Source: Betaproteobacteria bacterium
GTDB taxonomy: Bacteria; Pseudomonadota; Gammaproteobacteria; Burkholderiales; SG8-41
Assembly (NCBI GenBank): GCA_016192825.1
Contig: JACPTK010000025.1
Span: forward strand, 3,912-67,911
Direction: 5' to 3'
Length of the DNA stretch: 64,000 bases
In this document: piece by piece, positions 1 through 64,000 of the stretch
Layout of the letters: each line of letters begins with the position of its first letter
How positions within the stretch are numbered: the first letter of the stretch is position 1
Notes under the pieces: model-generated
Told to the model about the DNA's origin: nothing
Databases searched by the model: none
Seen by the model: only the letters and a program-made list of their open reading frames with translations
Translations under genes and position numbers: made by a program

Positions 1-95
1 CTGGAGCGCCTCTACCGCCGCATGTGGGCCATCTGGCTCAAGAATCACGCGGATCGCGGATAGCGGATCGAGGCTGGAGGCTGACTATTGCCTTT

Positions 96-123
96 ACGAG
101 TCACGAGCCGCGAGCCACGAGTC
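96..123. repeat. Heptamer tandem repeat (ACGAGYC-like, about 4 units) at the 3' end of the GATase gene
   Basis: Read directly: acgagtc acgagcc gcgagcc acgagtc. It overlaps the stop codon at 122-124. Confidence 0.6.
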
Positions 124-838
124 ACCGCTGTTGAAGGCCGGTGACCCAGCGGTCGTAGATGCGGTCGGCAATCGCGTTGAGCGCCCGCGTTTTCTCCTCG
201 ACCGCCGCCAGCATCTGCGCCGGCGTCTGCACCGAGGGCACGCGCCGGGCCAATGACTCGACTTCTTTCCCCCAGTCATGGCACCAGGCGCGGATCAGGT
301 CCGGCGTCATCTCGACGTGATACTGCATGGCGAGGTGCGGGCCGAGCGCGAAGGCCTGGTTCGCGCACCAGGGGCTGGATGCGATCCGCGCCGCGCCGGG
401 CGGGTTCGAAAAGGTCTCGCCGTGCCAGTGGAAGGATTCGAAGGACTCGAGCCCCGCGCCAAACCATTGCCGCGCCGCGTCGCCCGGAATCACGTCCACC
501 CGGCCCCAGCCGATTTCCTTGACCGGGTTGCGCGTGACCTCCCCGCCCAGGGCCTTCGCGATCAGCTGGCCGCCGAGGCAATGGCCGAGCGCCGGAACGC
601 CGGCGTCCGCGGCCGAGCGGATCAGGAGGAGCGCCGGCGCAATCCAGGGCAGATCGTCGTTGACGCTCATCGGACCGCCCATGAAAACGAGCCCGCTGAA
701 GCGGCCGGAATCGCGGGGAACCGCTTCACCCTCGTCAATCCGCACCAGCATCCACGGGATGTCGTGGCGATCGAGGTACGTGGCAAAATAACCCGGACCT
801 TCGGATGCCGCGTGGCGAAAAATGGCGACTGGCTTCAT
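122..838 (-). CDS. Class I (type 1) glutamine amidotransferase-like protein
   Basis: 238-aa ORF. It has the nucleophile elbow 'LGHCLGGQL' and a distal 'YHVE' His/Glu pair typical of the GATase1 fold. Confidence 0.8.
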   Translation of the reverse strand: MKPVAIFRHAASEGPGYFATYLDRHDIPWMLVRIDEGEAVPRDSGRFSGLVFMGGPMSVNDDLPWIAPALLLIRSAADAGVPALGHCLGGQLIAKALGGEVTRNPVKEIGWGRVDVIPGDAARQWFGAGLESFESFHWHGETFSNPPGAARIASSPWCANQAFALGPHLAMQYHVEMTPDLIRAWCHDWGKEVESLARRVPSVQTPAQMLAAVEEKTRALNAIADRIYDRWVTGLQQR

Positions 839-876
839 GGTGCTTGCGGCGCGGGCGCGGGATTGAGCGTGCAGTC

Positions 877-1524
877 ATGTTACGGGCTTTTCGGGCAATT
901 TTCCTGCTTTTCCTGTCCGCCTCGGGCCTGGCCGCCGCCGCCGACATCAACGTCGTCGCGCTCACCGCCGGCAAGGCGGTGGTGACCGTGAACGGCGGCA
1001 AGCCGCAAACGCTGGCGCTCGGGCAGGTCACGCCCGAGGGCGTGAAGCTGATCAGCGCGGACAGCGAGTCGGCCGTCATCGAGTTCGGGGGCAAGCGCCG
1101 GACACTCGGCATGGGGCAGCGCATCTCCCTCGGCGGCGGCCCCGTCGGCGCCCAGCGCGCGACGCTGACCGCCGACGCGGGAGGTCATTTCATTACCGTC
1201 GTCGTGATCAACGGCATTTCGATGAAGTTCATGGTGGACACCGGCGCCTCGCTCGTCACCCTCGGCAGCGTCGATGCCAGGCGCGCCGGCATCCGTTACC
1301 GCTCGGGCGAGAAAGCCATGCTTCAGACCGCGAGCGGCACGGTTCCCGCCTACCGCGTCAAGCTCGACACCGTGCGTCTCGGCGACATCACGCTCAACAA
1401 CGTGGACGGCGTCGTGGTCGAAGGCAAGCTCGCGGGCGAGCTCGGCCTGCTCGGCCTGAGCTTCCTCAACCGCGTGGACATGCAGCGCGACGGCGTGACG
1501 ATGACGTTGACCCGGCGCTACTGA
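877..1524 (+). CDS. Retropepsin-like (clan AA, TIGR02281-type) aspartic protease with signal peptide
   Basis: Signal-like N-terminus 'MLRAFRAIFLLFLSASGLAAAA'. The catalytic motif 'MVDTGAS' is followed by 'LGLSFL'. The internal ATG at 877 was chosen as start because it precedes the hydrophobic leader. Confidence 0.75.
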   Translation: MLRAFRAIFLLFLSASGLAAAADINVVALTAGKAVVTVNGGKPQTLALGQVTPEGVKLISADSESAVIEFGGKRRTLGMGQRISLGGGPVGAQRATLTADAGGHFITVVVINGISMKFMVDTGASLVTLGSVDARRAGIRYRSGEKAMLQTASGTVPAYRVKLDTVRLGDITLNNVDGVVVEGKLAGELGLLGLSFLNRVDMQRDGVTMTLTRRY

Positions 1525-1568
1525 ACAGGATTCGGGATCGGGCCGCTCCGGCGTCCAGGCGGACCCTC

Positions 1569-2873
<1,305 letters not shown>

Positions 2874-2909
2874 ACGCTGGCCCCGTCACAGGCTGCCGAC
2901 CATGCGTAC

Positions 2910-3560
2910 TCACCCGAGGGGAGTGCCGCGGCCGATCAGTCGCATGAACTCCGCGCGCGTCTTGTCGGTGTTGAATTCGCCGGTAAAGGCCGAGGTGGTC
3001 GCGATCGAGTGCTGCTTCTGGATGCCGCGCATCACCATGCACATGTGCTGCGCCTCGATCACCACCGCCACGCCCTGCGGCTGCAACGTCTCCTCGATGC
3101 AATTGCGGATCTCGACGGTGAGGCGCTCCTGCACCTGCAGCCGCCGCGCGAACGCGTCCACGACGCGCGGAATCTTGGACAGCCCGACGATGCAGCCGTT
3201 GGGGATGTAGGCGACGTGGCACTTGCCGAAGAACGGCAGGACATGGTGCTCGCACAGCGAGTAGAGCTCGATGTCCTTCACGATCACCATCTGCTGGTAC
3301 TCTTCGCGGAACATCGCCGAGCGCAGGATGCCCGCGGGATCGAGATCGTAGCCGTGCATCAGGAATTGCAGCGCCTTCGCCACGCGCTCGGGCGTCTCCT
3401 TCAGCCCTTCGCGCTCCGGGTTTTCGCCGAGGTCCTTGAGGATGGCACGGTACTTGTCCGCGATGCGGCGCACGACGGCGGGGTTGTACTGGTCGTTCCG
3501 CGCGTACCCCGCGTAGCCGTTCATCTCGTTTTCTTCGAGCATTTTTCTATTGAGCGTCAT
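2910..3560 (-). CDS. folE: GTP cyclohydrolase I (FolE type 1)
   Basis: 216-aa ORF with '[21 protein letters not shown]' and 'HMCMVMRG', the hallmark FolE motifs. Confidence 0.92.
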
Positions 3561-3635
3561 CGGAATCCTGGCCTCGTCGGAAGTGCCGGCATCGGTGCTT
3601 CCATTATCTTTTCCCCAACAGCGGAAAAGATGATT

Positions 3636-5561
3636 TTACCCCTCAGGATCTCGTCGGGTCCGGCCCGACGAAATCCTCGCGCGGATGGACTTGACGATGC
3701 CTTCCGTGTTGAGACCGACGTGAGCGAGCTGAATTCCCGGATCGCCCTGGTCCACGAAGCGGTCGGGCAGCCCCAGCTGCAGCACCGGGGTGTCCTTCCC
3801 CATCTTCTGCAGCGCCTCGAGCACGGCGCTCCCCGCCCCGCCCATGACGGTGTTCTCCTCGACCGTCACCAGGAGGTCGTGGGAATCGGCCAGTTCGGCC
3901 ACGAGCTGCTCGTCCAGCGGCTTCACGAAGCGCATGCTGGCCACCGTGGCATCGAGCGCCTCCGCCGCCTCCAGCGCGGGATGGAGCGGTGCGCCGAAAG
4001 CGAGGATCGCGACCTTCTTCGAGAGGATCGCGAACGCCTTCCCCCTGCGGCGGATCTCGCCGCGCCCGATGGGCAGCGCCGTCATCTCCTTGCGGACCTC
4101 CACGCCCGGCCCCGTTCCGCGCGGGTAGCGCACCGCCGCGGGCGTCGCCATCTGGAACCCGGTGTAGAGCATCTGCCGGCATTCGTTCCCGTCGGCGGGC
4201 GTCATCACCGTCATGTTGGGCAGGCACCGCAGGTAGGTGAGGTCGAAGCTGCCGTTATGGGTCGCGCCGTCGGCCCCGACCAGTCCCGCGCGGTCGATCG
4301 CGAACAGGATCGGCAGCTTCTGGATCTGCACGTCGTGGATCAGCTGGTCGTAGGCGCGCTGCAGGAACGTCGAGTAGATCGCCACCACCGGCTTGTAGCC
4401 CTCGCAGGCAAGCCCCGCCGCGAAAGTGACCGAGTGCTGCTCGGCGATGCCGGCGTCGAAGTAGCGCTCGGGATAGCGCTCGGCGAACTTCACCAGCCCG
4501 GACCCCTCGCGCATCGCGGGCGTGATGCCGATGAGCCGCGGGTCCTTCTCCGCCATGTCGCATATCCATTCGCCGAACACTTGCGTGTAGGTCAGCTTGC
4601 CGCCGCTCTTGCCGCCGACGATGCCGCTCGCCGCGTCGAACTTGGACACGCCGTGGTAGAGCACGGGATCGGCCTCGGCGAGCTTGTAGCCCTGGCCCTT
4701 CCGGGTCACCACGTGCAGGAACTGCGGGCCTTTCAGCTCCTTCATGTTCCTCAGGGTGGGGATCAGGGCGTCGAGATCGTGCCCGTCGATCGGGCCGATA
4801 TAGTTGAAACCCAGCTCCTCGAACAGCGTGCCGGGCGTCACCATCCCCTTCACGTGCTCCTCGGCGCGCTTGGCAAGCTCCCCCAGCACTTTCTCGCCCA
4901 GCCCCCTCGCCGCGGCGTAAAAACGCCCCGACATGAGCTTGGCGAGATACTTGTTGAGCGCGCCCACCGGCGGGGATATCGACATCTCGTTGTCGTTCAG
5001 GATCACCAGGAGATCGGCGTCGGAGGCGCCGGCGTTATTGAGCGCCTCGAACGCCATGCCGGCCGTCATCGCGCCGTCGCCGATCACCGCCACGACGTGC
5101 CGCTTCACGCCCGCCAGCCTGGAGGCGACCGCCATGCCGAGCGCGGCGCTGATCGAGGTGCTGGAATGCGCGGTGCCGAAGGTGTCGTACTCGCTCTCCT
5201 CGCGGCGCGGGAAGCCCGAGAGCCCGCCCCACATCCGCAGCCGGTCCATGCCTTCACGCCGGCCGGTGAGCACCTTGTGCCCGTAGGTCTGGTGGCCGAC
5301 GTCCCACACGATCCGGTCGTGCGGGGTGTCGAGCACGTAGTGCAGCGCGATGGTCAGCTCCACCGTGCCGAGGTTGGAGGAGAGATGGCCGCCGGTCTGG
5401 CTCACCGAATCGACCAGGAAGGCGCGCAGCTCGTCCGCGAGCCGCTTCAGCTGCTGCTCATCGAGACGGCGCAGCTCGCGCGGGTAGTTGATGGTCTTGA
5501 GCAGGTCGTACACCCGGTTAAGGATAACCTGACCGCCCGCCGGCAACGCAGTGTCCGTCAT
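3636..5561 (-). CDS. dxs: 1-deoxy-D-xylulose-5-phosphate synthase
   Basis: 641-aa ORF. It has '[20 protein letters not shown]', '[18 protein letters not shown]' and the ThDP motif '[15 protein letters not shown]'. Confidence 0.95.
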
Positions 5562-6463
5562 CAGAATTTCCTGAGCACGATGAAATCCGCGAGCTGGCGC
5601 AGCCGCAGCGCGCGCCCGCCGAAGCCCGCGAGCGCATCGAGGGCATCCCGTCTCAGCTCCCCGGCCAGCTCCCGCGCGCGCGAGACGCCGATCGCGCTGA
5701 CGTAAGTGGGCTTCCCCTGCCTGGCGTCCTTGCCCGCCGTCTTGCCGAGCGTCGCGGTGGAGGAATCGGCGTCGAGCACGTCGTCCACCACCTGGAACGC
5801 GAGGCCGATCAGCTTCGCGAACTGGTCGAGCTGGCCGAACTCCTTCTCGGCGAGCCCGTTGCCGCAGCGCGCGCCGAGCAGGACCGAGGCGCGGATCAAC
5901 GCCCCGGTCTTGTGGATGTGCATGAACTCGAGCTCGGGCACCGTCAGGCCCTTCCCGATGGACGCGAGGTCGATCGCCTGTCCCCCCGCCATGCCGCGCG
6001 AGCCCGTTGCCGTGGCGAGGAGCTTCACCATCTCGAGCTGCGTCTTCATGTCGTCGGCCAGCCGGTATTCCCCGAGGAGCTGAAAGGCGAGGCTCTGCAG
6101 CGCGTCGCCCACCAGCAGCGCGGTCGGTTCGTCGTACTCGACGTGACAGGTCGGCTTGCCGCGCCGGAGCACGTCGTCATCCATGCACGGCAGGTCGTCG
6201 TGCACCAGGGAATAGGCGTGAATCATCTCCACGGCCGCCGCGGCGATCTCGACGCGGGCCGGATCCGCGTGCGCGAGCTCGCCGGCGGAAAACGCCAGCA
6301 GCGGGCGCACGCGCTTGCCGCCTTCCAGCACCGCGTAGCGCATCGCCTGGTGCAGGCGCTGCGGGGCGATCTCCGGCGCCGGCAGCACGCGCCGCAAGGT
6401 CTCCTCGACGCGCTGCAGGCTGGCGTGCGACCACGCCGAAAAGTCAGTCGTCGTTACCGTCAC
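5561..6463 (-). CDS. ispA: Farnesyl diphosphate synthase (geranyltranstransferase)
   Basis: It carries the two Asp-rich motifs '[17 protein letters not shown]' and 'FQVVDDVLD'. The start was taken as the GTG at 6463, which overlaps the xseB stop. The ispA stop overlaps the dxs ATG (ATGA). Confidence 0.88.
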
Positions 6464-6686
6464 TCTTGAAGTCCCGCAGGATGCCGTCCTCCAGCACCTT
6501 GACCTGCTGCTGCGCATCCTGCAGGGCGGCCTGGCAGTACTTGAGCAGCTCCGCGCCGCGCTTGTAGGCCGCGAGCGAGTGCTCGAGGGGCAGCTCGCCG
6601 TCCTCCATGCTCGAGACGATCTTCTCGAGTTCCGCCAATGCGGCTTCGAGGGATTCCGGCGGCTGGGATTTCGGGGCCTTGGACAT
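6444..6686 (-). CDS. xseB: Exodeoxyribonuclease VII small subunit
   Basis: 80-aa product 'MSKAPKSQPPESLEAALAELEKIVSSMEDGELPLEHSLAAYKRGAELLKYCQ'. The xseB-ispA-dxs order is classical. Confidence 0.85.
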   Translation of the reverse strand: MSKAPKSQPPESLEAALAELEKIVSSMEDGELPLEHSLAAYKRGAELLKYCQAALQDAQQQVKVLEDGILRDFKSDGNDD

Positions 6687-6846
6687 GGGCTGATCGCCCA
6701 GGCGTTTGCCGGACTGAGCTCCGGCAGGCTGCTGGACGAAGGCGAAAGAGTAGCTCAATCAGACGCTTGGGGTCAACGCGAAACGCGCGACCCGGCGCCT
6801 GCGACGCGCGGCGCCCGATCACGGCGGCCGCGGCCGAAACAATGAT

Positions 6847-7443
6847 TCAGACTGCGCGATGCTTGCCGATTTTCCAGCCGTGCGCGGCGATGTGCTTCTC
6901 CGCGACTTCGGCCGGCTCTTCCTCGAGCGGCGTCGCCATCGTGTCGTTGAACCGGTTCATGAAGCCGAAATAGGCGATCAATGCCACGATTTCCACGATT
7001 TCGCCTTCGGACCAATGCTGCTTCATCCGGGTGAACAGCTCGTCGGTGACGTCGTTGGGCTGTGATGCGGCCGCGATCGCGAATTCGAGCGCCACGCGCT
7101 CGCGCTCGTCGAACAGCGGGCTCGACCTGAACTCCCAGACCGCCTCGAGCTTTTCTTCCTTGATGCCAGACCGGAGCGACCCTCCGGCATTGTGGGCCAT
7201 TCAGTAATGGCATCCGTGAGTGCGCGCGGCGACATAGGCCAGCAGGCGCTTGAAGCCCACGCCGACCTCTCCCTGGGGATCGAACACGGCGCCGTTCAGC
7301 GCGCGCACGGCCCGCAGGATCTTCGGCTTGCGCTGGAGGATGAGCTGGCTGTTGGGTATGTAGTGGCCGGAAGCCCTGATCTGCTCGAACATGTCGTTCA
7401 GTTCGGGTACCGAGCCAACCGGCAACGGCGCGAGGCGGGTCAT
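6847..7443 (-). CDS. AhpD/carboxymuconolactone-decarboxylase (CMD)-like protein with in-frame TGA read as selenocysteine (CxxU), copy A
   Basis: ORFs 7201..7443 and 6847..7200 are in the same frame, separated only by the TGA at 7201-7203. The joined sequence reads '...ARTHGCHY-U-MAHNAGG...'. The 198-residue product aligns end to end with the Cys paralogue at 38125..38721 ('AAGCRY-C-TAHNAEN'). The RBS is AAGGA. A hairpin lies downstream of the TGA. Confidence 0.85.
7163..7190 (-). promoter_or_regulatory. Candidate bacterial SECIS hairpin for CMD-like copy A
   Basis: The mRNA reads UGA AUGGCCCACA AUGCC-GGAG GGUCG CUCC-GG UCU GGCAU. The core stem is CCGGAG/CUCCGG with apical loop GGUCG. The loop begins 19 nt after the UGA. 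Confidence 0.6.
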
Positions 7444-7470
7444 ATCACGTCCTTTCTGGCTTGATGAAGA

Positions 7471-8712
7471 TCATGTCTTGCGGCGCTCGTGCCGGGACTC
7501 GGCGAGACCGTCCGCCACGAACCGCGGAACGAGGCTCAGCCTGCCGAGCGGCTTGAGCGACTCGTCATCGCTTTTCAGGCAGATATCCCGGATCGCCAGG
7601 AATGCCCTCGCCGCGGCCGTCTCGCGCCAGAACCAGTTCTCGATGGCCTTCGCCGCGAGATTCCCCGGTTGCGCCGCGACGGCCTCGTAGTAGTACGCCT
7701 TGACGTCGTCGCATGCTCGTTTCACGGCCAACCCGGCAGACAACCCGGCAACGGGCGGTGGCCTGGTCGCGCCATCGAGACAGGATGCGACATACCGCGC
7801 GGCCTCCTCTACCGTCGCCCCGAACACGCCCACGGTCGTGCGTCCCCGCCGTTTTCGTGCAAGGTCGTACCACGGTGCCAGCCGGGCAATTTCTTCGCGC
7901 AGGGCGTGGGCAAGCCCGCCCGCCTCCGCCTTCATGGAAGCGAAGCTGACGGGGCATGCGAAACCGCTCTCCTGGTCACCCGACGCCGGAGCATCCTCCG
8001 GAAAATCCTCCAGCACCGGACCTGCGGAGCGCTCGAACAGCGACAGCAGGGCACTCAAGACCCTGCGCTGGAATTGCGGCTCGTTCGGCGCCCCGAACGG
8101 CCGCCCGAGCATGAACGGCACCCACAGCGCCCGGGGCGGCTTGATGGCCGCGGTCTGTTCCCGGATCAGGCTGATCTGGGCCGTCGGAACGCCCTCCCGC
8201 TCGATGTAGTGGCCGAGTGCGCCCACGGCGCACGTGCAGTTGGGTCAGACAGGGGTCAGCAACACCGCGTCGACGCGATCCTTCTTGAGCAGCGCGGCGA
8301 GTTCCCGGGCCTTGGGCTCGAGCGCGCGGATCGGGGCGGCCCCCATGAACGCATAGTGAAAATCCGAAACCGCTCCGATCGCGCCGTCGGCCTTGAGCTC
8401 CCGCAGTCGCCCGAGCGGAAACACGACGTTAATATCTTCCTGGAAGCCGCTGCGATCGAAGTTGACCGACGAGTGGCTCATGATCAGGTCGCCGGCGGGC
8501 GTTTCCCCGGGAATGACACGGTAGTCCGTCGCCCCGATCTCGAACGGCCGGTCGCCGCGCACGTGCACCCCCGACGTCGTGACGATGGCCACGCGGCGAT
8601 CGCGCAGCAGCGGTCCCGCCGCGAAGGGCGTCCCGCCGAAGTCGGGCAGGTCCCGGATCTTGTCCAGGTGGTGCTTTTGCTCGGATGCGGAAAAATCGGT
8701 CAATCGGGCCAT
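7471..8712 (-). CDS. GrdB/PrdB-family (glycine/sarcosine/betaine/proline reductase component B-like) protein with in-frame TGA read as selenocysteine
   Basis: ORFs 8245..8712 and 7471..8226 are in frame. Between them the sequence reads 'LLTPV-U-PNCTCAVGALGHY', with the TGA at 8245-8247. The combined product is 413 residues. The N-terminal part 'SGVHVRGDRPFE...DINVVFPLGRLRELKADGAIG' and the C-terminal part 'EREGVPTAQISLIRE' resemble the selenoprotein B family. Confidence 0.8.
8217..8233 (-). promoter_or_regulatory. Candidate SECIS hairpin for the GrdB-like gene
   Basis: The mRNA reads UGA CCCAACUGCAC GUGCGCC GUG GGCGCAC. The 7-bp perfect stem starts 12 nt after the UGA. The loop contains GU. 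Confidence 0.6.
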
Positions 8713-8755
8713 GGACTCCCTTTTTTCTCTTCGTGTTGCTGTTGATCCGCCGCGA

Positions 8756-9370
8756 TCAGCGGCGGTGCTTGCCGACGCTCCAGCCGGACTTTGCGAGATG
8801 TTTCTCGCCCACTTCGACCGGCTCCTCCTCGAGCGGGGTCGCCATGGTGTCGTTCCAGCGATTCAAGAAGCCGAACATCGCCACGACACCCGCGATCTCC
8901 ACGATCTGGTTCTCGGTCCAGTGCCGCTTCATCTTGGCGAAGAGTTCGTCGGTCACGTTGTTGGGCTGGGCGGCCGCCGCGATCGAAAACTCGAGCGCAA
9001 CCCGCTCCTTTTCGTCGAACAACAGGCTCGTGCGAAATTCCCATACCGCTTCGAGCTTCTTTTCGTCAATTCCGAGCCGGAGCGCCGCCCCGGCGGTGTG
9101 AGCCATTCAGTAGTGGCAGCCGTGAGCCTTGCTCGCCACGTGGGCGAGCAGCCGCCTGAAGCCGACCGGCACCTCGCCCTGCGGGTCCCAGACCGCCGCC
9201 GAGAGTTGCGAGAAGGCCTTCACCAGCTTCGGCTTGCGCTGCATGATGAGCAAGCTGTTCGGCACAAATCCCAGAGATTTCACGCTGGACTGGAACGCAT
9301 CCTTTAGCTCCGGGTCGGCGTCCTGCGGCAGCGCCGCCAGCCGCGGCCCGGGTCTCGGCCGTTGATTCAT
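8756..9370 (-). CDS. AhpD/CMD-like protein with in-frame TGA read as selenocysteine (CxxU), copy B
   Basis: ORFs 9107..9370 and 8756..9106 are in frame across the TGA at 9107-9109. The joined sequence reads '...SKAHGCHY-U-MAHTAGA...'. It is a paralogue of copy A and of the Cys form at 38125..38721. A strong RBS (AGGAGGAG) lies upstream of the ATG at 9370. Confidence 0.85.
9076..9094 (-). promoter_or_regulatory. Candidate SECIS hairpin for CMD-like copy B
   Basis: The mRNA reads GCCGGGG CGGCG CUCCGGC. It has the same position and architecture as copy A: 6-7 bp stem and 5-nt loop. An A-U pair in copy A is replaced here by a G.U pair. Confidence 0.5.
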
Positions 9371-9399
9371 CTATCTCCTCCTTGCCTCATGCCGGATCG

Positions 9400-9927
9400 C
9401 TACGCTTCACCGCGCGCCGGGTAGTTCTTGGAAACGACAAAATCGATCGCGCTCAGGATTTCGTTGAAGTGCGGCCGGGCAAACGGCATCGTCGAATACG
9501 ACGCCCAGTATAGTGTCGCGTCCGGCTTGACCAGGAACAGTCCCGGCTCGGCGAACAGCGGCGGCTCCTCGATCCCTGCCGAGGTCATGCCGCGGCCGGT
9601 GGAAACGTACAGCCCCCACTGGCGCGCGGATTCGATCGAAACACCGTAGCCGACCGTCAGATTCGGCAAGCCCCACTGCGTCTTCGCCTGCTCGGCACGC
9701 TCCTTTACATCCGTGCTGGTGACGAGCGTGGACACGCCGCGCTTGTCGAACTCCCCGATCAGGCCGTTCAGTTCGCTCGTGTACTTGCGGCACACCGGGC
9801 AGTGCAGGCCGCGGTAGAAAACAATCATTGAAAAGTTCTGCGGTTTCTGGGCGAAAAGCTTCCAGCGTCCGCCGCCGAGGGTTTCCACTTCGAGCGCGGG
9901 AACAGATTTACGGGGCATGAGCGACAT
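9400..9927 (-). CDS. Peroxiredoxin-like (AhpC/TSA-family, thioredoxin-fold) protein
   Basis: 175-aa ORF with 'FYRGLHCPVCRKY' (CxxC in a redoxin context). It lies 29 nt upstream of CMD-like copy B on the same strand. Confidence 0.75.
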   Translation of the reverse strand: MSLMPRKSVPALEVETLGGGRWKLFAQKPQNFSMIVFYRGLHCPVCRKYTSELNGLIGEFDKRGVSTLVTSTDVKERAEQAKTQWGLPNLTVGYGVSIESARQWGLYVSTGRGMTSAGIEEPPLFAEPGLFLVKPDATLYWASYSTMPFARPHFNEILSAIDFVVSKNYPARGEA

Positions 9928-9943
9928 GCGATCTCCTGATTGT

Positions 9944-10445
9944 CTAGTTGCTCGTGATTTTCGCCGCTCGCACCACCTTGCCCCAGCGCTCCGATTCCGA
10001 GCGCATCATCGACAAGGTTTCATCTGGCGACAGCGCCGCCATGGACGCCGCGCCCATGGAAGTAAAACGCTTCTGGACATCCGGCGAAGTCAGCGCTTGC
10101 GCCATGCCGGAATGCAGCTTGCCGACAACGGGTCTCGGCGTGCCGGCGGGCACCATGACGGCGAAGACCGTCGTGATGTCGTAGTGGGGCGCCTTCTCCT
10201 GACAGGCAGCGACGGATGGGCAACCAGAATATGCAGCACTCCGCCGAGCAGCGTAACCGGCGCAAGGTCGCGTTGCGTGACATAGGACATTTGGAAAATG
10301 GATTGATGGCATGCGTCTGCACGCCATCCACCAGCACGGTATGGCCATCGGGCCGTGAGCGGACGGCGTGTTCGGAGCCGATCATGCCGTTCGCGCCCCC
10401 GCGATTGTCCACCACGACCTGCTGGCCCATGACCATAACCGGCGA
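9944..10445 (-). pseudogene. Bug-family (TctC-like) tripartite tricarboxylate transporter substrate-binding protein remnant
   Basis: Homologous pieces lie in three frames: 'QQVVVDNRGGANGMIGSEHAVRSRPDGHTVLVDGVQTHAINPF', 'YVTQRDLAPVTLLGGVLHILVAHPSLPV' and 'FAVMVPAGTPRPVVGKLHSGMAQALTSPDVQKRF...ERWGKVVRAAKI'. The N-terminus and a central block are missing. Confidence 0.7.
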
Positions 10446-10450
10446 AAAAA

Positions 10451-11035
10451 TCAGCGATCGAGGCAGCGCAGCATCACCGATTGGATGTCCTCGAGCGCCG
10501 CGCGATCGGGGTTGGCCTTCCCGACCAGCCGCAGGCCCTGGATGCCGGCCACGAGAAAGCGCGCGATCGCGTCGACATCCGCGGTCTTCGCGATCTCGCC
10601 GCGTGATTGCGCGCGCACCAGCGCATCGCGAAATGTCGCCTCGATGCGCTCGAGGCTGCGGCGCACCCGGGCCGCCGTCGCCCGGTCCTGCCGTGCAAGC
10701 TCGGCGGCGCAATTGCCGATGAAACATCCGATCCTGCCCGAACCGGTGACAATGTTCTCGACGAGATTACCCACGAAATCCGCCACCGCCTGCTGAATCG
10801 GCACCGGCCGCGACAGCGCTGCGGTGATGCGCGCGATGCCCTGCTCCTCGTAACGGCTGAGCGACTGGTGCAGCAGTGAGCGCTTTCCGCCGAAGGCTGC
10901 GTAGAGGCTGGACCGGCTGAGCCCAGTCGCCGCGCACAGGTCGTCCAATGACGTCGCTCTGAAGCCCTTCGCCCAGAACGCCTGCATTGCACGTTCGAGC
11001 ACAGCATCCGAATCGAACTCGCGGGGTCGGGCCAT
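10451..11035 (-). CDS. TetR/AcrR-family transcriptional regulator
   Basis: 194-aa ORF with the N-terminal HTH 'AMQAFWAKGFRATSLDDLCAATGLSRSSLYAAFGGKR'. Confidence 0.85.
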   Translation of the reverse strand: MARPREFDSDAVLERAMQAFWAKGFRATSLDDLCAATGLSRSSLYAAFGGKRSLLHQSLSRYEEQGIARITAALSRPVPIQQAVADFVGNLVENIVTGSGRIGCFIGNCAAELARQDRATAARVRRSLERIEATFRDALVRAQSRGEIAKTADVDAIARFLVAGIQGLRLVGKANPDRAALEDIQSVMLRCLDR

Positions 11036-11192
11036 AACCCAGATTCACGAAGAATTATTACGGACTATACATTCCGGAATATTGGCGTGCAAGTTTTTTT
11101 TGCGCCAGCACCGGCCCGCCCCCCTTGCATGCCGCCACGCTTGCGGCAACGCGCGAAATCCGCATATTGTTCTCCATCTCAGGACTGGTTCA

Positions 11193-11220
11193 TTATAGAA
11201 TGCTCGTTCCAGAACGCGAT
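11193..11220. promoter_or_regulatory. Candidate TetR operator/promoter motif (shared with 38789..38818)
   Basis: 'ttatagaatgctcgttccagaacgcgat' matches 'ttatagaatggtcattccaaaatgcaat' at the second TetR/CMD locus. It contains the inverted repeat GAATG-nn-C(A/G)TTC. Confidence 0.35.
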
Positions 11221-11283
11221 GAGCTGGCCGGGAACGCGTTGTTCAACGCGGCGGCCGGCGCGATGGTAGGGAGGAAGCCGTGT

Positions 11284-11586
11284 CCAGACTACTTGGCATC
11301 AATCCCGGAGGCGATCATCGAAACCATGACGGGCCGCATTCATTTCATGATCGCGCCGTTCGGCTCTTCCGCAGGGCTGGTGCGCGACGGCAAGCTGCGC
11401 GCGATCGTCAACAAACTCAACCGTGAGATCGCCCGTGCGCTCAAGCATGCCGAGGTCGAGGCGCGGCTGCTCGCGGTGGGAATAGAGCCGGCGATATCGT
11501 CGCCCGAGGGACTCGACAAAATCGTCGTAGACCAATTGAAGGAAGCGCGGGATCTGGCACGGCAGGCCGGAATCAAGCCCGAATAG
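11284..11586 (+). pseudogene. Bug-family (TctC-like) substrate-binding protein 3' remnant with internal deletion
   Basis: 'GRIHFMIAPFGSSAGLVRDGKLRAI' joins directly to the C-terminal helix region 'LNREIARALKHAEVEARLLAVGIEPAISSPEGLDKIVVDQLKEARDLARQAGIKPE'. There is no N-terminal half. Confidence 0.6.
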
Positions 11587-11655
11587 CCGTGGCTGACCTC
11601 CATCGAGACACAGAAGCCCGAGTCCATTTGAGGCAAGGTTCTTGGCAAGTTAACT

Positions 11656-11727
11656 GGCGGGGTGGCAGAGCGTAATGCCGTGGTCTGCAAAGCCACGTTC
11701 GGTGGTTCAAATCCACCCCCCGCCTCC
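11656..11727 (+). tRNA. tRNA-Cys (anticodon GCA)
   Basis: Hand-folded cloverleaf. Acceptor stem GGCGGGG/CCCCGCC, anticodon stem GTGGT/GCCAC with loop CTGCAAA, T arm GGTGG-TTCAAAT-CCACC, discriminator T. Confidence 0.8.
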
Positions 11728-11745
11728 TTTCATCGAATCGGCGAT

Positions 11746-11961
11746 ATGATCAAACACGCATTGAACGTATGTTGCCGCTGGGAGCACCTCAGAGCCACGG
11801 GCGGTGTTGCGCTGCTAGTCGGCTCATGGCTCACGCTCGTGAACCAAGCGGATATCATCGCCGCACAGGGAGTTGATGCCGTCATACTGCTGAAAGTCGT
11901 TATCAACTATCTGACGCCATTCGTCGTGTCGAATATCGGCCTGCTGGTGCGCAAGACCTGA
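11746..11961 (+). CDS. NrtS-family small membrane protein (putative nitrate/nitrite transporter)
   Basis: 71-aa product 'MIKHALNVCC...VALLVGSWLTLVNQADII...INYLTPFVVSNIGLL'. The upstream part of the tracked ORF overlaps the tRNA and is discounted. Confidence 0.55.
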   Translation: MIKHALNVCCRWEHLRATGGVALLVGSWLTLVNQADIIAAQGVDAVILLKVVINYLTPFVVSNIGLLVRKT

Positions 11962-12077
11962 CATAAGGAGCGTGCATTAAGCGCTGATCGTCGGCTCACA
12001 GCACAGCAGTTCGAACTCCTAGCCCTGTATCGGGTCAACAAAGTGGGTACATCCAGCTTTCGCGAGGCAGGTCAGAC

Positions 12078-14555
12078 ATGAATCTCCCGACGGCCTATCA
12101 GCCCATCGCGTGTGTGGGGACCCTGACGGCCTGCCTTGTTCTGGCTCTAAGCAGCATTAACGCGCCTGCGGCGAAACCTCCAGCGGAAAAGGAGTCGAAT
12201 CGGGAAGCGCGGGGCAGCCTGGCTCATTCGAACCGGTTGATCCATTCGAATTCGCCCTACCTGCTCAGCCATGCCCACAATCCGGTCGACTGGTATCCGT
12301 GGGGGCCGGAGGCTCTCGAAAAAGCCAAACGCGAAAACAAGCTGATTTTCCTCTCCGTCGGCTACAGCACCTGCTACTGGTGCCATGTGGCCGAGAGAAC
12401 GATTTATTCAAAGCCCGAATTCGCAAGATGGATGAATGCGTGGTTCGTCAATATCAAGGTGGACCGCGAACAGCGGCCCGACCTGGACCGCATCTACATG
12501 CTGGCAACCCAGATCATGACCGGCCGCGGCGGCTGGCCGAACAACCTGTTTCTGACACCCGACCTGAGGCCGGTGTTCGCCGGCAGCTACTTCCCACCGC
12601 ACGACGATGACTTCGGAAGAACTGGATTTTCCACGATACTCAGGACGCTGCATCAAACCTGGACCACTGATCGAAAGCGCCTGACCGATATCGGGGAACG
12701 GGTCCACGCTTCGTTACGGGATTACCAGCAGCGAAGCACGAGCGGCACGCAGCGCGCATTGAATCCGGGCGAATGGCTCACCGCGGCGGCGACATCGTTA
12801 ATAGCCCGCGCCGACAGAAAACATGGAGGCCTCGCGTCGAGCGGTTCCACGAAGTTCCCGCGCGCACCCGCGCTCGAGCTGCTGCTCGCGCACTACCGGA
12901 TTCACCGCGACCGCGCGTCGTTGGATCTGCTCACTCAGCACCTGGACGCCATGGCGTATGGCGGAATCTACGATCATCTCGCCGGCGGATTTCACCGGTA
13001 CACCGTCGAGCCGAGCTGGTCCATCCCACACTTCGAGAAGATGCTGTACGACAACGCCCAGCTGATGAAAATCTACGCCGAAGCGTTTGCCATCACGAGG
13101 AATCCGCTGTATCGGTTCGTCGCGGAGGACGTGGCCGCCTATTTGGCCCGACAAATGATGGCCGGTGGCGGCGGCTTCTACACCGCGCAGGACTCCGAGG
13201 TAAAGGGCAAGGAAGGTGCCAGCTATGTCTGGACCCGGACGGAGATCGTTTCGATCCTGCGCGGCAAGTCAGCCGAACGGTTTTTCGATATTTTCGCGCT
13301 CACGCCCATGCCGGCGAACGTCGTCGCGGAGAGTCTCGAGACGAAGCCGTCAGCGGAAGAAGAAGGCGTGATCCGGTTCCGGCTGCCGGTCGCGGAAACC
13401 CTCAAGCGGGCGCGATCTGCGGACGTCGTGACGCTGCTGGCCGGCACGCGGCCCCTGCGGCAGGAGCTCCTCCTGGCGCGCGACCGGCGTCCCCAGCCTC
13501 TGCGCGACGACAAGATCATCGTGGGGCTCAACGGTCTCGCCATCGAAGCGTTCACCGAGGCGGGGCGCATTCTCGGCAACCAAGAGTACATCTCGATCGC
13601 CCGGCGTTCCGCGGAATACATCTGGGCGGTCGCCTATAGCGCCAAGTCCGAAAGCCTCAAGCACGAAATCTTCCAGGGGCGCGTGCAGACCGACGGATTT
13701 CTCGACGATTACGCCCTACTCGGTCGCGCTTACATCTCGCTGTACGGCGCCACGCGGCAGCAGGTGTGGCTCGACCGCGCAGTGAAGCTTGGCGATACGC
13801 TGTTGAAACGATTCGCGCGGCCCGACGGGGCGCTACTGACGAGCACGAGCGGAAAAGACCTGCTGATCACGCCGCTGGACGACGGGGACAATGCCCAGCC
13901 GTCCGGAACGTCCGCAGCCGTCGAACTCCTGCTCCGTCTCGCGAAGACCGGCGGCAAGACGGGATACGCCGAGGCCGCCGCGAAAATCGTGCAGCGCCTG
14001 GGCGGGCAACTAGACGCCCAGCCGCACGGGTGGAGCACCCTCGTGGTTGCGGCGAACGCGAACAAGTTTGAGCCCTCGATTGCTGCGTTGGGTGGACCTG
14101 GCTCCGCGAGCGTCCAAGCGGGCGGACTGCCGGACTTTCGTCCCCCGGTTACCGCCGATCACGTAAGGGTCCGCGCGACCGCCAGCTCAGCGGACGACTT
14201 TTATCGGATCGAGATCACGCTCGATATCGACCGCGGATATCACGTCAACGCCAATCCTGCGTCGTTTCCCTACCTGGTTCCCACCAACGTGTCGCTCGAC
14301 GGAATCACGCCGATTTCAGTCGATTACCCCAGGCCGATAACGTTCAAGCCCAATTTCGCGCGCGACGGCATCAAGGTGTATGAGGGGAAGCCGACGATCG
14401 CGGTAAGGGTCGCAAAGAAAGAGCTCCCGAAGACAGGAAGTCTGCGAGCGAGGGTAACCGCCCAAGCGTGCGACGACCAGGTTTGCCTGCCGCCGTCCGA
14501 GTTTCCTTTGAGCATCGATCCGCCGGACGCGCGCACGGGCGCGGCCCTCAAATGA
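12078..14555 (+). CDS. Thioredoxin-domain (DUF255/YyaL-like) protein with a C-terminal DsbD-N-like domain
   Basis: 825-aa ORF with a signal peptide. It has '[37 protein letters not shown]' followed by a six-hairpin-glycosidase-like middle region. The C-terminus '[15 protein letters not shown]' is typical of the DsbD alpha domain. Confidence 0.8.
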
Positions 14556-15234
14556 CGGGCACACCGACCTGGCACCTGATCGCGGCGTGCCAGGCCTCCA
14601 CATCGAAACCGGGCGAACCGACGATCGTGCGATAAACAACGACGCCGTTCTCGTCGAGCAGGTAGAGCCGGTCCGGCAGCGCGGCGTACAGGCGGTCCAC
14701 CTCGTTCGACATGTTGTCCAGCAGCATCGGCATCCTGAGATTCAGGCGAAGCACGCAGACCTGCGCGATCTCCTCCCGCCCCTCGAGCGATTTCGGCTGT
14801 TCGTAAAGCACATTGTCGACCAGATTTCGCGCCGACTGCCGTCCGTCCGTCGGATGCGCCTCCTGAATGTAAACGCAATAAAACTGAACGCGGTTCCGGA
14901 ATTCCTCGTATATCTCGTTCAGGCGCACGGCCTGCTCCCGGAACGGCGGTCACGTGTACGAGCCAAAGACCAGGGCGACGGGTTTCCCACGCGTTGACGA
15001 CAGCCGGAATTTTTCTCCCGATCGCTTGCCCGCGGGCGTCAGGCGATCGATCTCGAAATCGGGAGCGGACTGCCCTACCTGCGGCGCGGCATGGTCGCGC
15101 GCCGCCCGTTCGCTGACCATCGATTCGTAGTACGCGAGGTATTCCTCCCGGCTGCGCCCCATTCGCTCCCATCGATCCGGCGAAAGCGTGTCGGGATGCG
15201 CGTACGAGGTTCCAAGCCAGCCCAGGTTCGTCAT
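14548..15234 (-). CDS. Iodothyronine-deiodinase-like thioredoxin-fold protein with in-frame TGA read as selenocysteine
   Basis: ORFs 14950..15333 and 14548..14928 are in frame. The junction reads '[22 protein letters not shown]', with the TGA at 14950-14952. GS.TUPPF is the deiodinase active-site signature. The start ATG at 15234 has an AAGGAG RBS. Confidence 0.82.
14920..14934 (-). promoter_or_regulatory. Candidate SECIS hairpin for the deiodinase-like gene
   Basis: The mRNA reads UGA CCGCCGUUCCGGGAG CAGGC CGUGC GCCUG. It has a 5-bp stem and a GU-containing loop that begins 21 nt after the UGA. Confidence 0.5.
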
Positions 15235-15506
15235 GCAATGCTCCTTCTGAGGTTGCCGGTTGCGTGCTGCGAGCCGCAAGTCTCGCCACCGGCGGCAATC
15301 CGACACGCCGCTCGCGGCCCGCAGGTGGCACAAGCATAGAGCGGCCCGGGCAGGATTGACAACCCTGCAAGGGCCCGGACGGCACCGGCTGGCGTCAGTC
15401 AGTCCGCAGATGAATACTTACGCGCGCGGCACCAGGAACCGTAATAGCGTGCGTTCGGGCGCGACTATTGAGAACGGGTTCACGCGGGAACGCAGAAGGA
15501 GAATCG

Positions 15507-16733
15507 ATGCCAAGCCAGAGAATCACCTTTGCCGGCGCAAACGGCGCAGATCTCGCCGCGCGCATGGACCTGCCGTTGGGGAAGGCGCGCGCCTACGCCA
15601 TTTTCGCGCACTGCTTTACCTGCTCGAAGGACACCAGGGCCGCGAATTACGTGAGCGCCGCCCTCGCCGAGCAGGGAATCTCCACGCTGCGTTTCGACTT
15701 TACCGGCCTGGGCGGCAGCGGCGGAGACTTTGCCAACACGAATTTCTCGTCCAACGTTGCGGACCTCGTCGCCGCGGCCGAGTACCTGCGCGCCAACCAC
15801 GGCGCACCCGAAATCCTCATTGGGCACAGCCTGGGCGGGGCCGCCGTGCTCGCGGCTGCGCCAAGGATCGCGGACGCGCGCGCCGTCGCCACCCTCAACG
15901 CGCCCTTCGATCCGGCGCACGTGCTCGACATGATCGCGGGGACGCGCGCGGAAATCGAGGCGACGGGCGAAGCCGAGGTGACGCTCGGGGGGCGCCTCTT
16001 CCGCATCAAGAAGCAGTTCATCGAGGATATCGAGCAGCACCGGCTCACCGGGGAAATAAGGCGGATGAAAAAAGCGCTCCTGGTAATGCACGCGCCGCTC
16101 GACTCGACCGTCAATATCGACAATGCCGCGCAGATTTTTCTTGCGGCGCGGCATCCGAAGAGCTTCGTGTCGCTTGATGGAGCGGATCATTTGCTCTCGC
16201 GCCGCGACGACGCGGTGTACGCAGGCTCGGTGCTGGCCGCCTGGGCCGCGCGCTACATCTCGCGCCCCCTGTCGGACGCAGCGGATTTGCCGCGGGCGGC
16301 ACCCGGAGAGGTGGTCGTCGTGGAAGCCGGGACCGGGAAGTTCGAGCAGACGATCAGCGCGGGACGCCACCGGCTGCGGGCGGACGAGCCCGTTACGGCG
16401 GGTGGCAACGACAGCGGACCATCGCCCTACGATCTGCTGCTGGCCGGCCTTGGCGCGTGCACTTCCATGACCCTCCGCATGTATGCGGCGCAGAAGCAGT
16501 GGCCGCTGGCCGGCGTATCCGTGAAGCTCTCGCATGCCAAGGTCCACGCCCAGGACTGCGCCGAGTGCGATACCCGGACGGGAAAGATCGATCGCATCGA
16601 GCGCGAGATCACCCTCCAGGGCGACCTGGGTGCCGCTCAGCGCGAAAAACTTCTGCAAATTGCCGACAAGTGTCCAGTCCATCGCACGCTGACTTCGGAA
16701 GTCCGGATCGCAACGCGGCTGTCCGACGTTTGA
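15507..16733 (+). CDS. Bifunctional alpha/beta hydrolase / OsmC-family protein
   Basis: The N-terminal half has the 'GHSLGG' nucleophile elbow. The C-terminal half has 'PSPYDLLLAGLGACTSMTL...CPVHRTL' (OsmC/Ohr fold). A GAAGGAG RBS precedes the ATG at 15507. Confidence 0.8.
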   Translation: MPSQRITFAGANGADLAARMDLPLGKARAYAIFAHCFTCSKDTRAANYVSAALAEQGISTLRFDFTGLGGSGGDFANTNFSSNVADLVAAAEYLRANHGAPEILIGHSLGGAAVLAAAPRIADARAVATLNAPFDPAHVLDMIAGTRAEIEATGEAEVTLGGRLFRIKKQFIEDIEQHRLTGEIRRMKKALLVMHAPLDSTVNIDNAAQIFLAARHPKSFVSLDGADHLLSRRDDAVYAGSVLAAWAARYISRPLSDAADLPRAAPGEVVVVEAGTGKFEQTISAGRHRLRADEPVTAGGNDSGPSPYDLLLAGLGACTSMTLRMYAAQKQWPLAGVSVKLSHAKVHAQDCAECDTRTGKIDRIEREITLQGDLGAAQREKLLQIADKCPVHRTLTSEVRIATRLSDV

Positions 16734-16959
16734 TCGCCGATAGGATCGGATCCCTTCGGGTTCGCGGCACCCGTCGATCACGTCTCCTGAACGGTACTAC
16801 CCGGGACAGGCGGGCGCCCGGCGCCCGTTGCGGAACTCCCAAACGCTGCTGGCAATCAGCACGGCCATGCCGGCGTAAACCAGCGCCGCATGGATCCACA
16901 GTCCCACGAGCGCGACGAGCGCCGCGCCGAGGCCCGAGGAGTTCTTTCATGGCCACCTC

Positions 16960-17256
<297 letters not shown>

Positions 17257-17309
17257 CTAAAATAGCAGTAATATTTAGCCGCTTGGACACGCTGCAGATA
17301 GCCTCCCCC

Positions 17310-19574
17310 CTAACGCAATATCATCAGTGGTGCGAGCCGCTCACTCCGAGGCAGCACCCGGCCGACGATCGCGGCGGCGGGATAACCCAGGGCCTTCAGC
17401 TCCGCCACGCAGGCGGCAGCCCGGTCCCCCGGCACCGCCGCCAGGAGCCCGCCGGCCGTCTGCGGGTCGAACAGCAGCGGAAAGCGGGGATCGGTCATGA
17501 CGCTTTCAAGATTTTCAACGGCTCTTCGCAAGCGGACGTTCTGGGGCTGCAGCGAGCTGAAAATTCCCGCCGCGACCATGTCGAGCGCGCCATCGAGAAA
17601 AGGAATGGCGTTCAGGTCCAGGGCAATGTCCACGTCCGACTGCCTGATCATCTCCACCAGATGACCGATGAGGCCGAATCCGGTGACATCAGTGCAGGCG
17701 CTGGCCCGAAACCGGTGCAGGCAGCGCGCCGCCTCGCGGGAGGAGAGCAGCATGCTGTCGAGGGCGGCCTCGATCCACCGCCCTTTTGCCTTGTGACGCA
17801 TGGCGGCGGCGAACAGCGTGCCGGTCCCGACGGGCTTGGTGAGGAGCAACGTGTCTCGCGGCGCCATGGGACCTTTGCGCAGGAGATCTTTCTCCGCGGC
17901 CGTCCCGTTGATCGCGAAACCCAGCCCCAGCTCGGCCCCCTCGCCGGTATGTCCACCCACCAGCGCGGCGCCAGCGCCATCCAGAATGCGCAAGGCGCCG
18001 GACATCATCTGGAACAGGTCGTCTTCCATTTTCGTTTCGAGGCCGTAGGGCACGGTGGCTATCGCCAGCGCCGTCTGCGGCTCGGCGCCCATGGCGAAGA
18101 TATCACCGAGGCTGTGGTTGGCCGCGATCTGTCCGAAAAGGTAGGGATCGTCGATCATGGTCCGAAAAAAATCGACTGTGTGGACCATGACCCTGCCCTC
18201 GGGCACGCGAACGACGGCGGCGTCATCGGGCGCGTCCAGGCCGATGAGGACGTCCTTGGAAGCGCCGGGACGCAGGCGCCCGATCACGCGCGAAAGCACG
18301 GTGTGGCCCACCTTGGCGCCGCATCCTCCGCAACGGCTCGCCATGACCGAGAGTTCCTTGAGCGCCTCGGGCCCCGCCAGTCCGGGCGCCGGCGCCGCCG
18401 CCGGGGCTTCCGCCATCTCCGGGAGGTCGCCAAACTGCTTCATGAAGCGGCGGTCGATCCAGTCCTTGAGCCGCCACACGGCCGCGCCTTCCATGGCCCA
18501 GCCCCAGCGCGAGGCGACGGCACGGCGGTCGCCGACGGAAATCAGCGACAGGAAATGCTTCTGGGGCCTGAAGGGCAGCGGCGGCTGGCCGAGCAGGACC
18601 CGGCGCAGGTTCTCGGCGAGCGGCTGGCCCTGGCGAACCGCGAACACGCCCGCCTTGGGACGAGGATGCCCTGCCACGCTGGCGACGTCCCCCGCGGCGA
18701 ACACGGCGGGGTCCGTCACGCTCTGCAGCGTGTCGCGAACCCGGACAAAGCCGCTGTCGTCGCACTCGAGTCCGGTTGTCCGCAACCACGGAGCCGCCCC
18801 CGCCTGGGTCACCCACAGGACCTCGTCGAAAGGCATTTCCTCTCCGTCCGCGCACAACAATCGTCCGGATTTCACTTCGATGACTTCGCGGTCGGTGTAA
18901 ACGTCCACGCCCCGTTCCTTGAGTAGGCGCATCAGGATGCGACGGGCACCGGAGGCGTAGGCTGGAAGGATCTTCCCCATCGTTACCAGCCCGACGTTCA
19001 CCAGGCCGGGATCGCGCCCCGCCGCCGCAACCTCTTTCCGTAACCGGTACTGGACGGCGAACGCGAGTTCCACCCCGGCGGCGCCGCCGCCCACCACGCC
19101 CACCCGGGTGGGACCCACCCGCTGCAATACGCGCGCCACCAGCTGCTCCCAGCGCCCGATCAGGCGATCGATGGGCTTCACTCCCGTGGCGTAGAGCGAT
19201 GCCCCCGGCACATCGTCCTGCCGCGGCCGCGACCCGATATCGATGGACGCTACGTCGTAGCGCACCGCGGGCCGGCCGGAGCACAGCACTTGTTTCGCGC
19301 CGAGATCGAGGCCCGTGGCCTCATCGTGATAGAGCCGCGCGCCGGCGAAGCCGGCCAGCCGGCGCAGGTCGATATGACACTGCCCGCGGCTGTAGTGGCC
19401 GGAGACGAAACCGGGCAACATCCCCGAGTACGGCGCGTCGATGTCGCGGGTGACGAGCGTCAGCCGTACCCCGGGCATCGGCCGCATGCCGAAGCGCTTG
19501 AGGACCAGAACGTGAGCGTGGCCGCCGCCGACCAGCACCAGGTCCTTGATGACGGGGCCGGCATTCGAATTCAT
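17310..19574 (-). CDS. selD: Fusion of a pyridine-nucleotide-disulfide oxidoreductase (TIGR03169 'N-terminal to SelD' type) with selenide, water dikinase SelD
   Basis: 754-aa product. The N-terminal part has 'DLVLVGGGHAHVLVLK...GAAGVELAF...AGDVA' (NDH-2-like flavoprotein). The C-terminal part has 'CGGCGAKVG...DAAVVR...VDFFRTMIDDPYLFGQIAANHSLGDIFAMGA...GGHT' (SelD/AIR-synthase fold, Cys form). The ATG at 19574 overlaps the upstream stop (ATGA). Confidence 0.9.
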   Translation of the reverse strand: MNSNAGPVIKDLVLVGGGHAHVLVLKRFGMRPMPGVRLTLVTRDIDAPYSGMLPGFVSGHYSRGQCHIDLRRLAGFAGARLYHDEATGLDLGAKQVLCSGRPAVRYDVASIDIGSRPRQDDVPGASLYATGVKPIDRLIGRWEQLVARVLQRVGPTRVGVVGGGAAGVELAFAVQYRLRKEVAAAGRDPGLVNVGLVTMGKILPAYASGARRILMRLLKERGVDVYTDREVIEVKSGRLLCADGEEMPFDEVLWVTQAGAAPWLRTTGLECDDSGFVRVRDTLQSVTDPAVFAAGDVASVAGHPRPKAGVFAVRQGQPLAENLRRVLLGQPPLPFRPQKHFLSLISVGDRRAVASRWGWAMEGAAVWRLKDWIDRRFMKQFGDLPEMAEAPAAAPAPGLAGPEALKELSVMASRCGGCGAKVGHTVLSRVIGRLRPGASKDVLIGLDAPDDAAVVRVPEGRVMVHTVDFFRTMIDDPYLFGQIAANHSLGDIFAMGAEPQTALAIATVPYGLETKMEDDLFQMMSGALRILDGAGAALVGGHTGEGAELGLGFAINGTAAEKDLLRKGPMAPRDTLLLTKPVGTGTLFAAAMRHKAKGRWIEAALDSMLLSSREAARCLHRFRASACTDVTGFGLIGHLVEMIRQSDVDIALDLNAIPFLDGALDMVAAGIFSSLQPQNVRLRRAVENLESVMTDPRFPLLFDPQTAGGLLAAVPGDRAAACVAELKALGYPAAAIVGRVLPRSERLAPLMILR

Positions 19575-20311
19575 GGCGCGCGCTCGACGCGCACGGCGGA
19601 GAAATACGCCACGCTTTGCCCGCCGGTCGCGTCGGTATCGCAGAACAAGGCAATCTCCTGGAGACTCGCGCCATACGGGTTTCCCCAATGCTTGCGATAA
19701 AGCACCCGCAGATCGACCTTTTCGTCGTGCCAGCGCCCGGCATTCTCGTCTCCGCCGCGCGCCACGTAGTGTGGAAACGGGCTGCGTCCCCAGAACGACT
19801 CGAGATATTTCCAGTCTCCCGCCCGCAGTTTGCGATTGCCCCATATGATCTCCAGGGCGTGCGTTTCCCCGCCGGCCGAGCGGAACTTGAGATACAGTCG
19901 CGCGGGATGGTCGTCGCCGGCCCTAGTGGTCTCGTCGATGCCGCTGGCGACCGGCCGCTCCACGAACCAGTCCCAGCCGAGGATCGGGTAGCGGTCGAGA
20001 GGAAGGTCCGTGTATCGGTAGAGCATCGAACCGCTGTTGTTCGTGGCCAGCCGGATCGCGGACCGGCCTTCCTTCGGCACGAAGCTGATCTGCATCGGAT
20101 CGGTGCGGAAAAACCGGCGGTGATGCCAGCCGTCGGGCAGCGGATCGAGCGCCAGCGGATTGCGAAAATCCATCACGGCGACCGACGGCGATCCGTCCGG
20201 CACCAGCACGTTGACGCGCTGCCCGGCGGTGCACGCGGCGAGCGCGGCGGCAAGAAATGCGACGCCGACGATGCGAGCCAGCGCGCCCTTGCCGCGCCTA
20301 CTCCGATTCAT
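19571..20311 (-). CDS. DUF3047-family lipoprotein/secreted protein
   Basis: The leader has a lipobox-like 'FLAAALAACTAG'. The body has 'YPILGWDWFVERP...DDHPARLYLKF...ALEIIWGN'. It is translationally coupled to the selD fusion. Confidence 0.65.
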   Translation of the reverse strand: MNRSRRGKGALARIVGVAFLAAALAACTAGQRVNVLVPDGSPSVAVMDFRNPLALDPLPDGWHHRRFFRTDPMQISFVPKEGRSAIRLATNNSGSMLYRYTDLPLDRYPILGWDWFVERPVASGIDETTRAGDDHPARLYLKFRSAGGETHALEIIWGNRKLRAGDWKYLESFWGRSPFPHYVARGGDENAGRWHDEKVDLRVLYRKHWGNPYGASLQEIALFCDTDATGGQSVAYFSAVRVERAP

Positions 20312-20503
20312 GCGACACCATACCACACCGTCGATCGCTCAACGTCCGATCGTAATCGACGAAGCCGATCGCGAAATATTCCGGAATGCTGACGGGCGCA
20401 TTCCGGCTGACGTACGCGACCAGCGCCGGTCTTTTCGCCAGAGAGCCCCTGGAGCACTCGGTGGCCAGCAGGTTTCCTTCCATTTCGCATCCCCCTCAAG
20501 AAT

Positions 20504-20842
20504 TCACTTTCCGGATTCGTTTACATCCATTATCTTGCCGCTGCCTGGATAGACCCAATCCTGGCGCCGGCTCATCAGGGCCCGTAAATCCATCCGGATT
20601 TCCTCCGCCGTCGGCCGCCCCACGAACCACCAGCCGTTATAGATCTTGTAGATCGTTCGATCTCGGTCGAGAACGAACGTGTAGGGAATGTAGATTTCCC
20701 CATGCGCCTTGTCCGTTGTATCGACCATTTCCAGTTCGTGAAGCAGCTTGCGGTCGGGGTCCATCAGGAATGGCCAGTCGGCGCCCAACGCGTCCCGGAC
20801 CTCGCTCGTGTTCATCTTGTCGTCCACGGACACGCTGACCAT
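20504..20842 (-). pseudogene. Redoxin/peroxiredoxin-like protein, C-terminal two-thirds only
   Basis: It starts within the conserved '...VSVSVDD' strand. It continues 'WPFLMDPDRKLLHELEMV...YTFVLDRDRTIYKIYNG'. The N-terminal ~60 residues with the catalytic Cys are absent, and the upstream frame is non-coding. Confidence 0.5.
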
Positions 20843-20887
20843 CTTGCAATAATTTACGCGGAATGCTGGACCGCAGTGTTGACAAAG

Positions 20888-21070
20888 TTGTCAGCGCAGC
20901 GAGCTTCGGCTGCTGCGGCGTGCCGCGGCGGATGCTGACGGCCTGCTCGTCGGTCAATCCGGCCTTCTTGCCAAGGAGGGTGTGCGCGGCGAGGCAATAG
21001 TTGCAGCCATGGATGTATTGAGCGGCATATTGCGGTCCGTGCACCTGGGCGGCGGCGTCTATTTCCGTTG
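20888..21070 (-). pseudogene. CMD/AhpD-like gene fragment (Cys form)
   Basis: 'YIHGCNYCLAAHTLLGKKAGLTDEQAVSIRRGTPQQPKLAAL' carries the CxxC..H motif. It lacks both ends and abuts other remnants. Confidence 0.45.
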
Positions 21071-21400
21071 CGAATTCGATCGCGACCACCCGCATCCGCT
21101 GGTGGCCGCCTTGCCTTCCCTGATCCATATCCGCGGCACCGACAGTCACGATTTCGCCTGGCTGCAGACCGCAATCCATTTCATGATCAAAGAAACCAGG
21201 ACGGCGAAGCCGGGGGCTGAGGCAGTCGTCAATCGCCTGGCGGAAGTGCTGTTCGTTCAAATGGTGCGAGCCCACATCGCGCAAATCGCCGGCACGGGAC
21301 CCGGCGCTTATCGCCGCGATCCCTCGCGTTTGCTGGTGAAGTCCGATCCGCGCAAGAGTTCCGGGCAAGACGCAGTTCATGCGCCCTATCGCTTCGGACC
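21009..21400 (+). pseudogene. AraC-family regulator N-terminal (cupin-type) remnant
   Basis: It has 'MDVLSGILRSVHLGGGVYFRCEF' and 'VVNRLAEVLFVQMVRAHI', typical of AraC_binding_2-type regulators. The cupin core is shortened and no intact HTH domain follows. Confidence 0.45.
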
Positions 21401-21610
21401 GATACCAGGCTGTAATGAAAACATCGCGGCACCGACTTATCAGAGCGTGCAAGGTCAGAGGGCAGCTCATGTAGGACGTAAGGTTTCGGTCGTTGCGCTG
21501 GTCTATTGCCGTACAGGCGGGAACAAAGACGGCGCGAAGTGAGCAATATGCCCGCTGGTCGTTTGCCGAATTTCAGTGATGTAAATATTTTCTTCTTAAA
21601 GGAGATAGTC

Positions 21611-21853
21611 ATGTTGAAGAAAGCGGTCTACGGTATCGTGGTAATGGGCCTGGTGTTCTCGGCGCAGGGCGCGTCGGCGGAAAATTCATGGAACGACGAG
21701 AAGCACGGCGTGACCGAAGCCATTCTCGAATTGCCCTCGGGAGCGGAAACGCTTCGTTACGCCGCAGCGACGAAGGGGCGGCCCATGGGGCAGGTCCAGG
21801 ATCGGACGCAGTCCAGCGAGAGCCCATTTCCGCCCATCCAGGAGGCCGAATAA
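21611..21853 (+). CDS. Small secreted hypothetical protein
   Basis: An AAGGAGA RBS lies 5 nt before the ATG. The signal peptide is 'MLKKAVYGIVVMGLVFSAQGASA'. No family was recognised. Confidence 0.45.
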   Translation: MLKKAVYGIVVMGLVFSAQGASAENSWNDEKHGVTEAILELPSGAETLRYAAATKGRPMGQVQDRTQSSESPFPPIQEAE

Positions 21854-22089
21854 GCGTCGGTCAATAGCGGCTGAACCCGAAGGAGAACCCCGCAGCCCCC
21901 AAGCTGCGGGGCCCTTCCGTTCCCGGAGCACGCTCCATCCTGATCCACGCGGCTGCCGCGCTCTGACTGCTGTTCGCGACCGGCGCGTTCGCGCGGAGGG
22001 TCCGCCCTCGCTCTGAATGCTCAACGCCGATGGCACAGTAGAGGGCACCGAAGCGCGCGACCCATCACCCCATGACCCCAAGTTGATCG

Positions 22090-23490
22090 CTACCGTATTG
22101 CAACCAGGTCGAGCGTTTCACCGATCCCCGCGACTTCGCGGACTGTCAGCACTTTCAAGGCCCGTGCCCTGTCATATCCCTGCCGCACAGCACGCTCAAG
22201 CGCGGATACGGTCGCCAGGGCGCGCACGCCCTCGGCTTTGGTGTGATTCTGCAGCTTCGCGGCGCGATTCACCGGGTCGCCGATGACCGTGTACTCGATC
22301 CGCGATTCGTCCCCGATCACTCCGTAAGTGACGGTTCCCACATCGACGCCGATGCCGATGCCCGGCGCGGGACGGCCCGCACGCGCCTGCGTCCCGGCCC
22401 ACGCATCGAGAGCGTCCAGCAGCTGTTCCGCGGCCCGGAACGCATCGGCGGCGTAGGTGGACGACCGGCGCGCTGCGCCAAACGTGGCCATGACGCCGTC
22501 GCCGAGAAAACCGTCGACGCTGCCGCCGTTGCGCTGGATGACGGGCACGACCGCGCGCTGGTACTGGCCGAGCAGCGCCAGCAAGTCGCACGGCGGAAGC
22601 TGCGCCGCAAGCCGAGTGAATCCGCGCATGTCGATAAACATCGCGGCCGCCTCGACCTGCCTGCCCTGGCCCGGCTTCAGCGCTTCATCCGCGCCCATGA
22701 TCGCCGCGGCGGCTTCGGGCGCGAAGAAGCGCGACAGCTGCGCGGCGGCCGCGCCCTCGGCAACCGCGCGGAACAGCAGGGCACGCCCGCGCGCCGCCGC
22801 GACCGTGAGCACGAACGCGACCAGCAGGATGGAAACGATCTTGTCGATCTCCCCTCCCAGAAGGATCCGGGCCGACGTCATATAGTCGACGTAATCGCGC
22901 GTAATCAGGTCCCGGCCGCCAGGCTCCATCAACGCGTATCCCAGCATCAACGACCACCCCGCCGCCGCGCACAGACCCGCGAACAGGACATAGCCGGGCG
23001 CGACGCTCAGCACGCGCAGCGCGATGAAGATGAAGACGTACAGCAGCGTCGGCGCCTTGAGGTAGAACGCCGCCGGTTGGCCGTACTCGATGTGAAAGGT
23101 CCAGATCGTGAGCATGAGCAGCGCCATGTCCGCGACCACCGAAACCATGAGCACCGCGTGCGACAGTCGATTGCGGTACGCAAGGTGCAGTCGCCAAGAC
23201 GTGAAGCACGCGTAGATCGCGAGCGCCCAGGGCACCGGATGGAAACTGGCTTCGAGCGGCGCGGTCTTGCGTGAAAACGCGTACAGCAGCGCGAACGTCG
23301 CCACGAGGGCCGCCTGCATCCACCCCGCCAGAATCTCGTTGCGCCGCCGCTGCTCGTCGAGCTGCCGCGCGACGCGACGCGGCATCTGGTCGGTGTCGGC
23401 CCGCGCCAGCCATTCCCGCACGCGCAGCCATGCACCGGACGCGGGGTTGGCGGACGCTGTGGTGCGTAGAGGATCCGTTCCCGTGGCCAT
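22090..23490 (-). CDS. Membrane-anchored class III adenylate/guanylate cyclase
   Basis: It has about 6 predicted TM helices followed by 'AAAMFIDMRGFTRLA...DGFLGDGVMATFG...GIGIGVDVGTVTYGVIG...YTVIGDPVNRAAKLQ'. The ATG at 23490 has a GGAG RBS. Confidence 0.85.
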   Translation of the reverse strand: MATGTDPLRTTASANPASGAWLRVREWLARADTDQMPRRVARQLDEQRRRNEILAGWMQAALVATFALLYAFSRKTAPLEASFHPVPWALAIYACFTSWRLHLAYRNRLSHAVLMVSVVADMALLMLTIWTFHIEYGQPAAFYLKAPTLLYVFIFIALRVLSVAPGYVLFAGLCAAAGWSLMLGYALMEPGGRDLITRDYVDYMTSARILLGGEIDKIVSILLVAFVLTVAAARGRALLFRAVAEGAAAAQLSRFFAPEAAAAIMGADEALKPGQGRQVEAAAMFIDMRGFTRLAAQLPPCDLLALLGQYQRAVVPVIQRNGGSVDGFLGDGVMATFGAARRSSTYAADAFRAAEQLLDALDAWAGTQARAGRPAPGIGIGVDVGTVTYGVIGDESRIEYTVIGDPVNRAAKLQNHTKAEGVRALATVSALERAVRQGYDRARALKVLTVREVAGIGETLDLVAIR

Positions 23491-23555
23491 TGCATTCTTC
23501 TCCATGCCGTCAGCGGGAAAAATGCGCGGCCGGCGACAGCCGGCGCGGGGCCCGG

Positions 23556-23741
23556 TCACCGCCCTTCGTCGCGGTCCCGAAAGCGGCGCATGGCAGCGCC
23601 GATGAAATCGAGCTGCCTGCGGAAATTGGCGCAACCACTGCACATCATCAAGTGCAGCGCGAGGCCGAACCGCTCCCACATTCCAAGGCGCCGTTCCCGG
23701 GCCTCCGACAGCAATCTGCTGACTTCCCTGCACGATAGCAT
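23556..23741 (-). CDS. zf-HC2 anti-sigma factor (small)
   Basis: 'MLSCREVSRLLSEA...HLMMCSGCANFRRQ' has the HxxxCxxC motif. It lies immediately downstream of the ECF sigma gene. Confidence 0.7.
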   Translation of the reverse strand: MLSCREVSRLLSEARERRLGMWERFGLALHLMMCSGCANFRRQLDFIGAAMRRFRDRDEGR

Positions 23742-23749
23742 GGCTCCGC

Positions 23750-24319
23750 TCAATCCCGTTCCTTGCCAAACCACTTACTGTCGAGGCACTCGCGCAAGCT
23801 CAAGCGCGCGCGGTGCAACGTCACCCACAGATTGGTCGGCGTGATCGCGAGATCCTTACACACGTCGTCGCTTTCCTGCTCCATGACCTCGCGCATCATG
23901 AATGCACGCGCCGCGCGCGCCGGCATGAGTTCCAGGCAGCGCTCCAGGGTCTCCCAGAACCGCCGGTCTTCGAACGACTTTTCCGGATTGCCCCAGTCGG
24001 ACGGGACCTGGCGCCAGCTGCCGTCGGCCTTGAACAACCCGTCCATCAGCCCGGCATCCGGGTCCTCGTCGTCTTCCGCGAGGGATTGCTCGCGCGACCG
24101 CCTGCGCGTCACGTCGATGATCTTGTGCTTGAGTATGCCGACCGCCCATGTTCGATACGCGGACCTGCCGGAAAACCCGGAGCGCGCGTCAAGCGCCGCG
24201 AGCAACGTTTCCTGTACCACGTCTTCCGCCAGGACAGGGTCCCGCAACTGGCGAATGGCGTAGCGCAAGAGATAGTCGCGCAGTTCCTGCAAGTCTTCGT
24301 CGGCTGGGATGCTCGCCAT
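23750..24319 (-). CDS. ECF-family RNA polymerase sigma-70 factor
   Basis: Region 2 is 'VVQETLLAALDARSGFSGRSAYRTWAVGILKHKIID'. Region 4 is 'ARAFMMREVMEQESDDVCKDLAITPTNLWVTLHRARLSLRECL'. Confidence 0.88.
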   Translation of the reverse strand: MASIPADEDLQELRDYLLRYAIRQLRDPVLAEDVVQETLLAALDARSGFSGRSAYRTWAVGILKHKIIDVTRRRSREQSLAEDDEDPDAGLMDGLFKADGSWRQVPSDWGNPEKSFEDRRFWETLERCLELMPARAARAFMMREVMEQESDDVCKDLAITPTNLWVTLHRARLSLRECLDSKWFGKERD

Positions 24320-24392
24320 GGGGCCTGTTCCGCGAGTGATGCTGTAAACCCTTTGCCATTGTAGCGGAAACAGGGTTCGTTCCTGTTTTCCG

Positions 24393-26495
24393 TTAACGTT
24401 CAGATCCCGCCGGGATTTCCACGCTTCGCCCGAGCTTGCCGGCAATTTCGGACGCCGGCATCGGCTTGGCGAACAGAAAACCCTGAGCTTCCTCGCAGCG
24501 TCTCGCCAGCAGGAAATCGAGCTGCCGCTGTGTTTCCACTCCCTCGGCCACGACCCTCTTGCCGAGGCTGTGGCCCAGGCGAATGATGGCGTCGCATATC
24601 GCGTCCGCGTTGGAATCGCGCCCGATATCGTCAACAAATGACTTATCGATCTTGATGGCATCGATCTCGAGCTGGCGCAGATAGCTGAGTGACGAATAGC
24701 CGGTTCCGAAATCATCTATCGACAGATGCACGCCGAGGCGCCGCAGAGTGGAAAGCACGGTGGCCGTGAGCGCAACATCCTCCATGGCAGCGGATTCGGT
24801 GATCTCGATTTCAAGGAGGCCGGCGTCGATTCCGGCCTCCGCCAGTGCGCGGCGCGCGAGCTCCGGCAGCCTCGGGTCGCGGAATTGCCGTGTGGAGACG
24901 TTGACCGCGACTCTCGGCGGGATCAGCCCCGCGTCACGCCAGCGCCGAATCTGAACGCACGCTTCGCGTAACACCCATTCGCCGATGGCAATGATCTGGC
25001 CGCTCGACTCGGCAACCGGGATGAACTCGCCCGGAGAAACCCATCCACGCGCAGGATGTTTCCAGCGGATCAGGGCCTCGCAGGAGCTGATCGGCCGAGC
25101 GCCGCCGCCGGGATCGAGGGTGACCTTCGGTTGATAAAAAAGCTGCAACTCTCCGCGATCGAGCGCCAGCCGCAGTCCGTGCTCGATCTCCTGGCGCCGC
25201 TGGGCCGCCTGGGTCATCTCCGGCGAGAAGAATTGGTAGCGTGCGCCGGTATCGCCCCGAACGCGGCTCAATACCACCTCGGCGTCGTGGAGGATGGTCT
25301 CCGGCTCGACACAACCCGTGTCCGGGCATGTGATCCCGATCCTGCCACGCAGATGGATTTCGTTGCCCCCAATGACGAGAGGGCGGTCGATCTCGCTCAG
25401 GATGCGCTCGGCGTGCTCCGCCGCCTGTGCCGGGCTGAACGGCCCAGCGCTCACGATGCTGAACTCGTCCCCGCCCAAGCGGGCAATGAACTGCCCCGCG
25501 TTGATTTCATGGCTCAGCCTGCGTGCGACTTCGATCAGAACCTGATCGCCAGCGTGCTGGCCCAACGCGTCGTTGATCGCACTGAAATCGGCCAGATTCA
25601 GCACCAGCACATGCACGTTCTCCCCGCGCTGGCAGGCAGCCGACAGCGTCTGACGCAGATGTTCAAGGAAGAAGTCCCGGTTAGGCAAGCCGGTCAGCGT
25701 GTCGTGGCGAGAGAGAAAGCGCGCGCGTTCTTCTGCGCGCAGCCGGTCGGCGCGTTTGCTTTCCGCAACCCGCATCAGCATCTTGTCATGAGCCTGGAAC
25801 ACTTCGCCAAGTTCGTCGCGCGGGCGCTCGCGGACCTGGTAGTCATCGGCGTGATCGGGATTCGCCGTGGCGCCAAGCATGCTCCGCCGCAACTTGAGTA
25901 TCGGGCTCAACACCGACCGGTAAAGCACCACCATAGTGCCCGTCGTTACCACGGCCACGATGAGCGCGACCAGTCCTGCGATGCGCAACACGAAAGCGAC
26001 AAGCTCGGTATTGACGTGGGAGCTGTCCATGCGCGCGAGAAATACCAGGCGCTCGCTACCCCTGACTACGCTCCAGGCAAGGTCGTAGCAGGTTCCACCC
26101 AGGGTAAGGCGGCTGACTTTATCGCGCTGGCCCCGCAGCACCTCGTCTATCGCGAAATCCGAGAAGTCGGCATCGCCGATCGCCCCGAGGGTTGCGCCGT
26201 CGCTGCGACGGATGCCGAGCGCCAGTATCGGGTTATCGCGCTGCGCCTTGCGCAACAGCTGTTCCAGCTCCCGTGGCCGTGTCAGCGCTTCCTCGCTCAG
26301 CGCCATGGACTGCATCACTGTTATCGCCCGTTGTTCGAGCAGTTGCAGCGCATTGCTCCGGAAGTTGTAGGCCGAGGGGATAAGGATGACGCTCTCGATC
26401 GCGAGAATCAGCAGGAATACGGAAAACGCGACCGACTTGCAGAGACGGCAGTTCCACACGCGCAGCGCGGTTTCGCGTACCGCGTCGGAGTCCAT
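24393..26495 (-). CDS. Membrane sensor GGDEF/EAL protein (diguanylate cyclase/phosphodiesterase)
   Basis: It has two TM segments and a HAMP-like linker. The GGDEF domain has 'GGDEFSIV'. The EAL domain has 'EALIRW...DDFGTGYSSLSYL'. Confidence 0.9.
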   Translation of the reverse strand: MDSDAVRETALRVWNCRLCKSVAFSVFLLILAIESVILIPSAYNFRSNALQLLEQRAITVMQSMALSEEALTRPRELEQLLRKAQRDNPILALGIRRSDGATLGAIGDADFSDFAIDEVLRGQRDKVSRLTLGGTCYDLAWSVVRGSERLVFLARMDSSHVNTELVAFVLRIAGLVALIVAVVTTGTMVVLYRSVLSPILKLRRSMLGATANPDHADDYQVRERPRDELGEVFQAHDKMLMRVAESKRADRLRAEERARFLSRHDTLTGLPNRDFFLEHLRQTLSAACQRGENVHVLVLNLADFSAINDALGQHAGDQVLIEVARRLSHEINAGQFIARLGGDEFSIVSAGPFSPAQAAEHAERILSEIDRPLVIGGNEIHLRGRIGITCPDTGCVEPETILHDAEVVLSRVRGDTGARYQFFSPEMTQAAQRRQEIEHGLRLALDRGELQLFYQPKVTLDPGGGARPISSCEALIRWKHPARGWVSPGEFIPVAESSGQIIAIGEWVLREACVQIRRWRDAGLIPPRVAVNVSTRQFRDPRLPELARRALAEAGIDAGLLEIEITESAAMEDVALTATVLSTLRRLGVHLSIDDFGTGYSSLSYLRQLEIDAIKIDKSFVDDIGRDSNADAICDAIIRLGHSLGKRVVAEGVETQRQLDFLLARRCEEAQGFLFAKPMPASEIAGKLGRSVEIPAGSER

Positions 26496-26634
26496 CGCCG
26501 TCGTGCGCCGGCTGATTACACGAGGAGTCGTTGTCACGTCTTTCCGCCTACCTCGAGATCTCTGAAATCCTAGCAGCCTGTCGGACTTTGATGGCACTTT
26601 CGCATTTTTATCCGGGGTGATTTTGCCTAAGGAG

Positions 26635-26658
26635 CATGTCGGACTCAAGTCCGACATG
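26635..26658. repeat. REP-like palindrome (TGTCGGA...TCCGACA family)
   Basis: It reads CATGTCGGACT-CA-AGTCCGACATG with 11-bp arms. A half-site 'tagcagcctgtcggac' lies at 26571-26586. Confidence 0.7.
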
Positions 26659-26969
26659 CACCTGGTTCTCAATGCCAATACGGATGGAACAGCACCGCGG
26701 ATTCGTTCCAAACTGGTTAGCTTGCGCCGCCTGCGCCCGCTCAAGATTCACAGACAACCCATCCGGCAACTCGTTTCGGTCGCGCGCCGGTGGCAGCAAA
26801 AAAATCGCTGTAAGATTTTGCACCGATTGCCGGTCTTACGCTTGGCGGTTCGCGGGCTGTATTTGCCTTCGTGCGCGAAAGGTGCGCGCCGGTGCCTGCT
26901 GTGTAATGATTTGAACACGGAGCCACCGCTGCCATGCCACCCCGAACCTGCGCGCACGACGGTGCAATC

Positions 26970-28250
26970 ATGAGTCTGTGCTTTCCCGCACTCATTGGCA
27001 TCCTTGCTGTCGCGCTCGCCGCCTGCGGCGACACGGCAAAACCCACAACGCCGGTGAAATCCCCGGCGCAAGCCGCCGCCGTCCAGCTTCCCGCTCCGGA
27101 AATCGAGAAGTTTCTGGATGCCCACTGGGCGCGTCCGATCGCGCCCCAGGGCAAGCCCCCGGCCCGCTTCACTTCCATTGAAGCCGCGCTCGACCCGGAC
27201 TCCTGCGGTAGCTGTCACGTCGCGCAATTCAAGGATTGGAAGGAAAGCCTCCACAGTCGGGCGATGGGCCCCGGCATCCTCGGGCAACTGGTCAATATGT
27301 CACCCGACGCCACGAACGAGCATCAGGATTGCATCCGTTGCCACGCCCCGCTCAAGGAACAAGCCGACAGCCTCGTTGCCGCGCTTGCCCGCGAGCAGGG
27401 CCCTGGTTCCCGTCCTGCGAAGGATTCCGGGCTCGCGCTGCATGAACAGGGACTCGTCTGCGCCGCATGTCACGTGCGTGGCTATCAACGGTATGGGCCG
27501 CCGCGCAAGGACGGATCGGTGCCGGATTCCGCCGCACAGCTTCCGCACAACGGTTGGGTCAGCACCGCAGCGTTCGAAGATTCACGCTTTTGTGCTTCCT
27601 GTCACCAGTTTCCAAAAGACGGCTTCGCCCTGAATGGCAAGCTGCTCGAAAACACCTACGAAGAATGGAAGGCGAGCCGTTACGCGCGCGAAGGCAAGGC
27701 CTGCCAGTCGTGCCACATGCCGGACCGCCGGCACTTGTGGCGCGGGATTCACGACCCCGAGATGGTGAAGGCAGGCGTGGCCATTGACGTGAAGCCGGCT
27801 CGCATCCAGTCAGGCGTTGTGTCGGCCACGCTTACCATCAAGAACACCGGGACCGGACACTACTTCCCCACCTACGTCACCCCTAAAGTGGTGGCGGAAA
27901 CCTACCAGGAGAGCGCGGGAGGGCAAGTGCTGAAAGACACGCTGCGCGAATACATCATCGCCAGGCAGGTATCGCCCGATTTGAGCGCGGAAATTGCCGA
28001 CACCCGAATCGCGCCAGACGAGCAGGCGCTGCTCGACTATCGGGTTCGCCTGCATCGGGACGCGGCGTCGCTGGTATATCGGGTCAGGGTAGAACCGGAC
28101 GCTTTTTATACCGGTCTTTACCGCTCGCTGTTGGCCGGAAAGCAGGCTGGTAAAGGTGAGCGATTGATCGCGCAGGCGTTGAAGGATTCCACGGCGTCAG
28201 CGTTCACGCTGTATTTGCACCGCCAGCCACTGCGAGCTGCCGCGCGCTAA
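26970..28250 (+). CDS. Multihaem c-type cytochrome lipoprotein (five CxxCH motifs)
   Basis: The lipobox is 'LAVALAACGD'. The haem motifs are CGSCH, CIRCH, CAACH, CASCH and CQSCH. Confidence 0.8.
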   Translation: MSLCFPALIGILAVALAACGDTAKPTTPVKSPAQAAAVQLPAPEIEKFLDAHWARPIAPQGKPPARFTSIEAALDPDSCGSCHVAQFKDWKESLHSRAMGPGILGQLVNMSPDATNEHQDCIRCHAPLKEQADSLVAALAREQGPGSRPAKDSGLALHEQGLVCAACHVRGYQRYGPPRKDGSVPDSAAQLPHNGWVSTAAFEDSRFCASCHQFPKDGFALNGKLLENTYEEWKASRYAREGKACQSCHMPDRRHLWRGIHDPEMVKAGVAIDVKPARIQSGVVSATLTIKNTGTGHYFPTYVTPKVVAETYQESAGGQVLKDTLREYIIARQVSPDLSAEIADTRIAPDEQALLDYRVRLHRDAASLVYRVRVEPDAFYTGLYRSLLAGKQAGKGERLIAQALKDSTASAFTLYLHRQPLRAAAR

Positions 28251-29338
28251 TGATTCAGCGACGCCTCGATTTCGGCGAAGGTCTGGACGATGTCCCCGAC
28301 GTGGACCGGCACGCCGAGTTGCCGCGCGATCCGGGAAGTAGAGAATAGACCGCGGACCGCCTGGCAGGAATCGCCCTCCTTTGGTTCCACCACCATCGCG
28401 TGCTGCCGCCGCGCGCGCCTGAGGGTAGCGATAATCTGTCCCACACTGGCGTCAAGCACATCGCGCAGCTGGATGACCTCCAGCATCTCGTGGGGCGTCA
28501 TGATGTCGCGTACTGGGATCTCGCTGTGCTTCACGCCCCTTTCCTGTACGATCTGCATCGGCTTTTCGCCGGGAATGTCGCTTGCCGTGACGATCCCGAG
28601 CACGATATCCGGGCTTTCCACGACCAGCAACAGGCGAATGCCGTTCTCGATCATTTTCCGGTTCGCACCGTCAATGGCCGCCCCGGGATCGATCGTGACG
28701 GCGGCCACCCGCTTGAAATCGGTCACGTCGAGGATCGAGTGAACGTCCTCGTCCCCCTCGATTCCGAGAATTGAGGCTCCGAGAATCTTTTGGGTTTCCG
28801 CATCCACCAGTATCTTCATAAAACCCCGGATCTCGCTGCGCTCCCGGGCGCGGCCCACGCGGGTCATCAGCATCTTGCCGACGAGCGCTTTCCGGCCGGA
28901 AGCGCGGACTTCCGTTTCGGTCGTCCCCGCGCGACCGAGGGGCGGGTCAATATAGAGGGCGTAAGCCGTGACGCGGTCCGTCACCTTGCGGCGGTCACCG
29001 TCGAACAGGTTGGCGGCGATGATCTCGTAATCGTTATAGGAAGTGTGGGTGAAGGCGCCGCGACCGTTGACGTCGCCCAGCGCCCAGACGCCCGGAACAC
29101 TGGTGCGAAGTTCGTCGTCCACGACGACGAAGCCCCGCGCATCCGTATTGACGCCCGCCTGATCGAGGCCAAGGTCATCCGTGTTGGGCACGCGCCCCAC
29201 GGCGATCAGCAGGTGCGAGCCGATGACCTCGTCGGGAGCGGTGTCGCACGTCACTTTCACCGCCACCCGATCGCCGCGCTTTCCCACGCTCACGCACCGG
29301 GCGTTCAAACGCACTTCAACGCCTTCGGCCTCCAGCAT
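28247..29338 (-). CDS. Chimeric protein: N-terminally truncated pyridine-nucleotide-disulfide oxidoreductase fused to a CBS-domain pair
   Basis: It starts at 'MLEAEGVEVRL' with a perfect AAGGAG RBS. It lacks the FAD-binding GxGxxG and the redox CxxxxC. It retains 'GVWALGDVNG' and part of the dimerisation domain ('FMKILVDAETQKILGASILGIEGDE'). It then switches to two CBS-like repeats ('IENGIRLLLVVES...IVTASDI', 'HAMVVEPKEG...GLFSTSRI'). Confidence 0.6.
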   Translation of the reverse strand: MLEAEGVEVRLNARCVSVGKRGDRVAVKVTCDTAPDEVIGSHLLIAVGRVPNTDDLGLDQAGVNTDARGFVVVDDELRTSVPGVWALGDVNGRGAFTHTSYNDYEIIAANLFDGDRRKVTDRVTAYALYIDPPLGRAGTTETEVRASGRKALVGKMLMTRVGRARERSEIRGFMKILVDAETQKILGASILGIEGDEDVHSILDVTDFKRVAAVTIDPGAAIDGANRKMIENGIRLLLVVESPDIVLGIVTASDIPGEKPMQIVQERGVKHSEIPVRDIMTPHEMLEVIQLRDVLDASVGQIIATLRRARRQHAMVVEPKEGDSCQAVRGLFSTSRIARQLGVPVHVGDIVQTFAEIEASLNH

Positions 29339-29738
29339 TTAGTCTCCTTACCGCGTGCCGTCGTCGCCGGTTGGATCCGCCGTTTCAGCGTTTGGCCTCC
29401 CCTGCCAATTCAACGGGTTGGAGCAACCCACCGGGGTTGTAGAAAAGCAGCACCAATGTAAGGTTTTCCCTGTCTTGCCGGTCTTTAATCCTGCGAGACG
29501 GCACGATACGTGTCGGCGTGTCAATGCGGGCATAGAGCCCGTTACGGCGGGCATTACGGTCGCAGATGCCGCGGCGTGGTGAAGGGGCGATCTTCGAAAT
29601 GAAAAGAAATGTAAGTTTTGGGTCTTTCCTTCGACTTACCTGCCAGGGCGCGCGTCTGCGTGCGCTCGAGTTCGCATGCAGGCTGAGACCGCAGGCATTT
29701 TGAGTGATCCCAACACCGATATCGAGAGGAGACAGTTC

Positions 29739-30023
29739 ATGCAAAAGATTCAACAGAAATCGCTGGTCAAGTCCCTGGTTTCCACCGGAATTCTGGCGCT
29801 CGCCATGAGCGCCCCCGCCGCGGTCGCCGCAAACCCGTGCAATCCGTGCGCGGCCAAGCCCACGGCATCGAAGGCGGGCGCCAATCCGTGCGCGGCGAAG
29901 AACCCGTGCGCCGCCAAGAACCCCTGCGCCGTGAAGACAACTAGCGCAAAAAAGAAGACGGCAAACCCTTGCGCCGCGAAGAATCCCTGCGCCGCAAAGA
30001 ACCCGTGCGCGGCCAAGAAGTAA
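29739..30023 (+). CDS. Small secreted protein made of NPCAAK hexapeptide repeats
   Basis: RBS is GAGAGGAGA. The signal peptide is '...ALAMSAPAAVA'. The mature part contains 8 Cys, all within N-P-C (ANPCNPCAAK..ANPCAAKNPCAAKNPCA...ANPCAAKNPCAAKNPCAAKK). Confidence 0.7.
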   Translation: MQKIQQKSLVKSLVSTGILALAMSAPAAVAANPCNPCAAKPTASKAGANPCAAKNPCAAKNPCAVKTTSAKKKTANPCAAKNPCAAKNPCAAKK

Positions 30024-30057
30024 CGAGTCGGACAAACCCGGAAATGGAGGATAGAAC

Positions 30058-30780
30058 ATGCGTCTCGAGCTAAAACCGATCGTGCGGTCGCTGGTCTCCG
30101 CCGGCGTGATGACGCTGGCACTGGGCATGCCGGCGGCCTTCGCTGCGAATCCCTGTAATCCTTGCGCGGCCAAGCCAATGGCGTCGAAGAAGGGTGCCAA
30201 TCCGTGCGCAGCCAAGAACCCGTGTGCAGCGAAGAACCCGTGTGCAGCAAAGAACCCGTGCGCGGCAAGAAACCCCTGCGCTGCGGGCGACAAGGTGGAT
30301 CCCAGGCGAGTAACGCGGCCCAAGGGCTACAAACCGTTCAAGGCCGATCGTGCGACTCTGGTCAAAGAAGGCGGAGTATTGTGGAAGGACACCAAGCTGA
30401 GCTCCAATGGCCTGGCGTGCAATACTTGCCATGTGAACAACGCGGCGTTTGCCCCGACTTTCTCCAAACCGTACCCCCATCAAGTCGCGATGGCAAAGGA
30501 AAAAGGCGGCGTCAAGCAGGTGCATTTGGACGAAATGGTGCAGTTCTGCATGGTGGTGCCGATGGCCACCAAGCCGCTCGGATGGAATTCGCGCCAGCTT
30601 GCGGCGCTGACGGCGTATACCGCGGACGTGCAGAAGAAGTTCAAACCGGGAAAGACCGCGGCAGCCAACCCCTGTGCCGCGAAGAACCCGTGCGCAGCCA
30701 AAAACCCGTGCGCAGCGAAAAACCCGTGCGCGGCGAAAAATCCGTGCGGGGCAAGGAACCCGTGCGCAGCGAAAAAATAA
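30058..30780 (+). CDS. Monohaem cytochrome c domain protein flanked by N- and C-terminal NPCAAK repeat arrays
   Basis: Its signal peptide is paralogous to the preceding gene. There are 7 NPC units, then a core with 'LACNTCHVNN' (CxxCH) and 'FCMVVPMA', then 6 more NPC units ending in 'AAKK'. Confidence 0.75.
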   Translation: MRLELKPIVRSLVSAGVMTLALGMPAAFAANPCNPCAAKPMASKKGANPCAAKNPCAAKNPCAAKNPCAARNPCAAGDKVDPRRVTRPKGYKPFKADRATLVKEGGVLWKDTKLSSNGLACNTCHVNNAAFAPTFSKPYPHQVAMAKEKGGVKQVHLDEMVQFCMVVPMATKPLGWNSRQLAALTAYTADVQKKFKPGKTAAANPCAAKNPCAAKNPCAAKNPCAAKNPCGARNPCAAKK

Positions 30781-30862
30781 GCGGGGCAAGCTGCGGGCAA
30801 TAAAACGCGTCGGACAGACACGCCCCTGAATTGTTCAGCCGATTAATGCGGGCGCGCAAAGG

Positions 30863-31657
30863 ATGAATCTCGCTCCCCCTGTTGACGGCGCCGCACGCGG
30901 GACGCGCGAATCCGGTGTGGAACCGCCGTTCGCTTCCTCTTTACCGCCATCCGGTGGCCAGCTGTCACCGCCCGTTCTCGGCGCACTCCCGAAACGGCGA
31001 CTGCGGGCCATGCTCATGGCGGGCGCCGAGGTGCTCGAATGTCAGCGTGTGCTGTCCGGGGGAGGGATCAACCTGGTAAGCGAGGTCTTGCGGGACCAGG
31101 GTGAATTCGTCGAGTACGAGCATTACCCGAGGAGCGACGTCTACGACTCCGAATCCGGCGCGCAGTACTACTACCACGCACACCGAGCCGGGGAGCACGG
31201 ACACTTTCACACGTTTCTGAGGGTGAACACAGGAAACACGGACGGTTCGCCTGCGGGGGACGGCCTGAATAGCAGTGAACCCGTGCATCTCATCGCGATC
31301 TCCATGGACGCCTATGGCTGGCCGATCGGCCTGTTTGCGACCAATCACTGGGTTTGCGGCGGCGCCTGGCGTTCGGCGGAGGAGGTGATCGAGCTGCTGC
31401 CTCGCTTTCGCATCGATCACGCCTTTCCGTCGTGGCCGGTCAACCGCTGGATCGGAGCGATGATGGTGCTGTTCCGGCCGCACATCGAAGCTTTGTTGAC
31501 CCACCGCGACGCGGTGATCGGCGCCTGGGCGAGGGCCCATCCCGGCAGAGACGTGTTCGAAGACCGGGAACTCGGGGTGACGGGATACCTGCCGATCTCG
31601 GTCGAGGACCAGATACTCGAGGTGCGCACTCCCGCGGGTGCTCGCCGCTCGTTGTGA
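30863..31657 (+). CDS. Conserved hypothetical protein with His-rich motif
   Basis: 264-aa ORF with coding-like composition. The motif is 'YYYHAHRAGEHGHFHTF'. The start is uncertain and no family is assigned. Confidence 0.45.
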   Translation: MNLAPPVDGAARGTRESGVEPPFASSLPPSGGQLSPPVLGALPKRRLRAMLMAGAEVLECQRVLSGGGINLVSEVLRDQGEFVEYEHYPRSDVYDSESGAQYYYHAHRAGEHGHFHTFLRVNTGNTDGSPAGDGLNSSEPVHLIAISMDAYGWPIGLFATNHWVCGGAWRSAEEVIELLPRFRIDHAFPSWPVNRWIGAMMVLFRPHIEALLTHRDAVIGAWARAHPGRDVFEDRELGVTGYLPISVEDQILEVRTPAGARRSL

Positions 31658-31694
31658 CGCCCGTGGCGCCCCTCGCGCCTAGGAGGACAACGCG

Positions 31695-32165
31695 ATGAGC
31701 CGCACCAGAATCCTCTTCGCCTTTGCGGGCGGCGTGCTTGCGGCATCCTCGCTCGCGCCGCTCGCCGGCCCGGCCGCCGCGGCGCAGCTCATCGAGCTGA
31801 CCCAGGTGCCGTGCCAGTTTCTGGAGAGCGAAGGCGGTGTTGACCGCGGCTACAAGTCGCGCTCGATCAAGGATTGCGAGGCGATCAATGCCAGAACCGG
31901 CAAGGACCGCGTGGCAAAGGCGAAACCGCTGGAGCTTAAATCCGGGAAGTACGTGTTTCGCGTGGCCAACAAGAACGTGCCGTACGAGCTGGGCTTCTGG
32001 CTGCGCGGCGCCTCCGCGGCGGGCCGGGTGACACTGCCCAGCGTCTCCGGCGGCGGCCTCATGCCAGGTAAAACCCGCGACTACGAGATTGAGCTCAAGG
32101 CCGGCGAATATGCCTATTCGTGCCCGCTCAATACCACCCCCGACTACAAACTGATCGTGCGATAG
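31695..32165 (+). CDS. Secreted cupredoxin-like (EfeO N-terminal 'Cup'-like) domain protein
   Basis: It has a signal peptide. The C-terminal 'KAGEYAYSCPLNTTPDYKLIV' resembles the EfeO Cup-domain end 'GEY..TCGL..NPKGKLIV'. Confidence 0.5.
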   Translation: MSRTRILFAFAGGVLAASSLAPLAGPAAAAQLIELTQVPCQFLESEGGVDRGYKSRSIKDCEAINARTGKDRVAKAKPLELKSGKYVFRVANKNVPYELGFWLRGASAAGRVTLPSVSGGGLMPGKTRDYEIELKAGEYAYSCPLNTTPDYKLIVR

Positions 32166-32295
32166 CATCTGCCGAGAGCGGGCATGCGTATCATTAGCAG
32201 CCTGTCGGCTCGGAGATAACCAGGAGCGATGTCCCATGCATTCACCCCGATCGTTGATCACGCCAAGTCCGACAGGCTGCTAGGTGGAGGAATTC

Positions 32296-32778
32296 ATGGT
32301 TTCAAAGTCAACCCGCTTTGTGCTGCTGGTCATGGGTCTATCCGTGCTCATCGGTACTGGACCAGCGCGGGGTGCAGAAACAGCTCTGCCGGAAACGGTG
32401 ACCATCAAAACCCGCCACGGGTTTGATGCGCTGGTAAACCGCGTCGAGAAAGCAGTGGCGCGCCACCAGATGGGACTGATCGCCCTGGCGAGCGCCAGTC
32501 GCGGCGCCGCGGCGCGCGGCGTGAAAATACCGGGCAATGCGGTGCTGATGGTGTTCCGCAACGACTACGCGGTGCGCATGCTTCAGGCAAGCGTGCCGGC
32601 GGGAATCGAGGCGCCGCTGCGGATTTACGTCACCGAGAATCCGGACGGCACCGCGAGCGTAACCTACCGCCAGCCAGGCGCCGTGTTCGCGCCGTACCGC
32701 AACCCTGGGCTGGACACCCTGGCAGACGAGCTCGATGTCGTATTCCGGAATATCGTCAACGACGCCGCCGGAGGCTGA
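32296..32778 (+). CDS. DUF302 domain protein (secreted)
   Basis: It has a signal peptide. The body has 'GFDALVNRVEKAVARHQMGLIA...PGNAVLMVFRNDYAVRML...IEAPLRIYV', typical of DUF302. Confidence 0.65.
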   Translation: MVSKSTRFVLLVMGLSVLIGTGPARGAETALPETVTIKTRHGFDALVNRVEKAVARHQMGLIALASASRGAAARGVKIPGNAVLMVFRNDYAVRMLQASVPAGIEAPLRIYVTENPDGTASVTYRQPGAVFAPYRNPGLDTLADELDVVFRNIVNDAAGG

Positions 32779-33934
32779 AGCGGGCGGCAGGCTGGTTGCG
32801 CGAACCGTGCAGTGGCGGGCGGTAACCGCCGCCTGCTTGCTCGCCGGCCTGGTGACGGTCGTCATGCCCTGGCAGGGATGGCGGCTCCCGGTCCTCTTCG
32901 CGCTCGGCCTGGCGCTCGGTGCGACGCTGTATCGGACCTCCTTTGGCTTCACTTCGGCTTACCGCGATTTTCTGCTGCGGCATGACACCGGGGGCGTGCG
33001 CGCCCAGGTATTGATGCTTGCGCTCGCCACCGCCTTGTTCGCCCCGGCACTCGCGGCCGGGTCGGCGTTCGGTTACCCGGTAACGGGCGCCTTCGCTCCG
33101 CTCGGCGCGCAGGTGGTTGCCGGCGCTTTCCTGTTCGGCGTCGGAATGCAGCTCGCGGGAGGCTGTGGCTCCGGTACGCTGTATTCCGCGGGCGGAGGCA
33201 GCGCGCGGATGCTCGTCGTGCTTGGCTTCTTCTGCTTCGGCTCGTTCTGGGCAAGCCTGCACATGAGCTGGTGGGAACGGCTGCCTTCGCGCGGCGAGGC
33301 CGTGCTGGGCGACCTTCTTGGCTGGACGGAGGCCCTGCTGCTGCAGCTGGCCGTTCTCGGGGCCGTGTGGGTGTGGCTCGGGCGTATCGAATCGAAGCGC
33401 ACGGACCGTCTCTCGCGATCGCCGGGCGCGACTGCCAGGAACTCCACGCTACTCGTGGGCGCCGTATTGCTCGCCGCCCTGGCGCTCCTGGTACTGCTCG
33501 TTGCAGGGCATCCGTGGTCCATCACCTGGGCGTTCACGCTGTGGGGAGCAAAGGCGGCGCTTCTGCTCGGCTGGCGGCCGGATGAAAGCGCGTTCTGGAA
33601 CGGGGACTTTCAGCGACGAGCGCTTGAAAGCGAAGTCCTGGGCGATGTCACGTCGGTAATGGACATCGGCATCGTCCTGGGTGCATTTGCCGCGGCTGGG
33701 ATCGCCGGGCGATTTGACGTTCGGCGAATGCCTTCCCCGGGACCGCTTGCGGCAGCGGTAATCGGAGGCCTCATTATGGGTTACGGCGCGCGGATCGCCT
33801 ATGGCTGCAACATCGGTGCGTTTTTTTCGGGGGTGGCGTCCACCAGCCTTCACGGTTGGGCCTGGATCATTGCGGCGCTGGGCGGCAACGTGATCGGCAT
33901 CCGGTTGAGACCCCGGTTCGACCTGATGAACTGA
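32735..33934 (+). CDS. YeeE/YedE-family sulfur/selenium-compound transporter
   Basis: A polytopic membrane protein with the two conserved Cys loops 'LAGGCGSGTLYS' and 'IAYGCNIGAFFSG'. The 5' end overlaps the DUF302 gene, so the true start may be internal. Confidence 0.8.
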   Translation: MSYSGISSTTPPEAEAGGRLVARTVQWRAVTAACLLAGLVTVVMPWQGWRLPVLFALGLALGATLYRTSFGFTSAYRDFLLRHDTGGVRAQVLMLALATALFAPALAAGSAFGYPVTGAFAPLGAQVVAGAFLFGVGMQLAGGCGSGTLYSAGGGSARMLVVLGFFCFGSFWASLHMSWWERLPSRGEAVLGDLLGWTEALLLQLAVLGAVWVWLGRIESKRTDRLSRSPGATARNSTLLVGAVLLAALALLVLLVAGHPWSITWAFTLWGAKAALLLGWRPDESAFWNGDFQRRALESEVLGDVTSVMDIGIVLGAFAAAGIAGRFDVRRMPSPGPLAAAVIGGLIMGYGARIAYGCNIGAFFSGVASTSLHGWAWIIAALGGNVIGIRLRPRFDLMN

Positions 33935-34019
33935 GCGCGCTTCCCCGATGGCGGTCGCCGGGCGCGCTTCCCCGCCGATGCAATCGCCGCAGCGTAATGT
34001 GCACAAACGGAGTGGACGC

Positions 34020-35177
34020 ATGCGACAACTCGACGTGAATCGCGCCGTTCCGCGGTGGACGATCGCAGCCGCAGCACTGCTGGCCTGGGGTGCGGCCCTG
34101 CCGGCGGACGCGCAGCCGACGGATGAGTGGCCGCGCACCGATTTCAGCAAGCGGACGGTTCCGCTCGAGGAAATCCGTTCCGGGGGCCCTCCCAAGGATG
34201 GCATCCCGGCGATCGACCGCCCACGATTTGTTACGCCCGACGAGGCGGGCAGGTGGCTCGACCGGCGGGAGCCCGTGATCGTGTTCGAGCGCTATGGAGA
34301 CGCCCGCGCCTACCCGCTTCAGATCCTGATGTTTCACGAGATCGTCAACGACACCGTCGGCGGCGCGGCGGTCGCCGTCACGTTCTGCCCGCTCTGCAAT
34401 GCCTCAATCGTCTTCGACCGCGTCGTCAAGGGCGCCGTGCTCGATTTCGGCACGACCGGCAAGCTGCGCAAGAGCGACCTCGTCATGTATGACCGCCGGA
34501 CCGAAAGCTGGTGGCAGCAGTTCACCGGCAAAGGCATCGTCGGCCGCTACGCAGGAATCGAACTCAAGCAATTGCCGGCAACAATAACCACGTTCGCGGA
34601 CTTTCGAAAAGCGTACCCGCAGGGGCGCGTGCTGTCGCGCCAGACCGGCTTCAGCCGCCCGTACGGGAAAAATCCCTACCGCGGATACGATCGCGTCGGC
34701 GACATGCCGTTTTTGTTTTCCGATCCCGTCGATCCGCGGCTGCCGGCGATGGAACGCGTGCTGGGCGTCTCGTCCGGCGGCAGGTCGCGCATCTATCCGT
34801 TTGCCGCGCTCGCGGCGCTTCGCGTTGTCAACGACCAGATCGGGACCGATCCCATCGCGGTTTTCACCGTTGAGGGCATGCTCTCGGCGCTCGATGCCGA
34901 GGTCATACGCGACTCACGACGGATACCCGCGGCCGCCGCTTACAGCCGGAGATCCGGCGCGCGCACCCTGAGTTTCGAGTCGCGCGGAGAAGGGATTTTC
35001 GACCGCGAAACGGGCTCCGAATGGGATATCTTCGGCAGGGCGATTGCCGGACCCTTGAGGGGCCAGCGCCTGAAGCCTGCCGACAGCGGTGTGCATTTCG
35101 CGTTCGCCTGGCTCGCGTTCAATCCACAGTCGGAGATCTTCTCTCCGGCCGCGGCATCCACGCCGGCGCGACGCTGA
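34020..35177 (+). CDS. DUF3179 domain protein (secreted)
   Basis: 'GGPPKDGIPAIDRPRF...ARAYPLQILMFHEIVNDTVGG..VAVTFCPLCNASIVFDR'. Confidence 0.75.
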   Translation: MRQLDVNRAVPRWTIAAAALLAWGAALPADAQPTDEWPRTDFSKRTVPLEEIRSGGPPKDGIPAIDRPRFVTPDEAGRWLDRREPVIVFERYGDARAYPLQILMFHEIVNDTVGGAAVAVTFCPLCNASIVFDRVVKGAVLDFGTTGKLRKSDLVMYDRRTESWWQQFTGKGIVGRYAGIELKQLPATITTFADFRKAYPQGRVLSRQTGFSRPYGKNPYRGYDRVGDMPFLFSDPVDPRLPAMERVLGVSSGGRSRIYPFAALAALRVVNDQIGTDPIAVFTVEGMLSALDAEVIRDSRRIPAAAAYSRRSGARTLSFESRGEGIFDRETGSEWDIFGRAIAGPLRGQRLKPADSGVHFAFAWLAFNPQSEIFSPAAASTPARR

Positions 35178-35194
35178 GGACCAGGGGCGGGCGG

Positions 35195-35992
35195 ATGGGA
35201 CTCATCCTTTCGTCATTGGGACGCTCGCTCGCCGCCTATCTCACGGCGCCAAGCACGCGCTATCAGCCGGCCGCAACCTCCAGTCCCTCGCAATTGCGCC
35301 GTGCGCTGCGGGCCGGCGACGTGCTGCTGGTAGAGGGCAATACCCGGATCAGCGTCGCGATCAAGTATTTGACGCAGTCCACGTGGTCGCATGCGGCGTT
35401 GTACGTCGGGCCCCGCGCCGCGGACAGTGGAAACGATCCCGATCCGCCGGTGCTGATCGAAGCGGATCTGATCGCCGGCGTGCGCGTCGTTCCGCTCAGT
35501 GCCTACGAACACTTCCATACGCGCGTCTGCCGTCCCGTAGGGCTGGTCGACGCGGACCGCGACCGGATCATCGAGGCGGCGGTGGACCGCATCGGGCACA
35601 GCTACGACTTGCGCAATGTGTTCGATCTCGCGCGCTATCTCCTGCCGACGCCGCCGGTTCCCCAGCGATGGCGAAGGCGCATGCTCGCACTGGGCAGCGG
35701 CGAGCCCACGCGCGCCATTTGCTCGACGCTGATCGCGCAGTTGTTCCAGTCAGTCGGCTATCCGATTCTTCCGCGCATTGAGAGCCGCCCCTCCCCCAGG
35801 CCCGGCTGCGACGATTGCGTGCAGGAAATCCTGCACATACGGCATCACAGCCTGTTTGCGCCGCGCGATTTCGACATATCTCCGTATTTCATGGTGGTGA
35901 AACCGACCCTCGAAGCGGGTTTCGACTACAAATCACTGGTCTGGGACCGCGGCGGCGTGGAAACCGGGGTCGAAACGGCGGCGGAGGCCTGA
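35195..35992 (+). CDS. YiiX/permuted-papain-fold (NlpC/P60-like) cysteine hydrolase family protein
   Basis: 'GDVLLVEGNTRISVAIKYLTQSTWSHAALYVG' and 'RAICSTLIAQLF' match the permuted His...Cys arrangement. Confidence 0.6.
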   Translation: MGLILSSLGRSLAAYLTAPSTRYQPAATSSPSQLRRALRAGDVLLVEGNTRISVAIKYLTQSTWSHAALYVGPRAADSGNDPDPPVLIEADLIAGVRVVPLSAYEHFHTRVCRPVGLVDADRDRIIEAAVDRIGHSYDLRNVFDLARYLLPTPPVPQRWRRRMLALGSGEPTRAICSTLIAQLFQSVGYPILPRIESRPSPRPGCDDCVQEILHIRHHSLFAPRDFDISPYFMVVKPTLEAGFDYKSLVWDRGGVETGVETAAEA

Positions 35993-36176
35993 GCTGCAAG
36001 TTCCAAGCCGTGCCCGGCAGCCACAGCGACCCTGTAAGATTTCCCTGCTCACGCCGGTCTAAAGGAACGAGCACGTGTGAAGCGATGCCGGTCGCGGAAG
36101 CACCCGGCTGGAAACGGGGACGGCGTCGCGCTCACGCAACAAGTGAGTTTCTGTTCGACTCGACGGAGGAATCATC

Positions 36177-36317
36177 ATGAAGCAACCTTTGCGGATTCTC
36201 GTGGTTTTGCTGTTCGGGATCATCCTGGCTGGCTGCGCGGGGACGGGCATGAATATCACACCCTCCGCACCCGCCGTGGAAGCCAGTACCTTTCTGGGCC
36301 CATTTCAGCATGAATGA
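36177..36317 (+). CDS. Small lipoprotein (46 aa)
   Basis: It is not in the ORF track because it is under 60 aa. A GGAGGA RBS lies 7 nt upstream. The sequence is 'MKQPLRILVVLLFGIILAGC|AGTG...' with a canonical lipobox. Confidence 0.4.
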   Translation: MKQPLRILVVLLFGIILAGCAGTGMNITPSAPAVEASTFLGPFQHE

Positions 36318-36408
36318 CCCCGGCCAACGCGACCCGGTGGCGCGTTCCGCCGAGCATTGTCCGGCAGCGGCGGAACGCGGATAGTAACAGCGGGCGCACG
36401 GGATCCTG

Positions 36409-36918
36409 ATGTTCACTGGCAAACAATCAAAGTTCGAGACGATGGTCAGGGCCTACTCCGCCGAGCTTTACCGCTATGCCTACTGGATGTGCCGTGACCG
36501 TTTCCTCGCCGAGGACCTCGTCCAGGACACATTCACCCGCGCATGGCAGGCGTGGGATGGGTTGCGTGACGACAAGGCGGCGCGGAGCTGGCTTTACACC
36601 ATTCTCCGAAACGAGCGTGCGCGCCTGTTCGAGCGCAAGCGCCTGGAAATCGATGAAGCCCAGGAGCTGGACGATCTGATCGACGCCTCGAGTGCGGGCC
36701 CCCACGAAGACCTGGAGATGCGACAGCTGCTCTCGGCTCTGCCGGTCGGCTACCGTGAGCCGCTCGTCCTGCAGGTGCTAGGCGGCCACAGTTGCGCCGA
36801 AATAGCGCGGATAATGGACATCAGCGAAGGCGCGGTGATGACGCGTCTGACGCGCGCCAGGCTGGCATTGCGGAAACTGCCAGGGATCGCGGCAACGCGC
36901 AAGGCGAAAAGCGTATGA
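36409..36918 (+). CDS. ECF-family RNA polymerase sigma factor
   Basis: 'AEDLVQDTFTRAWQAWDGLRDDKAARSWLYTILRNE' and 'PLVLQVLGGHSCAEIARIMDISEGAVMTRLTRARLAL'. Confidence 0.88.
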   Translation: MFTGKQSKFETMVRAYSAELYRYAYWMCRDRFLAEDLVQDTFTRAWQAWDGLRDDKAARSWLYTILRNERARLFERKRLEIDEAQELDDLIDASSAGPHEDLEMRQLLSALPVGYREPLVLQVLGGHSCAEIARIMDISEGAVMTRLTRARLALRKLPGIAATRKAKSV

Positions 36919-37619
36919 ACTGCTTCGAATTCCGGAAACTGTTGCTCGCGGACCCCCGTGCCCGAACGTCAGGGCAGGATCGGCACCTTGCGGAGTGCCC
37001 CGCGTGCGCGAACGTGGCGCGCGAGATGGAAAACCTCGAAGCCCGTGTCCACGACGCGATGCGGGTGCCGGTACCGGAGGCGCTGGCGGAACGCGTGCTG
37101 CTGCGGCAGAAGACACGCGTCCCCGCGCTGCGCGTATGGGCCCTGGCGGCATCGCTGGTGGCGGCGATTGGTGCCGGAGCCTATTTCTATCGCACCGCAG
37201 GCAACACGGAAGAACCGATGCTCGTGGCCGCGACACTTGGCCAGAACCATCCCGCAGTCGCGGCAATTGCCTACGTGGTGGATCACGAACCGCAACTGCT
37301 CAGGGAAGGCCGCAGCGGCGACCCGGCGGTGATGCGGAGCGCCCTCGTGAAGCTCGGTTTGAAGCTGCCGGCCAATGGCGTCACGGTGCGGTATCTGGGC
37401 AAGTGCCCCGTGCCCAGCGGCACCGGCGAGCACATCGTGCTGCAAACCGCCCTCGGGCAGGTCACGCTTATCCTGGTGCCCAACCACCCGTTGGGACCGC
37501 GCGTGACGGTAATGGACCGGCAGATGACGGCCCTGGCCAGTCCCGCGCGGCTCGGAGGCTACATCCTGGTCGCCGACTCGCTCGACCACGTCAGACGCAT
37601 CGAGAAGATGCTGATGTGA
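36915..37619 (+). CDS. DUF3379-family anti-sigma factor
   Basis: Its ATG overlaps the sigma gene stop (ATGA). It has 'MNCFEFRKLLLADPR...HLAECPACANVAREME' followed by one TM helix. Confidence 0.75.
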   Translation: MNCFEFRKLLLADPRARTSGQDRHLAECPACANVAREMENLEARVHDAMRVPVPEALAERVLLRQKTRVPALRVWALAASLVAAIGAGAYFYRTAGNTEEPMLVAATLGQNHPAVAAIAYVVDHEPQLLREGRSGDPAVMRSALVKLGLKLPANGVTVRYLGKCPVPSGTGEHIVLQTALGQVTLILVPNHPLGPRVTVMDRQMTALASPARLGGYILVADSLDHVRRIEKMLM

Positions 37620-37821
37620 ACGACGGCGTCATGCCAGGCGCACGTCGTTTTCCTTGACGACTCTCGCCCAGCGTTCACCTCCGACTGATTAGGATTTCGG
37701 CTGCTGCGCCAGCCCTGGCGCCGCCCGGCACAGCACCGCCGCGCCTGCGATCACCCCGAATGTCCGCCACATCCCCCCTCCGATCATTTTGTATTGTTCA
37801 GTCCATAACAGGCGAAAAAAA

Positions 37822-38100
37822 TTATACGTCTAGACTGCGCAGCATCACGGAACGGATGTCTTCGAGCACCGCGCGTTCCGGGATCGCCTTGCCGACCAGC
37901 CGCATGCCCTGGATGCTCGCGACCAGGAAGCGCGCGGTCGCCCGGATGTCCAGTGCCGGCGAGATCTCGCCGCGCGACCGCGCGGCCTCGAGTGCCGCGC
38001 ACAGATCGTCGAGCGACGTTGCCCTGTAGCCCTTCGCCCAGAACGCCTGCATTGCCCGCTCGAGCGTGGCATCGACATCGAACTCTCGGGGTCGGGCCAT
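37822..38100 (-). pseudogene. TetR-family regulator with a large internal in-frame deletion (paralogue of 10451..11035)
   Basis: The first 35 residues and last ~55 residues align with the intact TetR ('MARPREFD.DA.LERAMQAFWAKG.RATSLDDLCAA' ... 'SRGEI...ARFLVA.IQG.RLVGKA.P.RA.LEDI.SVMLR.LD'). About 100 residues, including most of the HTH, are missing. Confidence 0.75.
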
Positions 38101-38124
38101 TACTTGATCGCCTCCTGGAATGGA

Positions 38125-38721
38125 TTACCTGGCATGCACACCGGGATTCCAGCCAGCTGCCGCAAGGTGTTTGCGAGCGAATTCGAGCGGATGGTCCTCG
38201 AGCTGGGTGGCAAGCGTGTCGTTCCAGCGGTTCATCCAGCCGAAGAGCGCGATGACGGACACGATCTCGATGATCGCGTCCTCGGAGAAATGCTTTTTCA
38301 ACTCGACGAAGTGCGCGTCGGTCACCGACGGCGGGCAGCCGCCCACCGCCAACGCGAGGCTCAGCGCCGCGCGCTCTGCTGCGGTGAAAAACGGGCTCGA
38401 CTGGAACTGCCACAATGCGTGGAGCTTGTCTCCGGATACCTTGCCCCGCTCCACGAGGTTCTCCGCGTTGTGGGCCGTGCAGTAGCGGCATCCCGCCGCG
38501 TTGCTGACCACCTCGCCGACCATGAACTTGAGCGCAGGCGGCACTTCGCCCGGGTCACTCATTACGGCCTCACGCAGATCGCGTAGCGCGCGAAAAACCC
38601 GCGGCCTGCGGGCAAGCGTGAGCCAACTGTTGGGAACGTAACCGCGCTGTTTTTTCGACTTATCAAAGTCCGCCGCGAACTCGGCAAGGCGATCCGCCGG
38701 TGGGGGTGAAACCCTAGCCAT
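38125..38721 (-). CDS. AhpD/CMD-like protein, Cys (CxxC) form
   Basis: An uninterrupted 198-aa ORF with 'AAGCRYCTAHNAE'. It is collinear with the two TGA-containing copies. Confidence 0.85.
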   Translation of the reverse strand: MARVSPPPADRLAEFAADFDKSKKQRGYVPNSWLTLARRPRVFRALRDLREAVMSDPGEVPPALKFMVGEVVSNAAGCRYCTAHNAENLVERGKVSGDKLHALWQFQSSPFFTAAERAALSLALAVGGCPPSVTDAHFVELKKHFSEDAIIEIVSVIALFGWMNRWNDTLATQLEDHPLEFARKHLAAAGWNPGVHAR

Positions 38722-38788
38722 TTCGACACCTCCGATACAAATTTTTCAGGTCAAATTTCCAGAGTGTTCGGCCATTGCAGAGCGGCTT

Positions 38789-38818
38789 ATTATAGAATGG
38801 TCATTCCAAAATGCAATG
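38789..38818. promoter_or_regulatory. Candidate TetR operator/promoter motif (shared with 11193..11220)
   Basis: 'ttatagaatggtcattccaaaatgcaatgc' contains the palindrome GAATG-GT-CATTC. It lies 70-95 nt upstream of the CMD(Cys)-TetR remnant operon. Confidence 0.35.
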
Positions 38819-39081
38819 CATTTGTCTCCAACACCATCCTCGCCGCAAAATGCCGGGCGTGCGCTCGACCGCGGGGCCGATAACGCTCCGGCCGGCGCTA
38901 CCCCCGCCATGGTTGGAACTGTGGCGCCGGCAGGCAGTCGGAACAGGGTGAATCCGGCTACTTGTGCTATACGTAAGGATTTGAGAATTCTGGCGACTAA
39001 CTGGTTAATCGTCCGCCAAGTGATCACGCTTGGAGTACAGTTCGAGTGAAACTTCCCATTTCAGAAGATTGATGCTAGCTC

Positions 39082-40047
39082 ATGCGCGCCACCCTTCCCC
39101 GGCTTGAATGCAGCGATTTTCCCGCGATCCGTCGCCGGCGCCTGGAAACGCTGCAGGTCAACCTCGGCTACAAGTGCAATCAGGCCTGCCTGCACTGCCA
39201 CGTCAACGCCGGCCCCACCCGCACCGAGTCGATGGACTGGAAGACCGTGTCCGAGGTCGTCTCGTTTCTCGGGGCCTCCGGCGTCAAGACGCTGGACATC
39301 ACGGGCGGCGCGCCGGAGCTGAACCCCCACTTCCGTTCGCTCGTGCTGGCTGCCCGCAACCTGGGCGTGCACGTCATGGACCGCTGCAACCTCACCGTGC
39401 TGGAGCAGCCCGGCCAGGAGGACACGGCGCAGTTTCTGGCCGCAAGCCGGGTCGAGATCGTCGCGTCGCTGCCCTGCTACCTCGAGGAAAACGTGAACGC
39501 CCAGCGCGGCGAGGGCGTGTTCGAGGCGAGCGTCCGCGCGCTGAAGGAGCTGAACGGCCTGGGCTACGGCAGGCCGGGCTCCGGGCTCATCCTCAATCTG
39601 GTCTACAACCCCCAAGGGCCGAGCCTGCCGCCGCCGCAGGATACGCTCGAAGCCGACTACCATCGCCACCTCGGCGAGCGGTTCGGCGTCGCGTTCAACC
39701 AGCTCTACGTCATGACCAACATGCCCATCCAGCGATTCGGCAGCATGCTGATCTCAAAAGGGCGCTTCGAGGAGTACCTGGACCTGCTCAAGAACGCCTA
39801 CCAGCCGCAGAACCTCGAGACGGTGATGTGCCGCACGCTCGTGTCGGTAGACTGGCGCGGTTACGTGTACGACTGCGACTTCAACCAGATGCTCGGGTTG
39901 CCGCTGCGGCTGAACGGCAGGCCGCGCGTGCACCTGCGTCAGCTCATGAGTGACGGCCTCGACGGCAACCCGATCGCGGTGAAGGACCACTGCTACGGCT
40001 GCACCGCGGGCCAGGGCTCGAGCTGCGGCGGGGCGCTGGAAGCCTGA
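39082..40047 (+). CDS. arsS: Arsenosugar-biosynthesis radical SAM protein ArsS (Cys form)
   Basis: The radical SAM motif is 'CNQACLHCH'. The Cys-rich C-terminus is 'CYGCTAGQGSSCGGAL', characteristic of TIGR04167-type proteins; some homologues carry Sec here. Confidence 0.85.
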   Translation: MRATLPRLECSDFPAIRRRRLETLQVNLGYKCNQACLHCHVNAGPTRTESMDWKTVSEVVSFLGASGVKTLDITGGAPELNPHFRSLVLAARNLGVHVMDRCNLTVLEQPGQEDTAQFLAASRVEIVASLPCYLEENVNAQRGEGVFEASVRALKELNGLGYGRPGSGLILNLVYNPQGPSLPPPQDTLEADYHRHLGERFGVAFNQLYVMTNMPIQRFGSMLISKGRFEEYLDLLKNAYQPQNLETVMCRTLVSVDWRGYVYDCDFNQMLGLPLRLNGRPRVHLRQLMSDGLDGNPIAVKDHCYGCTAGQGSSCGGALEA

Positions 40048-40065
40048 GCTCGCCGGGGGCAAGAC

Positions 40066-41199
40066 GTGCTGATTACGGCCGCGCTCTTTCTCGCCGCCCT
40101 GTTCGTCGCTTATGCCAACGGCGCGAACGACAACTTCAAGGGCGTCGCGACCCTCTATGGCAGCGCTGCGGCCACCTACAAGGGCGCCGTCGCGCTGGCT
40201 ACCGTCACGACATTCGCCGGCTCGATCGCGTCGGTGTACCTCGCCACTGCGCTGATGGAGGCGTTTTCAGGAATAGGGCTGGTGCCGGCGGCGATCGCCG
40301 CCTCGCCGGATTTCGTGCTGGCGGTGGCCGCGGGCGCCGGCGCGACCGTTCTCCTGGCGACGATGCTGGGGCAGCCGGTGTCCACGACGCACGCGCTGAC
40401 CGGCGCATTGACCGGCGCCGGGCTGCTGGCAGCCGGGACGCAGCTCGATGTCGCGCGACTGGGCATGGGTTTTTTCGCCCCGCTTCTGCTGGGCCCCCTG
40501 CTTGCGTTGCTGCTGACCGTCCCCCTCTACCGGACGTTGAGTGCGCTGGCGCGGCGGTTCGACATCAGGCGGGAGACCTGCATTTGCGTCGGCGCAAGGG
40601 AGTTCATCCCGGTGCGGCAACTGCCGTACCACGCGGCCGTGCGGCAATACACCCTGCCCGCCCCGGCCGTCCAGATGGCAGTCGGCATGCGTGAAGAATG
40701 CGTGGAGCGGTATCAGGGACGGCTCCTTGGCGTCTCCGCGCACGAGATGGTGAACGCGCTGCATTACCTGAGCGCCGGCATCGTGAGCTTCGCGAGAGGC
40801 CTCAACGACACGCCGAAGATCGTCGGCCTGCTGCTGGCCGTCCAGGCATTGAACGCCGAATTCGGCAGTTGGGCGATCGCGGCGGCCATGGCGGCCGGCG
40901 GACTGCTCAATGCACGAAAAGTCGCCGTCACCATGAGCAAACGGATCTCGCGCATGAACGAGGGACAGGCACTGGCGGCGAACCTGGTCACCGGACTGCT
41001 GGTGATCCTCGCGAGCCGTTTCGGCCTGCCGGTTTCGACCACTCACGTTTCCGTGGGTGCGATCGGCGCGATCGGCCTCGCCAATGGTTCCGCCCACAGG
41101 GGCGTGATCGGCGGGATCCTCGCCTCCTGGCTGCTGACACTGCCGGTCGCGGCGATGGTCGGCGCGCTGGCTTACGTGGTACTGCGTTCTTTCCACTGA
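40066..41199 (+). CDS. PiT-family inorganic anion (phosphate/arsenate-type) transporter
   Basis: 377-aa polytopic ORF with a duplicated 'GANDNFKG'/'GLNDTPK' PHO4 signature. It has a GTG start. Confidence 0.7.
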   Translation: MLITAALFLAALFVAYANGANDNFKGVATLYGSAAATYKGAVALATVTTFAGSIASVYLATALMEAFSGIGLVPAAIAASPDFVLAVAAGAGATVLLATMLGQPVSTTHALTGALTGAGLLAAGTQLDVARLGMGFFAPLLLGPLLALLLTVPLYRTLSALARRFDIRRETCICVGAREFIPVRQLPYHAAVRQYTLPAPAVQMAVGMREECVERYQGRLLGVSAHEMVNALHYLSAGIVSFARGLNDTPKIVGLLLAVQALNAEFGSWAIAAAMAAGGLLNARKVAVTMSKRISRMNEGQALAANLVTGLLVILASRFGLPVSTTHVSVGAIGAIGLANGSAHRGVIGGILASWLLTLPVAAMVGALAYVVLRSFH

Positions 41200-41216
41200 A
41201 TCGAAGCGGAGTGAAA

Positions 41217-42191
41217 ATGGACACGTCCTACCTTTCTACGACGCGAGACGTCTACCGGGAAGCCGCGCTCAACCCGGAGGAGGGGCTATGCTGCACCACG
41301 ACGCCGGTCTGGCAGCTTCCCGAGCTCGCGATCCCCCAGAAGATGCTCGCCATGAACTATGGTTGCGGCAGCACGGTGCACCCGCGCGATCTCGTCGGTT
41401 CCCCGACCATACTCTACGTCGGCGCCGGCGGCGGAATGGAGTTGCTGCAATTCGCGTATTTCTCGCGCCGCAACGACGGCGTAATCGGCCTGGACGTCGT
41501 CGATGAAATGCTCGCGGCGTGCCGCGCCAACCTGCGGGAGGCCGAGCTGCACAACCCTTGGTTCAAGTCCTCCTTCGTGGATCTGCGCAAGGGCGACGCC
41601 CTCGCTCTTCCCATTGGCGACGCGGCCGTGGATGTGGCGGCGCAAAACTGCCTGTTCAACATCTTTCACAAACGCGATCTGGAACGCGCGCTGTCGGAGA
41701 TGTACCGGGTGTTGAAACCGCACGGGCGGCTGATCCTCTCCGACCCGGTGTGCGAAGCCGAGATCCCCGCGCACCTGAAGAACAACGAGAAGCTGCGGGC
41801 GCTGTGCCTGACCGGAGCGATCCCCCTCAACGAGTACGTCACGCGCCTGACCGACACGGGTTTCGGCACCATCGAGGTGCGCGCCAGGCGGCCGTACCGC
41901 GTCCTGTCGCCGCGCCACTATCCGACGGACCGGCTGATCTTCATCGAGAGCGTGGAGATTTGCGCCATCAAGGACCCGATGCCGGCCGATGGTCCCTGCG
42001 TCTTCACGGGGAAGACGGCGATCTATTTCGGCGACGACGATTATTTCGACGACAACAAGGGGCACTTCATGACCCGCAACCAGCCGCTCGCCGTGTGCGA
42101 CAAGACGGCCGGCGCGCTCGCCGCGCTGGGCCGGGACGACATATACATTTCCGGATCCACCTGGTTCTACGACGGCGGAGGATGCTGCTGA
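41217..42191 (+). CDS. arsM: Arsenite S-adenosylmethionine methyltransferase
   Basis: The SAM fold is 'ILYVGAGGGMEL...GLDVVDEML'. Conserved Cys residues are 'GLCCTT', 'NYGCGS' and 'ALCLTGA'. The C-terminus 'GGGCC' is typical of cluster-associated ArsM. Confidence 0.85.
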   Translation: MDTSYLSTTRDVYREAALNPEEGLCCTTTPVWQLPELAIPQKMLAMNYGCGSTVHPRDLVGSPTILYVGAGGGMELLQFAYFSRRNDGVIGLDVVDEMLAACRANLREAELHNPWFKSSFVDLRKGDALALPIGDAAVDVAAQNCLFNIFHKRDLERALSEMYRVLKPHGRLILSDPVCEAEIPAHLKNNEKLRALCLTGAIPLNEYVTRLTDTGFGTIEVRARRPYRVLSPRHYPTDRLIFIESVEICAIKDPMPADGPCVFTGKTAIYFGDDDYFDDNKGHFMTRNQPLAVCDKTAGALAALGRDDIYISGSTWFYDGGGCC

Positions 42192-42283
42192 CTTCAGCGC
42201 CCCCGGGCAGCGCCACGAGGCCGGCGCTCGATTGCTCCCGGCCATTCAATGGCAAGACAGCAGCATCCTGAGGAGAACGCCTG

Positions 42284-44431
42284 GTGACGAAGAGCAGGCT
42301 CGCGCTGGTCGCCGCGCTCGTAGTGCTGATCGCGGCGTTCTTCGCCGCCGGCGGCCACCGTTACCTCACCTTCGAGGGCATCAAGGCGCAGCAGGCGGCG
42401 ATCGAGGCCTATTACCAGGCGCACCCGTGGCGCACCGCCCTGGGTTACTTCCTCGCCTACGTCGCCGTCACCGGACTCTCGCTGCCGGGCGCGGCGGTCA
42501 TGACGCTCGCCGGCGGCGCCGTTTTCGGGCTGCTATGGGGCACCGTGATCGTCTCGTTCGCGTCCAGCATCGGCGCGACGCTCGCGTTTCTGGCCTCCCG
42601 GTTCGTGTTGCGCGACTGGGTGCAAAGCCGGTTCAGTCGCAACCTGCGCGCCCTGAACGACGGCGTCGCGAAAGAAGGCGCCTTCTACCTCTTCACGCTG
42701 CGGTTGATTCCCGCGATCCCCTTCTTCGCCATCAACCTCGCGATGGGACTCACGCCGATCCGCGCCTGGACCTTTTACGGGGTGAGCCAGGCGGGGATGC
42801 TCGCCGGCACCCTCGTCTACGTGAACGCCGGCACGCAGCTCGCCGCGATCGAGTCGCCGTCGGGCATCCTCTCGCCGGGGCTGATCGGCGCTTTCCTGCT
42901 GCTCGGCTTCTTTCCGCTGGTCGCGAAGCGGATCGTGGACATCGTCAAGACGCGCAAGGTTTACGCGCGGTGGAAGCGGCCCGTCCGCTTCGACCGCAAC
43001 CTGGTCGTGATCGGCGCCGGCTCCGCCGGCCTCGTGTCGGCTTATATCGCCGCCGCCGTGAAGGCGAAGGTCACCCTGGTCGAGAAGCACCGGATGGGCG
43101 GCGATTGCCTCAACACGGGCTGCGTGCCCTCCAAGGCACTCATCAAGTCGGCGCGGCTGCTCGCCCAGATCCGGCGCGCGCAGGAGTTCGGGATCAAGTC
43201 GGCAAACGCGGAGTTCGATTTTGCCGACGTGATGGAGCGGGTGCAGCGGGTGATCAGGACCGTGGAGCCGCACGACTCGGTGGAGCGCTATACCAGCCTC
43301 GGCGTGGAATGTCTCCAGGGCGAGGCGAAGATCACCTCGCCGTGGACTGTAGAAGTCACGACCGCCGGCAGCACACGCACGCTCACCACGCGCGCCATCG
43401 TGATCGCGGCCGGCGCCCGCCCCTTCGTGCCGCCCATACCCGGCATCGAGGATGTGGGCTATGTGACCTCCGACACGGTATGGGGGCTGCGGCAGCTGCC
43501 GAAACGGCTGGTCGTTCTGGGTGGCGGCCCCATAGGCTGCGAGCTTACGCAATGCTTCGCGCGCTTCGGCTCGCAAGTCACCCAGGTCGAGATGCTCCCG
43601 CGCATCCTGATCCGCGAGGATCCCGAGATCTCACGGATGGTGGCGGACCGCTTCCAGGCGGAGGGCATCAACGTCCTCGTCAACCACAAGGCCAAGGCGT
43701 TCCGGATTGAGAACGGCGAGAAGGTTCTCATCGCCGAGCATGACGGGCGCGACGTGCGTATCCCCTTCGACGAGCTGCTGTGCGCGGTGGGGCGCATGCC
43801 CAACACGCGGGGATTTGGCCTGGAAGAGTTGGGCATCCCCGTAACCCGGATGAAGACCGTCGAGACCAACGAGTACCTCCAGACGATCTACCCCAACATT
43901 TACGCCTGCGGCGACGTCGCGGGGCCGTACCAGTTCACCCATACCGCCTCCCACCAGGCGTGGTATGCGGCGGTGAACGCCTTGTTCGGCCGCTTCTGGA
44001 AGTTCAAGGCCGATTACTCGGTCATTCCATGGGCGACCTTCACCGAGCCGGAAGTTGCCCGCGTCGGGCTCAACGAGATCGAAGCGAAGGAAAAGAACAT
44101 TCCGTACGAGGTCACGACCTACGGCATCGACGACCTCGACCGGGCGATTGCCGACGGGGAGGCTCACGGGGTCGTCAAGGTCCTCACGGTGCCGGGCAAG
44201 GACAAGGTGCTCGGGGTGACCATCGCTGGTGAACATGCCGGCGATCTGATCGTCGAATACATTGTAGCCATGCGTTATGGAATCGGGTTGAACAAGATCC
44301 TCGGCGCGATCCATATCTACCCGACGCTCGCCGAGGCCAACAAGTACGCGGCGGGTGCCTGGAAGAAGGCGCATGCCCCGGAAGGGTTGTTGCGCCAGGT
44401 GGAACGTCTCCACGCGTGGATGCGCGGCTGA
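42284..44431 (+). CDS. Fusion of a TVP38/TMEM64 (DedA-like) membrane domain with a mercuric-reductase-like FAD-dependent disulfide oxidoreductase
   Basis: The N-terminal TM region has 'PGAAVMTLAGGAVFG'. This is followed by 'VVIGAGSAGLVSAY...GGDCLNTGCVPSK' and a dimerisation domain. The GTG start has a GAGGAG RBS. Confidence 0.85.
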   Translation: MTKSRLALVAALVVLIAAFFAAGGHRYLTFEGIKAQQAAIEAYYQAHPWRTALGYFLAYVAVTGLSLPGAAVMTLAGGAVFGLLWGTVIVSFASSIGATLAFLASRFVLRDWVQSRFSRNLRALNDGVAKEGAFYLFTLRLIPAIPFFAINLAMGLTPIRAWTFYGVSQAGMLAGTLVYVNAGTQLAAIESPSGILSPGLIGAFLLLGFFPLVAKRIVDIVKTRKVYARWKRPVRFDRNLVVIGAGSAGLVSAYIAAAVKAKVTLVEKHRMGGDCLNTGCVPSKALIKSARLLAQIRRAQEFGIKSANAEFDFADVMERVQRVIRTVEPHDSVERYTSLGVECLQGEAKITSPWTVEVTTAGSTRTLTTRAIVIAAGARPFVPPIPGIEDVGYVTSDTVWGLRQLPKRLVVLGGGPIGCELTQCFARFGSQVTQVEMLPRILIREDPEISRMVADRFQAEGINVLVNHKAKAFRIENGEKVLIAEHDGRDVRIPFDELLCAVGRMPNTRGFGLEELGIPVTRMKTVETNEYLQTIYPNIYACGDVAGPYQFTHTASHQAWYAAVNALFGRFWKFKADYSVIPWATFTEPEVARVGLNEIEAKEKNIPYEVTTYGIDDLDRAIADGEAHGVVKVLTVPGKDKVLGVTIAGEHAGDLIVEYIVAMRYGIGLNKILGAIHIYPTLAEANKYAAGAWKKAHAPEGLLRQVERLHAWMRG

Positions 44432-44670
44432 AATTCTCGCGCCTGATCGGCGTGCTCTGCGCCGGCGAAGAACTCGGCGCGCGGTGCCTGGTGGCGCTCG
44501 CTGCGACCGACCAGGATCAGGCCATCGCGGACTACGCAGGGCTCGGAATCGAGACGGCGCGCGCGGTGGCGGATCTGCTCGAGGACACCCGGGTCGATGC
44601 CGACGGTTTCTGGCGCGAAGTAGCCACGCGGCTCGCCGGCTGGCGCCGCGCGGCAGGGCTGCCCGCATGA
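44416..44670 (+). CDS. Small hypothetical protein, translationally coupled on both sides
   Basis: An 84-aa ORF. It overlaps the preceding stop by 16 nt, and its own stop overlaps the next ATG (ATGA). No family was recognised, and it could be a high-GC artefact. Confidence 0.3.
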   Translation: MDARLKFSRLIGVLCAGEELGARCLVALAATDQDQAIADYAGLGIETARAVADLLEDTRVDADGFWREVATRLAGWRRAAGLPA

Positions 44671-45332
44671 TCTCGATCGTGATCCCGGCGCTCCGCGAGG
44701 AGAAGGCGCTGCCCGCCACGCTCGACGCCGTTCGCGCACAACTCGGAGACCACGAGGTGATCGTCGCCGATGGCGGCAGCGGCGATCGCACCTGCGCCAT
44801 CGCCGAGTGCGCGGGGGCGCGGATCGTGCGCTCGCCGCCCGGCCGTGCCCGTCAGATGAATGCCGGGGCACGGTGCGCCCGCGGCGAGTGGCTGCTCTTC
44901 CTGCACGCCGACACGCTGCTGCCCACTGGCGCGCTCGAGGCCATCGCCAGCCTGCCGGCGACGGTCGAGGCGGGATGTTTTCACCAGACGTTTAACCATC
45001 CGCACCCGCTGCTCTCGGTCATCTCGCGCCTGCACAACTGGCGTTGCCGCGCAACCCGGATCATGTACGGCGATCAGGCAATGTTCGTGCGGCGCCGCGT
45101 CTTCGAGGAGCTGGGCGGCTTTCCCGAAGCCCATCTCGAGGACGTGAGGCTTTCGGAACGACTGCGGAAGCGTGCGGTACCGGCGTTGCTGCCCGCGGCG
45201 GTCGTCACCGACGCGCGCAAGTTTCTCGCGCATGGCATCATCCGCAGCTTCGCGCGCATCGTATTGATCCTGGTATGCCACCGGCTGGGGCTGCCTCTCG
45301 CGGGACGCCGTTTCCTGGAGCCGGTGCGTTGA
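44667..45332 (+). CDS. TIGR04283-type family-2 glycosyltransferase (arsenosugar cluster)
   Basis: 'ISIVIPALREEKALPATL...VIVADGGSGDRT...GRARQMNAGA...LLFLHADT'. Confidence 0.75.
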   Translation: MISIVIPALREEKALPATLDAVRAQLGDHEVIVADGGSGDRTCAIAECAGARIVRSPPGRARQMNAGARCARGEWLLFLHADTLLPTGALEAIASLPATVEAGCFHQTFNHPHPLLSVISRLHNWRCRATRIMYGDQAMFVRRRVFEELGGFPEAHLEDVRLSERLRKRAVPALLPAAVVTDARKFLAHGIIRSFARIVLILVCHRLGLPLAGRRFLEPVR

Positions 45333-45342
45333 TCACTGGAGA

Positions 45343-46173
45343 ATGCGCGTGAAGCGGCTCGTCGTGGCTCTCGTCCTGACCCTCGGATTGCCGGCGGTCG
45401 CGCTGGCGCAGGACTTCGATCATCAGCACACGGCCTGGAGCAGGCTGCTGAAACAGTACGTGGTCCTCGTCGACGGGGGTAAGGCGTCCCGGGTCCGCTA
45501 CGAAGGCTTCCAGCAGGACCGCGCGCAGCTCAAGGCCTATCTCGAGTCCCTGTCGAGGGTGTCCGAGCAGGCGTTCAGAGGATGGAGCAAGGAGCAACAG
45601 CTCGCTTTCCTCATCAACGCCTACAACGCCGGCACGGTCGAAAAAATCCTCACCCGCTACCCGAATATCAAGTCGATCTGGGACTTCGGCAAGGTGTTCG
45701 GCCACCCGTTCAAGGACAGGTTCATCCGGCTGCTGGGCAGGGAGATGAGCCTGGACAACATCGAGCACGAAACCATCCGCGCGGAGGGCGCGTACAACGA
45801 TCCGCGCATTCACTTCGCGGTCAACTGCGCCGCGATCACCTGCCCGATGCTGCGCGAGGAGGCCTACGCCGCGGAGCGCCTGAACCGGCAACTCGAGGAG
45901 CAGACGGTCCGTTTCCTCTCCGACCGCTCGCGCAACCGCTACAACCGGGAAACCCGCGCGCTCGAGGTCTCCAAGATTTTCGATTCCTTCCCATGGTATG
46001 GCGGCGATTTCCGGAAAGGCTGGAAGGGTTTCAATTCGCTCGAGCAGTTCTTCGCCCGCTACGCCGGCGCGCTGGCCGGCGACCCCGGCCATCAGAAGGA
46101 AATACGGGAGCAGAAGGCCGAGATCCGGTTTCTGGACTATGATTGGGCATTGAACGACGCCAGGAAACCCTGA
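45343..46173 (+). CDS. DUF547 domain protein (secreted)
   Basis: It has a signal peptide. The body has 'AFLINAYNAGTVEKIL...IEHETIR...DPRIHFAVNCAAITCPML'. Confidence 0.8.
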   Translation: MRVKRLVVALVLTLGLPAVALAQDFDHQHTAWSRLLKQYVVLVDGGKASRVRYEGFQQDRAQLKAYLESLSRVSEQAFRGWSKEQQLAFLINAYNAGTVEKILTRYPNIKSIWDFGKVFGHPFKDRFIRLLGREMSLDNIEHETIRAEGAYNDPRIHFAVNCAAITCPMLREEAYAAERLNRQLEEQTVRFLSDRSRNRYNRETRALEVSKIFDSFPWYGGDFRKGWKGFNSLEQFFARYAGALAGDPGHQKEIREQKAEIRFLDYDWALNDARKP

Positions 46174-46201
46174 GCGGTCAGCTCCCAGCGGCCAGCTGTC
46201 A
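46174..46201. repeat. Heptamer-periodic tandem repeat (NNNNCAG x4)
   Basis: It reads cggtcag ctcccag cggccag ctgtcag. A second 7-nt periodic run (tcgtagc tcgcggc tgatagc tgaatgc) follows at about 46239-46266. Confidence 0.45.
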
Positions 46202-46262
46202 GCCGGGGGTTCTTGAGAGTGGACTTGCCGATCGTTGCTCGTAGCTCGCGGCTGATAGCTGA

Positions 46263-46967
46263 ATGCTCTCGATCATTGTTCCCTGCCTGAACGAGGCGGA
46301 AGGCATCCGCGATACGCTCGCCGCGCTCGCGCCTCTGCGGGCGCGTGGCGCCGAGGTGATCGTGGTGGACGGCGGCAGCCGTGACGGCACGATCGAACGC
46401 GCCGCGCCGCTCGCGGACGTCGCCCTCTCCGCCCCGCGTGGACGCGCCTCCCAGATGAACGCCGGCGCCGCGCGCGCCCGCGGCGAGATCCTGCTGTTCC
46501 TGCACGCCGATACCCTGCTGCCGGAGGCGGCCGATGCGCTGATCGTCGAGGGCCTCAAGCGGCTGCGCCGCGGCTGGGGCCGCTTCGACGTCACCATCGC
46601 CGCCCGGCATCCGTTGCTGCGGGTGGTGGAGCGGCTCATGAACCTGCGTTCGCGGCTCACAGGCATCGCCACCGGCGACCAGGCGATCTTCGTGACCCGC
46701 TCGCTGTTCACGGCGGCGGGCGGCTATCCGGACATCGCCCTCATGGAGGACGTCGCTCTGTCCAAGCGCCTCAAGCGTTACGGACCGCCGCTGTGCCTGA
46801 AGCACCGCCTCACCACCTCGGGACGCCGCTGGGAGAAGCACGGTGTGCTGCGCACCATCCTGCTGATGTGGCGGCTGCGGTTCTCTTACTGGCTCGGCTC
46901 GGACCCCGCCAAGCTCGCGATGCGCTATGGTTTTCCGTCCGGCCTGCGGTCCGACGGAAAACCATAA
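46263..46967 (+). CDS. TIGR04283-type family-2 glycosyltransferase, second copy
   Basis: 'LSIIVPCLNEAEGI...VIVVDGGSRDGT...GRASQMNAGA...LLFLHADT'. It is a paralogue of 44667..45332. Confidence 0.78.
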   Translation: MLSIIVPCLNEAEGIRDTLAALAPLRARGAEVIVVDGGSRDGTIERAAPLADVALSAPRGRASQMNAGAARARGEILLFLHADTLLPEAADALIVEGLKRLRRGWGRFDVTIAARHPLLRVVERLMNLRSRLTGIATGDQAIFVTRSLFTAAGGYPDIALMEDVALSKRLKRYGPPLCLKHRLTTSGRRWEKHGVLRTILLMWRLRFSYWLGSDPAKLAMRYGFPSGLRSDGKP

Positions 46968-47015
46968 TTGAGAGAGTGTCCATGAACCCATCCGGGTCGG
47001 ACCAGCGCAACATTT

Positions 47016-47049
47016 AGGATTCTGTCGGATGCCTATTCGACAGAATCCT
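47016..47049. repeat. REP-like hairpin whose loop contains the start codon of the next gene
   Basis: It reads AGGATTCTGTCG-GATGCCTATT-CGACAGAATCCT. The ATG at 47029 lies in the loop. Confidence 0.65.
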
Positions 47050-47673
47050 GTGGTCATCGTCTTCGCCAAGGCGCCGCAGCCGGGCGCGGTCAAGACGCGG
47101 CTCATTCCCCTGCTGGGAGCGGAAGGCGCGGCCGCGCTCCACGCGCGACTGGTCGAGGGCGCGCTCAAGACGGCGCGCGCGGCCTCCTTCGCCCGGATCG
47201 AGCTCCATTGCGCGCCCGACAGCGACGACCCCTTTTTCCGCTACTGCGCGGGGCATTACGGCGCCGTGCTGGAAATCCAGGCTGAGGGCGATCTCGGCGC
47301 GCGCATGCGGGTCGCATTCGAGCGGGCGCTGCGCGAAAGCGCGCGCGTGCTGCTCATCGGGTCGGACTGCCCTGCCATCACCGCGCGCCATCTGCGGCAG
47401 GCGGAGCGCGCGTTGCGCGAGGGCGCCGATGCCGTATTCGCCCCGTGCGAGGACGGCGGCTACGCGCTGGCCGGCCTGCGGCGCGCCGAAGCGACGCTGT
47501 TCGACGGCATCGCCTGGGGCAGTGACACCGTGATGGCGGATACCCGCGCGCGTCTCACCGCTCTCGGCTGGCGCTGGCGCGAGCTCGAGAAGCTATGGGA
47601 TGTGGACCGCCCCGAGGATTACGCACGCCTCATGGATTCCGGCCTGCTCGAGGAGCGACGCGCGACCGGATAG
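47029..47673 (+). CDS. TIGR04282-type (DUF2064) glycosyltransferase-like protein (arsenosugar cluster)
   Basis: 'VVIVFAKAPQPGAVKTRL...LLIGSDCPAIT...APCEDGGYALAGL'. Confidence 0.8.
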   Translation: MPIRQNPVVIVFAKAPQPGAVKTRLIPLLGAEGAAALHARLVEGALKTARAASFARIELHCAPDSDDPFFRYCAGHYGAVLEIQAEGDLGARMRVAFERALRESARVLLIGSDCPAITARHLRQAERALREGADAVFAPCEDGGYALAGLRRAEATLFDGIAWGSDTVMADTRARLTALGWRWRELEKLWDVDRPEDYARLMDSGLLEERRATG

Positions 47674-47706
47674 CACGCACCAGTCATTCAGCACTCAGAG
47701 TTAGAG

Positions 47707-47955
47707 ATGCCCTATACCACACTCATCACCGTAGCGGATCTCGCAGCGCACCTCGATGTCGCCCGCTGGGTCGTCTGCGACTGCCGCCATGACCTGGTGG
47801 ATACCGAAGCAGGGCGTCGCGCCTACGCCGAATCGCACGTACCCAACGCGAGATTCGTGCATCTCGACGAGGACCTGTCCGCGCCGAAAACCGGCCGCAA
47901 CGGCCGCCATCCCCTGCCCGACCCCGACCGGTCTGCGCGGCGTCTTGGTGAACTG
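47707..47955 (+). pseudogene. 5' fragment (83 codons) of a rhodanese/3-mercaptopyruvate sulfurtransferase gene
   Basis: 'MPYTTLITVADLAAHLDVARWVVCDCRHDLVDTEAGRRAYAESHVPNARFVHLDEDLSAPKTGRNGRHPLPDPDRSARRLGEL' parallels residues 1-83 of the intact gene at 50220. Homology ends abruptly at 47955, where the GC content drops. Confidence 0.75.
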
Positions 47956-48061
47956 AACAGCGCATGCATTGCGCGCTTAACGTCTTTTTCGAGGGCGACC
48001 AACCTTCGAAGGAGACCGCACCATGCATGCACTCGTTCCCTCCTCGTCATTTAGCCGTCAG

Positions 48062-49510
48062 CTAAGGAACGACCCTGACTGTATCCCTCCCTTTTACCGG
48101 ATCCCCAGAGTACGTTCGGCCCTCTAAAACCGCCATCATGGCTGAATCACTCAGTTGCAGGGCTTCAGTGCTCACATGGACGACAAGATCCTGCAGGCCA
48201 TCTCCGTTGACATCCTCGAATGACGCCATCGGCGTCCCCTTTCCCTTTAGTTTGACTGGAGCGCCAGCCAGGGCGACAGTTGTGGGGTCCACGGTCCTTG
48301 CATCGAAACTTCGGGTGGTCAAGATAGCCACAGGCACGGTCCCACCAGACCGCAGGTTGATGCTGTTCGGATAGCTTCCCGGCTTGATGTCTATCGGAAC
48401 CGGACAACCGCCGAGCAATCTTTCGGCGTTCTTGTAGGCGTAATTTTCCGCTGCTGAGGACTCGAGCCTGCCGATGAAGGCCCTCGAGAACCTCATCATC
48501 ACATCGATGACTTCAGGGTCCCACTGCCAAGTCGGAAACGCCATATCGGTACCCCACAGGAACCGATCAAAGTGTCTTTCAATGACCGCTTTCCAAATGT
48601 GGACCATTTTTTCCAAGAGAGAATTGTAAAAGCCCTGGTCGTTCATTTTCTCGAGAAAAATCTCCTTGGCGCCTGGCTCATCCGTTTTGAAGTATTGGAA
48701 AAATTCCCCCAAGGACTCCCCGATGTCTAAGGTGTAATACAAGTTAGGGTTCCTATCGAGAAGTCCTTCCAGTTCCGCCATCTCATCCGGAATCCCGTCC
48801 CCGTTTACGTCCCTGGGGTTCCAGCTACCATGAACTTGAGGTCCGTGAATGATCCAAGTCGTGCTTCCATTGTTGTAGCTAACGGCATTTTCAACACCAT
48901 CACGCGACGCGGGATGCGCCATCACGAAGAGTCCTCGATCCGCCAAGCCCCTAGAAATATTCAGAAATCTTGTCGCGTCAGGCCGTACTATTGGCGTGTT
49001 AGTCCCATCGCCTAGCGGTTCATGGTTGAATTGGATTTCTCCAAAACCTGAGAAGAGTCCTGTGTCAAGGACCGGCGCCAATCTCGTTGCGGTGAACCAG
49101 TCCAGCGGATTGAAACGGAAGATCTCGGCAAGGAGAATAAATCTGTCGGGATAAAGGACAAGGAGTCTCTTTGCATTATCGAGAAGCTCCTGCTGTTTAT
49201 CGTCGACGGCGATGCCGTGAAATCCAACGATACATTTGATGTTATTCCGGTCAAGGCTGGAGACGTAGGATGCGGCAGTTAACTCAGTGGCTCCTTCTCT
49301 TGCATCCACACGATATTGGATCCCTTGACCTGGGACTTGTGATGCATAAATGGCAATATGAGCGTGACTCTCGATTAGGGGTCCGTCGTAACTCTGAGCC
49401 GCCGCAAAAGCCTGGAACAATATCCAGACCAGCCCATTTGCAAGCAGCGTGACTGCCAGCGTTCTCTTGCTTCCGGCGACCCGGCGCCTTAAAAAATCCG
49501 CTACCGTCAT
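48062..49510 (-). CDS. Amidohydrolase-fold (TIM-barrel metallohydrolase-like) protein with a C-terminal beta-rich 'DVNGDG' domain
   Basis: The ATG at 49510 has an AGGAGGGG RBS. It has a signal anchor, an 'ESHAHI' HxH-like motif and 'WGTDMAFP'. The C-terminal ~110 aa include 'FEDVNGDGLQDLVVHV'. Confidence 0.6.
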   Translation of the reverse strand: MTVADFLRRRVAGSKRTLAVTLLANGLVWILFQAFAAAQSYDGPLIESHAHIAIYASQVPGQGIQYRVDAREGATELTAASYVSSLDRNNIKCIVGFHGIAVDDKQQELLDNAKRLLVLYPDRFILLAEIFRFNPLDWFTATRLAPVLDTGLFSGFGEIQFNHEPLGDGTNTPIVRPDATRFLNISRGLADRGLFVMAHPASRDGVENAVSYNNGSTTWIIHGPQVHGSWNPRDVNGDGIPDEMAELEGLLDRNPNLYYTLDIGESLGEFFQYFKTDEPGAKEIFLEKMNDQGFYNSLLEKMVHIWKAVIERHFDRFLWGTDMAFPTWQWDPEVIDVMMRFSRAFIGRLESSAAENYAYKNAERLLGGCPVPIDIKPGSYPNSINLRSGGTVPVAILTTRSFDARTVDPTTVALAGAPVKLKGKGTPMASFEDVNGDGLQDLVVHVSTEALQLSDSAMMAVLEGRTYSGDPVKGRDTVRVVP

Positions 49511-49597
49511 TTCCCCTCCTTTTTGCACCAGTTGGCCGCTGCTATTACAAGCCTATTTCCAAGGGCGGCCCATAATCGCTTCGCATTACCAGGAGCG

Positions 49598-49866
49598 TTA
49601 AGGCACGGCGCGGACTGAATCTCTGCCTCTGATCCAAACCCCAGCGAATGTCTGTCCCTCTAAAACCGCTACCGTGCCAGTCTCGTTTAGTTGCAGGCCT
49701 TCACTGCTCACATGGACGACAAGATCCTGGTGGCCATCTCCGTTGACATCCTCGAATGACGCCATCGGCGTCCCCTTTCCCTTTAGTTTGACTGGAGCGC
49801 CACCCAGGGTGACAGTTCTGGAGTCCACGGTCCTTGCATCGAAACTTCGGGTGGTTAAGATAGAAG
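49598..49866 (-). pseudogene. Orphan duplicate of the C-terminal domain of the preceding gene
   Basis: 'ILTTRSFDARTVDSRTVTLGGAPVKLKGKGTPMASFEDVNGDGHQDLVVHVSSEGLQL...' matches 48062..48330. The 148-nt core at 49707-49854 is nearly identical to 48171-48318. Confidence 0.6.
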
Positions 49867-50164
49867 GAAAATCAATCCGGCAGTACGCGCGCCGCGCCGA
49901 TCCGGTGGCAGGGCTGCGAGGGCGCACGCAGCGTGCGCATAATCGGTCTTATGTTCATGCGGGCTCTTCCTCCCCGGCAGACGACCGCGATCCGGGCGGG
50001 TCGTGAGCGGTATCAGCGGTCGATTACCGAGCAATCTATTCCAACTGCGGGACCACAGCAAGCGCTCTACCAACTCCCGGCTAACCGGGAAAATTGGCAA
50101 TGCCCACCTCCAGGATTCGGATTGAGTAGAATCCACATGACTTGCCGGCTTCAGATTCCCTCTA

Positions 50165-50194
50165 AGCCTGTCGGACTTGGCATTCCGACAGGCT
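50165..50194. repeat. REP-like hairpin (TGTCGGA...TCCGACA family)
   Basis: It reads AGCCTGTCGGA-CTTGGCAT-TCCGACAGGCT. Confidence 0.7.
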
Positions 50195-50219
50195 GCTCAC
50201 AGTTCAGACCTCAACCCTA

Positions 50220-51068
50220 ATGTTCACCACCCTTATCTCCGTGTCCGACCTGGGGCCATGCCTCGACGACGCCCGCTGGGTCGTCTGCGACTGCCGCCAT
50301 GACCTGGTGGATACCGAGGCAGGCCGCCGCGCCTACCGGGAGTCTCATATTCCCGGCGCGCGCTTCGTGCACCTCGACGAAGACCTTTCCGCGCCCAAGA
50401 CCGGGAAAAACGGTCGCCATCCGCTGCCGGACCCGGACCGCTTCGCCCGGCGTCTTGGAGAGCTGGGCATCTCCAATGCGTCACAAGTTGTCGCCTACGA
50501 TGCGAGCGGCGGCTATTACGCCGCCCGGCTGTGGTGGATGCTGCGCTGGATGGGCCACGACGCCGTGGCAATCCTGGATGGCGGCTGGAATGCCTGGACC
50601 ATAGCCGGGTTAGCCGCGACAGCAGCAGTAACCCATATTAAGCCGGCGCGGTTCGTGCGTGGCGCGGCGCGGGTGGACAGTGTCACTGCGGAAGAGATCG
50701 TGCGTGATTCCGCGACAACGCAGCGCCGGCTTCTGGACGCCCGGGCACCGAACCGCTTTCGCGGCGAGAACGAGACGCTCGACCCGGTCGCCGGCCACAT
50801 TCCCGGCGCGGTGAACCGCTTTTTCCAGCTCAATCTCAATTCGGCCGGGGGTTTCAAGTCCCCACCCGAATTGAAGCGGGAATTTGCAGCGACGCTTGGC
50901 TCGACGACGCCTCCGGACGTGATTCATTACTGCGGGAGCGGCGTCACGGCCTGCCACAACCTGCTCGCGATGGAGATCGCGGGCCTGGCCGGTTCGCGGC
51001 TTTACCCGGGCTCTTGGAGCGAGTGGTGCTCGGATTCTTCACGGCCCGTGGCAATCGGCACGGAATAG
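50220..51068 (+). CDS. sseA: 3-mercaptopyruvate/thiosulfate sulfurtransferase (tandem rhodanese domains)
   Basis: 282-aa ORF with the active-site loop 'HYCGSGVTAC', plus 'RLWWMLRWMGH' and 'GHIPGAVN'. Confidence 0.85.
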   Translation: MFTTLISVSDLGPCLDDARWVVCDCRHDLVDTEAGRRAYRESHIPGARFVHLDEDLSAPKTGKNGRHPLPDPDRFARRLGELGISNASQVVAYDASGGYYAARLWWMLRWMGHDAVAILDGGWNAWTIAGLAATAAVTHIKPARFVRGAARVDSVTAEEIVRDSATTQRRLLDARAPNRFRGENETLDPVAGHIPGAVNRFFQLNLNSAGGFKSPPELKREFAATLGSTTPPDVIHYCGSGVTACHNLLAMEIAGLAGSRLYPGSWSEWCSDSSRPVAIGTE

Positions 51069-51090
51069 CCGCGGGCGGAACGCGCCGGGG

Positions 51091-51135
51091 TCATCCCTCA
51101 TCCCTCATCCCTCATCCCTCATCCCTCATCCCTCA
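51091..51135. repeat. Heptamer tandem repeat (TCATCCC x ~6.4)
   Basis: Read directly. It ends at the GTG start of the next gene. Confidence 0.85.
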
Positions 51136-51513
51136 GTGAACGCCCTCCTCGCCGACCTCATCCTGATCGTCCACTTTGGCTTCGTGTTATTCGTGGTGGG
51201 CGGGCTCGCGTTGATCTGGATCGGGGCGGCCGCGGGGTGGGCCTGGGTGCGCAACTTCTGGTTCCGAATCGCGCACCTCGCTGCCATCGTCTTTGTCGCG
51301 AGCGAAGCGCTCTTGGGCATCTGGTGTCCGCTGACGCTGTGGGAAGCGCGCCTGCGCGGCGTTGAAGCCGAGAAAAGCTTTATTGCGCAGTGGATCCACC
51401 ACATCCTGTTCTACGACTTCCCGGAATGGGTTTTCACGATCGCCTACGCCCTGTTCGCGCTGTTCGTCGCGGCGACGTGGTGGTGGATACGTCCAAAGAA
51501 AAGGGGCGCATAG
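51136..51513 (+). CDS. DUF2784-like small membrane protein
   Basis: 125-aa ORF with 4 predicted TM helices and 'LGIWCPLTLWE'. It has a GTG start. Confidence 0.55.
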   Translation: MNALLADLILIVHFGFVLFVVGGLALIWIGAAAGWAWVRNFWFRIAHLAAIVFVASEALLGIWCPLTLWEARLRGVEAEKSFIAQWIHHILFYDFPEWVFTIAYALFALFVAATWWWIRPKKRGA

Positions 51514-51529
51514 CGCGCCCCTCGAGATT

Positions 51530-51597
51530 CAGCTACGAGCTACCCGCTACGAGCTATCAGCTACCAGCTATCAGCTACCAGCTACCAGCTACCAGCA
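51530..51597. repeat. Heptamer tandem repeat (AGCTAYC/G x ~9.5)
   Basis: It reads agctacg agctacc cgctacg agctatc agctacc agctatc agctacc agctacc agctacc. Confidence 0.85.
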
Positions 51598-51620
51598 TTA
51601 GACGCAGGCAATCGGTGCAC

Positions 51621-51662
51621 GCTGACGGCTGGCAGCTGGCGGCTGAAAGCTGATCGCTGCGT
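51621..51662. repeat. Heptamer tandem repeat (GCTGNNN x6)
   Basis: It reads gctgacg gctggca gctggcg gctgaaa gctgatc gctgcgt. It abuts the fccB stop codon. Confidence 0.7.
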
Positions 51663-52948
51663 CAGCCGAGCATGTCCGCCCAGAGGTTGTCAGCCCAGGC
51701 TTGGGTGTACGCGAACTCCAGGGCATTGCGCTCTTTCGAAATGCCCCCGGCGCCTTTGACTGGCACCAGCGTCTTTTGCGCCTTGTCGTACTTGTGCACC
51801 GAAGCGACGTGTATCGCTTCCTTGTCGGAGACCAGGCTGTAGCAGGTGTTGGAGATGATCGGCTCTTCGTTCACCGGCCGGCCGGTAAGCAGCGCGATCA
51901 CCGCGTCGGCGCAGATCTTGCCGTGCTGGTTGGCCATGTGTCCGGACTTCGGCATCCCTGGGGCCGAGAAGGTCGAGTCTCCGAGAACGTGGACGTTCTT
52001 GTGCACTGTCGACTCCATCGTCCTCCAGTCGATCCCGCACCACCGATTATTGATATTGACGAGGCCGATCCGATGCGCGATTTCGCCCGCCTTCTGCGGC
52101 GGCGCCACGTTGAGCACATCGGCCTTGACGTCCCCTCCGAGAAGCTTGACCGTGAGGCTCTTCGCGTCCACATCCACTAACTCGCTGTTGGGACGATACT
52201 CGATCATGCCGGGATAGATTTCGTTCCACGCCTTGGTGAAAAGCGGCTTCTTGGACTGGATGTCCTGGTTGGCGTCGAGGATCAGGATCTTGGACCTGGG
52301 CTTCGCCTGCTTGAAATAGTGGGCCACCATGGACGCCCGCTCGTACGGCCCAGGCGGGCAGCGGTAGGGAGCAACCGGAATCCAGATCGCGTAAACCCCA
52401 CCATTGCGCATCGCTTCGAGCTGCCTGCGCAGGGCCGCGGTCTGCGGTCCCGCCTTCCACGCATGAGGCACTCTCTCCTGCGCGGCGGGGTTCTTCAGGC
52501 CCGGAATTCCCTCATACATGAAATCAATGCCGGGAGACACGATCAGCCGGTCGTAGCCAAGCGTGCCTCCGCTCGCGAGCCGCACCTGGCGCTTTCCCGG
52601 ATCCACGGCCGTGACATCGTCGCGGACCATCTTGACGCCCCAGCGCTTCATGAGGTTGTCGTAGCTGAAGGTGACGTCGCCCATCGTCTTGATCCCGCCG
52701 ATCACCCAGTTCGAGATCGGGCAGGAGATGAAAGTAGGATTCCGCTCCACCACCGTGACTTCGATCTCCGGCGCCCACTTGCGGATGTACTTGCCGGCCG
52801 TGCAGCCGCCCCAGCCTCCGCCGATGACCACGACACGCGCGCCCGCGCCCGCACCCGGGGCGGCACAGCCGTAGAGAGACGACGCTCCCACCGCGGCACC
52901 GGCCGCAGCGAGTCGCTTCATGAATTCGCGCCTGTTCAGTGAGGACAT
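51662..52948 (-). CDS. fccB: Flavocytochrome c sulfide dehydrogenase, flavoprotein subunit
   Basis: The Tat leader is 'NRREFMKRLAAAGAA'. It has the FAD fold 'VVVIGGGWGGCTAGKY' and 'VHVLGDS'. Confidence 0.88.
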   Translation of the reverse strand: MSSLNRREFMKRLAAAGAAVGASSLYGCAAPGAGAGARVVVIGGGWGGCTAGKYIRKWAPEIEVTVVERNPTFISCPISNWVIGGIKTMGDVTFSYDNLMKRWGVKMVRDDVTAVDPGKRQVRLASGGTLGYDRLIVSPGIDFMYEGIPGLKNPAAQERVPHAWKAGPQTAALRRQLEAMRNGGVYAIWIPVAPYRCPPGPYERASMVAHYFKQAKPRSKILILDANQDIQSKKPLFTKAWNEIYPGMIEYRPNSELVDVDAKSLTVKLLGGDVKADVLNVAPPQKAGEIAHRIGLVNINNRWCGIDWRTMESTVHKNVHVLGDSTFSAPGMPKSGHMANQHGKICADAVIALLTGRPVNEEPIISNTCYSLVSDKEAIHVASVHKYDKAQKTLVPVKGAGGISKERNALEFAYTQAWADNLWADMLG

Positions 52949-52993
52949 GTGTGATCTCCTCTTTCGATATTGCGTAAATGGAAAGCGGCGCGT

Positions 52994-53311
52994 CTAGCGC
53001 GACACCTTCGAGAAATAGTCGGCGATGCGCTCGAGTTCCGCATCGGTGTAGCCCTTGGCGTGCTGGTGCATGATCGTCGCCGAACGTTTGCCCGACTTGA
53101 AGTCCTGCATGGCCCGCAGAAGGTCCGCTTTGGGCCTGCCAGCAAGCGGCGGCACGGCCCCCGTGCTCCGGCCATCGGTGCCGTGGCAAGCAGCACAGCT
53201 CGCGGCCCAGGCGCGGGCCTGAACGTCCTGCGCCGCGACAGGGACGGCAACCGTCGCCGCCAGCGCGAGCCCGGCGCACCACGCGCCGGTTCTGGGAATA
53301 GCTGATCTCAT
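52994..53311 (-). CDS. fccA: Cytochrome c subunit associated with sulfide dehydrogenase (FccA/SoxE-like, monohaem)
   Basis: It has a signal peptide, 'CAACHGTDG' and 'MHQHAKGYTDAELERIADYF'. It lies directly upstream of fccB. Confidence 0.75.
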   Translation of the reverse strand: MRSAIPRTGAWCAGLALAATVAVPVAAQDVQARAWAASCAACHGTDGRSTGAVPPLAGRPKADLLRAMQDFKSGKRSATIMHQHAKGYTDAELERIADYFSKVSR

Positions 53312-53512
53312 GGCGTCCTCCTGGTGGGAAAAGTCGCCGGCACGCCCCAACACGCCGGCTCTGGGGTCAGGGGTTATCCCCCTTGCATAAGTGTGTGACC
53401 CGGCGTGGTCCACGTCAAGCCACGCGCACACCCTGGGAATGATCCGGGTCAACAATAACAAACGCCCCGGTCCTGGCGGATACCGAGGCGGGTGCCGGGC
53501 GGGGGCGGCCGC

Positions 53513-55768
<2,256 letters not shown>

Positions 55769-55769
55769 G

Positions 55770-56078
55770 TCACATCTCTTCCATCACACACTGTAACGGA
55801 TGTTGGTGCTGTTTGGCGTACGATTTTACCTGCTCCACCTTGCTCGCGGCGACGTCCCGCGGGTAAATGCCGCATACGCCCATGCCTTCCCGGTGCACCT
55901 TGAGCATGATCTGCGTGGCCTTTTCGCGGCTCAGCGCGAAGAATTTCTGCAGCACGGCGACGACAAAATCCATCGGCGTGTAATCATCGTTCAGCAGCAG
56001 CACCTTGAACATCGGCGGCGGCTCGACCTTGGCTTTTTTCGCCTCAAGGACGGTGTCTTCGCGCTGCCGAGTCGCCAT
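55770..56078 (-). CDS. clpS: ATP-dependent Clp protease adaptor ClpS
   Basis: '[27 protein letters not shown]...[17 protein letters not shown]'. Confidence 0.93.
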
Positions 56079-56173
56079 GCCGAAACCGCCGTTAATTCCG
56101 CGCTCTGATTGATATTTTCACCATAATACGGAATTTTTCAAGTAGCTGCCGTGACTTGCGCCACGCGCTATAC

Positions 56174-56202
56174 TTGACTTCCCCCCGCAAATGCCCTAGA
56201 AA
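56174..56202 (+). promoter_or_regulatory. Candidate sigma-70 promoter of the cold-shock gene
   Basis: TTGACT, a 17-nt spacer, then TAGAAA. This leaves a ~115-nt leader, as is usual for csp genes. Confidence 0.4.
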
Positions 56203-56317
56203 GCGGGTGGGTGTTTGGCTTCAAGCGTGTTCGCTGTACCGGTTTCACCCGTACGCGATCTTGAAACTCAAACAGCGTGCGGGCGCCCCGCCCGCGTATT
56301 TCCAGCAGAGGTAGGGT

Positions 56318-56524
56318 ATGGCAACCGGTACGGTGAAGTGGTTCAACGACGCCAAGGGTTACGGGTTCATCACCCCGGACGACGGCAGCGAGGACTTGTT
56401 CGCGCATTTCTCGGCGATCCAGATGAGCGGCTTCAAGACCCTCAAGGAAGGCCAGAAGGTGTCGTTCGAGGTAACCCAGGGCCCCAAGGGCAAGCAGGCC
56501 TCGAACATCCAGGCCAGTTCCTGA
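56318..56524 (+). CDS. Cold-shock (CspA-family) protein
   Basis: '[31 protein letters not shown]' carries the RNP1/RNP2 motifs. Confidence 0.95.
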
Positions 56525-56561
56525 TCCCCGGCCGGCCCCGGCCGGCACCCCGCAGACAATA

Positions 56562-56604
56562 GAAAAGCCCGCGCGACCCCGAGGTGGCGTGGGCTTTGTC
56601 CTTT
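56562..56604. terminator. Bidirectional intrinsic terminator between convergent genes
   Basis: The stem is AGCCCGCG...CGTGGGCT. It is flanked by an A-run upstream and TTTGTCCTTT downstream. Confidence 0.45.
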
Positions 56605-56655
56605 GGGACGCGGCGTCCCGCGTCCCGTCCCGGCGCCCGGGCGGCACGGTCGCGA

Positions 56656-58035
56656 CTACTTGCTGCCCCAGGGCTTGATCGCTTCCTTGAGCTTGTTGTA
56701 CCCGTCAAGGTAGCGGGGACGCTTGCCGCTGCCGTAGATCTTGTCGAAGGTCGCGAGCTGCGCGTCCAGCCAGCGGGCGAGTTCGGCATTGCCCGGATTC
56801 GCGGCCTTGTAAGCGTCGTTGATCAGCACGAAGTGGATGCGCGGATCGTAGGGCTGCTTTTCGCCGCCGACCGTCTCGTCTCCGGCCAGCAGGCGCAGGA
56901 GCATCGCGTCGGCCGAGCCCAGCGTCTGCTCGAAGATCGGCTCGCCTTCCATGCGGTACATGACGCTGGTCATGTCCTTGCCGTTGGTCATGGTGAAGCC
57001 CATCTCCTTCCAGACCTTGTTCATGTCGGCGCCCGTCTTGGCGTGGTCGAGGATTTTCTGCCCCCACCCGCGCAGCACGTCGGGCGCGTCGGCCATGAGG
57101 TCGGTCAGCCGGTCGCCGTCGAGGTCCGTTGCGTAGACGATCGCCTTGCGCTGCTGATACATGTCATGCAGCAGAATGCCGAAATTGGTGTCGGAGATAT
57201 GCTCGTGGATCTCTCCACCCCAGTTCTCCATGCCGGCCTTGAAGTCCTTGGGCAGCAGGGCGACGATCGCATCGACGTTCGCCTTGTGCTCGGCGTAGGC
57301 GTCAACAGCGTAGCGCCGCTTGAGCTCGAACTTCGTGCCCTGCAACAGCCAGCGCAGGATCCCGGCGTTGACGGCGTCTTCCTGCGCCTGGGTCGGCTTG
57401 GTGGCGACTCGCCCGATCTGCCTGGTTTCGTGCACCATCTTCAGGAACAGGCGCACGGCGTACGCCATCCGCACCCCGGGGGTGTTCATCTCGGAGTGGA
57501 TGTTGCCGGTATCGCGATCGACCCGGAACTTCTTGCCGTCCTGCGAGTAGGGCAGGCCGGGCATGAACCGCACGCTGGTGATCGTGCCGTAGGGACGGAC
57601 GTTGCAGTAGACCCCGGCAGCGGTGCGCAGCGGCGCGTTGGCGGACTTGCCCATCACGACGACCTTCCTGCCGTTGTCGTTCACCATCGCATCGCCGGCG
57701 GTGGACCACTTGATGCAGGTGGCGTCGAGCTTGCCGAACCACTCGAGCGGCTTCAGTTTGGTGTCGTGGCGGAACTGCGCCATCATCGGCACGCCGAGAA
57801 ACGGCAGGCCCAGCACGTCCAGCGCCATCAGCGTGCCGTTGAGCGCGAACATGTCCGTCAATGCGTGCGCGACCGGCTTCACGTTGCCGTGGGGGTTTCC
57901 GCCTTCCCAGATAATCGCGTCGGAAATTCCGCGGGGCTGGATCTTGGACCGCTTGTAGATGCTGTCCAGCAGCTTGAACAGATCGCCGCTCTGCTCTTCC
58001 CGTGCGATCTTCAGCAGGTCAAGTCGTTCAGTCAT
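56656..58035 (-). CDS. Conserved protein of unrecognised family (459 aa, cytoplasmic)
   Basis: A long ORF with clean coding composition and no TM segment or signal peptide. I could not assign any motif. Confidence 0.6.
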   Translation of the reverse strand: MTERLDLLKIAREEQSGDLFKLLDSIYKRSKIQPRGISDAIIWEGGNPHGNVKPVAHALTDMFALNGTLMALDVLGLPFLGVPMMAQFRHDTKLKPLEWFGKLDATCIKWSTAGDAMVNDNGRKVVVMGKSANAPLRTAAGVYCNVRPYGTITSVRFMPGLPYSQDGKKFRVDRDTGNIHSEMNTPGVRMAYAVRLFLKMVHETRQIGRVATKPTQAQEDAVNAGILRWLLQGTKFELKRRYAVDAYAEHKANVDAIVALLPKDFKAGMENWGGEIHEHISDTNFGILLHDMYQQRKAIVYATDLDGDRLTDLMADAPDVLRGWGQKILDHAKTGADMNKVWKEMGFTMTNGKDMTSVMYRMEGEPIFEQTLGSADAMLLRLLAGDETVGGEKQPYDPRIHFVLINDAYKAANPGNAELARWLDAQLATFDKIYGSGKRPRYLDGYNKLKEAIKPWGSK

Positions 58036-58487
58036 GGTTCTTTCTTCTCCATTCGTATGGGGTCAGTCCGGCGACGGGATGCGCCGGCAGGCGGCCGGCG
58101 CGCCCCGGAAAAATCCGGCCGCCGCGTGACATGCGTTGCGCCTTGCAGATCCCGTATATCGCGTTCCGCGTTCCTGTTCGTGTCACAAATCGTTCGGACG
58201 CGCCGAGGCGGGGTAAGCGGAGACCGGGGGCCGTCTCACGGAAAGCGAAGGCGCGAATTATAGCAGACGCCCCCGCCGCGCCTCGCCGAGCCGGATCGCG
58301 GCATCGCGGAAGACGACGCCGGTTGTCGCCGAGCCAGGATCTTCGCCGGGGCCGCGCAGCGGATCAGCTGTAGCGCGGCAATTCCCTCTCTCGCCCGCAA
58401 GTCCGCCTCCATTACCGGCCGCGACAGGGTCAAACCGGGCGAGAAATTGTGCTGTTGCATCCATAAAAAAACTTCATATTCCAGCAC

Positions 58488-58515
58488 TTTGTATCTTATT
58501 TTAAGTTGTTATAAT
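58488..58515 (+). promoter_or_regulatory. Candidate promoter of malate synthase in an AT-rich patch
   Basis: A perfect TATAAT lies at 58510-58515, with a weak -35 (TTTGTA) 16 nt upstream. The surrounding ~60 nt are unusually AT-rich. Confidence 0.35.
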
Positions 58516-58606
58516 GCGATGCAGCACGTGCTGCGATATGCAATTTTACAGTATGCAATTGCGTAGCCAGGCGCGCCCCGCCCCGGAACCCTCGAGGAGC
58601 ACGAAC

Positions 58607-60238
<1,632 letters not shown>

Positions 60239-60358
60239 TGATTCCGCCTGCCGCGCGCGGGAAGCCTATGTCCCAGGGCATTGCCGTCTCCCGTGGATGC
60301 GCAGCCGGGCGGAATCATTGACAGAACACGTTGTAAGTAATCGCTCCGGCCCTCGCGG

Positions 60359-60390
60359 AAAAGGCGCGGTTTGCGCCCCGCCTTTTTTGT
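60359..60390 (+). terminator. Intrinsic terminator downstream of aceB
   Basis: A GC-rich stem (AAAAGGCGCGG ... CCCCGCC) is followed by TTTTTTG. Confidence 0.55.
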
Positions 60391-60523
60391 TGTCCGCTCG
60401 CCGTGCAAGCCATGACGTTGCCATAGGGCGTGTTTTGGGCTAGCCTACCCCGGCTCAACAGGGGCTTCCGTCGGCTCCGCCGCCGGGGACGATCAACTAT
60501 CAGCATGAATGGAGGGAGATGAG

Positions 60524-60745
60524 ATGAAGAAGCTGCTCGCTGCAATCGTAGCCGGGATGTTCGCGCTGACCACGGCGACACCGGCGCTCGCCCAGGCCAA
60601 GAAGAAGGATATGACCACCGAGAAAACGGAAACCAAGGCCACGAAGAAAAAGGGCGAGCAAAAGAAGATGACGAAGGGTGAAGGCAAGAAGACCGAGGGC
60701 AAGAAGCTGGCGAAGAAAGGCGCGGGCAAGAAGAAAGAAAAATAA
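60524..60745 (+). CDS. Small secreted lysine-rich protein
   Basis: RBS is GGAGGGAG. The signal peptide is 'MKKLLAAIVAGMFALTTATPALA'. The mature part is low-complexity K/E/T/G-rich. Confidence 0.55.
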   Translation: MKKLLAAIVAGMFALTTATPALAQAKKKDMTTEKTETKATKKKGEQKKMTKGEGKKTEGKKLAKKGAGKKKEK

Positions 60746-60769
60746 CCCGGGCCACGAAACGCATCCGGA

Positions 60770-60800
60770 AAGGGCAGGGTTTCCACCCTGCCCTTTTTGT
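60770..60800 (+). terminator. Intrinsic terminator of the Lys-rich protein gene
   Basis: It reads AAGGGCAGGG-TTTCCA-CCCTGCCCTT followed by TTTGTTT. Confidence 0.75.
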
Positions 60801-60810
60801 TTGCGCGCCT

Positions 60811-60846
60811 AGCAGCCTGTCGCACCTATGGGTCCGTCAGGCTGCT
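60811..60846. repeat. REP-like hairpin (AGCAGCCTG...CAGGCTGCT)
   Basis: It has 9-bp arms. The 5' flank 'tagcagcctgtcg' is shared with 26571, 32195 and 50163. Confidence 0.65.
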
Positions 60847-60847
60847 A

Positions 60848-60881
60848 AGGAGTTTGTCGGGGCCAAGTTCGACAAACTCCT
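60848..60881. repeat. REP-like hairpin (AGGAGTTTGTCG...CGACAAACTCCT)
   Basis: It has 12-bp perfect arms. It is nearly identical to the element at 62727..62764. Confidence 0.75.
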
Positions 60882-60937
60882 AGGCTTGGGCGCGCGCGCG
60901 CCAAGGAATACAATCTCCGCCTTTCCGTGACATCGCC

Positions 60938-61384
60938 ATGTGGAAACCCAGCGTGACCGTCGCGGCCGTGGTCGAGCGCGACGGCCGCTTCCTGCTGGTC
61001 GAGGAGGACACCACGCGCGGGCGGCGCTTCAATCAGCCCGCCGGCCACCTCGACCCGGGTGAATCCCTCGTCGAAGGCGTGGTGCGCGAGACCCTGGAGG
61101 AGACCGCGTACGCCTTCAAGCCAACCGCGCTGCTCGGCGTCTATCAGTACCATTCGGCGGCGGATGACGTGACCTACATCCGCTTCGCCTTCACCGGGGA
61201 GATTACCGCGCACGACGCGGCGCGGGCGCTCGACCACGGAATCGTGCGCGCGGCGTGGCTCACCCCGGACGAAATCCGGCGCGAGTCGGCCCGCCACCGC
61301 TCGCCGCTGGTGCTGCGCTGCGTGGAGGACTACCTCTCCGGCCGGCGCCACCCGCTCGCGGTGCTGCATCACCAGGTTCCTTAG
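60938..61384 (+). CDS. NUDIX hydrolase
   Basis: The Nudix box is 'GHLDPGESLVEGVVRETLEETAY'. Confidence 0.88.
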   Translation: MWKPSVTVAAVVERDGRFLLVEEDTTRGRRFNQPAGHLDPGESLVEGVVRETLEETAYAFKPTALLGVYQYHSAADDVTYIRFAFTGEITAHDAARALDHGIVRAAWLTPDEIRRESARHRSPLVLRCVEDYLSGRRHPLAVLHHQVP

Positions 61385-61422
61385 TACGTGTCTCACAAAT
61401 ACCGCAAGTCAAGATCGGAATA

Positions 61423-61500
61423 GACAGGATTAACAGGATTTACATGATTTACTTCAGTTTCTGATTTTGTTAATCCTGTAAATCCTGTCCATTATTTTTT
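61423..61500 (+). terminator. Long AT-rich hairpin built from ACAGGATTW 9-mers, followed by a T-run
   Basis: The arms are GACAGGATTAACAGGATT and AATCCTGTAAATCCTGTC (17 of 18 positions pair). The hairpin is followed by CATTATTTTTTT. It lies between the NUDIX gene and mnmA. Confidence 0.45.
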
Positions 61501-61520
61501 TGAGACGAGTTATAGCGACC

Positions 61521-62675
61521 ATGGCGGGCAAGCGCATCATTGTCGGCATGTCGGGCGGGGTGGACTCGTCCGTCGCGGCGCTGCTGCTCAAGCAGCAGGG
61601 CTACGAGGTCTCCGGCCTGTTCATGAAGAACTGGGAGGACGACGATACCGAAGAATATTGCTCCTCGCGCACGGACCTGGTGGACGCGGTGGCGGTCGCC
61701 GAGCGGATCGGCATGGAAATTGACGTCGTCAATTTCTCGAAAGAATACAAGGAAAAGGTGTTCGGTGATTTCTTGCGCGAGTACCAGGCCGGCCGCACGC
61801 CCAACCCCGACGTGCTGTGCAACGCCGAAATCAAGTTCCGGGCTTTTCTCGACCACGCTCTCGGCCTCGGCGCCGACGCCATCGCGACCGGGCACTACGC
61901 CCAGGTGCGCGAGAGGGACGGGCTGTTCCAGCTGCTGATGGCGGAGGACGGCACCAAGGACCAGAGCTACTTCCTCTACCGCCTGAACCAGTCGCAGCTC
62001 GCGCGCACGCTGTTTCCGCTCGGCACGCTCTACAAGCGCGACGTGCGCGAGATCGCCCGGCGCGAAGGGCTGCCCAACCACGACAAGAAGGACTCGACCG
62101 GGATCTGCTTCATCGGCGAGCGCCCGTTCCGCGAGTTCCTGGGCCGTTACCTGCCGGACAATCCGGGGGAAATCCGCACCCTCGAGGGCGGGCTGCTCGG
62201 GCGCCACCGCGGGCTGTCGTTCTACACCCTCGGCCAGCGCCAGGGGCTCGGCATCGGCGGCAGCCGCGAGGGGGAAGGCGAGCCGTGGTACGTCGCCGCC
62301 AAGGACGTGCGCCGCAACCGCCTGGTCGTCGTCCAGGGCCACGACCATCCCGCGCTGCTGTCGGACCGCCTCACGGCGCTCAACCTCAACTGGATCAGTG
62401 GCACGCCTCCCCGCTGTCATTGGGTGTACGGCGCCAAGACGCGCTACCGGCAGAAGGATGCGCCGTGCACGCTCCTCGCCGCCAGCGACGAGCGCTGCGT
62501 GATCGAGTTCGCCGAGCCGCAGTGGGCGGTGACGCCCGGCCAGTCGGCGGTGATCTACGAGAGCCTGGTCTGCCTGGGCGGGGGCATCATCGAGTCCGGC
62601 GAGCGGGTGCGCGATGCGGAATCGCCGCAGGAGGAATGCCCGCCAGGAACGGTAGATACAAAGGATGAGGGATGA
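61521..62675 (+). CDS. mnmA: tRNA 2-thiouridine(34) synthase
   Basis: '[34 protein letters not shown]', 'CNAEIKF' and 'ATGHYA'. Confidence 0.93.
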
Positions 62676-62697
62676 GGGATGAGGGATGAGGGATGAA
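62663..62697. repeat. Heptamer tandem repeat (GGATGAG x5), reverse complement of the 51091 array unit
   Basis: Read directly. It overlaps the last codons and the stop of mnmA. Confidence 0.85.
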
Positions 62698-62726
62698 GGG
62701 GGAGGGAGGAAGGAAAACCAGTGGAC

Positions 62727-62764
62727 CTAGGAGTTTGTCGGATCTCAGTCCGACAAACTCCTAG
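62727..62764. repeat. REP-like hairpin (CTAGGAGTTTGTCGGA...TCCGACAAACTCCTAG)
   Basis: It has 16-bp perfect arms and the 6-nt loop TCTCAG. Confidence 0.8.
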
Positions 62765-62919
62765 ACCCCTCAAGTCGGGAGATCGGGAGGTCGTGAGATG
62801 GAGGTTTTCTCCCTCTCCCGCTCTCGCGCCCTCCCGCCCTCACGGCCCCTGCCTTCCGCCTTGACGCGCGCCGATCGCGAGGGTTAGGCTCCGTGCGTTA
62901 ACTCTGTCAAGGATCCGGC

Positions 62920-63690
62920 ATGGGCGCCACCGACCAGTTCATCCTCTTCCTCCAGCCCGGGTGAAGCAGCTGTCTCCGGGCGAAAGAGTTTCTTTCGAAA
63001 AAGAAGATCGACCACGTCGTGATCGACGTGCTCAACGACGCGGGCGGGCGCGAGAAGCTGCTCGCGCTCGGCGTGCGCAACGTGCCGGTGGTCGCGAAGG
63101 GCGAAAACTACGTCTTCGGCCAGAACCTGGAGGACGTCGCCGAATTCGTCGGGCTGCAAGGCACGGGGCACGCGCCGCTGCCGCCGGACCAGCTCATCAA
63201 GAAATGGGTGCTCGTGCTGCGCGCGCTGCAGCGGTACGTGCGCCAGATGCCGACCGAGCGCATCAACGAGAACGTCATCGAGAACCGACAGCGCTCGATC
63301 CGGCTGCTCGCGCATCACGCGTTCCGCATCGCCGAGGCGTACCTCGAGTCCGTGATCGACGGCAAGGAATACGCGGTCCAGCACGCCAACGTGCCGCCGA
63401 AAGACGGCACTCATTTGACCGGCGCGGAGATCGCCGACTATGGCGAGGGCGTAATCGGGCGTCTCCAGAATTGGTGGGATCAGGTCGCGGACAAGTCGCT
63501 TTCAGTCAAGATCAAGACCTATTACGGCATGCAGCCGATGGCCATGGTCTTCGAGCGGTCCACCTGGCATTCGGCGCAGCACGCGCGGCAGTTGATCCAC
63601 GTGCTGGAGCGCTTCGGCATCGAGCCCGACGGCCGCCTCACGGCCGACGATCTCGCAGGATTGCCGCTCCCCGAGCGGCTGTTCGAATAG
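62920..63690 (+). CDS. Glutaredoxin-fold / DinB-domain fusion protein with in-frame TGA read as selenocysteine (UxxC)
   Basis: The ATG at 62920 has an AGGA RBS and is in frame with the tracked ORF at 63019. The N-terminus reads 'MGATDQFILFLQPG-U-SSCLRAKEFLSKKKIDHVVIDV...VRNVPVVAKGENYVFG', a complete Grx/NrdH-type fold with U at the first redox position (TGA at 62962-62964). The C-terminal part has DinB-like His residues ('LLAHHAFRIAE', 'WHSAQHARQL'). Confidence 0.75.
62981..62997 (+). promoter_or_regulatory. Candidate SECIS hairpin for the Grx/DinB gene
   Basis: The mRNA reads UGA AGCAGCUGUCUCCGGG CGAAAGA GUU UCUUUCG. It has a 7-bp perfect stem and a GU-containing loop 24 nt after the UGA. 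Confidence 0.55.
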
Positions 63691-63786
63691 ACGTTAAAGC
63701 CGGACGCTACGCGCCGGTTTAACTCCGCCCGTTCGAACGGACGAATAGATCGCCGTTCAACGCGCGGACTTACATGGCAAACGGCA

Positions 63787-64000
63787 TGTCAAAGGGGTCA
63801 ACATGTCAAAGGGGTCAATGTCAAAGGGGTCAATAAATGTCAAAGGGGTCAACGCTTTACCTTATAGCGGCATGGCAAAGGGGTCAACGCTTTACCTTAC
63901 GGCATGGCAAAGGGGTCAACGCTTTACCTTATAGGGTGGGTGTATTAGCATGGCAAAGGGGTCAACGCTTTACCTTATAGGGTGGGTGTATTAGCATTCC
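63787..64000. repeat. Dense tandem array of CAAAGGGGTCAA-containing units (iteron-like), running off the window
   Basis: The 12-mer has 7 copies, at 63790, 63807, 63822, 63841, 63876, 63908 and 63954. The last two lie within a 47-bp unit (GCATGGCAAAGGGGTCAACGCTTTACCTTATAGGGTGGGTGTATTA) repeated head to tail. Confidence 0.85.

What the first reader, a model, noticed from the sequence alone, without database searches (positions are those of the whole stretch)
6847..7443. AhpD/CMD-like CxxU selenoprotein pair with a Cys-containing paralogue in the same window
The split ORF pairs 7201..7443 + 6847..7200 and 9107..9370 + 8756..9106 each join across a single TGA. The products are 198 and 204 residues.

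The intact paralogue at 38125..38721 (198 aa) aligns along its full length and has Cys exactly where the TGA sits (GCHY-U-MAHNAG versus GCRY-C-TAHNAE).

A Sec/Cys paralogue pair is the classic criterion for a genuine selenoprotein. The downstream hairpins of the two Sec copies are at the same position and have the same shape, with an A-U to G.U change between them.
Basis: seen in the sequence. Interest (0 to 1): 0.75.

Follow-up and report, generated by a model that had tools for sequence, protein, structure and literature searches.

The report
Two AhpD-like selenocysteine genes, confirmed
Two "broken" genes in an uncultured soil or groundwater betaproteobacterium are each one intact gene whose internal UGA almost certainly encodes selenocysteine, and they belong to a selenoprotein family known since 2005, so the call is right but ordinary.

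Summary

- **The genes.** Both minus-strand genes (7443..6847 and 9370..8756) are CMD/AhpD-fold proteins with a C-x-x-U motif.
- **Sec/Cys pairing.** All 120 best full-length database homologues carry Cys at the UGA column.
- **Conservation.** The same UGA occurs in 117 stretches of species-representative genomes. All titled hits but a few look like uncultured Betaproteobacteria or Burkholderiales.
- **The hairpin.**
  - A 7-bp hairpin 12 nt after the UGA meets the published bacterial SECIS model.
  - It shows a compensatory C-G to U-A change in 31 distinct sequences.
  - It is held in place at synonymous sites: the Leu codon is CTC in 108 of 108.
  - It is absent from 99 Cys-form genes, and a syntenic 85%-identical Cys orthologue has lost it.
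- **Other selenium genes in the window.** A PrdB-like gene (UGA 8245..8247) lies between the two. A deiodinase-like gene has its UGA at 14950..14952. An Ndh-SelD fusion is also present.
- **Gap.** selA, selB and tRNA-Sec were not found in the window.
- **Status.** AhpD-like CxxU selenoproteins are a curated family, so this is a new member of a known kind. Its nearest solved relative is the debrominase Bmp8, and the substrate is unknown.

The parts
6847..7443 (-). AhpD/CMD-like selenoprotein gene 1 (198 aa; C78-H-Y-U81-M-A-H84)
   Evidence: Translation. PF02627 CMD scores 41.3 bits against a cut-off of 23. Best PDB relative is Bmp8 6OHI, E=5.6e-23.
7201..7203 (-). In-frame TGA read as Sec81 of gene 1
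   Evidence: Aligns with Cys in 120 of 120 homologues.
7170..7188 (-). SECIS-like hairpin of gene 1: GCCGGAG-GGUCG-CUCCGGU, stem at positions 16-22/28-34 counted from the U of UGA
   Evidence: Fold (-12.0 kcal/mol for the hairpin alone). Covariation and conservation. Absent from Cys forms.
8756..9370 (-). AhpD/CMD-like selenoprotein gene 2 (204 aa; GCHY-U-MAHTAG)
   Evidence: Translation. PF02627 43.7 bits. TIGR01926 79.6 bits, just under the cut-off of 81.8.
9107..9109 (-). In-frame TGA read as Sec of gene 2
9076..9094 (-). SECIS-like hairpin of gene 2: GCCGGGG-CGGCG-CUCCGGC
   Evidence: (-14.0 kcal/mol).
7471..8712 (-). PrdB/GrdB-like selenoprotein gene (413 aa; TPV-U-PNCTC) between the two AhpD-like genes. 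TGA at 8245..8247, hairpin at 8217..8233.
   Evidence: TGA present in 30 of 30 homologues in fetched loci. Cys form P0221. Most close database relatives are C-terminal fragments of about 245-251 aa cut at the TGA.
9400..9927 (-). Thioredoxin-fold Prx-like protein with a CPVC motif, first gene of the tight cluster, 29 nt upstream of gene 2
   Evidence: PF00578 AhpC-TSA 45.3 bits. Weak match to SelL-related redox protein. Sequence.
10451..11035 (-). TetR-family regulator, recurrent neighbour of the cluster
   Evidence: Pfam. Synteny in 30 loci.
38125..38721 (-). Cys-containing paralogue (GCRY-C-TAH) beside the ArsS arsenosugar cluster
   Evidence: Only 3 of the 7 hairpin pairs can form.
17310..19574 (-). 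Ndh-SelD fusion (selenophosphate synthetase, CGGC active-site motif). It would supply the selenium donor.
   Evidence: Pfam. TIGR00476 selD 290.5 bits against a cut-off of 125, and TIGR03169 491 bits against 310. Sequence.

Best explanation
Each split ORF pair is one gene for a ~200-residue CMD/AhpD-fold thiol-selenol oxidoreductase.

**Decoding (comparatively supported, not yet shown experimentally).** During translation the in-frame UGA is read as selenocysteine. A 7-bp hairpin with a 5-nt loop starts 12 nt after the UGA and has a G in the first two loop positions. It acts as a bacterial SECIS and recruits SelB carrying Sec-tRNA(Sec). Selenophosphate would come from the Ndh-SelD fusion encoded 10 kb away.

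**Chemistry (inferred from homology).** Sec81 replaces the second Cys of the C-x-x-C-x-x-H redox motif. It is inferred to be the attacking nucleophile and to form a selenenylsulfide with Cys78, which a partner then reduces.

**Context (shown).** The two genes sit in a tightly spaced cluster behind a TetR regulator. The order is a Prx-like CxxC protein, AhpD-like(U), PrdB-like(U), AhpD-like(U).

**Role (inferred).** The most likely role is a selenium-boosted reductive detoxification or redox relay. The substrate could be a peroxide or peroxiredoxin disulfide, or another electrophile. It is not known.
For: **Sec/Cys pairing.**
- All 120 best full-length homologues have Cys at the UGA column, as does the in-window paralogue.

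**Conservation.**
- 121 Sec-form genes (including the two in the window) lie in 117 stretches of species-representative genomes. Nearly all ORFs continue 114-121 codons past the UGA.

**SECIS hairpin.**
- 96.6% of pair cells are paired, against 29-62% when the partner column is slid.
- Pair 18-32 is C-G in 71 distinct sequences and U-A in 31, with 6 non-pairs. None of 500 shuffles reaches the observed value.
- The U-A state couples a synonymous Ala change (GCC to GCU) with an Arg-to-Gln change (CGG to CAG).

**Synonymous-site constraint, seen only in Sec forms.**

| Site | Sec forms | Cys forms |
|---|---|---|
| Leu codon | CTC 108 of 108 | CTG 46, CTT 14, CTC 11, TTG 10 |
| Arg codon | CGG 61, CGC 1 | CGC 16, CGG 5 |
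| Hairpin pairs formed | 7 of 7 in 86 of 108 | 3 or 4 of 7 in 79 of 99; never 7 |

**Natural experiment.**
- The syntenic Cys orthologue (85% identical) keeps the 5' arm.
- Its 3' arm has changed from CTC CGG to CTG AAG.
- Hairpin stability drops from -12.0 to -2.2 kcal/mol.

**SECIS model.**
- All four criteria of the published model are met. The criteria are in PMC13188914; the measurements are.

**TGA is a normal stop here.**
- Most Pfam-complete genes in the window end in TGA.

**Selenium context in the window.**
- SelD is present.
- Two further in-frame TGAs fall at the canonical Sec sites of PrdB-like and deiodinase-like genes.

**Fold and motif.**
- PF02627 passes its cut-off.
- Gene 1 shares 29% identity over 178 residues with Bmp8, which has the same GC-x-Y-C-x-x-H motif.
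Against: - No selA, selB or tRNA-Sec was found in the 64-kb window or in the flanks of the Sec-form loci. Sec competence of this genome is therefore inferred, not shown.
- Folding each window hairpin alone gives no significant stability against shuffles (z = -0.7 and -1.0). The support is comparative only.
- Nine of the 108 distinct Sec-form sequences carry a G-G mismatch at pair 19-31.
- Both proteins score below the curated cut-offs of TIGR01926 and NF053654.
- There is no experimental evidence of selenium incorporation and none on the substrate.
Confidence: 0.86

Rival explanations
1. The TGAs are pseudogene lesions or sequencing or assembly errors in ordinary CxxC genes.
For: Gene callers in public assemblies split each gene into two ORFs.
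Against: The same TGA is present in 121 genes from over 100 species-level genomes, with an intact downstream frame. It is also present in five independent assemblies identical to the window. Both halves have coding-type GC3. A hairpin specific to the Sec forms is conserved.
Confidence: 0.01
2. The UGA terminates translation and the ATG that follows it (UGA-AUG) restarts it, giving two separate polypeptides of 80 and 117 residues that assemble.
For: The codon after the UGA is ATG in almost all Sec forms. The stop-start arrangement resembles translational coupling.
Against: Met follows the Cys in the single-chain Cys forms too (CMAH in nearly all of the 120), so it is a family residue and not a start signal. 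The split would cut the C-x-x-C-x-x-H redox motif in two. No Shine-Dalgarno sequence precedes the internal ATG. The hairpin sits where a SECIS is expected and is lost when UGA becomes UGC.
Confidence: 0.03
3. The UGA is read through without selenocysteine, either by near-cognate suppression or a reassigned code inserting Trp, Cys or Gly, with the hairpin acting only as a read-through stimulator.
For: The Sec machinery (selA, selB, selC) was not seen in the window.
Against: TGA is the commonest genuine stop in the window, so the code is not reassigned. The hairpin matches the SECIS model in loop G, spacing and size. SelD is encoded nearby. All four in-frame UGAs in the window fall on redox Cys/Sec positions of known selenoprotein families.
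Confidence: 0.05
4. The genes do encode Sec, but the proteins are not peroxide or peroxiredoxin reductases. They are either Bmp8-type reductive dehalogenases or reductases serving the neighbouring arsenosugar (ArsS) pathway.
For: Bmp8 is by far the closest solved relative (E=5.6e-23, against about 1e-4 for true AhpD). Bmp8 dehalogenates by oxidising its cysteines (PMC5577590). ArsS lies within 8 kb of the Sec-form gene in 14 loci. The ArsS cluster is contiguous with the TetR-PrdB-AhpD operon on a 4.02-Mb relative contig. A deiodinase-like selenoprotein gene is in the same window.
Against: No halogenase or other bmp-type gene was seen among the neighbours scanned. Identity to Bmp8 is only 29%. 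In the window a Prx-like CxxC gene is the immediate upstream neighbour, although it accompanies few of the homologous loci. Only 14 of 49 Sec-form genes with enough flank have the PrdB-like neighbour, so the contexts vary.
Confidence: 0.2

Closest known systems
AhpD-like selenoprotein family (COG2128 / TIGR01926, CxxU), described from Sargasso Sea and GOS metagenomes
   Same: CMD/AhpD fold. Sec is the second residue of the CxxC-derived motif. Cys homologues greatly outnumber Sec forms. The SECIS is a small hairpin with a loop G just downstream of the UGA. A neighbouring Prx-like gene has been reported (PMC1088965, PMC2398784, PMC13188914).
   Different: The window proteins score just below the TIGR01926 cut-off (64.3 and 79.6 against 81.8). 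They come from uncultured Betaproteobacteria or Burkholderiales MAGs rather than marine reads. Two paralogous Sec copies flank a PrdB-like selenoprotein gene in one cluster.
Bmp8 tetrabromopyrrole debrominase (PDB 6OHI/6OHJ)
   Same: Closest solved structure by sequence: E=5.6e-23 and 29% identity over 178 residues. It has the same GC-x-Y-C-x-x-H motif and the same C-terminal NRWN region.
   Different: Bmp8 uses Cys, not Sec. It belongs to a bromopyrrole biosynthetic cluster, of which nothing was seen here.
AhpD alkylhydroperoxidase (for example PDB 6E8L, 6K40), the reductant of peroxiredoxin AhpC
   Same: CMD fold and a CxxC redox centre. An AhpC/TSA-family gene lies next door.
   Different: Sequence similarity is weak (E about 1e-4). 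From my own knowledge of M. tuberculosis AhpD, not tested here, its motif spacing is CxxCxxxH, whereas these proteins have CxxUxxH.
NF053654 YciW-related (seleno)protein and NF041238 AhpD-related CFYUT (seleno)protein (NCBIfam)
   Same: Curated CMD-family models that already allow for Sec. NF053654 is the best NCBIfam hit for gene 1.
   Different: The scores of 90.1 and 68.4 bits are far below the cut-off of 310. These are sister groups, and the window proteins are not members.
Bacterial SECIS consensus model (bSECISearch model; E. coli fdhF type)
   Same: Loop of 3-9 nt, stem of at least 4 bp, G in the first two loop positions, 16-37 nt between UGA and loop, MFE at or below -7.5 kcal/mol. All are met.
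   Different: There is no sequence resemblance to fdhF. No bulged U was seen, and the stem is a plain 7-bp helix.

Membership tests
Bacterial selenoprotein gene (Sec-UGA plus bSECIS) | In-frame UGA aligned with a conserved Cys in homologues | tested here: met
   120 of 120 homologues have Cys at that column, as does the in-window paralogue and the syntenic Cys orthologue.
Bacterial selenoprotein gene (Sec-UGA plus bSECIS) | UGA-containing orthologues in other organisms, with a conserved downstream frame | tested here: met
   117 stretches and 121 genes.
Bacterial selenoprotein gene (Sec-UGA plus bSECIS) | bSECIS: apical loop of 3-9 nt and upper stem of 4-16 bp | tested here: met
   7-bp stem with a 5-nt loop. 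Copy 2 can also fold as 8 bp with a 3-nt loop. Criteria from PMC13188914.
Bacterial selenoprotein gene (Sec-UGA plus bSECIS) | bSECIS: G in the first two loop positions, usually followed by G or U | tested here: met
   The loops are GGUCG and CGGCG. All 108 distinct sequences have a G at loop position 1 or 2.
Bacterial selenoprotein gene (Sec-UGA plus bSECIS) | bSECIS: 16-37 nt between the UGA and the apical loop | tested here: met
   The loop starts at position 23 counted from the U of UGA, which leaves 19 nt between.
Bacterial selenoprotein gene (Sec-UGA plus bSECIS) | bSECIS: MFE at or below -7.5 kcal/mol | tested here: met
   -12.0 and -14.0 kcal/mol for the hairpins alone.
Bacterial selenoprotein gene (Sec-UGA plus bSECIS) | Selenophosphate synthetase SelD in the genome | tested here: met
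   Ndh-SelD fusion at 19574..17310. TIGR00476 scores 290.5 bits against a cut-off of 125.
Bacterial selenoprotein gene (Sec-UGA plus bSECIS) | SelA, SelB and tRNA-Sec in the same genome | not testable with these tools
   None in the window and none in the Sec-form loci. SelB fragments do exist in Burkholderiales MAGs and at the end of a Cys-form locus, L203. The rest of this genome could not be reached.
Bacterial selenoprotein gene (Sec-UGA plus bSECIS) | Selenium actually incorporated at the UGA | not testable with these tools
   Needs 75Se labelling, mass spectrometry or a reporter assay.
AhpD-like selenoprotein family (CMD fold, CxxU) | CMD domain PF02627 above the gathering score | tested here: met
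   41.3 and 43.7 bits against a cut-off of 23.
AhpD-like selenoprotein family (CMD fold, CxxU) | CxxU motif at the family's CxxC redox centre | tested here: met
   GCHY-U-MAH aligned with GC-x-Y-C-MAH.
AhpD-like selenoprotein family (CMD fold, CxxU) | TIGR01926 (peroxid_rel) score above the curated cut-off | tested here: not met
   64.3 and 79.6 bits against a cut-off of 81.8. The proteins are near-members or a sister clade.
Bmp8-type debrominase | Full-length homology with the conserved C-x-x-C-x-x-H motif | tested here: met
   E=5.6e-23, 29% identity.
Bmp8-type debrominase | Bromopyrrole biosynthetic gene context (halogenase and the other bmp genes) | tested here: not met
   No such domains among the neighbours or the larger window ORFs.
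D-proline reductase PrdB (for the middle gene) | TIGR04483 score above the cut-off, and a PrdA partner | tested here: not met
   102.9 bits against a cut-off of 300. No PrdA-like neighbour. The UxxC Sec site is conserved. The gene is PrdB-like and is not PrdB.

The most novel reading that the evidence does not exclude
The two AhpD-like CxxU proteins and the PrdB-like UxxC protein may form a dedicated, TetR-controlled three-selenoprotein module in a lineage of uncultured Burkholderiales.

Its real job would not be peroxide removal. It would be selenol-driven reductive chemistry on unusual electrophiles. One option is Bmp8-like or deiodinase-like dehalogenation. The other is reduction of pentavalent organoarsenicals for the adjacent ArsS arsenosugar pathway.

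In this reading the CxxU proteins would act as carrier or reductant for the PrdB-like enzyme, much as GrdA serves GrdB.
Probability: 0.12. Interest if true: 0.6.

Novelty: new member of a known kind. Interest (0 to 1): 0.3.

Why it matters
Public gene calls split each of these genes into two "hypothetical" fragments. Recognising them corrects the annotation across more than a hundred MAG species.

It also shows that a widespread, uncultured soil and groundwater Burkholderiales lineage invests heavily in selenium. One 64-kb window holds four Sec genes and an Ndh-SelD fusion.

The matched Sec and Cys orthologues, with the hairpin present in one and lost in the other, give a clean natural example of how a SECIS is gained or lost along with the UGA.

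The kinship to the debrominase Bmp8 and the recurrent link to the arsenosugar cluster give testable leads to a function for a large family that is still annotated only as "peroxidase-related".

Tried and rejected
- **Rfam.** The gathering-threshold scan of the window found only tRNA-Cys, with no SECIS or tRNA-Sec family hit.
- **ARAGORN.**
  - It found no tRNA-Sec in the window or in about 125 loci.
  - Its 95-nt "tRNA-Ala" at 2165..2259 lies inside ribBA and has no Rfam support, so I treat it as a false positive.
- **Single-sequence folding.** Z-scores for the two hairpins were not significant, so thermodynamics alone is not evidence here.
- **Sec machinery.**
  - E. coli SelA and SelB (taken) were searched by tblastn against the window and all loci. 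The only hit was a SelB C-terminus at the end of L203, which is a Cys-form locus.
  - A database search with that fragment found SelB pieces in Burkholderiales MAGs. None could be tied to a genome carrying the Sec forms.
- **Other split-ORF leads.**
  - The truncated Pyr_redox ORF at 28247..29338 has no in-frame upstream half.
  - The TGA at 40045 is a true stop followed by an in-frame gene.
  - The Prx-like fragment at 20504..20842 has no in-frame N-terminal half.
- **Promoter and terminator scan.** The scan of the cluster gave nothing above shuffled expectation.
- **PDB search with the PrdB-like protein.** The sequence search found nothing.
- **Bmp8 structure paper.** It could not be retrieved by DOI.
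- **Structure prediction.** Not run, because the full-length sequence hit to 6OHI already fixes the fold.

Full report
**Observation.**

On the minus strand, 7443..6847 translates as one frame interrupted only by the TGA at 7201..7203. It gives 80 + U + 117 = 198 residues. Likewise 9370..8756 is interrupted only by the TGA at 9107..9109 and gives 87 + U + 116 = 204 residues.

Both genes have a purine-rich ribosome-binding sequence before the ATG. All four half-ORFs have the high GC3 and low GC2 signature of real genes in this 64% G+C window. The two products are 66% identical to each other. Copy 1 is 44% identical to the uninterrupted 198-residue paralogue at 38721..38125. That paralogue aligns end to end and has Cys exactly at the TGA column.

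**What the proteins are.**

All three match the carboxymuconolactone decarboxylase/AhpD domain PF02627 above its gathering score. In NCBIfam the best hits are NF053654 "YciW-related (seleno)protein" and TIGR01926 "peroxidase-related enzyme". Every hit is below its curated cut-off, and copy 2 misses TIGR01926 by about 2 bits.

Against solved structures the clear best match is the tetrabromopyrrole debrominase Bmp8 (6OHI). The E-value is 5.6e-23, with 29% identity over 178 residues and the same GC-x-Y-C-x-x-H motif. Genuine AhpD entries reach only about 1e-4.

**Sec/Cys test.**

A search of about 5.8 billion proteins returned 1265 homologues. The best 120 are all full-length proteins of roughly 200 residues (194-261), and every one has C-x-x-C with Cys at the UGA column. 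The closest, at 82-86% identity, read GC[FQY]YCMAHN.

One of these, P0003, sits at the same chromosomal position as gene 1, between the PrdB-like gene and xseB-ispA-dxs. It is therefore a true orthologue that carries TGC.

**Conservation of the UGA.**

I scanned one genome per species (185,579 species) for the pattern GGNTGYNNNTAYTGAANNGCNCAYAMNGCNGG. It matched 117 stretches. The 80 record titles that were printed are almost all uncultured Betaproteobacteria or Burkholderiales MAGs. A few carry clearly odd taxonomic labels.

Together with the window this gives 121 Sec-form genes. In nearly all of them the frame continues for 114-121 codons past the UGA. The nearest genome is MERD01000124.1 (Betaproteobacteria bacterium RIFCSPLOWO2_02_FULL_67_26). 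It is 86% identical in DNA and has the same arrangement of two AhpD-like copies with a PrdB-like gene between them. Five independent Logan assemblies are 100% identical to the window across the locus. Assembly error and pseudogene decay are therefore excluded.

**The hairpin.**

Counting the U of UGA as position 1, positions 16-22 pair with 28-34 around a 5-nt loop. The loop is GGUCG in copy 1 and CGGCG in copy 2.

Across 108 distinct Sec-form sequences, 96.6% of pair cells are standard pairs. When the 3' partner is slid by 1-3 columns, only 29-62% pair. Pair 18-32 is C-G in 71 sequences and U-A in 31, with 6 non-pairs. None of 500 column shuffles reaches the observed number of two-sided changes.

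That covariation links a synonymous change in an Ala codon (GCC to GCU) to an Arg-to-Gln change (CGG to CAG). Protein-level selection alone does not predict this link.

Synonymous sites are frozen in the Sec forms. As a control I scanned metagenomes with the same pattern but with TGY in place of TGA, which gave 99 distinct Cys-form sequences.

| Feature | Sec forms (108 distinct) | Cys forms (99 distinct) |
|---|---|---|
| Leu codon in the 3' arm | CTC 108 of 108 | CTG 46, CTT 14, CTC 11, TTG 10 |
| Arg codon | CGG 61, CGC 1 | CGC 16, CGG 5 |
| Hairpin pairs formed | 7 of 7 in 86 | 3 or 4 of 7 in 79; never 7 |

The syntenic Cys orthologue keeps an identical 5' arm, but its 3' arm has changed from CTC CGG to CTG AAG. 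Hairpin stability falls from -12.0 to -2.2 kcal/mol.

The published bacterial SECIS model requires four things:
- a loop of 3-9 nt with a stem of 4-16 bp;
- a G in the first two loop positions;
- 16-37 nt between the UGA and the loop;
- an MFE at or below -7.5 kcal/mol (PMC13188914).

Both hairpins satisfy all four. One caveat applies. Folded in isolation, neither hairpin is more stable than shuffled GC-rich sequence (z = -0.7 and -1.0). The evidence is comparative and not thermodynamic.

**Surroundings.**

- The gene at 8712..7471 has an in-frame TGA at 8245..8247 (TPV-U-PNCTC). It matches the region of GrdB and PrdB just before their Sec residue.
- All 30 homologues in the fetched loci have TGA at that column. 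They also share a strongly conserved hairpin, GUGCGCC-GUG-GGCGCAC.
- A 50%-identical Cys form exists (P0221, APV-C-LLC).
- More than 100 database clusters are C-terminal fragments of 232-259 residues, produced because gene callers stopped at the UGA.

The gene order is TetR (11035..10451), a Prx-like CPVC protein (9927..9400), AhpD-like(U), PrdB-like(U), AhpD-like(U), then xseB-ispA-dxs. The gaps within the cluster are only 27-43 nt.
- Of 49 Sec-form AhpD-like genes with enough flanking sequence, 14 have the PrdB-like gene immediately adjacent on the same strand.
- TetR was found in 30 of the 123 loci compared.

Elsewhere in the window there are three further selenium-related features:
- A deiodinase-like gene (15234..14548) has TGA at 14950..14952 in the canonical FGSYT-U-PPF site.
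- An Ndh-SelD fusion (19574..17310) has the CxxC motif reported for such fusions (PMC2398784).
- An ArsS arsenosugar cluster lies beside the Cys paralogue.

In a relative's 4.02-Mb contig, the ArsS cluster and the TetR-PrdB(U)-AhpD(U) operon are directly adjacent.

TGA is the commonest true stop in the window, so the genetic code is standard.

**What is missing.**

No selA, selB or tRNA-Sec is present in the window or in any fetched Sec-form locus. SelB fragments do occur in Burkholderiales MAGs, and one lies about 7 kb from a Cys-form gene. I could not tie them to this genome. Sec competence is therefore inferred from three things: four independent UGA-at-Cys genes, their SECIS-like hairpins, and SelD.

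**Mechanism.**

- *Comparatively supported:* UGA recoding to Sec by a coding-region SECIS hairpin.
- *Inferred from homology:* Sec81 is the nucleophile of a C-x-x-U redox centre on a CMD fold and cycles through a selenenylsulfide with Cys78.
- *Unknown:* the substrate.

In the window, the adjacent Prx-like thioredoxin-fold protein favours an AhpD-type peroxide or peroxiredoxin relay. That neighbour accompanies few of the homologous loci, so the support is weak. The much closer kinship to Bmp8 keeps other reductive chemistries open. So does the recurrent link to the ArsS cluster.

**Comparison and novelty.**

AhpD-like CxxU proteins were among the first metagenome-predicted bacterial selenoproteins.
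- 27 sequences were reported from the Sargasso Sea (PMC1088965).
- 299 AhpD-like 1 and 70 AhpD-like 2 sequences were reported from GOS (PMC2398784).
- The family is listed in a current review and in BSepDB (PMC13188914 and PMC13326102).
- PrdB-like and deiodinase-like selenoproteins, Ndh-SelD fusions and Prx-like/AhpD-like gene pairs are all reported there as well.

I found no paper describing the AhpD(U)-PrdB-like(U)-AhpD(U) operon or its link to ArsS.

**Verdict.** This is a genuine, well-supported call and a new member of a known kind. Its general interest is low to moderate.

Noticed in passing
window 7471..8712 (-), TGA 8245..8247, hairpin 8217..8233: A third selenoprotein gene lies between the two AhpD-like genes. 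It is PrdB/GrdB-like (TPV-U-PNCTC, 413 aa). The TGA is conserved in 30 of 30 homologues, a Cys form exists (P0221), and the SECIS-like hairpin is strongly conserved. Public gene calls split it into 155-aa and ~250-aa pieces.
   Followed up: yes
window 14548..15234 (-), TGA 14950..14952: A fourth selenoprotein candidate. It is a deiodinase-like protein with the canonical FGSYT-U-PPF site, a good RBS and a possible hairpin CAGGC-CGUGC-GCCUG about 20 nt after the UGA. It matches PF00837 and NF038285 (the latter below cut-off). No comparative check was done.
   Followed up: partly
window 17310..19574 (-): An Ndh-SelD fusion: a pyridine nucleotide-disulfide oxidoreductase domain joined to selenophosphate synthetase, with a CGGC active-site motif. 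It passes the TIGR00476 and TIGR03169 cut-offs.
   Followed up: partly
window 39082..47673 (+); also L248 919..8754, L013, L050, L092 and others: An arsenosugar-type cluster. It contains ArsS (radical SAM, Cys form of a family that can contain Sec), a PHO4 transporter, a DedA/VTT-flavoprotein disulfide reductase fusion, DUF547, and the TIGR04283 and TIGR04282 transferases. It lies beside the Cys paralogue. In many related genomes it is directly adjacent to the TetR-PrdB(U)-AhpD(U) operon.
   Followed up: partly
window 11656..11727 (+); L247 9895..9967: A tRNA-Cys(GCA) gene is a recurrent neighbour of the TetR/AhpD-like locus, and was also seen in four of the genome loci. This may be plain synteny.
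   Followed up: no
window 2165..2259 (+): ARAGORN calls a 95-nt "tRNA-Ala(tgc)" inside the ribBA coding region on the opposite strand. Rfam does not support it, so it is probably a false positive.
   Followed up: no
window 29886..30776: Several short arrays of an 18-bp tandem repeat (consensus about AACCCGTGCGCAGCGAAA, 3-6 copies each) lie in a region with no called ORF. They sit next to a 5'-truncated flavoprotein disulfide reductase plus CBS gene (28247..29338).
   Followed up: partly
window 20504..21128 (-): A Prx-like C-terminal fragment (20504..20842) lies next to, and out of frame with, a further CMD-type ORF carrying GCNYCLAAH (from about 21128). They look like degraded or frameshifted redox genes.
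   Followed up: partly
L003 1..1270 (JGI 3300025324): A 98.5%-identical strain variant has gene 1 preceded by a PLP-dependent enzyme gene on the other strand instead of the PrdB-like and second AhpD-like genes. The cluster content therefore varies between close strains.
   Followed up: partly
window 12078..16733 (+): More thiol-redox genes lie nearby: a DUF255 thioredoxin-like plus DsbD_N protein (825 aa) and an alpha/beta-hydrolase-OsmC fusion (421 aa). OsmC-like proteins are another family with known Sec forms, but this one is uninterrupted.
   Followed up: no
L203 13254..13760 (-): A SelB C-terminal (SECIS-binding) fragment sits at the end of a metagenome contig, about 7 kb from a Cys-form AhpD-like gene.
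   Followed up: partly
window 56656..58035 (-): A 459-residue ORF with a very strong coding signature (GC3 0.90) has no Pfam match.
   Followed up: no

Follow-up and report, generated by a model that had tools for sequence, protein, structure and literature searches.

The gene at 14548..15234 on the minus strand of the window (the whole stretch of DNA analysed, 64,000 nucleotides long) is a single gene made up of two open reading frames, and encodes a soluble, cytoplasmic 228-residue protein of the PF00837 (T4_deiodinase) family. Comparison with related loci shows that UGA95, which separates the two frames, is in all appearance decoded as selenocysteine. A joint reading, in which one PF00837-family gene carries selenocysteine at UGA95 and its product runs a catalytic cycle on Sec95 and Cys160, is held with high confidence.

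A single gene with an internal UGA

The features of the gene are as follows.

14548..15234, minus strand: complete coding sequence of 228 codons (Sec95 among them) for the deiodinase-like selenoprotein; the stop codon is the TGA at 14550-14548
14950..14952, minus strand: in-frame UGA of Sec95, within the motif G-S-Y-T-U-P-P-F-R
14920..14934, minus strand: core bacterial SECIS, a 5-bp stem CAGGC/GCCUG with the apical loop CGUGC
15241..15246, minus strand: Shine-Dalgarno sequence AAGGAG, 6 nt 5' of the ATG, read from the sequence
15333..15362, minus strand: promoter-like site TTGTCA-18-TATGCT, about 100 nt 5' of the ATG, a consensus match only

From the ATG at 15234-15232 to the terminal TGA the frame contains a single internal stop, the TGA at 14952-14950. 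A first-pass annotation of this DNA had placed open reading frames 14950..15333 and 14548..14928 in frame across that TGA and had described a strong AAGGAG ribosome-binding site before the ATG at 15234; the single-frame reading is borne out and the ribosome-binding site is found at 15246-15241. The start codon is supported by locus L001, the closest relative, which matches residues 1-227 at 77% identity. Of sites like the putative promoter the region has one, against 0.2 expected from shuffles. A convergent DUF255 gene (12078..14555, plus strand) overlaps the deiodinase-like gene by 8 nt (14548-14555), again as annotated earlier. The N-terminus of the DUF255 protein has a hydrophobic stretch which, judged by eye from the sequence, resembles a signal peptide; the deiodinase-like protein has no hydrophobic N-terminal segment in its translation.

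Membership of the deiodinase family

The whole protein scores 78.7 bits against PF00837 (cut-off 27), with both halves matching and the C-terminal half alone reaching 54.9 bits. The best sequence matches in the PDB are Dio3 (4TR3) and Dio2 (9H48), both aligned across the TGA, the alignment to mouse Dio3 spanning residues 54-213 (E 1.6e-15). A C-terminal half that left the thioredoxin-fold alignment after the U had been named beforehand as grounds for abandoning the call; the alignment instead continues through it. The deiodinase signature G-S-x-T-U-P-P-F which the first-pass annotation saw at the junction is present as GSYTUPPF at residues 91-98. The second Dio motif, Y-I-x-E-A-H-P-x-D-G-W, follows at residues 122-132 with only its final Trp replaced, by Arg, and the 27-residue spacing between the two motifs is identical to that in mouse Dio3.

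A structural model was made with AlphaFold for the Cys homologue P0070, not for the window protein itself (pLDDT 88.6). The top Foldseek matches of this predicted structure are Dio2 and Dio3 (9H48 and 4TR3, the two TM scores being 0.81 and 0.77), followed by ResA, TlpA and DsbE, with AhpE also among the matches. AhpC-TSA (PF00578) gives 44.8 bits against a cut-off of 26, but PF00837 scores better and the Pro of PxxxT is out of register. The NCBIfam ResA model matches weakly. With NF038285 (deiodinase_rel, 'deiodinase family protein', 347 positions) the catalytic domain matches positions 173-335 (E 1e-45), whereas the N-terminal ~170 positions of the model are absent from the window protein, and the score of 156.7 bits lies below the 250-bit cut-off. 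In a plasmid collection no close relative was found; it gave TlpA proteins and, from Mycolicibacterium, a single 'deiodinase-like protein' with 24% identity. The family comprises 642 clusters at 50% identity.

UGA95 as a selenocysteine codon

Among the nearest GTDB loci, drawn from Alpha- and Betaproteobacteria, Myxococcota, Chloroflexota, Acidobacteriota and Planctomycetota, codon 95 is TGA in 74 of 79, TGC in three and TGT in two, and by this comparison the conservation of TGA is far beyond chance. The first-pass annotation would have been undermined by close relatives with a stop codon here and neither Cys nor Sec orthologues; what was found is the 74 TGA loci together with the five Cys loci and 147 Cys forms in the databases. 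Database proteins with a 'W' at codon 95 represent TGA read under another genetic code (L090). A description of the family as overwhelmingly Sec-type was considered and rejected, as the 74:5 ratio applies only to the nearest 80 loci and Cys95 is present in 147 of the 263 proteins tabulated.

The rival reading takes the TGA as a true stop: a pseudogene, or a pair of separate small genes, would lie here, and the hairpin downstream would have arisen by coincidence in GC-rich coding sequence. Gene callers and public annotations, which split the gene into pieces of ~94 and ~126 residues, agree with it. Such a stop is, however, difficult to reconcile with a TGA at the identical codon in loci from at least six phyla, with Cys in its place in the remainder, and with clear purifying selection on both halves.

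The SECIS hairpin

In the hairpin CAGGC-CGUGC-GCCUG the stem starts 16 nt and the loop 21 nt after the UGA, and the invariant loop G is the 22nd nucleotide. The 5-bp hairpin with a GU-containing loop which had been described 21 nt after the UGA is therefore present, 21 nt being the start of the loop, and the earlier guess that it is a SECIS is upheld by covariation. In an alignment of 54 distinct sequences, 99.3% of the cells at these five pairs are paired, against 13-49% in slid-partner controls, and double-sided (compensatory) changes occur in three of the pairs. The outer pair alone is variously CG (30), AU (14), GC (5), UG (3) and UA (1). The covariation score is 0.376 versus 0.12 for shuffles, and some of the covarying changes substitute two amino acids together. 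At this position the Cys forms are without a hairpin, and in a second clade a shifted hairpin of 7 bp, its loop GGU, lies equally far from the UGA. The terminal UGA of the window gene is an ordinary stop without such a hairpin.

Folding of the single sequence, by itself, would suit a true stop: it is not significant (z -0.68), 46 of 200 shuffles of this 64% GC sequence folding as well, and folding energy alone was dropped as evidence for that reason. The reality of the hairpin rests on comparison with relatives, and here the compensatory changes and the loss of the hairpin in Cys forms argue against coincidence. A lower stem, pairing 14943-14939 with 14917-14912 (columns 10-14 with 36-41), is put forward tentatively; it is 58% paired with one covarying synonymous-site pair. 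Lying 16-30 nt 3' of UGA95 and within the coding sequence, the SECIS would recruit SelB with Sec-tRNA.

Selenium machinery in the window

A gene for SelD, the selenium donor for selenocysteine synthesis, lies 2 kb from the deiodinase-like gene.

17310..19844, minus strand: SelD with a pyridine-nucleotide-disulfide oxidoreductase domain fused at its N-terminus (TIGR00476, TIGR03169)

It scores 290 bits against TIGR00476 selD (cut-off 125) and 491 bits against TIGR03169 (cut-off 310), and its presence shows that the organism uses selenium. Two further split selenoprotein genes in the window, AhpD-like and PrdB-like and thus of known selenoprotein families, have an in-frame TGA, and in both a hairpin follows that TGA. 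Among the large open reading frames of the 64-kb window Pfam found neither SelA nor SelB, and Rfam and ARAGORN gave no tRNA-Sec there; the Rfam scan of the whole window at gathering thresholds returned tRNA-Cys only and no SECIS family. A 95-nt 'tRNA-Ala' reported by ARAGORN at 2165..2259 was considered as a tRNA-Sec and is treated as spurious because it lies inside the ribBA open reading frame and is without Rfam support. The failure to find SelA, SelB or tRNA-Sec in the window fits a true stop, whereas SelD and the two other selenoprotein genes speak against one. The comparative data effectively refute the true-stop reading already, and the chance that it holds appears vanishingly small.

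Relation to known systems

Zhang, Fomenko and Gladyshev first predicted the bacterial 'deiodinase-like' family in 2005, using the Sargasso Sea metagenome; it also figures in the GOS work of 2008, and prokaryotic selenoproteome reviews of 2022 and 2026 list it with function unknown. The first-pass annotation had characterised these proteins as computationally predicted and of unknown function, in agreement with this literature (PMC1088965, PMC2398784, PMC13188914). The window gene is a member of that family, known for some 20 years and covered by Pfam and NCBIfam. It shares the PF00837 homology, the in-frame UGA aligned with the Cys of homologues, the soluble character and a bacterial SECIS directly 3' of the UGA whose small apical loop contains a G. 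It differs in the active site, for which the reviews give the motif 'UxxC' whereas U-P-P-F, lacking a Cys at +3, is found in the window protein and in its 79 relatives. The clade of soil and groundwater betaproteobacteria to which the gene belongs has, furthermore, Arg or Gln (Arg132 in the window protein) for the otherwise conserved Trp at position 132.

With vertebrate DIO1-3 (4TR3, 9H48) the protein shares ~26-28% sequence identity, the thioredoxin/peroxiredoxin fold with its Dio insertion, the G-S-x-T-U-P-P-F signature, the +27 spacing to Y-I-x-E-A-H-P-x-D-G and an equivalent of Arg260. The Ser/Thr/Tyr/Glu/His network is likewise retained: Ser92, Thr94, Tyr122, Glu125 and His127 align with mouse Dio3 Ser167, Thr169, Tyr197, Glu200 and His202, and all five are 100% conserved in the 79 Sec forms (residue roles of the vertebrate enzymes are from PMC11592359 and PMC9141512). 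By contrast, the N-terminal membrane anchor is missing, and the SECIS is bacterial and inside the coding sequence where that of vertebrates is in the 3' UTR. From Dio3 to the window protein the proximal Cys168 becomes Tyr93, Trp207 becomes Arg132 and the distal Cys239 becomes Met168; the conserved Cys is another one, Cys160 on helix alpha2. The thyronine-binding residues Arg275 (or Lys), Phe258 and His219 are replaced by Val205 (a variable position), the invariant Pro187 and Pro147 (Pro in 97% of Sec forms), which, with the missing anchor, sets the protein outside DIO1-3 in the strict sense. Pro187 occupies the position of the cis-proline of the thioredoxin fold.

Peroxiredoxins (AhpC/TSA, AhpE) and TlpA/ResA have in common with the window protein the fold, an N-terminal A-P-x-F module, a nucleophile at the start of helix alpha1 and a conserved Arg, and a distant resolving Cys is plausible. 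Identity to them is only 16-22%, however, and the window protein differs in having the Dio insertion, Thr at -1 and Ser at -3 in place of PxxxTxxC, and no CxxC.

The gene is a well-supported addition to a 20-year-old orphan selenoprotein family. The analysis goes slightly beyond the published predictions in the covariation-backed SECIS hairpin, in the absence of the vertebrate substrate-binding residues from a protein whose catalytic network is intact, and in the coupling of Sec95 with Cys160, which gives a testable catalytic cycle.

Cys160 and the proposed catalytic cycle

Cys160 is present in 78 of 79 Sec forms, in all 97 TGA-truncated database forms, in 106 of 147 Cys95 forms and in none of the seven Ala95 or Ser95 forms. 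A near-universal Cys160 that is lost together with Sec95 was not found in the published accounts of the family that were consulted. Its distribution, near-universal in Sec forms and absent from Ala and Ser forms, suggests that Sec95 and Cys160 form a redox pair.

In the proposed cycle, modelled on the conserved residues and the vertebrate enzymes, Sec95 at the start of helix alpha1 of the thioredoxin/peroxiredoxin fold would act as nucleophile, with Ser92, Thr94, Tyr122, Glu125 and His127 supplying the proton and Arg189 as the counterpart of the arginine of peroxiredoxins. Cys160 would resolve the oxidised selenium (Se-X or Se-OH) to a selenenylsulfide, which would then be reduced by a cellular thiol system.

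Candidate substrates

As to the substrate, our guess is that a small halogenated phenolic compound loses halogen reductively in a reaction of the Dio type. We give this somewhat less than an even chance; it is favoured over peroxide reduction, the main rival. Thyroid hormone is probably not the substrate, since the protein lacks both the thyronine clamp and a membrane anchor. Several observations weigh against the explanation as a whole, from gene to substrate: the outermost proton-relay residue of the vertebrate enzymes (Dio3 His219) is Pro147, Dio3 Trp207 is Arg132 in the clade of the window protein, and Cys160 does not line up with the distal Cys239 of the vertebrate enzymes. At none of the loci was there a dehalogenation-related neighbour, and the literature yielded no experimental study of any bacterial member of the family. 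A wider proposition, which is rather doubtful, is that the bacterial deiodinase-like proteins are widespread, thiol-recycled, Sec-dependent enzymes of aerobic soil, groundwater and marine bacteria which cleave carbon-halogen (by analogy carbon-mercury) bonds without corrinoid or flavin by way of a Sec95-Cys160 selenenylsulfide cycle, and that the thyroid-hormone deiodinases of animals evolved from them. If the enzyme did turn out to be a dehalogenase, the organohalogen chemistry of bacteria would be tied to the beginnings of thyroid-hormone metabolism.

Peroxide reduction would likewise involve a selenoprotein of this fold. Sec95 would reduce H2O2 or an organic hydroperoxide and itself become a selenenic acid, which Cys160 would resolve, and thioredoxin or glutaredoxin would recycle the enzyme, as in an atypical 2-Cys peroxiredoxin. 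The above-cut-off PF00578 score is in keeping with this, as are the conserved peroxiredoxin-like features (the N-terminal A-P-D-F module, Ser92 at -3 and Arg189), the AhpE match of the P0070 model and the Sec95/Cys160 coupling, which fits such a cycle. The neighbours in the window suit a role in peroxide or thiol stress at least as well as dehalogenation.

9400..9927: AhpC/TSA gene, a neighbour in the window

Besides this gene the window holds the AhpD-like selenoprotein, an OsmC fusion and a CMD gene, and at other loci an AhpC gene (L019) or a CMD gene (L086) adjoins the deiodinase-like gene. Against a peroxidase stands the invariance of the Dio insertion, Y-I-x-E-A-H-P-x-D-G, and of the Glu/His/Tyr network in it; ordinary peroxiredoxins are without this insertion, and a plain peroxidase would have no need of it. 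Nor is any redox neighbour conserved across loci: 80 loci were searched by tblastn for the neighbours present in the window, and the open reading frames within 4.5 kb were clustered all against all, with no neighbour shared outside small clades, and the DUF255 gene recurs only in L001, 1.7 kb off and on the same strand. A peroxidase seems unlikely, if by no means negligible.

A thiol-disulfide (selenol-thiol) oxidoreductase whose substrate is a protein disulfide or one of low molecular weight, in the manner of TlpA, ResA or DsbE and possibly linked to metal or metalloid stress, is improbable. It draws on the rank of those three proteins directly after Dio2 and Dio3 among the structural matches of the predicted model, on the weak ResA profile match and on Pro187; the U-P-P-F active site without CxxC or UxxC does not suit it, and TlpA and ResA are extracytoplasmic whereas the window protein is cytoplasmic. 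The metal-stress link comes from mer operons or MerA-like reductases and DedA/VTT genes which flank the gene in L081, L082-L085, L019 and L086, although mer adjacency occurs in only ~3 lineages of ~85 loci and mer operons are mobile.

In public databases almost every close relative appears as fragments of ~94 and ~126 residues labelled 'hypothetical protein', a routine mis-annotation of the family.

The deiodinase-like gene and its surroundings

The deiodinase-like frame contains a single internal TGA, and the first-pass annotation had claimed that two ORFs run in frame across it. The ORF list and the translation bear this out. The two pieces (14950..15333 and 14548..14928) are both present in the mechanical ORF list, and reading through the TGA yields a product of 228 residues (junction of 26 residues not shown). 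The claimed AAGGAG ahead of the ATG is likewise present. The features of the gene, in a window of 64% GC, are as follows.

15362..15333, minus strand, promoter-like site (consensus match only)
15246-15241, minus strand, AAGGAG ribosome-binding site, with a 6-nt spacer to the ATG
15234-15232, minus strand, start ATG, read from the sequence
14952-14950, minus strand, sole internal TGA of the frame (Sec95)
14934..14920, minus strand, core SECIS hairpin, identified comparatively
14550-14548, minus strand, terminal TGA
12078..14555, plus strand, DUF255/Thioredox_DsbH protein of 825 residues with a C-terminal DsbD_N domain

The DUF255 gene lies tail-to-tail with the deiodinase-like gene, overlapping it by 8 nt as had been noted. 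Its product has a signal-peptide-like N-terminus followed by the DUF255/Thioredox_DsbH thioredoxin domain, a central six-hairpin-glycosidase-like region and the DsbD_N end. TGA terminates both genes, so UGA serves as an ordinary stop in this host. Only L001, the closest relative, shows this pairing again, with the two genes 1.7 kb apart on the same strand.

Assignment to the deiodinase family

With Cys in place of U, the protein scores 78.7 bits against the Pfam family T4_deiodinase (cut-off 27), while AhpC-TSA (44.8 bits) and Redoxin score lower; the part following the U reaches 54.9 bits on T4_deiodinase by itself. The best PDB sequence match is mouse Dio3 (4TR3, E 1.6e-15, query residues 54-213), and mouse Dio2 (9H48, E 4.4e-10) is also among the best. 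Both alignments are continuous through the Sec position, the fold match continuing past the U. A structural model was made of a Cys homologue, P0070, from a 33-sequence alignment (pLDDT 88.6, pTM 0.82). The nearest solved structures to this model are Dio2 (TM 0.81) and Dio3 (TM 0.77), at 26-28% identity, followed by ResA/TlpA/DsbE proteins and the 1-Cys peroxiredoxin AhpE. The NCBIfam model NF038285, 'deiodinase family protein', gives 156.7 bits, under its 250-bit cut-off, with the match confined to the model's C-terminal half. By homology, both halves of the split gene are thus assigned to one deiodinase-family domain.

Selenocysteine at the internal TGA

In a protein search, about 100 clusters consist of 125-135-residue fragments, all starting just past the TGA; full-length proteins, about 215-240 residues long, were also returned and have C, W or A in the Sec column. 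One 'W' protein checked at the DNA level (locus L090) has TGA at this column, the W arising because the gene was called under another genetic code; an 'A' protein (L089) has GCG. One genome per GTDB species was scanned, giving at least 599 loci. The 80 best of these, which were analysed, belong to Alpha- and Betaproteobacteria, Myxococcota, Chloroflexota, Acidobacteriota, Planctomycetota and others, and among these best loci the Sec column reads TGA in 74, TGC in three and TGT in two. The closest, L001, is a groundwater Betaproteobacteria MAG with 77% protein identity; together with the 64% GC of the window, this makes the host probably an uncultured betaproteobacterium. From this comparison the internal TGA is predicted to encode selenocysteine.

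In public databases nearly all Sec-type relatives (P0005-P0120; L081-L088) are entered as two 'hypothetical proteins' of about 94 and 126 residues, the second made to begin at an artificial start codon (GTG or ATG) at ...(M/V)RLNEIY; in a few entries the UGA is translated as Trp.

The window and 57 loci (54 distinct sequences) align gap-free at the SECIS element over 42 nt counted from the UGA. Pairing of columns 19-23 with columns 29-33 holds in 99.3% of cells. At the outer pair, 30 sequences have CG, 14 AU, five GC, three UG and one UA, and at two more pairs GC gives way to UA or AU. In some cases the switch changes two amino acids at the same time (Gln...Leu to His...Met, or to Lys...Leu with another Leu codon). 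Covariation scores 0.376, compared with 0.12 in shuffles, none of 500 shuffles reaching 0.376, and pairing falls to 13-49% when the partners are slid. The apical loop is C-G-U/G-G-C with an invariant G; a candidate lower stem is just 58% paired. Acidobacterial and deltaproteobacterial members have a 7-bp hairpin that lies 5 nt further upstream and keeps its loop, GGU or GGC, at unchanged distance from the UGA. In the five Cys forms no hairpin is present. Folded singly, the window segment is not unusual (z -0.68), so the evidence for the SECIS is comparative rather than thermodynamic. Covariation across relatives thus upholds the hairpin proposed in the first-pass annotation and, with the T4_deiodinase match on both sides of the U and the TGA/Cys column, shows its interpretation of a deiodinase-like selenoprotein to have been right.

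Active site and proposed recycling

Residues were mapped through HMMER alignments to mouse Dio3 and Dio2, with roles taken from published work on Dio (PMC11592359, PMC9141512). The residues kept from Dio3 are Ser92 (Ser167), Thr94 (Thr169), Sec95 (Sec170), Tyr122 (Tyr197), Glu125 (Glu200), His127 (His202) and Arg189 (Arg260), all invariant or nearly so among 79 Sec forms. By contrast, the solvent-exposed relay His219 of Dio3 is replaced by Pro147 (Pro in 97% of Sec forms), the gate Phe258 by an invariant Pro187, and the carboxylate clamp Arg275 by Val205, at a position variable in the family. The proximal Cys168 and distal Cys239 correspond to Tyr93 and Met168. Trp207 becomes Arg132 in the clade of the window protein, about 50 close clusters having Arg or Gln at this position, with Trp found elsewhere. 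The Dio membrane anchor is also absent. Since catalytic residues are kept while thyronine-site residues and anchor are lost, the protein is, as judged from its sequence, a deiodinase-type catalyst without the thyronine-binding apparatus.

Cys160 sits on the helix after the Dio insertion and is present in 78 of the 79 Sec forms. Among 263 database proteins it occurs in all 97 TGA-truncated entries, 6/8 'W' forms, 106/147 Cys95 forms and 0/7 Ala95 or Ser95 forms. This distribution points to a Sec95-Cys160 selenenylsulfide, which would be the recycling intermediate in a cycle analogous to that of atypical 2-Cys peroxiredoxins.

The Ala (GCG) or Ser forms (L089 1216-1887, encoding P0002; P0003, P0004, P0158, P0179, P0228, P0240) lack Cys160 in all seven cases and keep the Ser/Thr/Tyr/Glu/His set; L089, the one checked at the DNA level, carries no SECIS hairpin. 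Possibly these forms are non-redox derivatives.

Relation to the known family

The family was predicted as a 'deiodinase-like protein' in the Sargasso Sea selenoproteome from four Sec and six Cys sequences with a bacterial SECIS, its authors proposing a redox role distinct from the metabolism of thyroid hormone (PMC1088965). The GOS data yielded it again, as 22 Sec and 21 Cys sequences (PMC2398784), and reviews of 2022 and 2026 place it among families of largely unknown function; the first-pass annotation agrees with this literature, in which no experimental study of a bacterial member was found. By profile search (E <= 1e-30) the family comprises 642 clusters at 50% identity, many multidomain, with Cys forms common. 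The gene is a further member of this computationally predicted selenoprotein family. The additions made here are small: support for the SECIS from covariation, the coupling of Sec95 with Cys160, a Trp-to-Arg change specific to the clade, and the cluster of selenoprotein genes in the window.

Selenium genes elsewhere in the window

A SelD fusion gene lies 2 kb from the deiodinase-like gene, its oxidoreductase partner being an already known domain. Screening the window for in-frame TGAs flanked by high-GC3 coding sequence gave two more split genes of known selenoprotein families.

19844..17310, minus strand, SelD with an N-terminal pyridine-nucleotide-disulfide oxidoreductase domain (TIGR00476 290 bits; TIGR03169 491 bits)
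8712..7471, minus strand, probable PrdB/GrdB-like selenoprotein, TGA 8245-8247, T-P-V-U-P-N-C motif
7443..6847, minus strand, probable AhpD/YciW-like selenoprotein, TGA 7201-7203, C-H-Y-U motif
1569..2873, minus strand, ribBA ORF (DHBP synthase and GTP cyclohydrolase II)

The PrdB/GrdB-like gene immediately precedes the AhpD-like gene and shares its frame and orientation. With U replaced by C both exceed Pfam cut-offs: the former matches PF07355 (32.7 bits) and TIGR04483 PrdB (103 bits, under that model's cut-off), the latter CMD PF02627 (41 bits) and NF053654 'YciW-related (seleno)protein' (90 bits). In each, a 7-bp hairpin whose loop contains GU follows 11-13 nt past the UGA, GUGCGCC-GUG-GGCGCAC at 11 nt in the PrdB/GrdB-like gene and one with the loop GGUCG in the AhpD/YciW-like gene. 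SelD and the three selenoprotein genes form a selenium-related cluster of about 13 kb. SelA, SelB and tRNA-Sec were not found within the 64-kb window. A 95-nt 'tRNA-Ala' called by ARAGORN (2165..2259, plus strand) is probably a false positive, lying inside the ribBA ORF without Rfam support.

Gene neighbourhood and possible reaction

The surroundings of the gene in the window are rich in thiol/peroxide genes, among them the AhpD-like selenoprotein, the DUF255 gene and the following.

9400..9927, AhpC/TSA
15468..16733, plus strand, alpha/beta-hydrolase-OsmC fusion (OsmC domain C-terminal), divergent from the deiodinase-like gene
20637..21470, CMD protein

Across the loci examined no gene neighbour is conserved. 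As the reaction of the enzyme, Dio-type reductive dehalogenation of some halogenated phenolic compound is tentatively favoured, at less than even odds, because the family-defining, invariant feature is the Dio insertion with its proton network. Peroxide reduction is considered only slightly less likely, and thiol-disulfide exchange unlikely.

The OsmC fusion matches the 'OsmC-related (seleno)protein' model weakly (54.8 bits, under cut-off). A mer operon (MerR, MerT, MerP, MerA, MerC) and DedA/VTT genes adjoin the gene in L081 (12349-15577), L082-L085 and L019 (200-2994), and in L086 (2579-4186) a MerA-like flavoprotein and a CMD gene lie beside it. This mer/MerA-like association is seen in about three lineages among roughly 85 loci; other relatives have unrelated neighbours. 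The window itself encodes, 27 kb away at 42284..44431, a fusion of a VTT-domain protein with a MerA-like pyridine-nucleotide-disulfide oxidoreductase.

What the first reader, a model, noticed from the sequence alone, without database searches (positions are those of the whole stretch)
29739..30780. Tandem secreted proteins built from NPCAAK hexapeptide (18-bp) repeats, one embedding a c-type haem domain
Two adjacent genes share paralogous signal peptides and the opening sequence 'AANPCNPCAAKP.ASK.GANPCAAKNPCAAK'.

The first gene (95 aa) is almost nothing but repeats, with 8 Cys that are all in an N-P-C context.

The second gene (240 aa) places 7 units before and 6 units after a monohaem cytochrome c core (CNTCH).

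Regularly spaced Cys every 6 residues on Lys-rich tails looks like a flexible polythiol arm attached to an electron-transfer domain. Candidate roles are a metal or metalloid (Cu, Hg, As, Se) sponge, or a sulfane-sulfur carrier. I cannot match the repeat to a described family.

The repeat also creates long spurious antisense ORFs at 29385..30323 and 30070..30789.
Basis: partly seen in the sequence, partly recalled or inferred. Interest (0 to 1): 0.8.

Follow-up and report, generated by a model that had tools for sequence, protein, structure and literature searches.

The report
Secreted polycysteine proteins with unknown partner
Two real, exported proteins built from NPCAAK cysteine repeats (one carrying a SoxA/TsdA-like haem domain) belong to a widespread, undescribed stress operon that always pairs such repeats with a cytoplasmic protein of unknown fold (DUF6969) and is wired like, and often sits beside, the copper-buffering bufferin genes.

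Summary
geneA (29739-30023) and geneB (30058-30780) are paralogous Sec-exported proteins made of NPCAAK units, and geneB embeds one CNTCH haem domain. The repeats are translated and under purifying selection: 15 identical units are encoded by 14 different 18-mers.

New findings:
- The haem core is SoxA/TsdA-type. Its invariant Cys164 aligns with the Cys114 haem ligand of SoxA. The database name "cytochrome c peroxidase" is not supported.
- Relatives occur in 456 species genomes, always with Cys arms of variable length.
- The tightest partner is DUF6969, the next gene. It is a His-rich cytoplasmic protein whose confident model matches no solved fold. In loci picked by DUF6969 alone, 69 of 80 have an NPC-repeat gene directly upstream.
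- A conserved ECF-type promoter, TGTAAGG-N16-CGAC, precedes the operon. The same motif precedes adjacent bufferin operons.
- One bufferin precursor carries an NPCAAK tail and has DUF6969 next to it.

Best reading: an ECF-controlled periplasmic polythiol buffer against thiophilic metals or metalloids, coupled to redox chemistry through a His/Cys haem. This is inferred, not shown. A SoxAX/SoxY-like sulfur-carrier role and Cys modification by DUF6969 remain open.

The parts
29459..29486 (+). ECF-type promoter-like motif, copy 1 (TGTAAGGTTTTCCCTGTCTTGCCGGTCT)
   Evidence: Found by the motif scan. The same class of motif lies upstream of NPC genes in 41 of 74 loci, against 0.044 expected per 750 nt.
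29610..29636 (+). ECF-type promoter-like motif, copy 2 (TGTAAGTTTTGGGTCTTTCCTTCGACT), about 100 nt upstream of geneA
   Evidence: One search finds 2 matches in the window against 0.09 expected by chance. The motif resembles the ECF16 sites GTAACC-N16-CGAA (PMC3511200) and TGTAAC..CGAAT (PMC6180224).
29739..30023 (+). geneA: Sec-exported, haem-less NPCAAK-repeat protein (94 aa, 8 Cys)
   Evidence: One search finds 140 small homologues, all 'hypothetical' and without any Pfam domain.
30058..30780 (+). geneB: Sec-exported monohaem cytochrome c with NPCAAK arms. Signal peptide 30058-30144, N-arm 30145-30285, haem core 30286-30657, C-arm 30658-30777.
30418..30432 (+). CNTCH haem-binding motif (C121, C124, H125)
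   Evidence: Invariant in 52 sequences.
30547..30549 (+). Codon of invariant Cys164, candidate distal haem ligand
   Evidence: The family motif 'DEMVQxC' aligns with 'EQMINAC' of SoxA 1h31_A. In that alignment the CxxCH His is residue 80 and the Cys is residue 114.
30863..31657 (+). DUF6969 protein: cytoplasmic, His-rich, new fold, obligate partner of NPC-repeat genes. The start codon is uncertain; a database gene call starts at M50.
   Evidence: Pfam E 1.2e-75.
31695..32165 (+). Secreted 156-aa protein, weakly cupredoxin-like, with 3 invariant Cys
   Evidence: Present in 30 of 85 loci. Pfam Cupredoxin_1 E 0.014. EfeO cupredoxin domain E 0.88.
32284..32778 (+). Secreted DUF302 protein; its end overlaps the start of the transporter gene
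   Evidence: DUF302 genes sit between soxA and soxB in Acidithiobacillia (PMC5037610).
32735..33934 (+). YeeE/YedE-family (Sulf_transp) membrane transporter
   Evidence: Pfam E 1.1e-64. Present in 48 of 85 loci. The best NCBIfam match is YedE/FdhT, below its cut-off.
33948..35177 (+). Secreted DUF3179 protein with an FCPLC motif
   Evidence: Selenocysteine (UxxC) variants of this family are listed in PMC9312934.
35193..35992 (+). Peptidase_C92 (YiiX)-like protein; start codon uncertain
36409..36918 (+). ECF sigma factor
   Evidence: Syntenic in related loci.
36915..37619 (+). Anti-sigma factor (DUF3379) with the zinc-anti-sigma motif HLAECPAC
38125..38721 (-). CMD/AhpD-like protein with a CxxC motif
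   Evidence: Present in 16 loci.
26934..28250 (+). Secreted pentahaem c554/MtrC-like cytochrome, a recurrent neighbour
   Evidence: Present in 21 of 85 loci. It directly follows NPC genes in L001, L002 and L170.
29385..30323 (-). Antisense ORF (312 aa), judged spurious
   Evidence: Listed. Selection and homology lie on the + strand.
30070..30789 (-). Antisense ORF (239 aa), judged spurious
   Evidence: Listed. Selection and homology lie on the + strand.

Best explanation
geneA and geneB are the exported products of a conserved stress operon. The operon is probably driven by an ECF sigma factor.

After Sec export and signal-peptide cleavage, the mature proteins start directly with the first NPC unit. 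They expose flexible, Lys-rich arms that carry one thiol every 5-6 residues.

Proposed mechanism (inferred): the arms act as a periplasmic polythiol buffer. They capture thiophilic species or are consumed by them. Candidates are Cu, Cd, Hg and Au ions, and possibly chromate-, selenite- or tellurite-type oxyanions attracted by the lysines.

In geneB the arms are tethered to a SoxA/TsdA-type c haem that is probably His/Cys-ligated. This haem could couple thiol-bound chemistry to the electron-transfer proteins encoded nearby. The chemistry could be S-S or S-X bond formation, or reduction of a bound ion. The nearby proteins are the pentahaem c554-like cytochrome and the cupredoxin-like 156-aa protein.

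DUF6969 is the invariably adjacent cytoplasmic His-rich protein. It is proposed to act on the NPC units before export, as a holdase or a modifying enzyme.

Shown: gene reality, export signals, repeat conservation, haem-domain class, operon conservation, the promoter motif and the linkage to bufferin operons.

Inferred: the ligand, the redox role of the haem and what DUF6969 does.
For: Reality and export.

Family breadth
- 1512 homologues, with 0-19 N-terminal and 0-18 C-terminal units.
- Relatives in 456 species genomes.

Haem class
- Pfam SoxA-TsdA_cyt-c, E 9.5e-6.
- Foldseek top hits are TsdA, then SoxA.
- C164 aligns with SoxA Cys114.

DUF6969 partnership
- It is present in 73 of 85 geneB-picked loci, typically as the next gene downstream.
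- 59 of 72 DUF6969 copies have an NPC ORF directly upstream.
- In loci picked by DUF6969 alone, 69 of 80 have one.
- The pairing holds even in S. meliloti, with a degenerate PCAA protein.
- DUF6969 has no signal peptide or transmembrane segment, and it has many invariant His, Glu and Asp residues.

Stress regulation
- The TGTAAGG-N16-CGAC motif lies upstream of NPC genes in 41 of 74 loci, against 0.044 expected. It occurs in 32 of 58 independent metagenome loci.
- ECF sigma and zinc-anti-sigma pairs are syntenic with the operon.

Metal link
- bufABC(D) operons sit directly downstream of the module in L029, L031, L053, L129, L161, L163 and L153.
- The same promoter motif precedes bufA1 in 7 of 8 of these operons.
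- In L168, a BufA1 precursor with a C-terminal NPCAAK tail lies next to DUF6969.
- Bufferins are Sec-exported, SigF-regulated copper chelators (PMC11626156).
- The ECF16 promoter consensus is similar (PMC3511200, PMC6180224).
Against: - No metal-binding, expression or phenotype data exist for any member.
- Only about 5% of loci (8 of 171) have a bufferin operon nearby. Only one fusion was found.
- The strict conservation of N-P-C-A around each Cys is more than simple thiolate chelation needs.
- The haem domain, DUF302 and the YeeE-like transporter point at least as much to sulfur chemistry as to metals.
- The window's sigma/anti-sigma pair is of the DUF3379 type, not SigF/NrsF. It lies 5.6 kb away, and it has not been shown to recognise the motif.
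- S. meliloti RpoE7 (ECF16) fusions did not respond to Cd, chromate or H2O2 in the one study read (PMC6180224).
- The SoxA alignment that places C164 on the ligand Cys is statistically weak (E 0.011).
Confidence: 0.45

Rival explanations
1. Sulfur-carrier reading. The haem domain works like SoxAX or TsdA. It would oxidatively attach thiosulfate or sulfane sulfur to the Cys thiols of its own arms and of geneA, which would play the role of the SoxY swinging arm. The bound sulfur would then be handed to the YeeE/SoxT-like transporter for import.
For: - The haem core is of SoxA/TsdA type, with the ligand Cys aligned.
- A YeeE-family transporter is present in 48 of 85 loci and is kept even in S. 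meliloti.
- DUF302 is translationally coupled to the transporter gene. DUF302 genes occur between soxA and soxB (PMC5037610).
- YeeE-like SoxT proteins import sulfur (PMC11582611, abstract).
- Many hosts are sulfur oxidisers: tubeworm symbionts, Sedimenticolaceae and Gallionellaceae.
Against: - Many hosts are not sulfur oxidisers (Pseudomonas, Methylotenera, Nitrosomonas, Accumulibacter).
- Minimal loci lack the transporter and DUF302 (Pseudomonas).
- There is no SoxX-like partner, second haem, SoxB, rhodanese or TusA in the cluster.
- Half of the NPC proteins next to DUF6969 have no haem domain.
- ECF/zinc-anti-sigma control and the bufferin linkage fit stress better than energy metabolism.
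Confidence: 0.2
2. Modification reading. DUF6969 is a new metalloenzyme that chemically modifies the Cys of each N-P-C-A unit in the cytoplasm before Sec export, as MNIO enzymes do for bufferins. The mature arms would then carry a modified residue rather than free thiols.
For: - The gene order is near-obligate: NPC gene, then DUF6969, with small or negative gaps.
- DUF6969 follows the NPC tail even when the tail is attached to a BufA1 precursor.
- DUF6969 is cytoplasmic. It has invariant residues H87, H105, H107, H114, H116, H142 and H186 and several Glu/Asp. H105/H107, H114/H116 and H142 lie on three predicted strands.
- The motif around each Cys is strictly conserved while spacing and copy number vary.
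- There is a precedent for Sec-exported, cytoplasmically modified Cys peptides (PMC11626156).
Against: - DUF6969 has no detectable similarity to any enzyme or solved fold.
- No RiPP recognition element, protease or dedicated partner is present.
- Cytochrome c maturation of geneB needs an unfolded Sec substrate, but this does not exclude small modifications.
- The evidence is contextual only.
Confidence: 0.2
3. Oxidant-scavenger reading. The CCP/MauG-like haem reduces peroxide or another oxidant with electrons taken from the arm thiols. The arms would then be re-reduced by DsbD, thioredoxin, DUF3179 or AhpD-like proteins.
For: - The N-terminal half of the core matches the peroxidatic haem domain of dihaem CCP, MauG and MbnH (E 3e-4 to 6e-3).
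- Neighbours include thioredoxin plus DsbD, AhpC/redoxin, CMD/AhpD-like with CxxC and DUF3179 with CPLC.
- Zinc-anti-sigma factors often sense thiol oxidation (established knowledge of RsrA and ChrR).
Against: - There is only one haem and no CCP second domain.
- The match to CCP covers about 35 residues only.
- A His/Cys haem is a poor peroxidase.
- This reading does not explain DUF6969 or the transporter.
Confidence: 0.1
4. Artefact reading. The repeats are non-coding or mis-framed simple sequence, and the ORFs are artefacts.
For: High-GC repeats give long ORFs in several frames. At least one database protein (P0366) contains an out-of-frame read of such repeats.
Against: - All differences between units are synonymous.
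- Signal peptides are conserved.
- The core domain is conserved in frame between the two arms in more than 1500 proteins.
Confidence: 0.01

Closest known systems
Bufferins (BufA1/DUF2282 and BUF_6/12Cys precursors with MNIO BufB and BufC; the gig operons)
   Same: - Small Cys-containing proteins with Sec signal peptides that act in the periplasm.
- Operons driven by ECF16-type promoters (TGTAAC..CGAA against TGTAAGG..CGAC here).
- Physically adjacent to the NPC module in 8 loci.
- One BufA1 carries an NPCAAK tail (PMC11626156).
   Different: - There is no sequence similarity between NPC repeats and the DUF2282 or BUF_6/12Cys cores.
- No MNIO or DUF2063 gene lies in the window.
- The partner is DUF6969, a different and unknown fold.
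- NPC proteins are repetitive and predicted disordered, whereas bufferins are small folded domains.
- Copper binding is untested here.
SoxA (SoxAX) and TsdA thiosulfate-oxidising cytochromes
   Same: - Same haem-domain class by Pfam (PF21342) and by fold search.
- The invariant Cys is at the position of the SoxA Cys haem ligand.
- Periplasmic location.
- Neighbourhood with a YeeE/SoxT-like transporter and DUF302.
   Different: - One haem instead of two, and no SoxX.
- Far below the SoxA equivalog cut-off (23.5 against 110 bits).
- Carries Cys-repeat arms that SoxA and TsdA lack.
- Not in a sox cluster.
Bacterial dihaem cytochrome c peroxidases, MauG and MbnH (the name most databases give geneB relatives)
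   Same: The 'G..LF.D..LS.NG..SC..CH' segment matches the N-terminal haem domain.
   Different: - A single CXXCH and about 120 core residues instead of about 320.
- Pfam CCP_MauG is below its cut-off (20 against 25.6 bits).
- There is no second haem domain, so the annotation 'cytochrome c peroxidase' is an over-extension.
SoxY sulfur-carrier arm and periplasmic or cytosolic Cys-rich metal proteins (MerP, Csp1, metallothioneins)
   Same: The concept is shared: thiols on an exposed segment carry sulfur or soft metals.
   Different: There is no GGCGG motif, no CxxC ferredoxin-like fold, no four-helix bundle and no Cys-x-Cys clusters. Here single Cys residues sit in N-P-C-A-A-K beads.

Membership tests
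c-type cytochrome (periplasmic, Ccm/Sec-dependent) | CXXCH haem-attachment motif | tested here: met
   One CNTCH at residues 121-125, invariant in 52 sequences.
c-type cytochrome (periplasmic, Ccm/Sec-dependent) | N-terminal export signal | tested here: met
   Signal peptide with an AFA|A cleavage site, conserved in 74 homologues.
c-type cytochrome (periplasmic, Ccm/Sec-dependent) | Covalently bound haem in the mature protein | not testable with these tools
   Needs haem staining or mass spectrometry.
SoxA/TsdA cytochrome c domain (PF21342) | Score at or above the Pfam gathering threshold | tested here: inconclusive
   The window protein scores 26.0 bits against a cut-off of 27 (E 9.5e-6). Most homologues carry precomputed PF21342 hits.
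SoxA/TsdA cytochrome c domain (PF21342) | Cys as distal haem ligand (His/Cys haem) | tested here: inconclusive
   Invariant C164 aligns with Cys114 of SoxA 1h31_A, but the alignment is weak (E 0.011). No spectroscopy is available.
SoxA/TsdA cytochrome c domain (PF21342) | Fold similarity to TsdA or SoxA | tested here: met
   The top nine Foldseek PDB hits are TsdA or TsdBA. SoxA follows at ranks 10-11. E-values are modest (6e-3 to 7e-2) because the disordered arms are part of the model.
SoxA (TIGR04484 equivalog) / SoxAX complex | Equivalog score, SoxX partner and sox gene cluster | tested here: not met
   23.5 bits against a cut-off of 110. No sox genes lie among the neighbours.
TsdA thiosulfate dehydrogenase | Two haem domains (His/Cys plus His/Met-Lys) | tested here: not met
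   There is a single CXXCH, and the core is only about 120 residues.
Dihaem cytochrome c peroxidase / MauG (PF03150) | Two CXXCH motifs and a full-length CCP_MauG match | tested here: not met
   One CXXCH. Pfam scores 20 bits against a cut-off of 25.6, over residues 105-134 only. PDB profile hits cover about 35 residues.
Bufferins (MNIO-modified RiPP metallophores) | Precursor of the DUF2282 or BUF_6/12Cys family | tested here: not met
   No Pfam hit for geneA, or for geneB outside the haem core. Only P0302 combines DUF2282 with an NPC tail.
Bufferins (MNIO-modified RiPP metallophores) | Adjacent MNIO (DUF692) and DUF2063 genes | tested here: not met
   tblastn with BufB and BufC finds nothing in the window. 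They are present in 8 of 171 loci.
Bufferins (MNIO-modified RiPP metallophores) | Sec signal peptide on the Cys-bearing product and ECF16-type promoter | tested here: met
   Signal peptides. The TGTAAGG-N16-CGAC motif is shared with adjacent buf operons. Recognition by a sigma factor is not shown.
Bufferins (MNIO-modified RiPP metallophores) | Copper binding and protection from copper stress | not testable with these tools
   Needs biochemistry and genetics.
NPC-repeat / DUF6969 module (defined here) | Secreted protein with at least 3 x-P-C-A-x units directly upstream of a DUF6969 gene on the same strand | tested here: met
   In the window, geneB ends at 30780 and DUF6969 starts at 30863. The same arrangement holds for 59 of 72 and 69 of 80 DUF6969 copies elsewhere.
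SoxY-type sulfur carrier | C-terminal GGCGG swinging arm and SoxZ partner | tested here: not met
   The sequences end in NPCAAKK. No SoxYZ genes are nearby.

The most novel reading that the evidence does not exclude
The NPC repeat and DUF6969 form a new two-part protein-modification or handling system. DUF6969 would be a cytoplasmic metalloenzyme of a previously unseen fold. It would recognise each N-P-C-A bead and convert or load its Cys before Sec export. The bead string would be a portable periplasmic module that evolution has attached to nothing, to a SoxA/TsdA-like haem domain, or to a bufferin. This would be a second, MNIO-independent route to exported modified-cysteine metallophores.
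Probability: 0.2. Interest if true: 0.9.

Novelty: new variant of a known kind. Interest (0 to 1): 0.72.

Why it matters
- The module is common. Relatives of geneB occur in 456 of about 185,000 species genomes. DUF6969 has 1230 clusters at 50% identity. Yet it is entirely uncharacterised and largely mis-named 'cytochrome c peroxidase'.
- It occurs in environmentally important bacteria: iron and sulfur oxidisers, nitrifiers, Accumulibacter, tubeworm symbionts, Pseudomonas and rhizobia.
- It appears to belong to the same envelope stress response as the recently discovered bufferins.
- If the arms buffer copper or other soft metals, this is a second widespread periplasmic metal-defence device. 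It would also be a natural example of a polythiol tether fused to a redox centre.
- If DUF6969 modifies the repeats, it is a new enzyme family and a new class of exported modified proteins.
- The work also gives DUF6969 its first functional context. It supplies testable handles in tractable organisms (Stutzerimonas/Pseudomonas, S. meliloti pSymB).

Tried and rejected
- Direct sequence search of geneB against the PDB gave nothing.
- A profile of the C-terminal half of the core alone gave only noise.
- DUF6969 gave no PDB sequence hit and no structural match (best Foldseek E 0.3).
- Paper searches for 'NPCAAK' and 'DUF6969' returned 0 papers. 'DUF3379' returned one irrelevant paper.
- The ECF classification paper had no relevant text and no held supplements.
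- Rfam found no RNA family in 28900-31000. No sigma-70 promoter was found in 29300-32300. Base composition shows no island.
- Mercury resistance. A true merR-merF-merA set lies next to the module in Gallionella. The window's own oxidoreductase is a truncated non-MerA fragment. Pyr_redox neighbours sit at variable distance and orientation. I treat this as supportive of a metal context only.
- Iodate-reductase connection. This was suggested by hosts such as Denitromonas iodatirespirans. No idr-like context was seen, so it was dropped.
- Arsenic. An LMW-PTP/ArsC-like gene follows DUF6969 only in one Pseudomonas clade.
- Selenium. The best NCBIfam hits of the transporter and the pentahaem cytochrome are YedE/FdhT and ExtKL, but both are far below their cut-offs. 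This is kept only as a possible ligand.
- A fixed solenoid structure for the arms was rejected. Cys spacing varies (3, 5, 6 or more residues) and pLDDT is below 55.
Full report
**1. The observation**

- geneA (29739-30023, +) encodes 94 aa: a signal peptide, then NPCNPCAAK..., with 8 Cys, all in N-P-C.
- geneB (30058-30780, +) encodes 240 aa: a signal peptide, seven NPC units, a roughly 120-residue core with one CNTCH (30418-30432), then six NPC units.
- Tandem Repeats Finder reports four 18-bp arrays.
- The two N-terminal halves, signal peptides included, are 64% identical over 87 aa, so the genes are paralogues.
- The antisense ORFs 29385-30323 and 30070-30789 exist.

**2. Are the repeats translated?**

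Yes.

- The 15 canonical NPCAAK units of the two genes are written with 14 different 18-mers. Every difference is synonymous.
- GC3 is 0.73-0.80 in the + frame, against 0.64 for the window.
- A search of 5.8 billion proteins finds 1512 relatives of geneB. All that I read keep a conserved core between in-frame Cys repeats.
- Among the 120 best relatives the number of units ranges from 0 to 19 before the core and 0 to 18 after it. Copy number therefore evolves freely while the unit is held.
- In 74 genomic homologues the N-terminus is a Sec signal peptide ending in AxA, followed at once by the first PC motif.
- The antisense ORFs are by-products of GC-rich repeats. One database protein (P0366) even starts with an out-of-frame read of such repeats.

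**3. The haem core**

- The best Pfam hit is SoxA-TsdA_cyt-c (26.0 bits, cut-off 27). The second is CCP_MauG, weak and below its cut-off.
- The best NCBIfam hit is SoxA, far below the equivalog cut-off.
- An alignment of 52 sequences shows these invariant residues: C121, C124, H125, F135, P140, H141, M145, M160, Q162, C164, M169 and W176.
- The AlphaFold2 model is confident for residues ~80-200 (pLDDT >90). It is not confident for the arms.
- Foldseek against the PDB ranks TsdA first and SoxA next. Hydrazine synthase gamma, MauG and CCPs follow.
- A family profile hits the N-terminal haem domain of dihaem peroxidases, MauG and MbnH over about 35 residues (E 3e-4). It hits Rhodovulum SoxA over the whole core.
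- With a trimmed profile, the SoxA alignment places the CxxCH histidine on chain residue 80. It places the invariant C164 ('DEMVQxC') on residue 114 ('EQMINAC').
- From my own knowledge of the SoxAX structure (Bamford et al. 2002), His80 and Cys114 are the ligands of SoxA haem 1.
- The alignment is statistically weak (E 0.011). I therefore call a His/Cys haem likely, not shown.
- The protein has one haem and about 120 core residues. It is neither SoxA nor TsdA nor a dihaem peroxidase. The common database name 'cytochrome c peroxidase' is an over-extension.

**4. Neighbourhood**

A scan of one genome per species finds relatives in 456 genomes, and I fetched 80 loci. Most hosts are Betaproteobacteria: Burkholderiales, Gallionellaceae, Methylotenera, Nitrosomonas, and Dechloromonas/Thauera/Azoarcus. 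Others are Pseudomonas/Stutzerimonas, Sedimenticolaceae and tubeworm symbionts, Motiliproteus, a Rhodospirillaceae and a Rokubacterium.

tblastn with the window's proteins gave these counts across 85 loci:

| Neighbour | Loci with it (of 85) |
|---|---|
| DUF6969 | 73 |
| YeeE/YedE-family transporter | 48 |
| DUF302 | 34 |
| Secreted 156-aa protein | 30 |
| Sigma factor | 29 |
| DUF3179 | 28 |
| Pentahaem c554-like cytochrome | 21 |

- DUF6969 is typically the very next gene.
- De novo clustering added an ECF sigma with zf-HC2 or DUF3379 anti-sigma factors, CMD/AhpD-like, HD_5, Peptidase_C92-like and MerR-type regulators.
- The window holds all of these in one array from 26934 to 38721.
- Its sigma/anti-sigma pair is syntenic in the closest loci.

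**5. DUF6969 is the partner of the repeat, not of the haem**

- Where DUF6969 is not behind geneB, a second, haem-less NPC gene sits in front of it. Overall 59 of 72 DUF6969 copies have an NPC ORF directly upstream on the same strand.
- For the reciprocal test I picked 80 metagenome loci by DUF6969 alone. 69 have an NPC-repeat ORF directly upstream: 39 with the haem core and 30 without it.
- The small haem-less proteins form their own family of 'hypothetical' 70-125-aa proteins. They reach into Nitrospinota, Binatia, Tectimicrobiota and Cyanobacteria, where the member I read has a lipoprotein-type signal sequence.
- In S. meliloti a distant DUF6969 (about 40% identity) is preceded by an unannotated secreted ORF with APCAAGAPCSAAAPCAAGAP. 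On pSymB a YeeE-like gene precedes that ORF.

Properties of DUF6969:

- 4541 database relatives and 1230 clusters at 50% identity.
- No signal peptide or transmembrane segment.
- Invariant E59, C60, E84, H87, D92, D95, H105, H107, E111, H114, H116, H142 and H186. H105/H107, H114/H116 and H142 lie on three predicted strands.
- A confident model (pTM 0.82) that matches nothing in the PDB by fold or by sequence.
- Some relatives are tandem doubles. Others are fused to a coiled coil, a membrane helix and an SH3-like domain. This agrees with a cytoplasmic, membrane-proximal location.

**6. Regulation**

- Upstream of the NPC genes lies a conserved motif, TGTAAGG-N16/17-CG(A/T/G)C(T/C). It occurs in 41 of 74 loci against 0.044 expected per 750 nt. 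It also occurs in 32 of 58 independent metagenome loci.
- The window has two copies before geneA, at 29459-29486 and 29610-29636. A stricter pattern finds 2 matches in 64 kb against 0.09 expected.
- No sigma-70 promoter was found.
- The motif resembles ECF16 promoters: GTAACC-N16-CGAA for Caulobacter sigmaF (PMC3511200), and TGTAAC...CGAAT for S. meliloti RpoE7 (PMC6180224).
- Those two sigma factors drive the DUF692/DUF2063 operons now known as bufferin operons (PMC11626156).
- Anti-sigma factors next to the module carry the zinc-anti-sigma motif: HLAECPAC in the window, and a 75-aa soluble HLRMCPRC protein in Pseudomonas.

**7. Link to bufferins**

- One hit of the geneA search (P0302, Methylohalobius) is a BufA1/DUF2282 bufferin precursor with a C-terminal NPCAAK tail.
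- Its locus reads DJ-1 | DUF6969 | bufA1-NPC | bufB | bufC | doxX. The same TGTAAGG..CGACT motif lies in front of bufA1.
- In seven further loci a complete bufABC(D) operon follows the module on the same strand. It follows geneB-DUF6969-DUF302-YeeE in L029, L031, L053, L129, L161 and L163, and NPC-DUF6969 in L153.
- 7 of the 8 buf operons carry the motif.
- Bufferins are Sec-exported Cys peptides. They are modified in the cytoplasm, accumulate in the periplasm and protect against copper (PMC11626156).

**8. Interpretation**

Shown:

- A widespread operon encodes exported NPC-repeat proteins, with or without a SoxA/TsdA-type haem.
- DUF6969 is invariably associated with them.
- The operon has an ECF-type promoter and is frequently linked, physically and by promoter, to bufferin genes.

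Inferred, best estimate 0.45: the arms are a periplasmic polythiol buffer for thiophilic metals or metalloids. In geneB the haem couples them to redox partners. DUF6969 handles the repeats before export.

Alternatives:

- The sulfur-carrier reading (0.2) rests on the haem class, the YeeE/SoxT-like transporter and DUF302 (PMC5037610, PMC11582611).
- The modification reading (0.2) rests on the obligate gene pair and the strict N-P-C-A context.
- An oxidant-scavenger reading (0.1) rests on the CCP-like segment and the thiol-oxidoreductase neighbours.

These readings are not mutually exclusive, and none is tested.

**9. Novelty and score**

- I could find no paper on the repeat or on DUF6969.
- The haem domain belongs to a known superfamily. 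The general idea, an exported Cys-rich stress protein under ECF control, has the bufferins as precedent. I therefore file it as a new variant of a known kind.
- The repeat/DUF6969 pair itself has no described counterpart.
- Interest is 0.72. The module is common, sits in ecologically important bacteria, is mis-annotated, and gives several direct experiments.

Noticed in passing
window 28247..29338 (-): This ORF is only the C-terminal half (model positions 220-430 of 459) of an FAD-dependent pyridine nucleotide-disulfide oxidoreductase. It runs in frame into a CBS domain. The N-terminal ~220 aa are missing, and only ~400 nt separate it from geneA. It looks like a gene remnant or rearrangement scar at the left edge of the operon.
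   Followed up: partly
window 21411..21437 (+) and ORF within 21506..21853 (+): A third copy of the ECF-type motif (TGTAATGAAAACATCGCGGCACCGACT) lies ~170 nt upstream of a small secreted, Cys-free ORF (MLKKAVYGIVVMGLVFSAQGASA...). It may be another member of the same regulon.
   Followed up: partly
window 29459..29636; L009, L013, L017: Two promoter-like motif copies lie in tandem upstream of the first NPC gene, 153 nt apart in the window and 70-90 nt apart in three relatives. The two copies are of two sequence subtypes (GGTTT..CCGGTCT and GGAA..CGACT). This may mean two promoters or two sigma factors.
   Followed up: no
L171 3786..5567 (S. meliloti 2011 pSymB); L172 (pSymA): An unannotated 124-aa secreted ORF with PCAA motifs and a proline-rich tail lies between a YeeE-like gene and a DUF6969 homologue. 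pSymA carries a partial duplicate that includes only the last codons of the transporter gene.
   Followed up: partly
L168 3620..7221 (Methylohalobius crimeensis): A bufferin operon whose BufA1 precursor ends in five NPCAAK-type units plus one degenerate unit without Cys, with DUF6969 immediately upstream. The called bufA1 start looks truncated next to a poly-A run.
   Followed up: partly
P0377, P0388, P0431, P0366 (50% representative library): DUF6969 occurs as a tandem double domain. It also occurs fused to a coiled coil, a membrane helix and an SH3-like C-terminal domain. The N-terminus of P0366 is an out-of-frame translation of NPC repeats, so it is a gene-call error.
   Followed up: no
window 26934..28250 (+): A pentahaem cytochrome (CGSCH, CIRCH, CAACH, CASCH, CQSCH). 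Its best NCBIfam match is the Geobacter multihaem (seleno)protein ExtKL, far below the cut-off. Homologues directly follow NPC genes in several loci.
   Followed up: partly
L004/L005 10999..13116 (Gallionella): A genuine merR-merF-merA set (MerA 890 bits) lies about 1 kb beyond the YeeE-like gene that follows geneB.
   Followed up: partly
L057 8852..12074 (Pseudomonas sp. XK-1); L051, L079, L082: A minimal version of the module. It has a divergent ECF sigma plus a 75-aa soluble zinc-anti-sigma protein, then geneB, DUF6969 and an LMW-PTP/ArsC-like gene. The transporter, DUF302 and the 156-aa protein are absent.
   Followed up: partly
window 22090..26744 (-): Upstream of the cluster lie an adenylate/guanylate cyclase-domain membrane protein, a 321-aa sigma-70-family protein and a GGDEF-EAL protein. 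GGDEF-EAL genes recur near the module in 16 of 85 loci.
   Followed up: no
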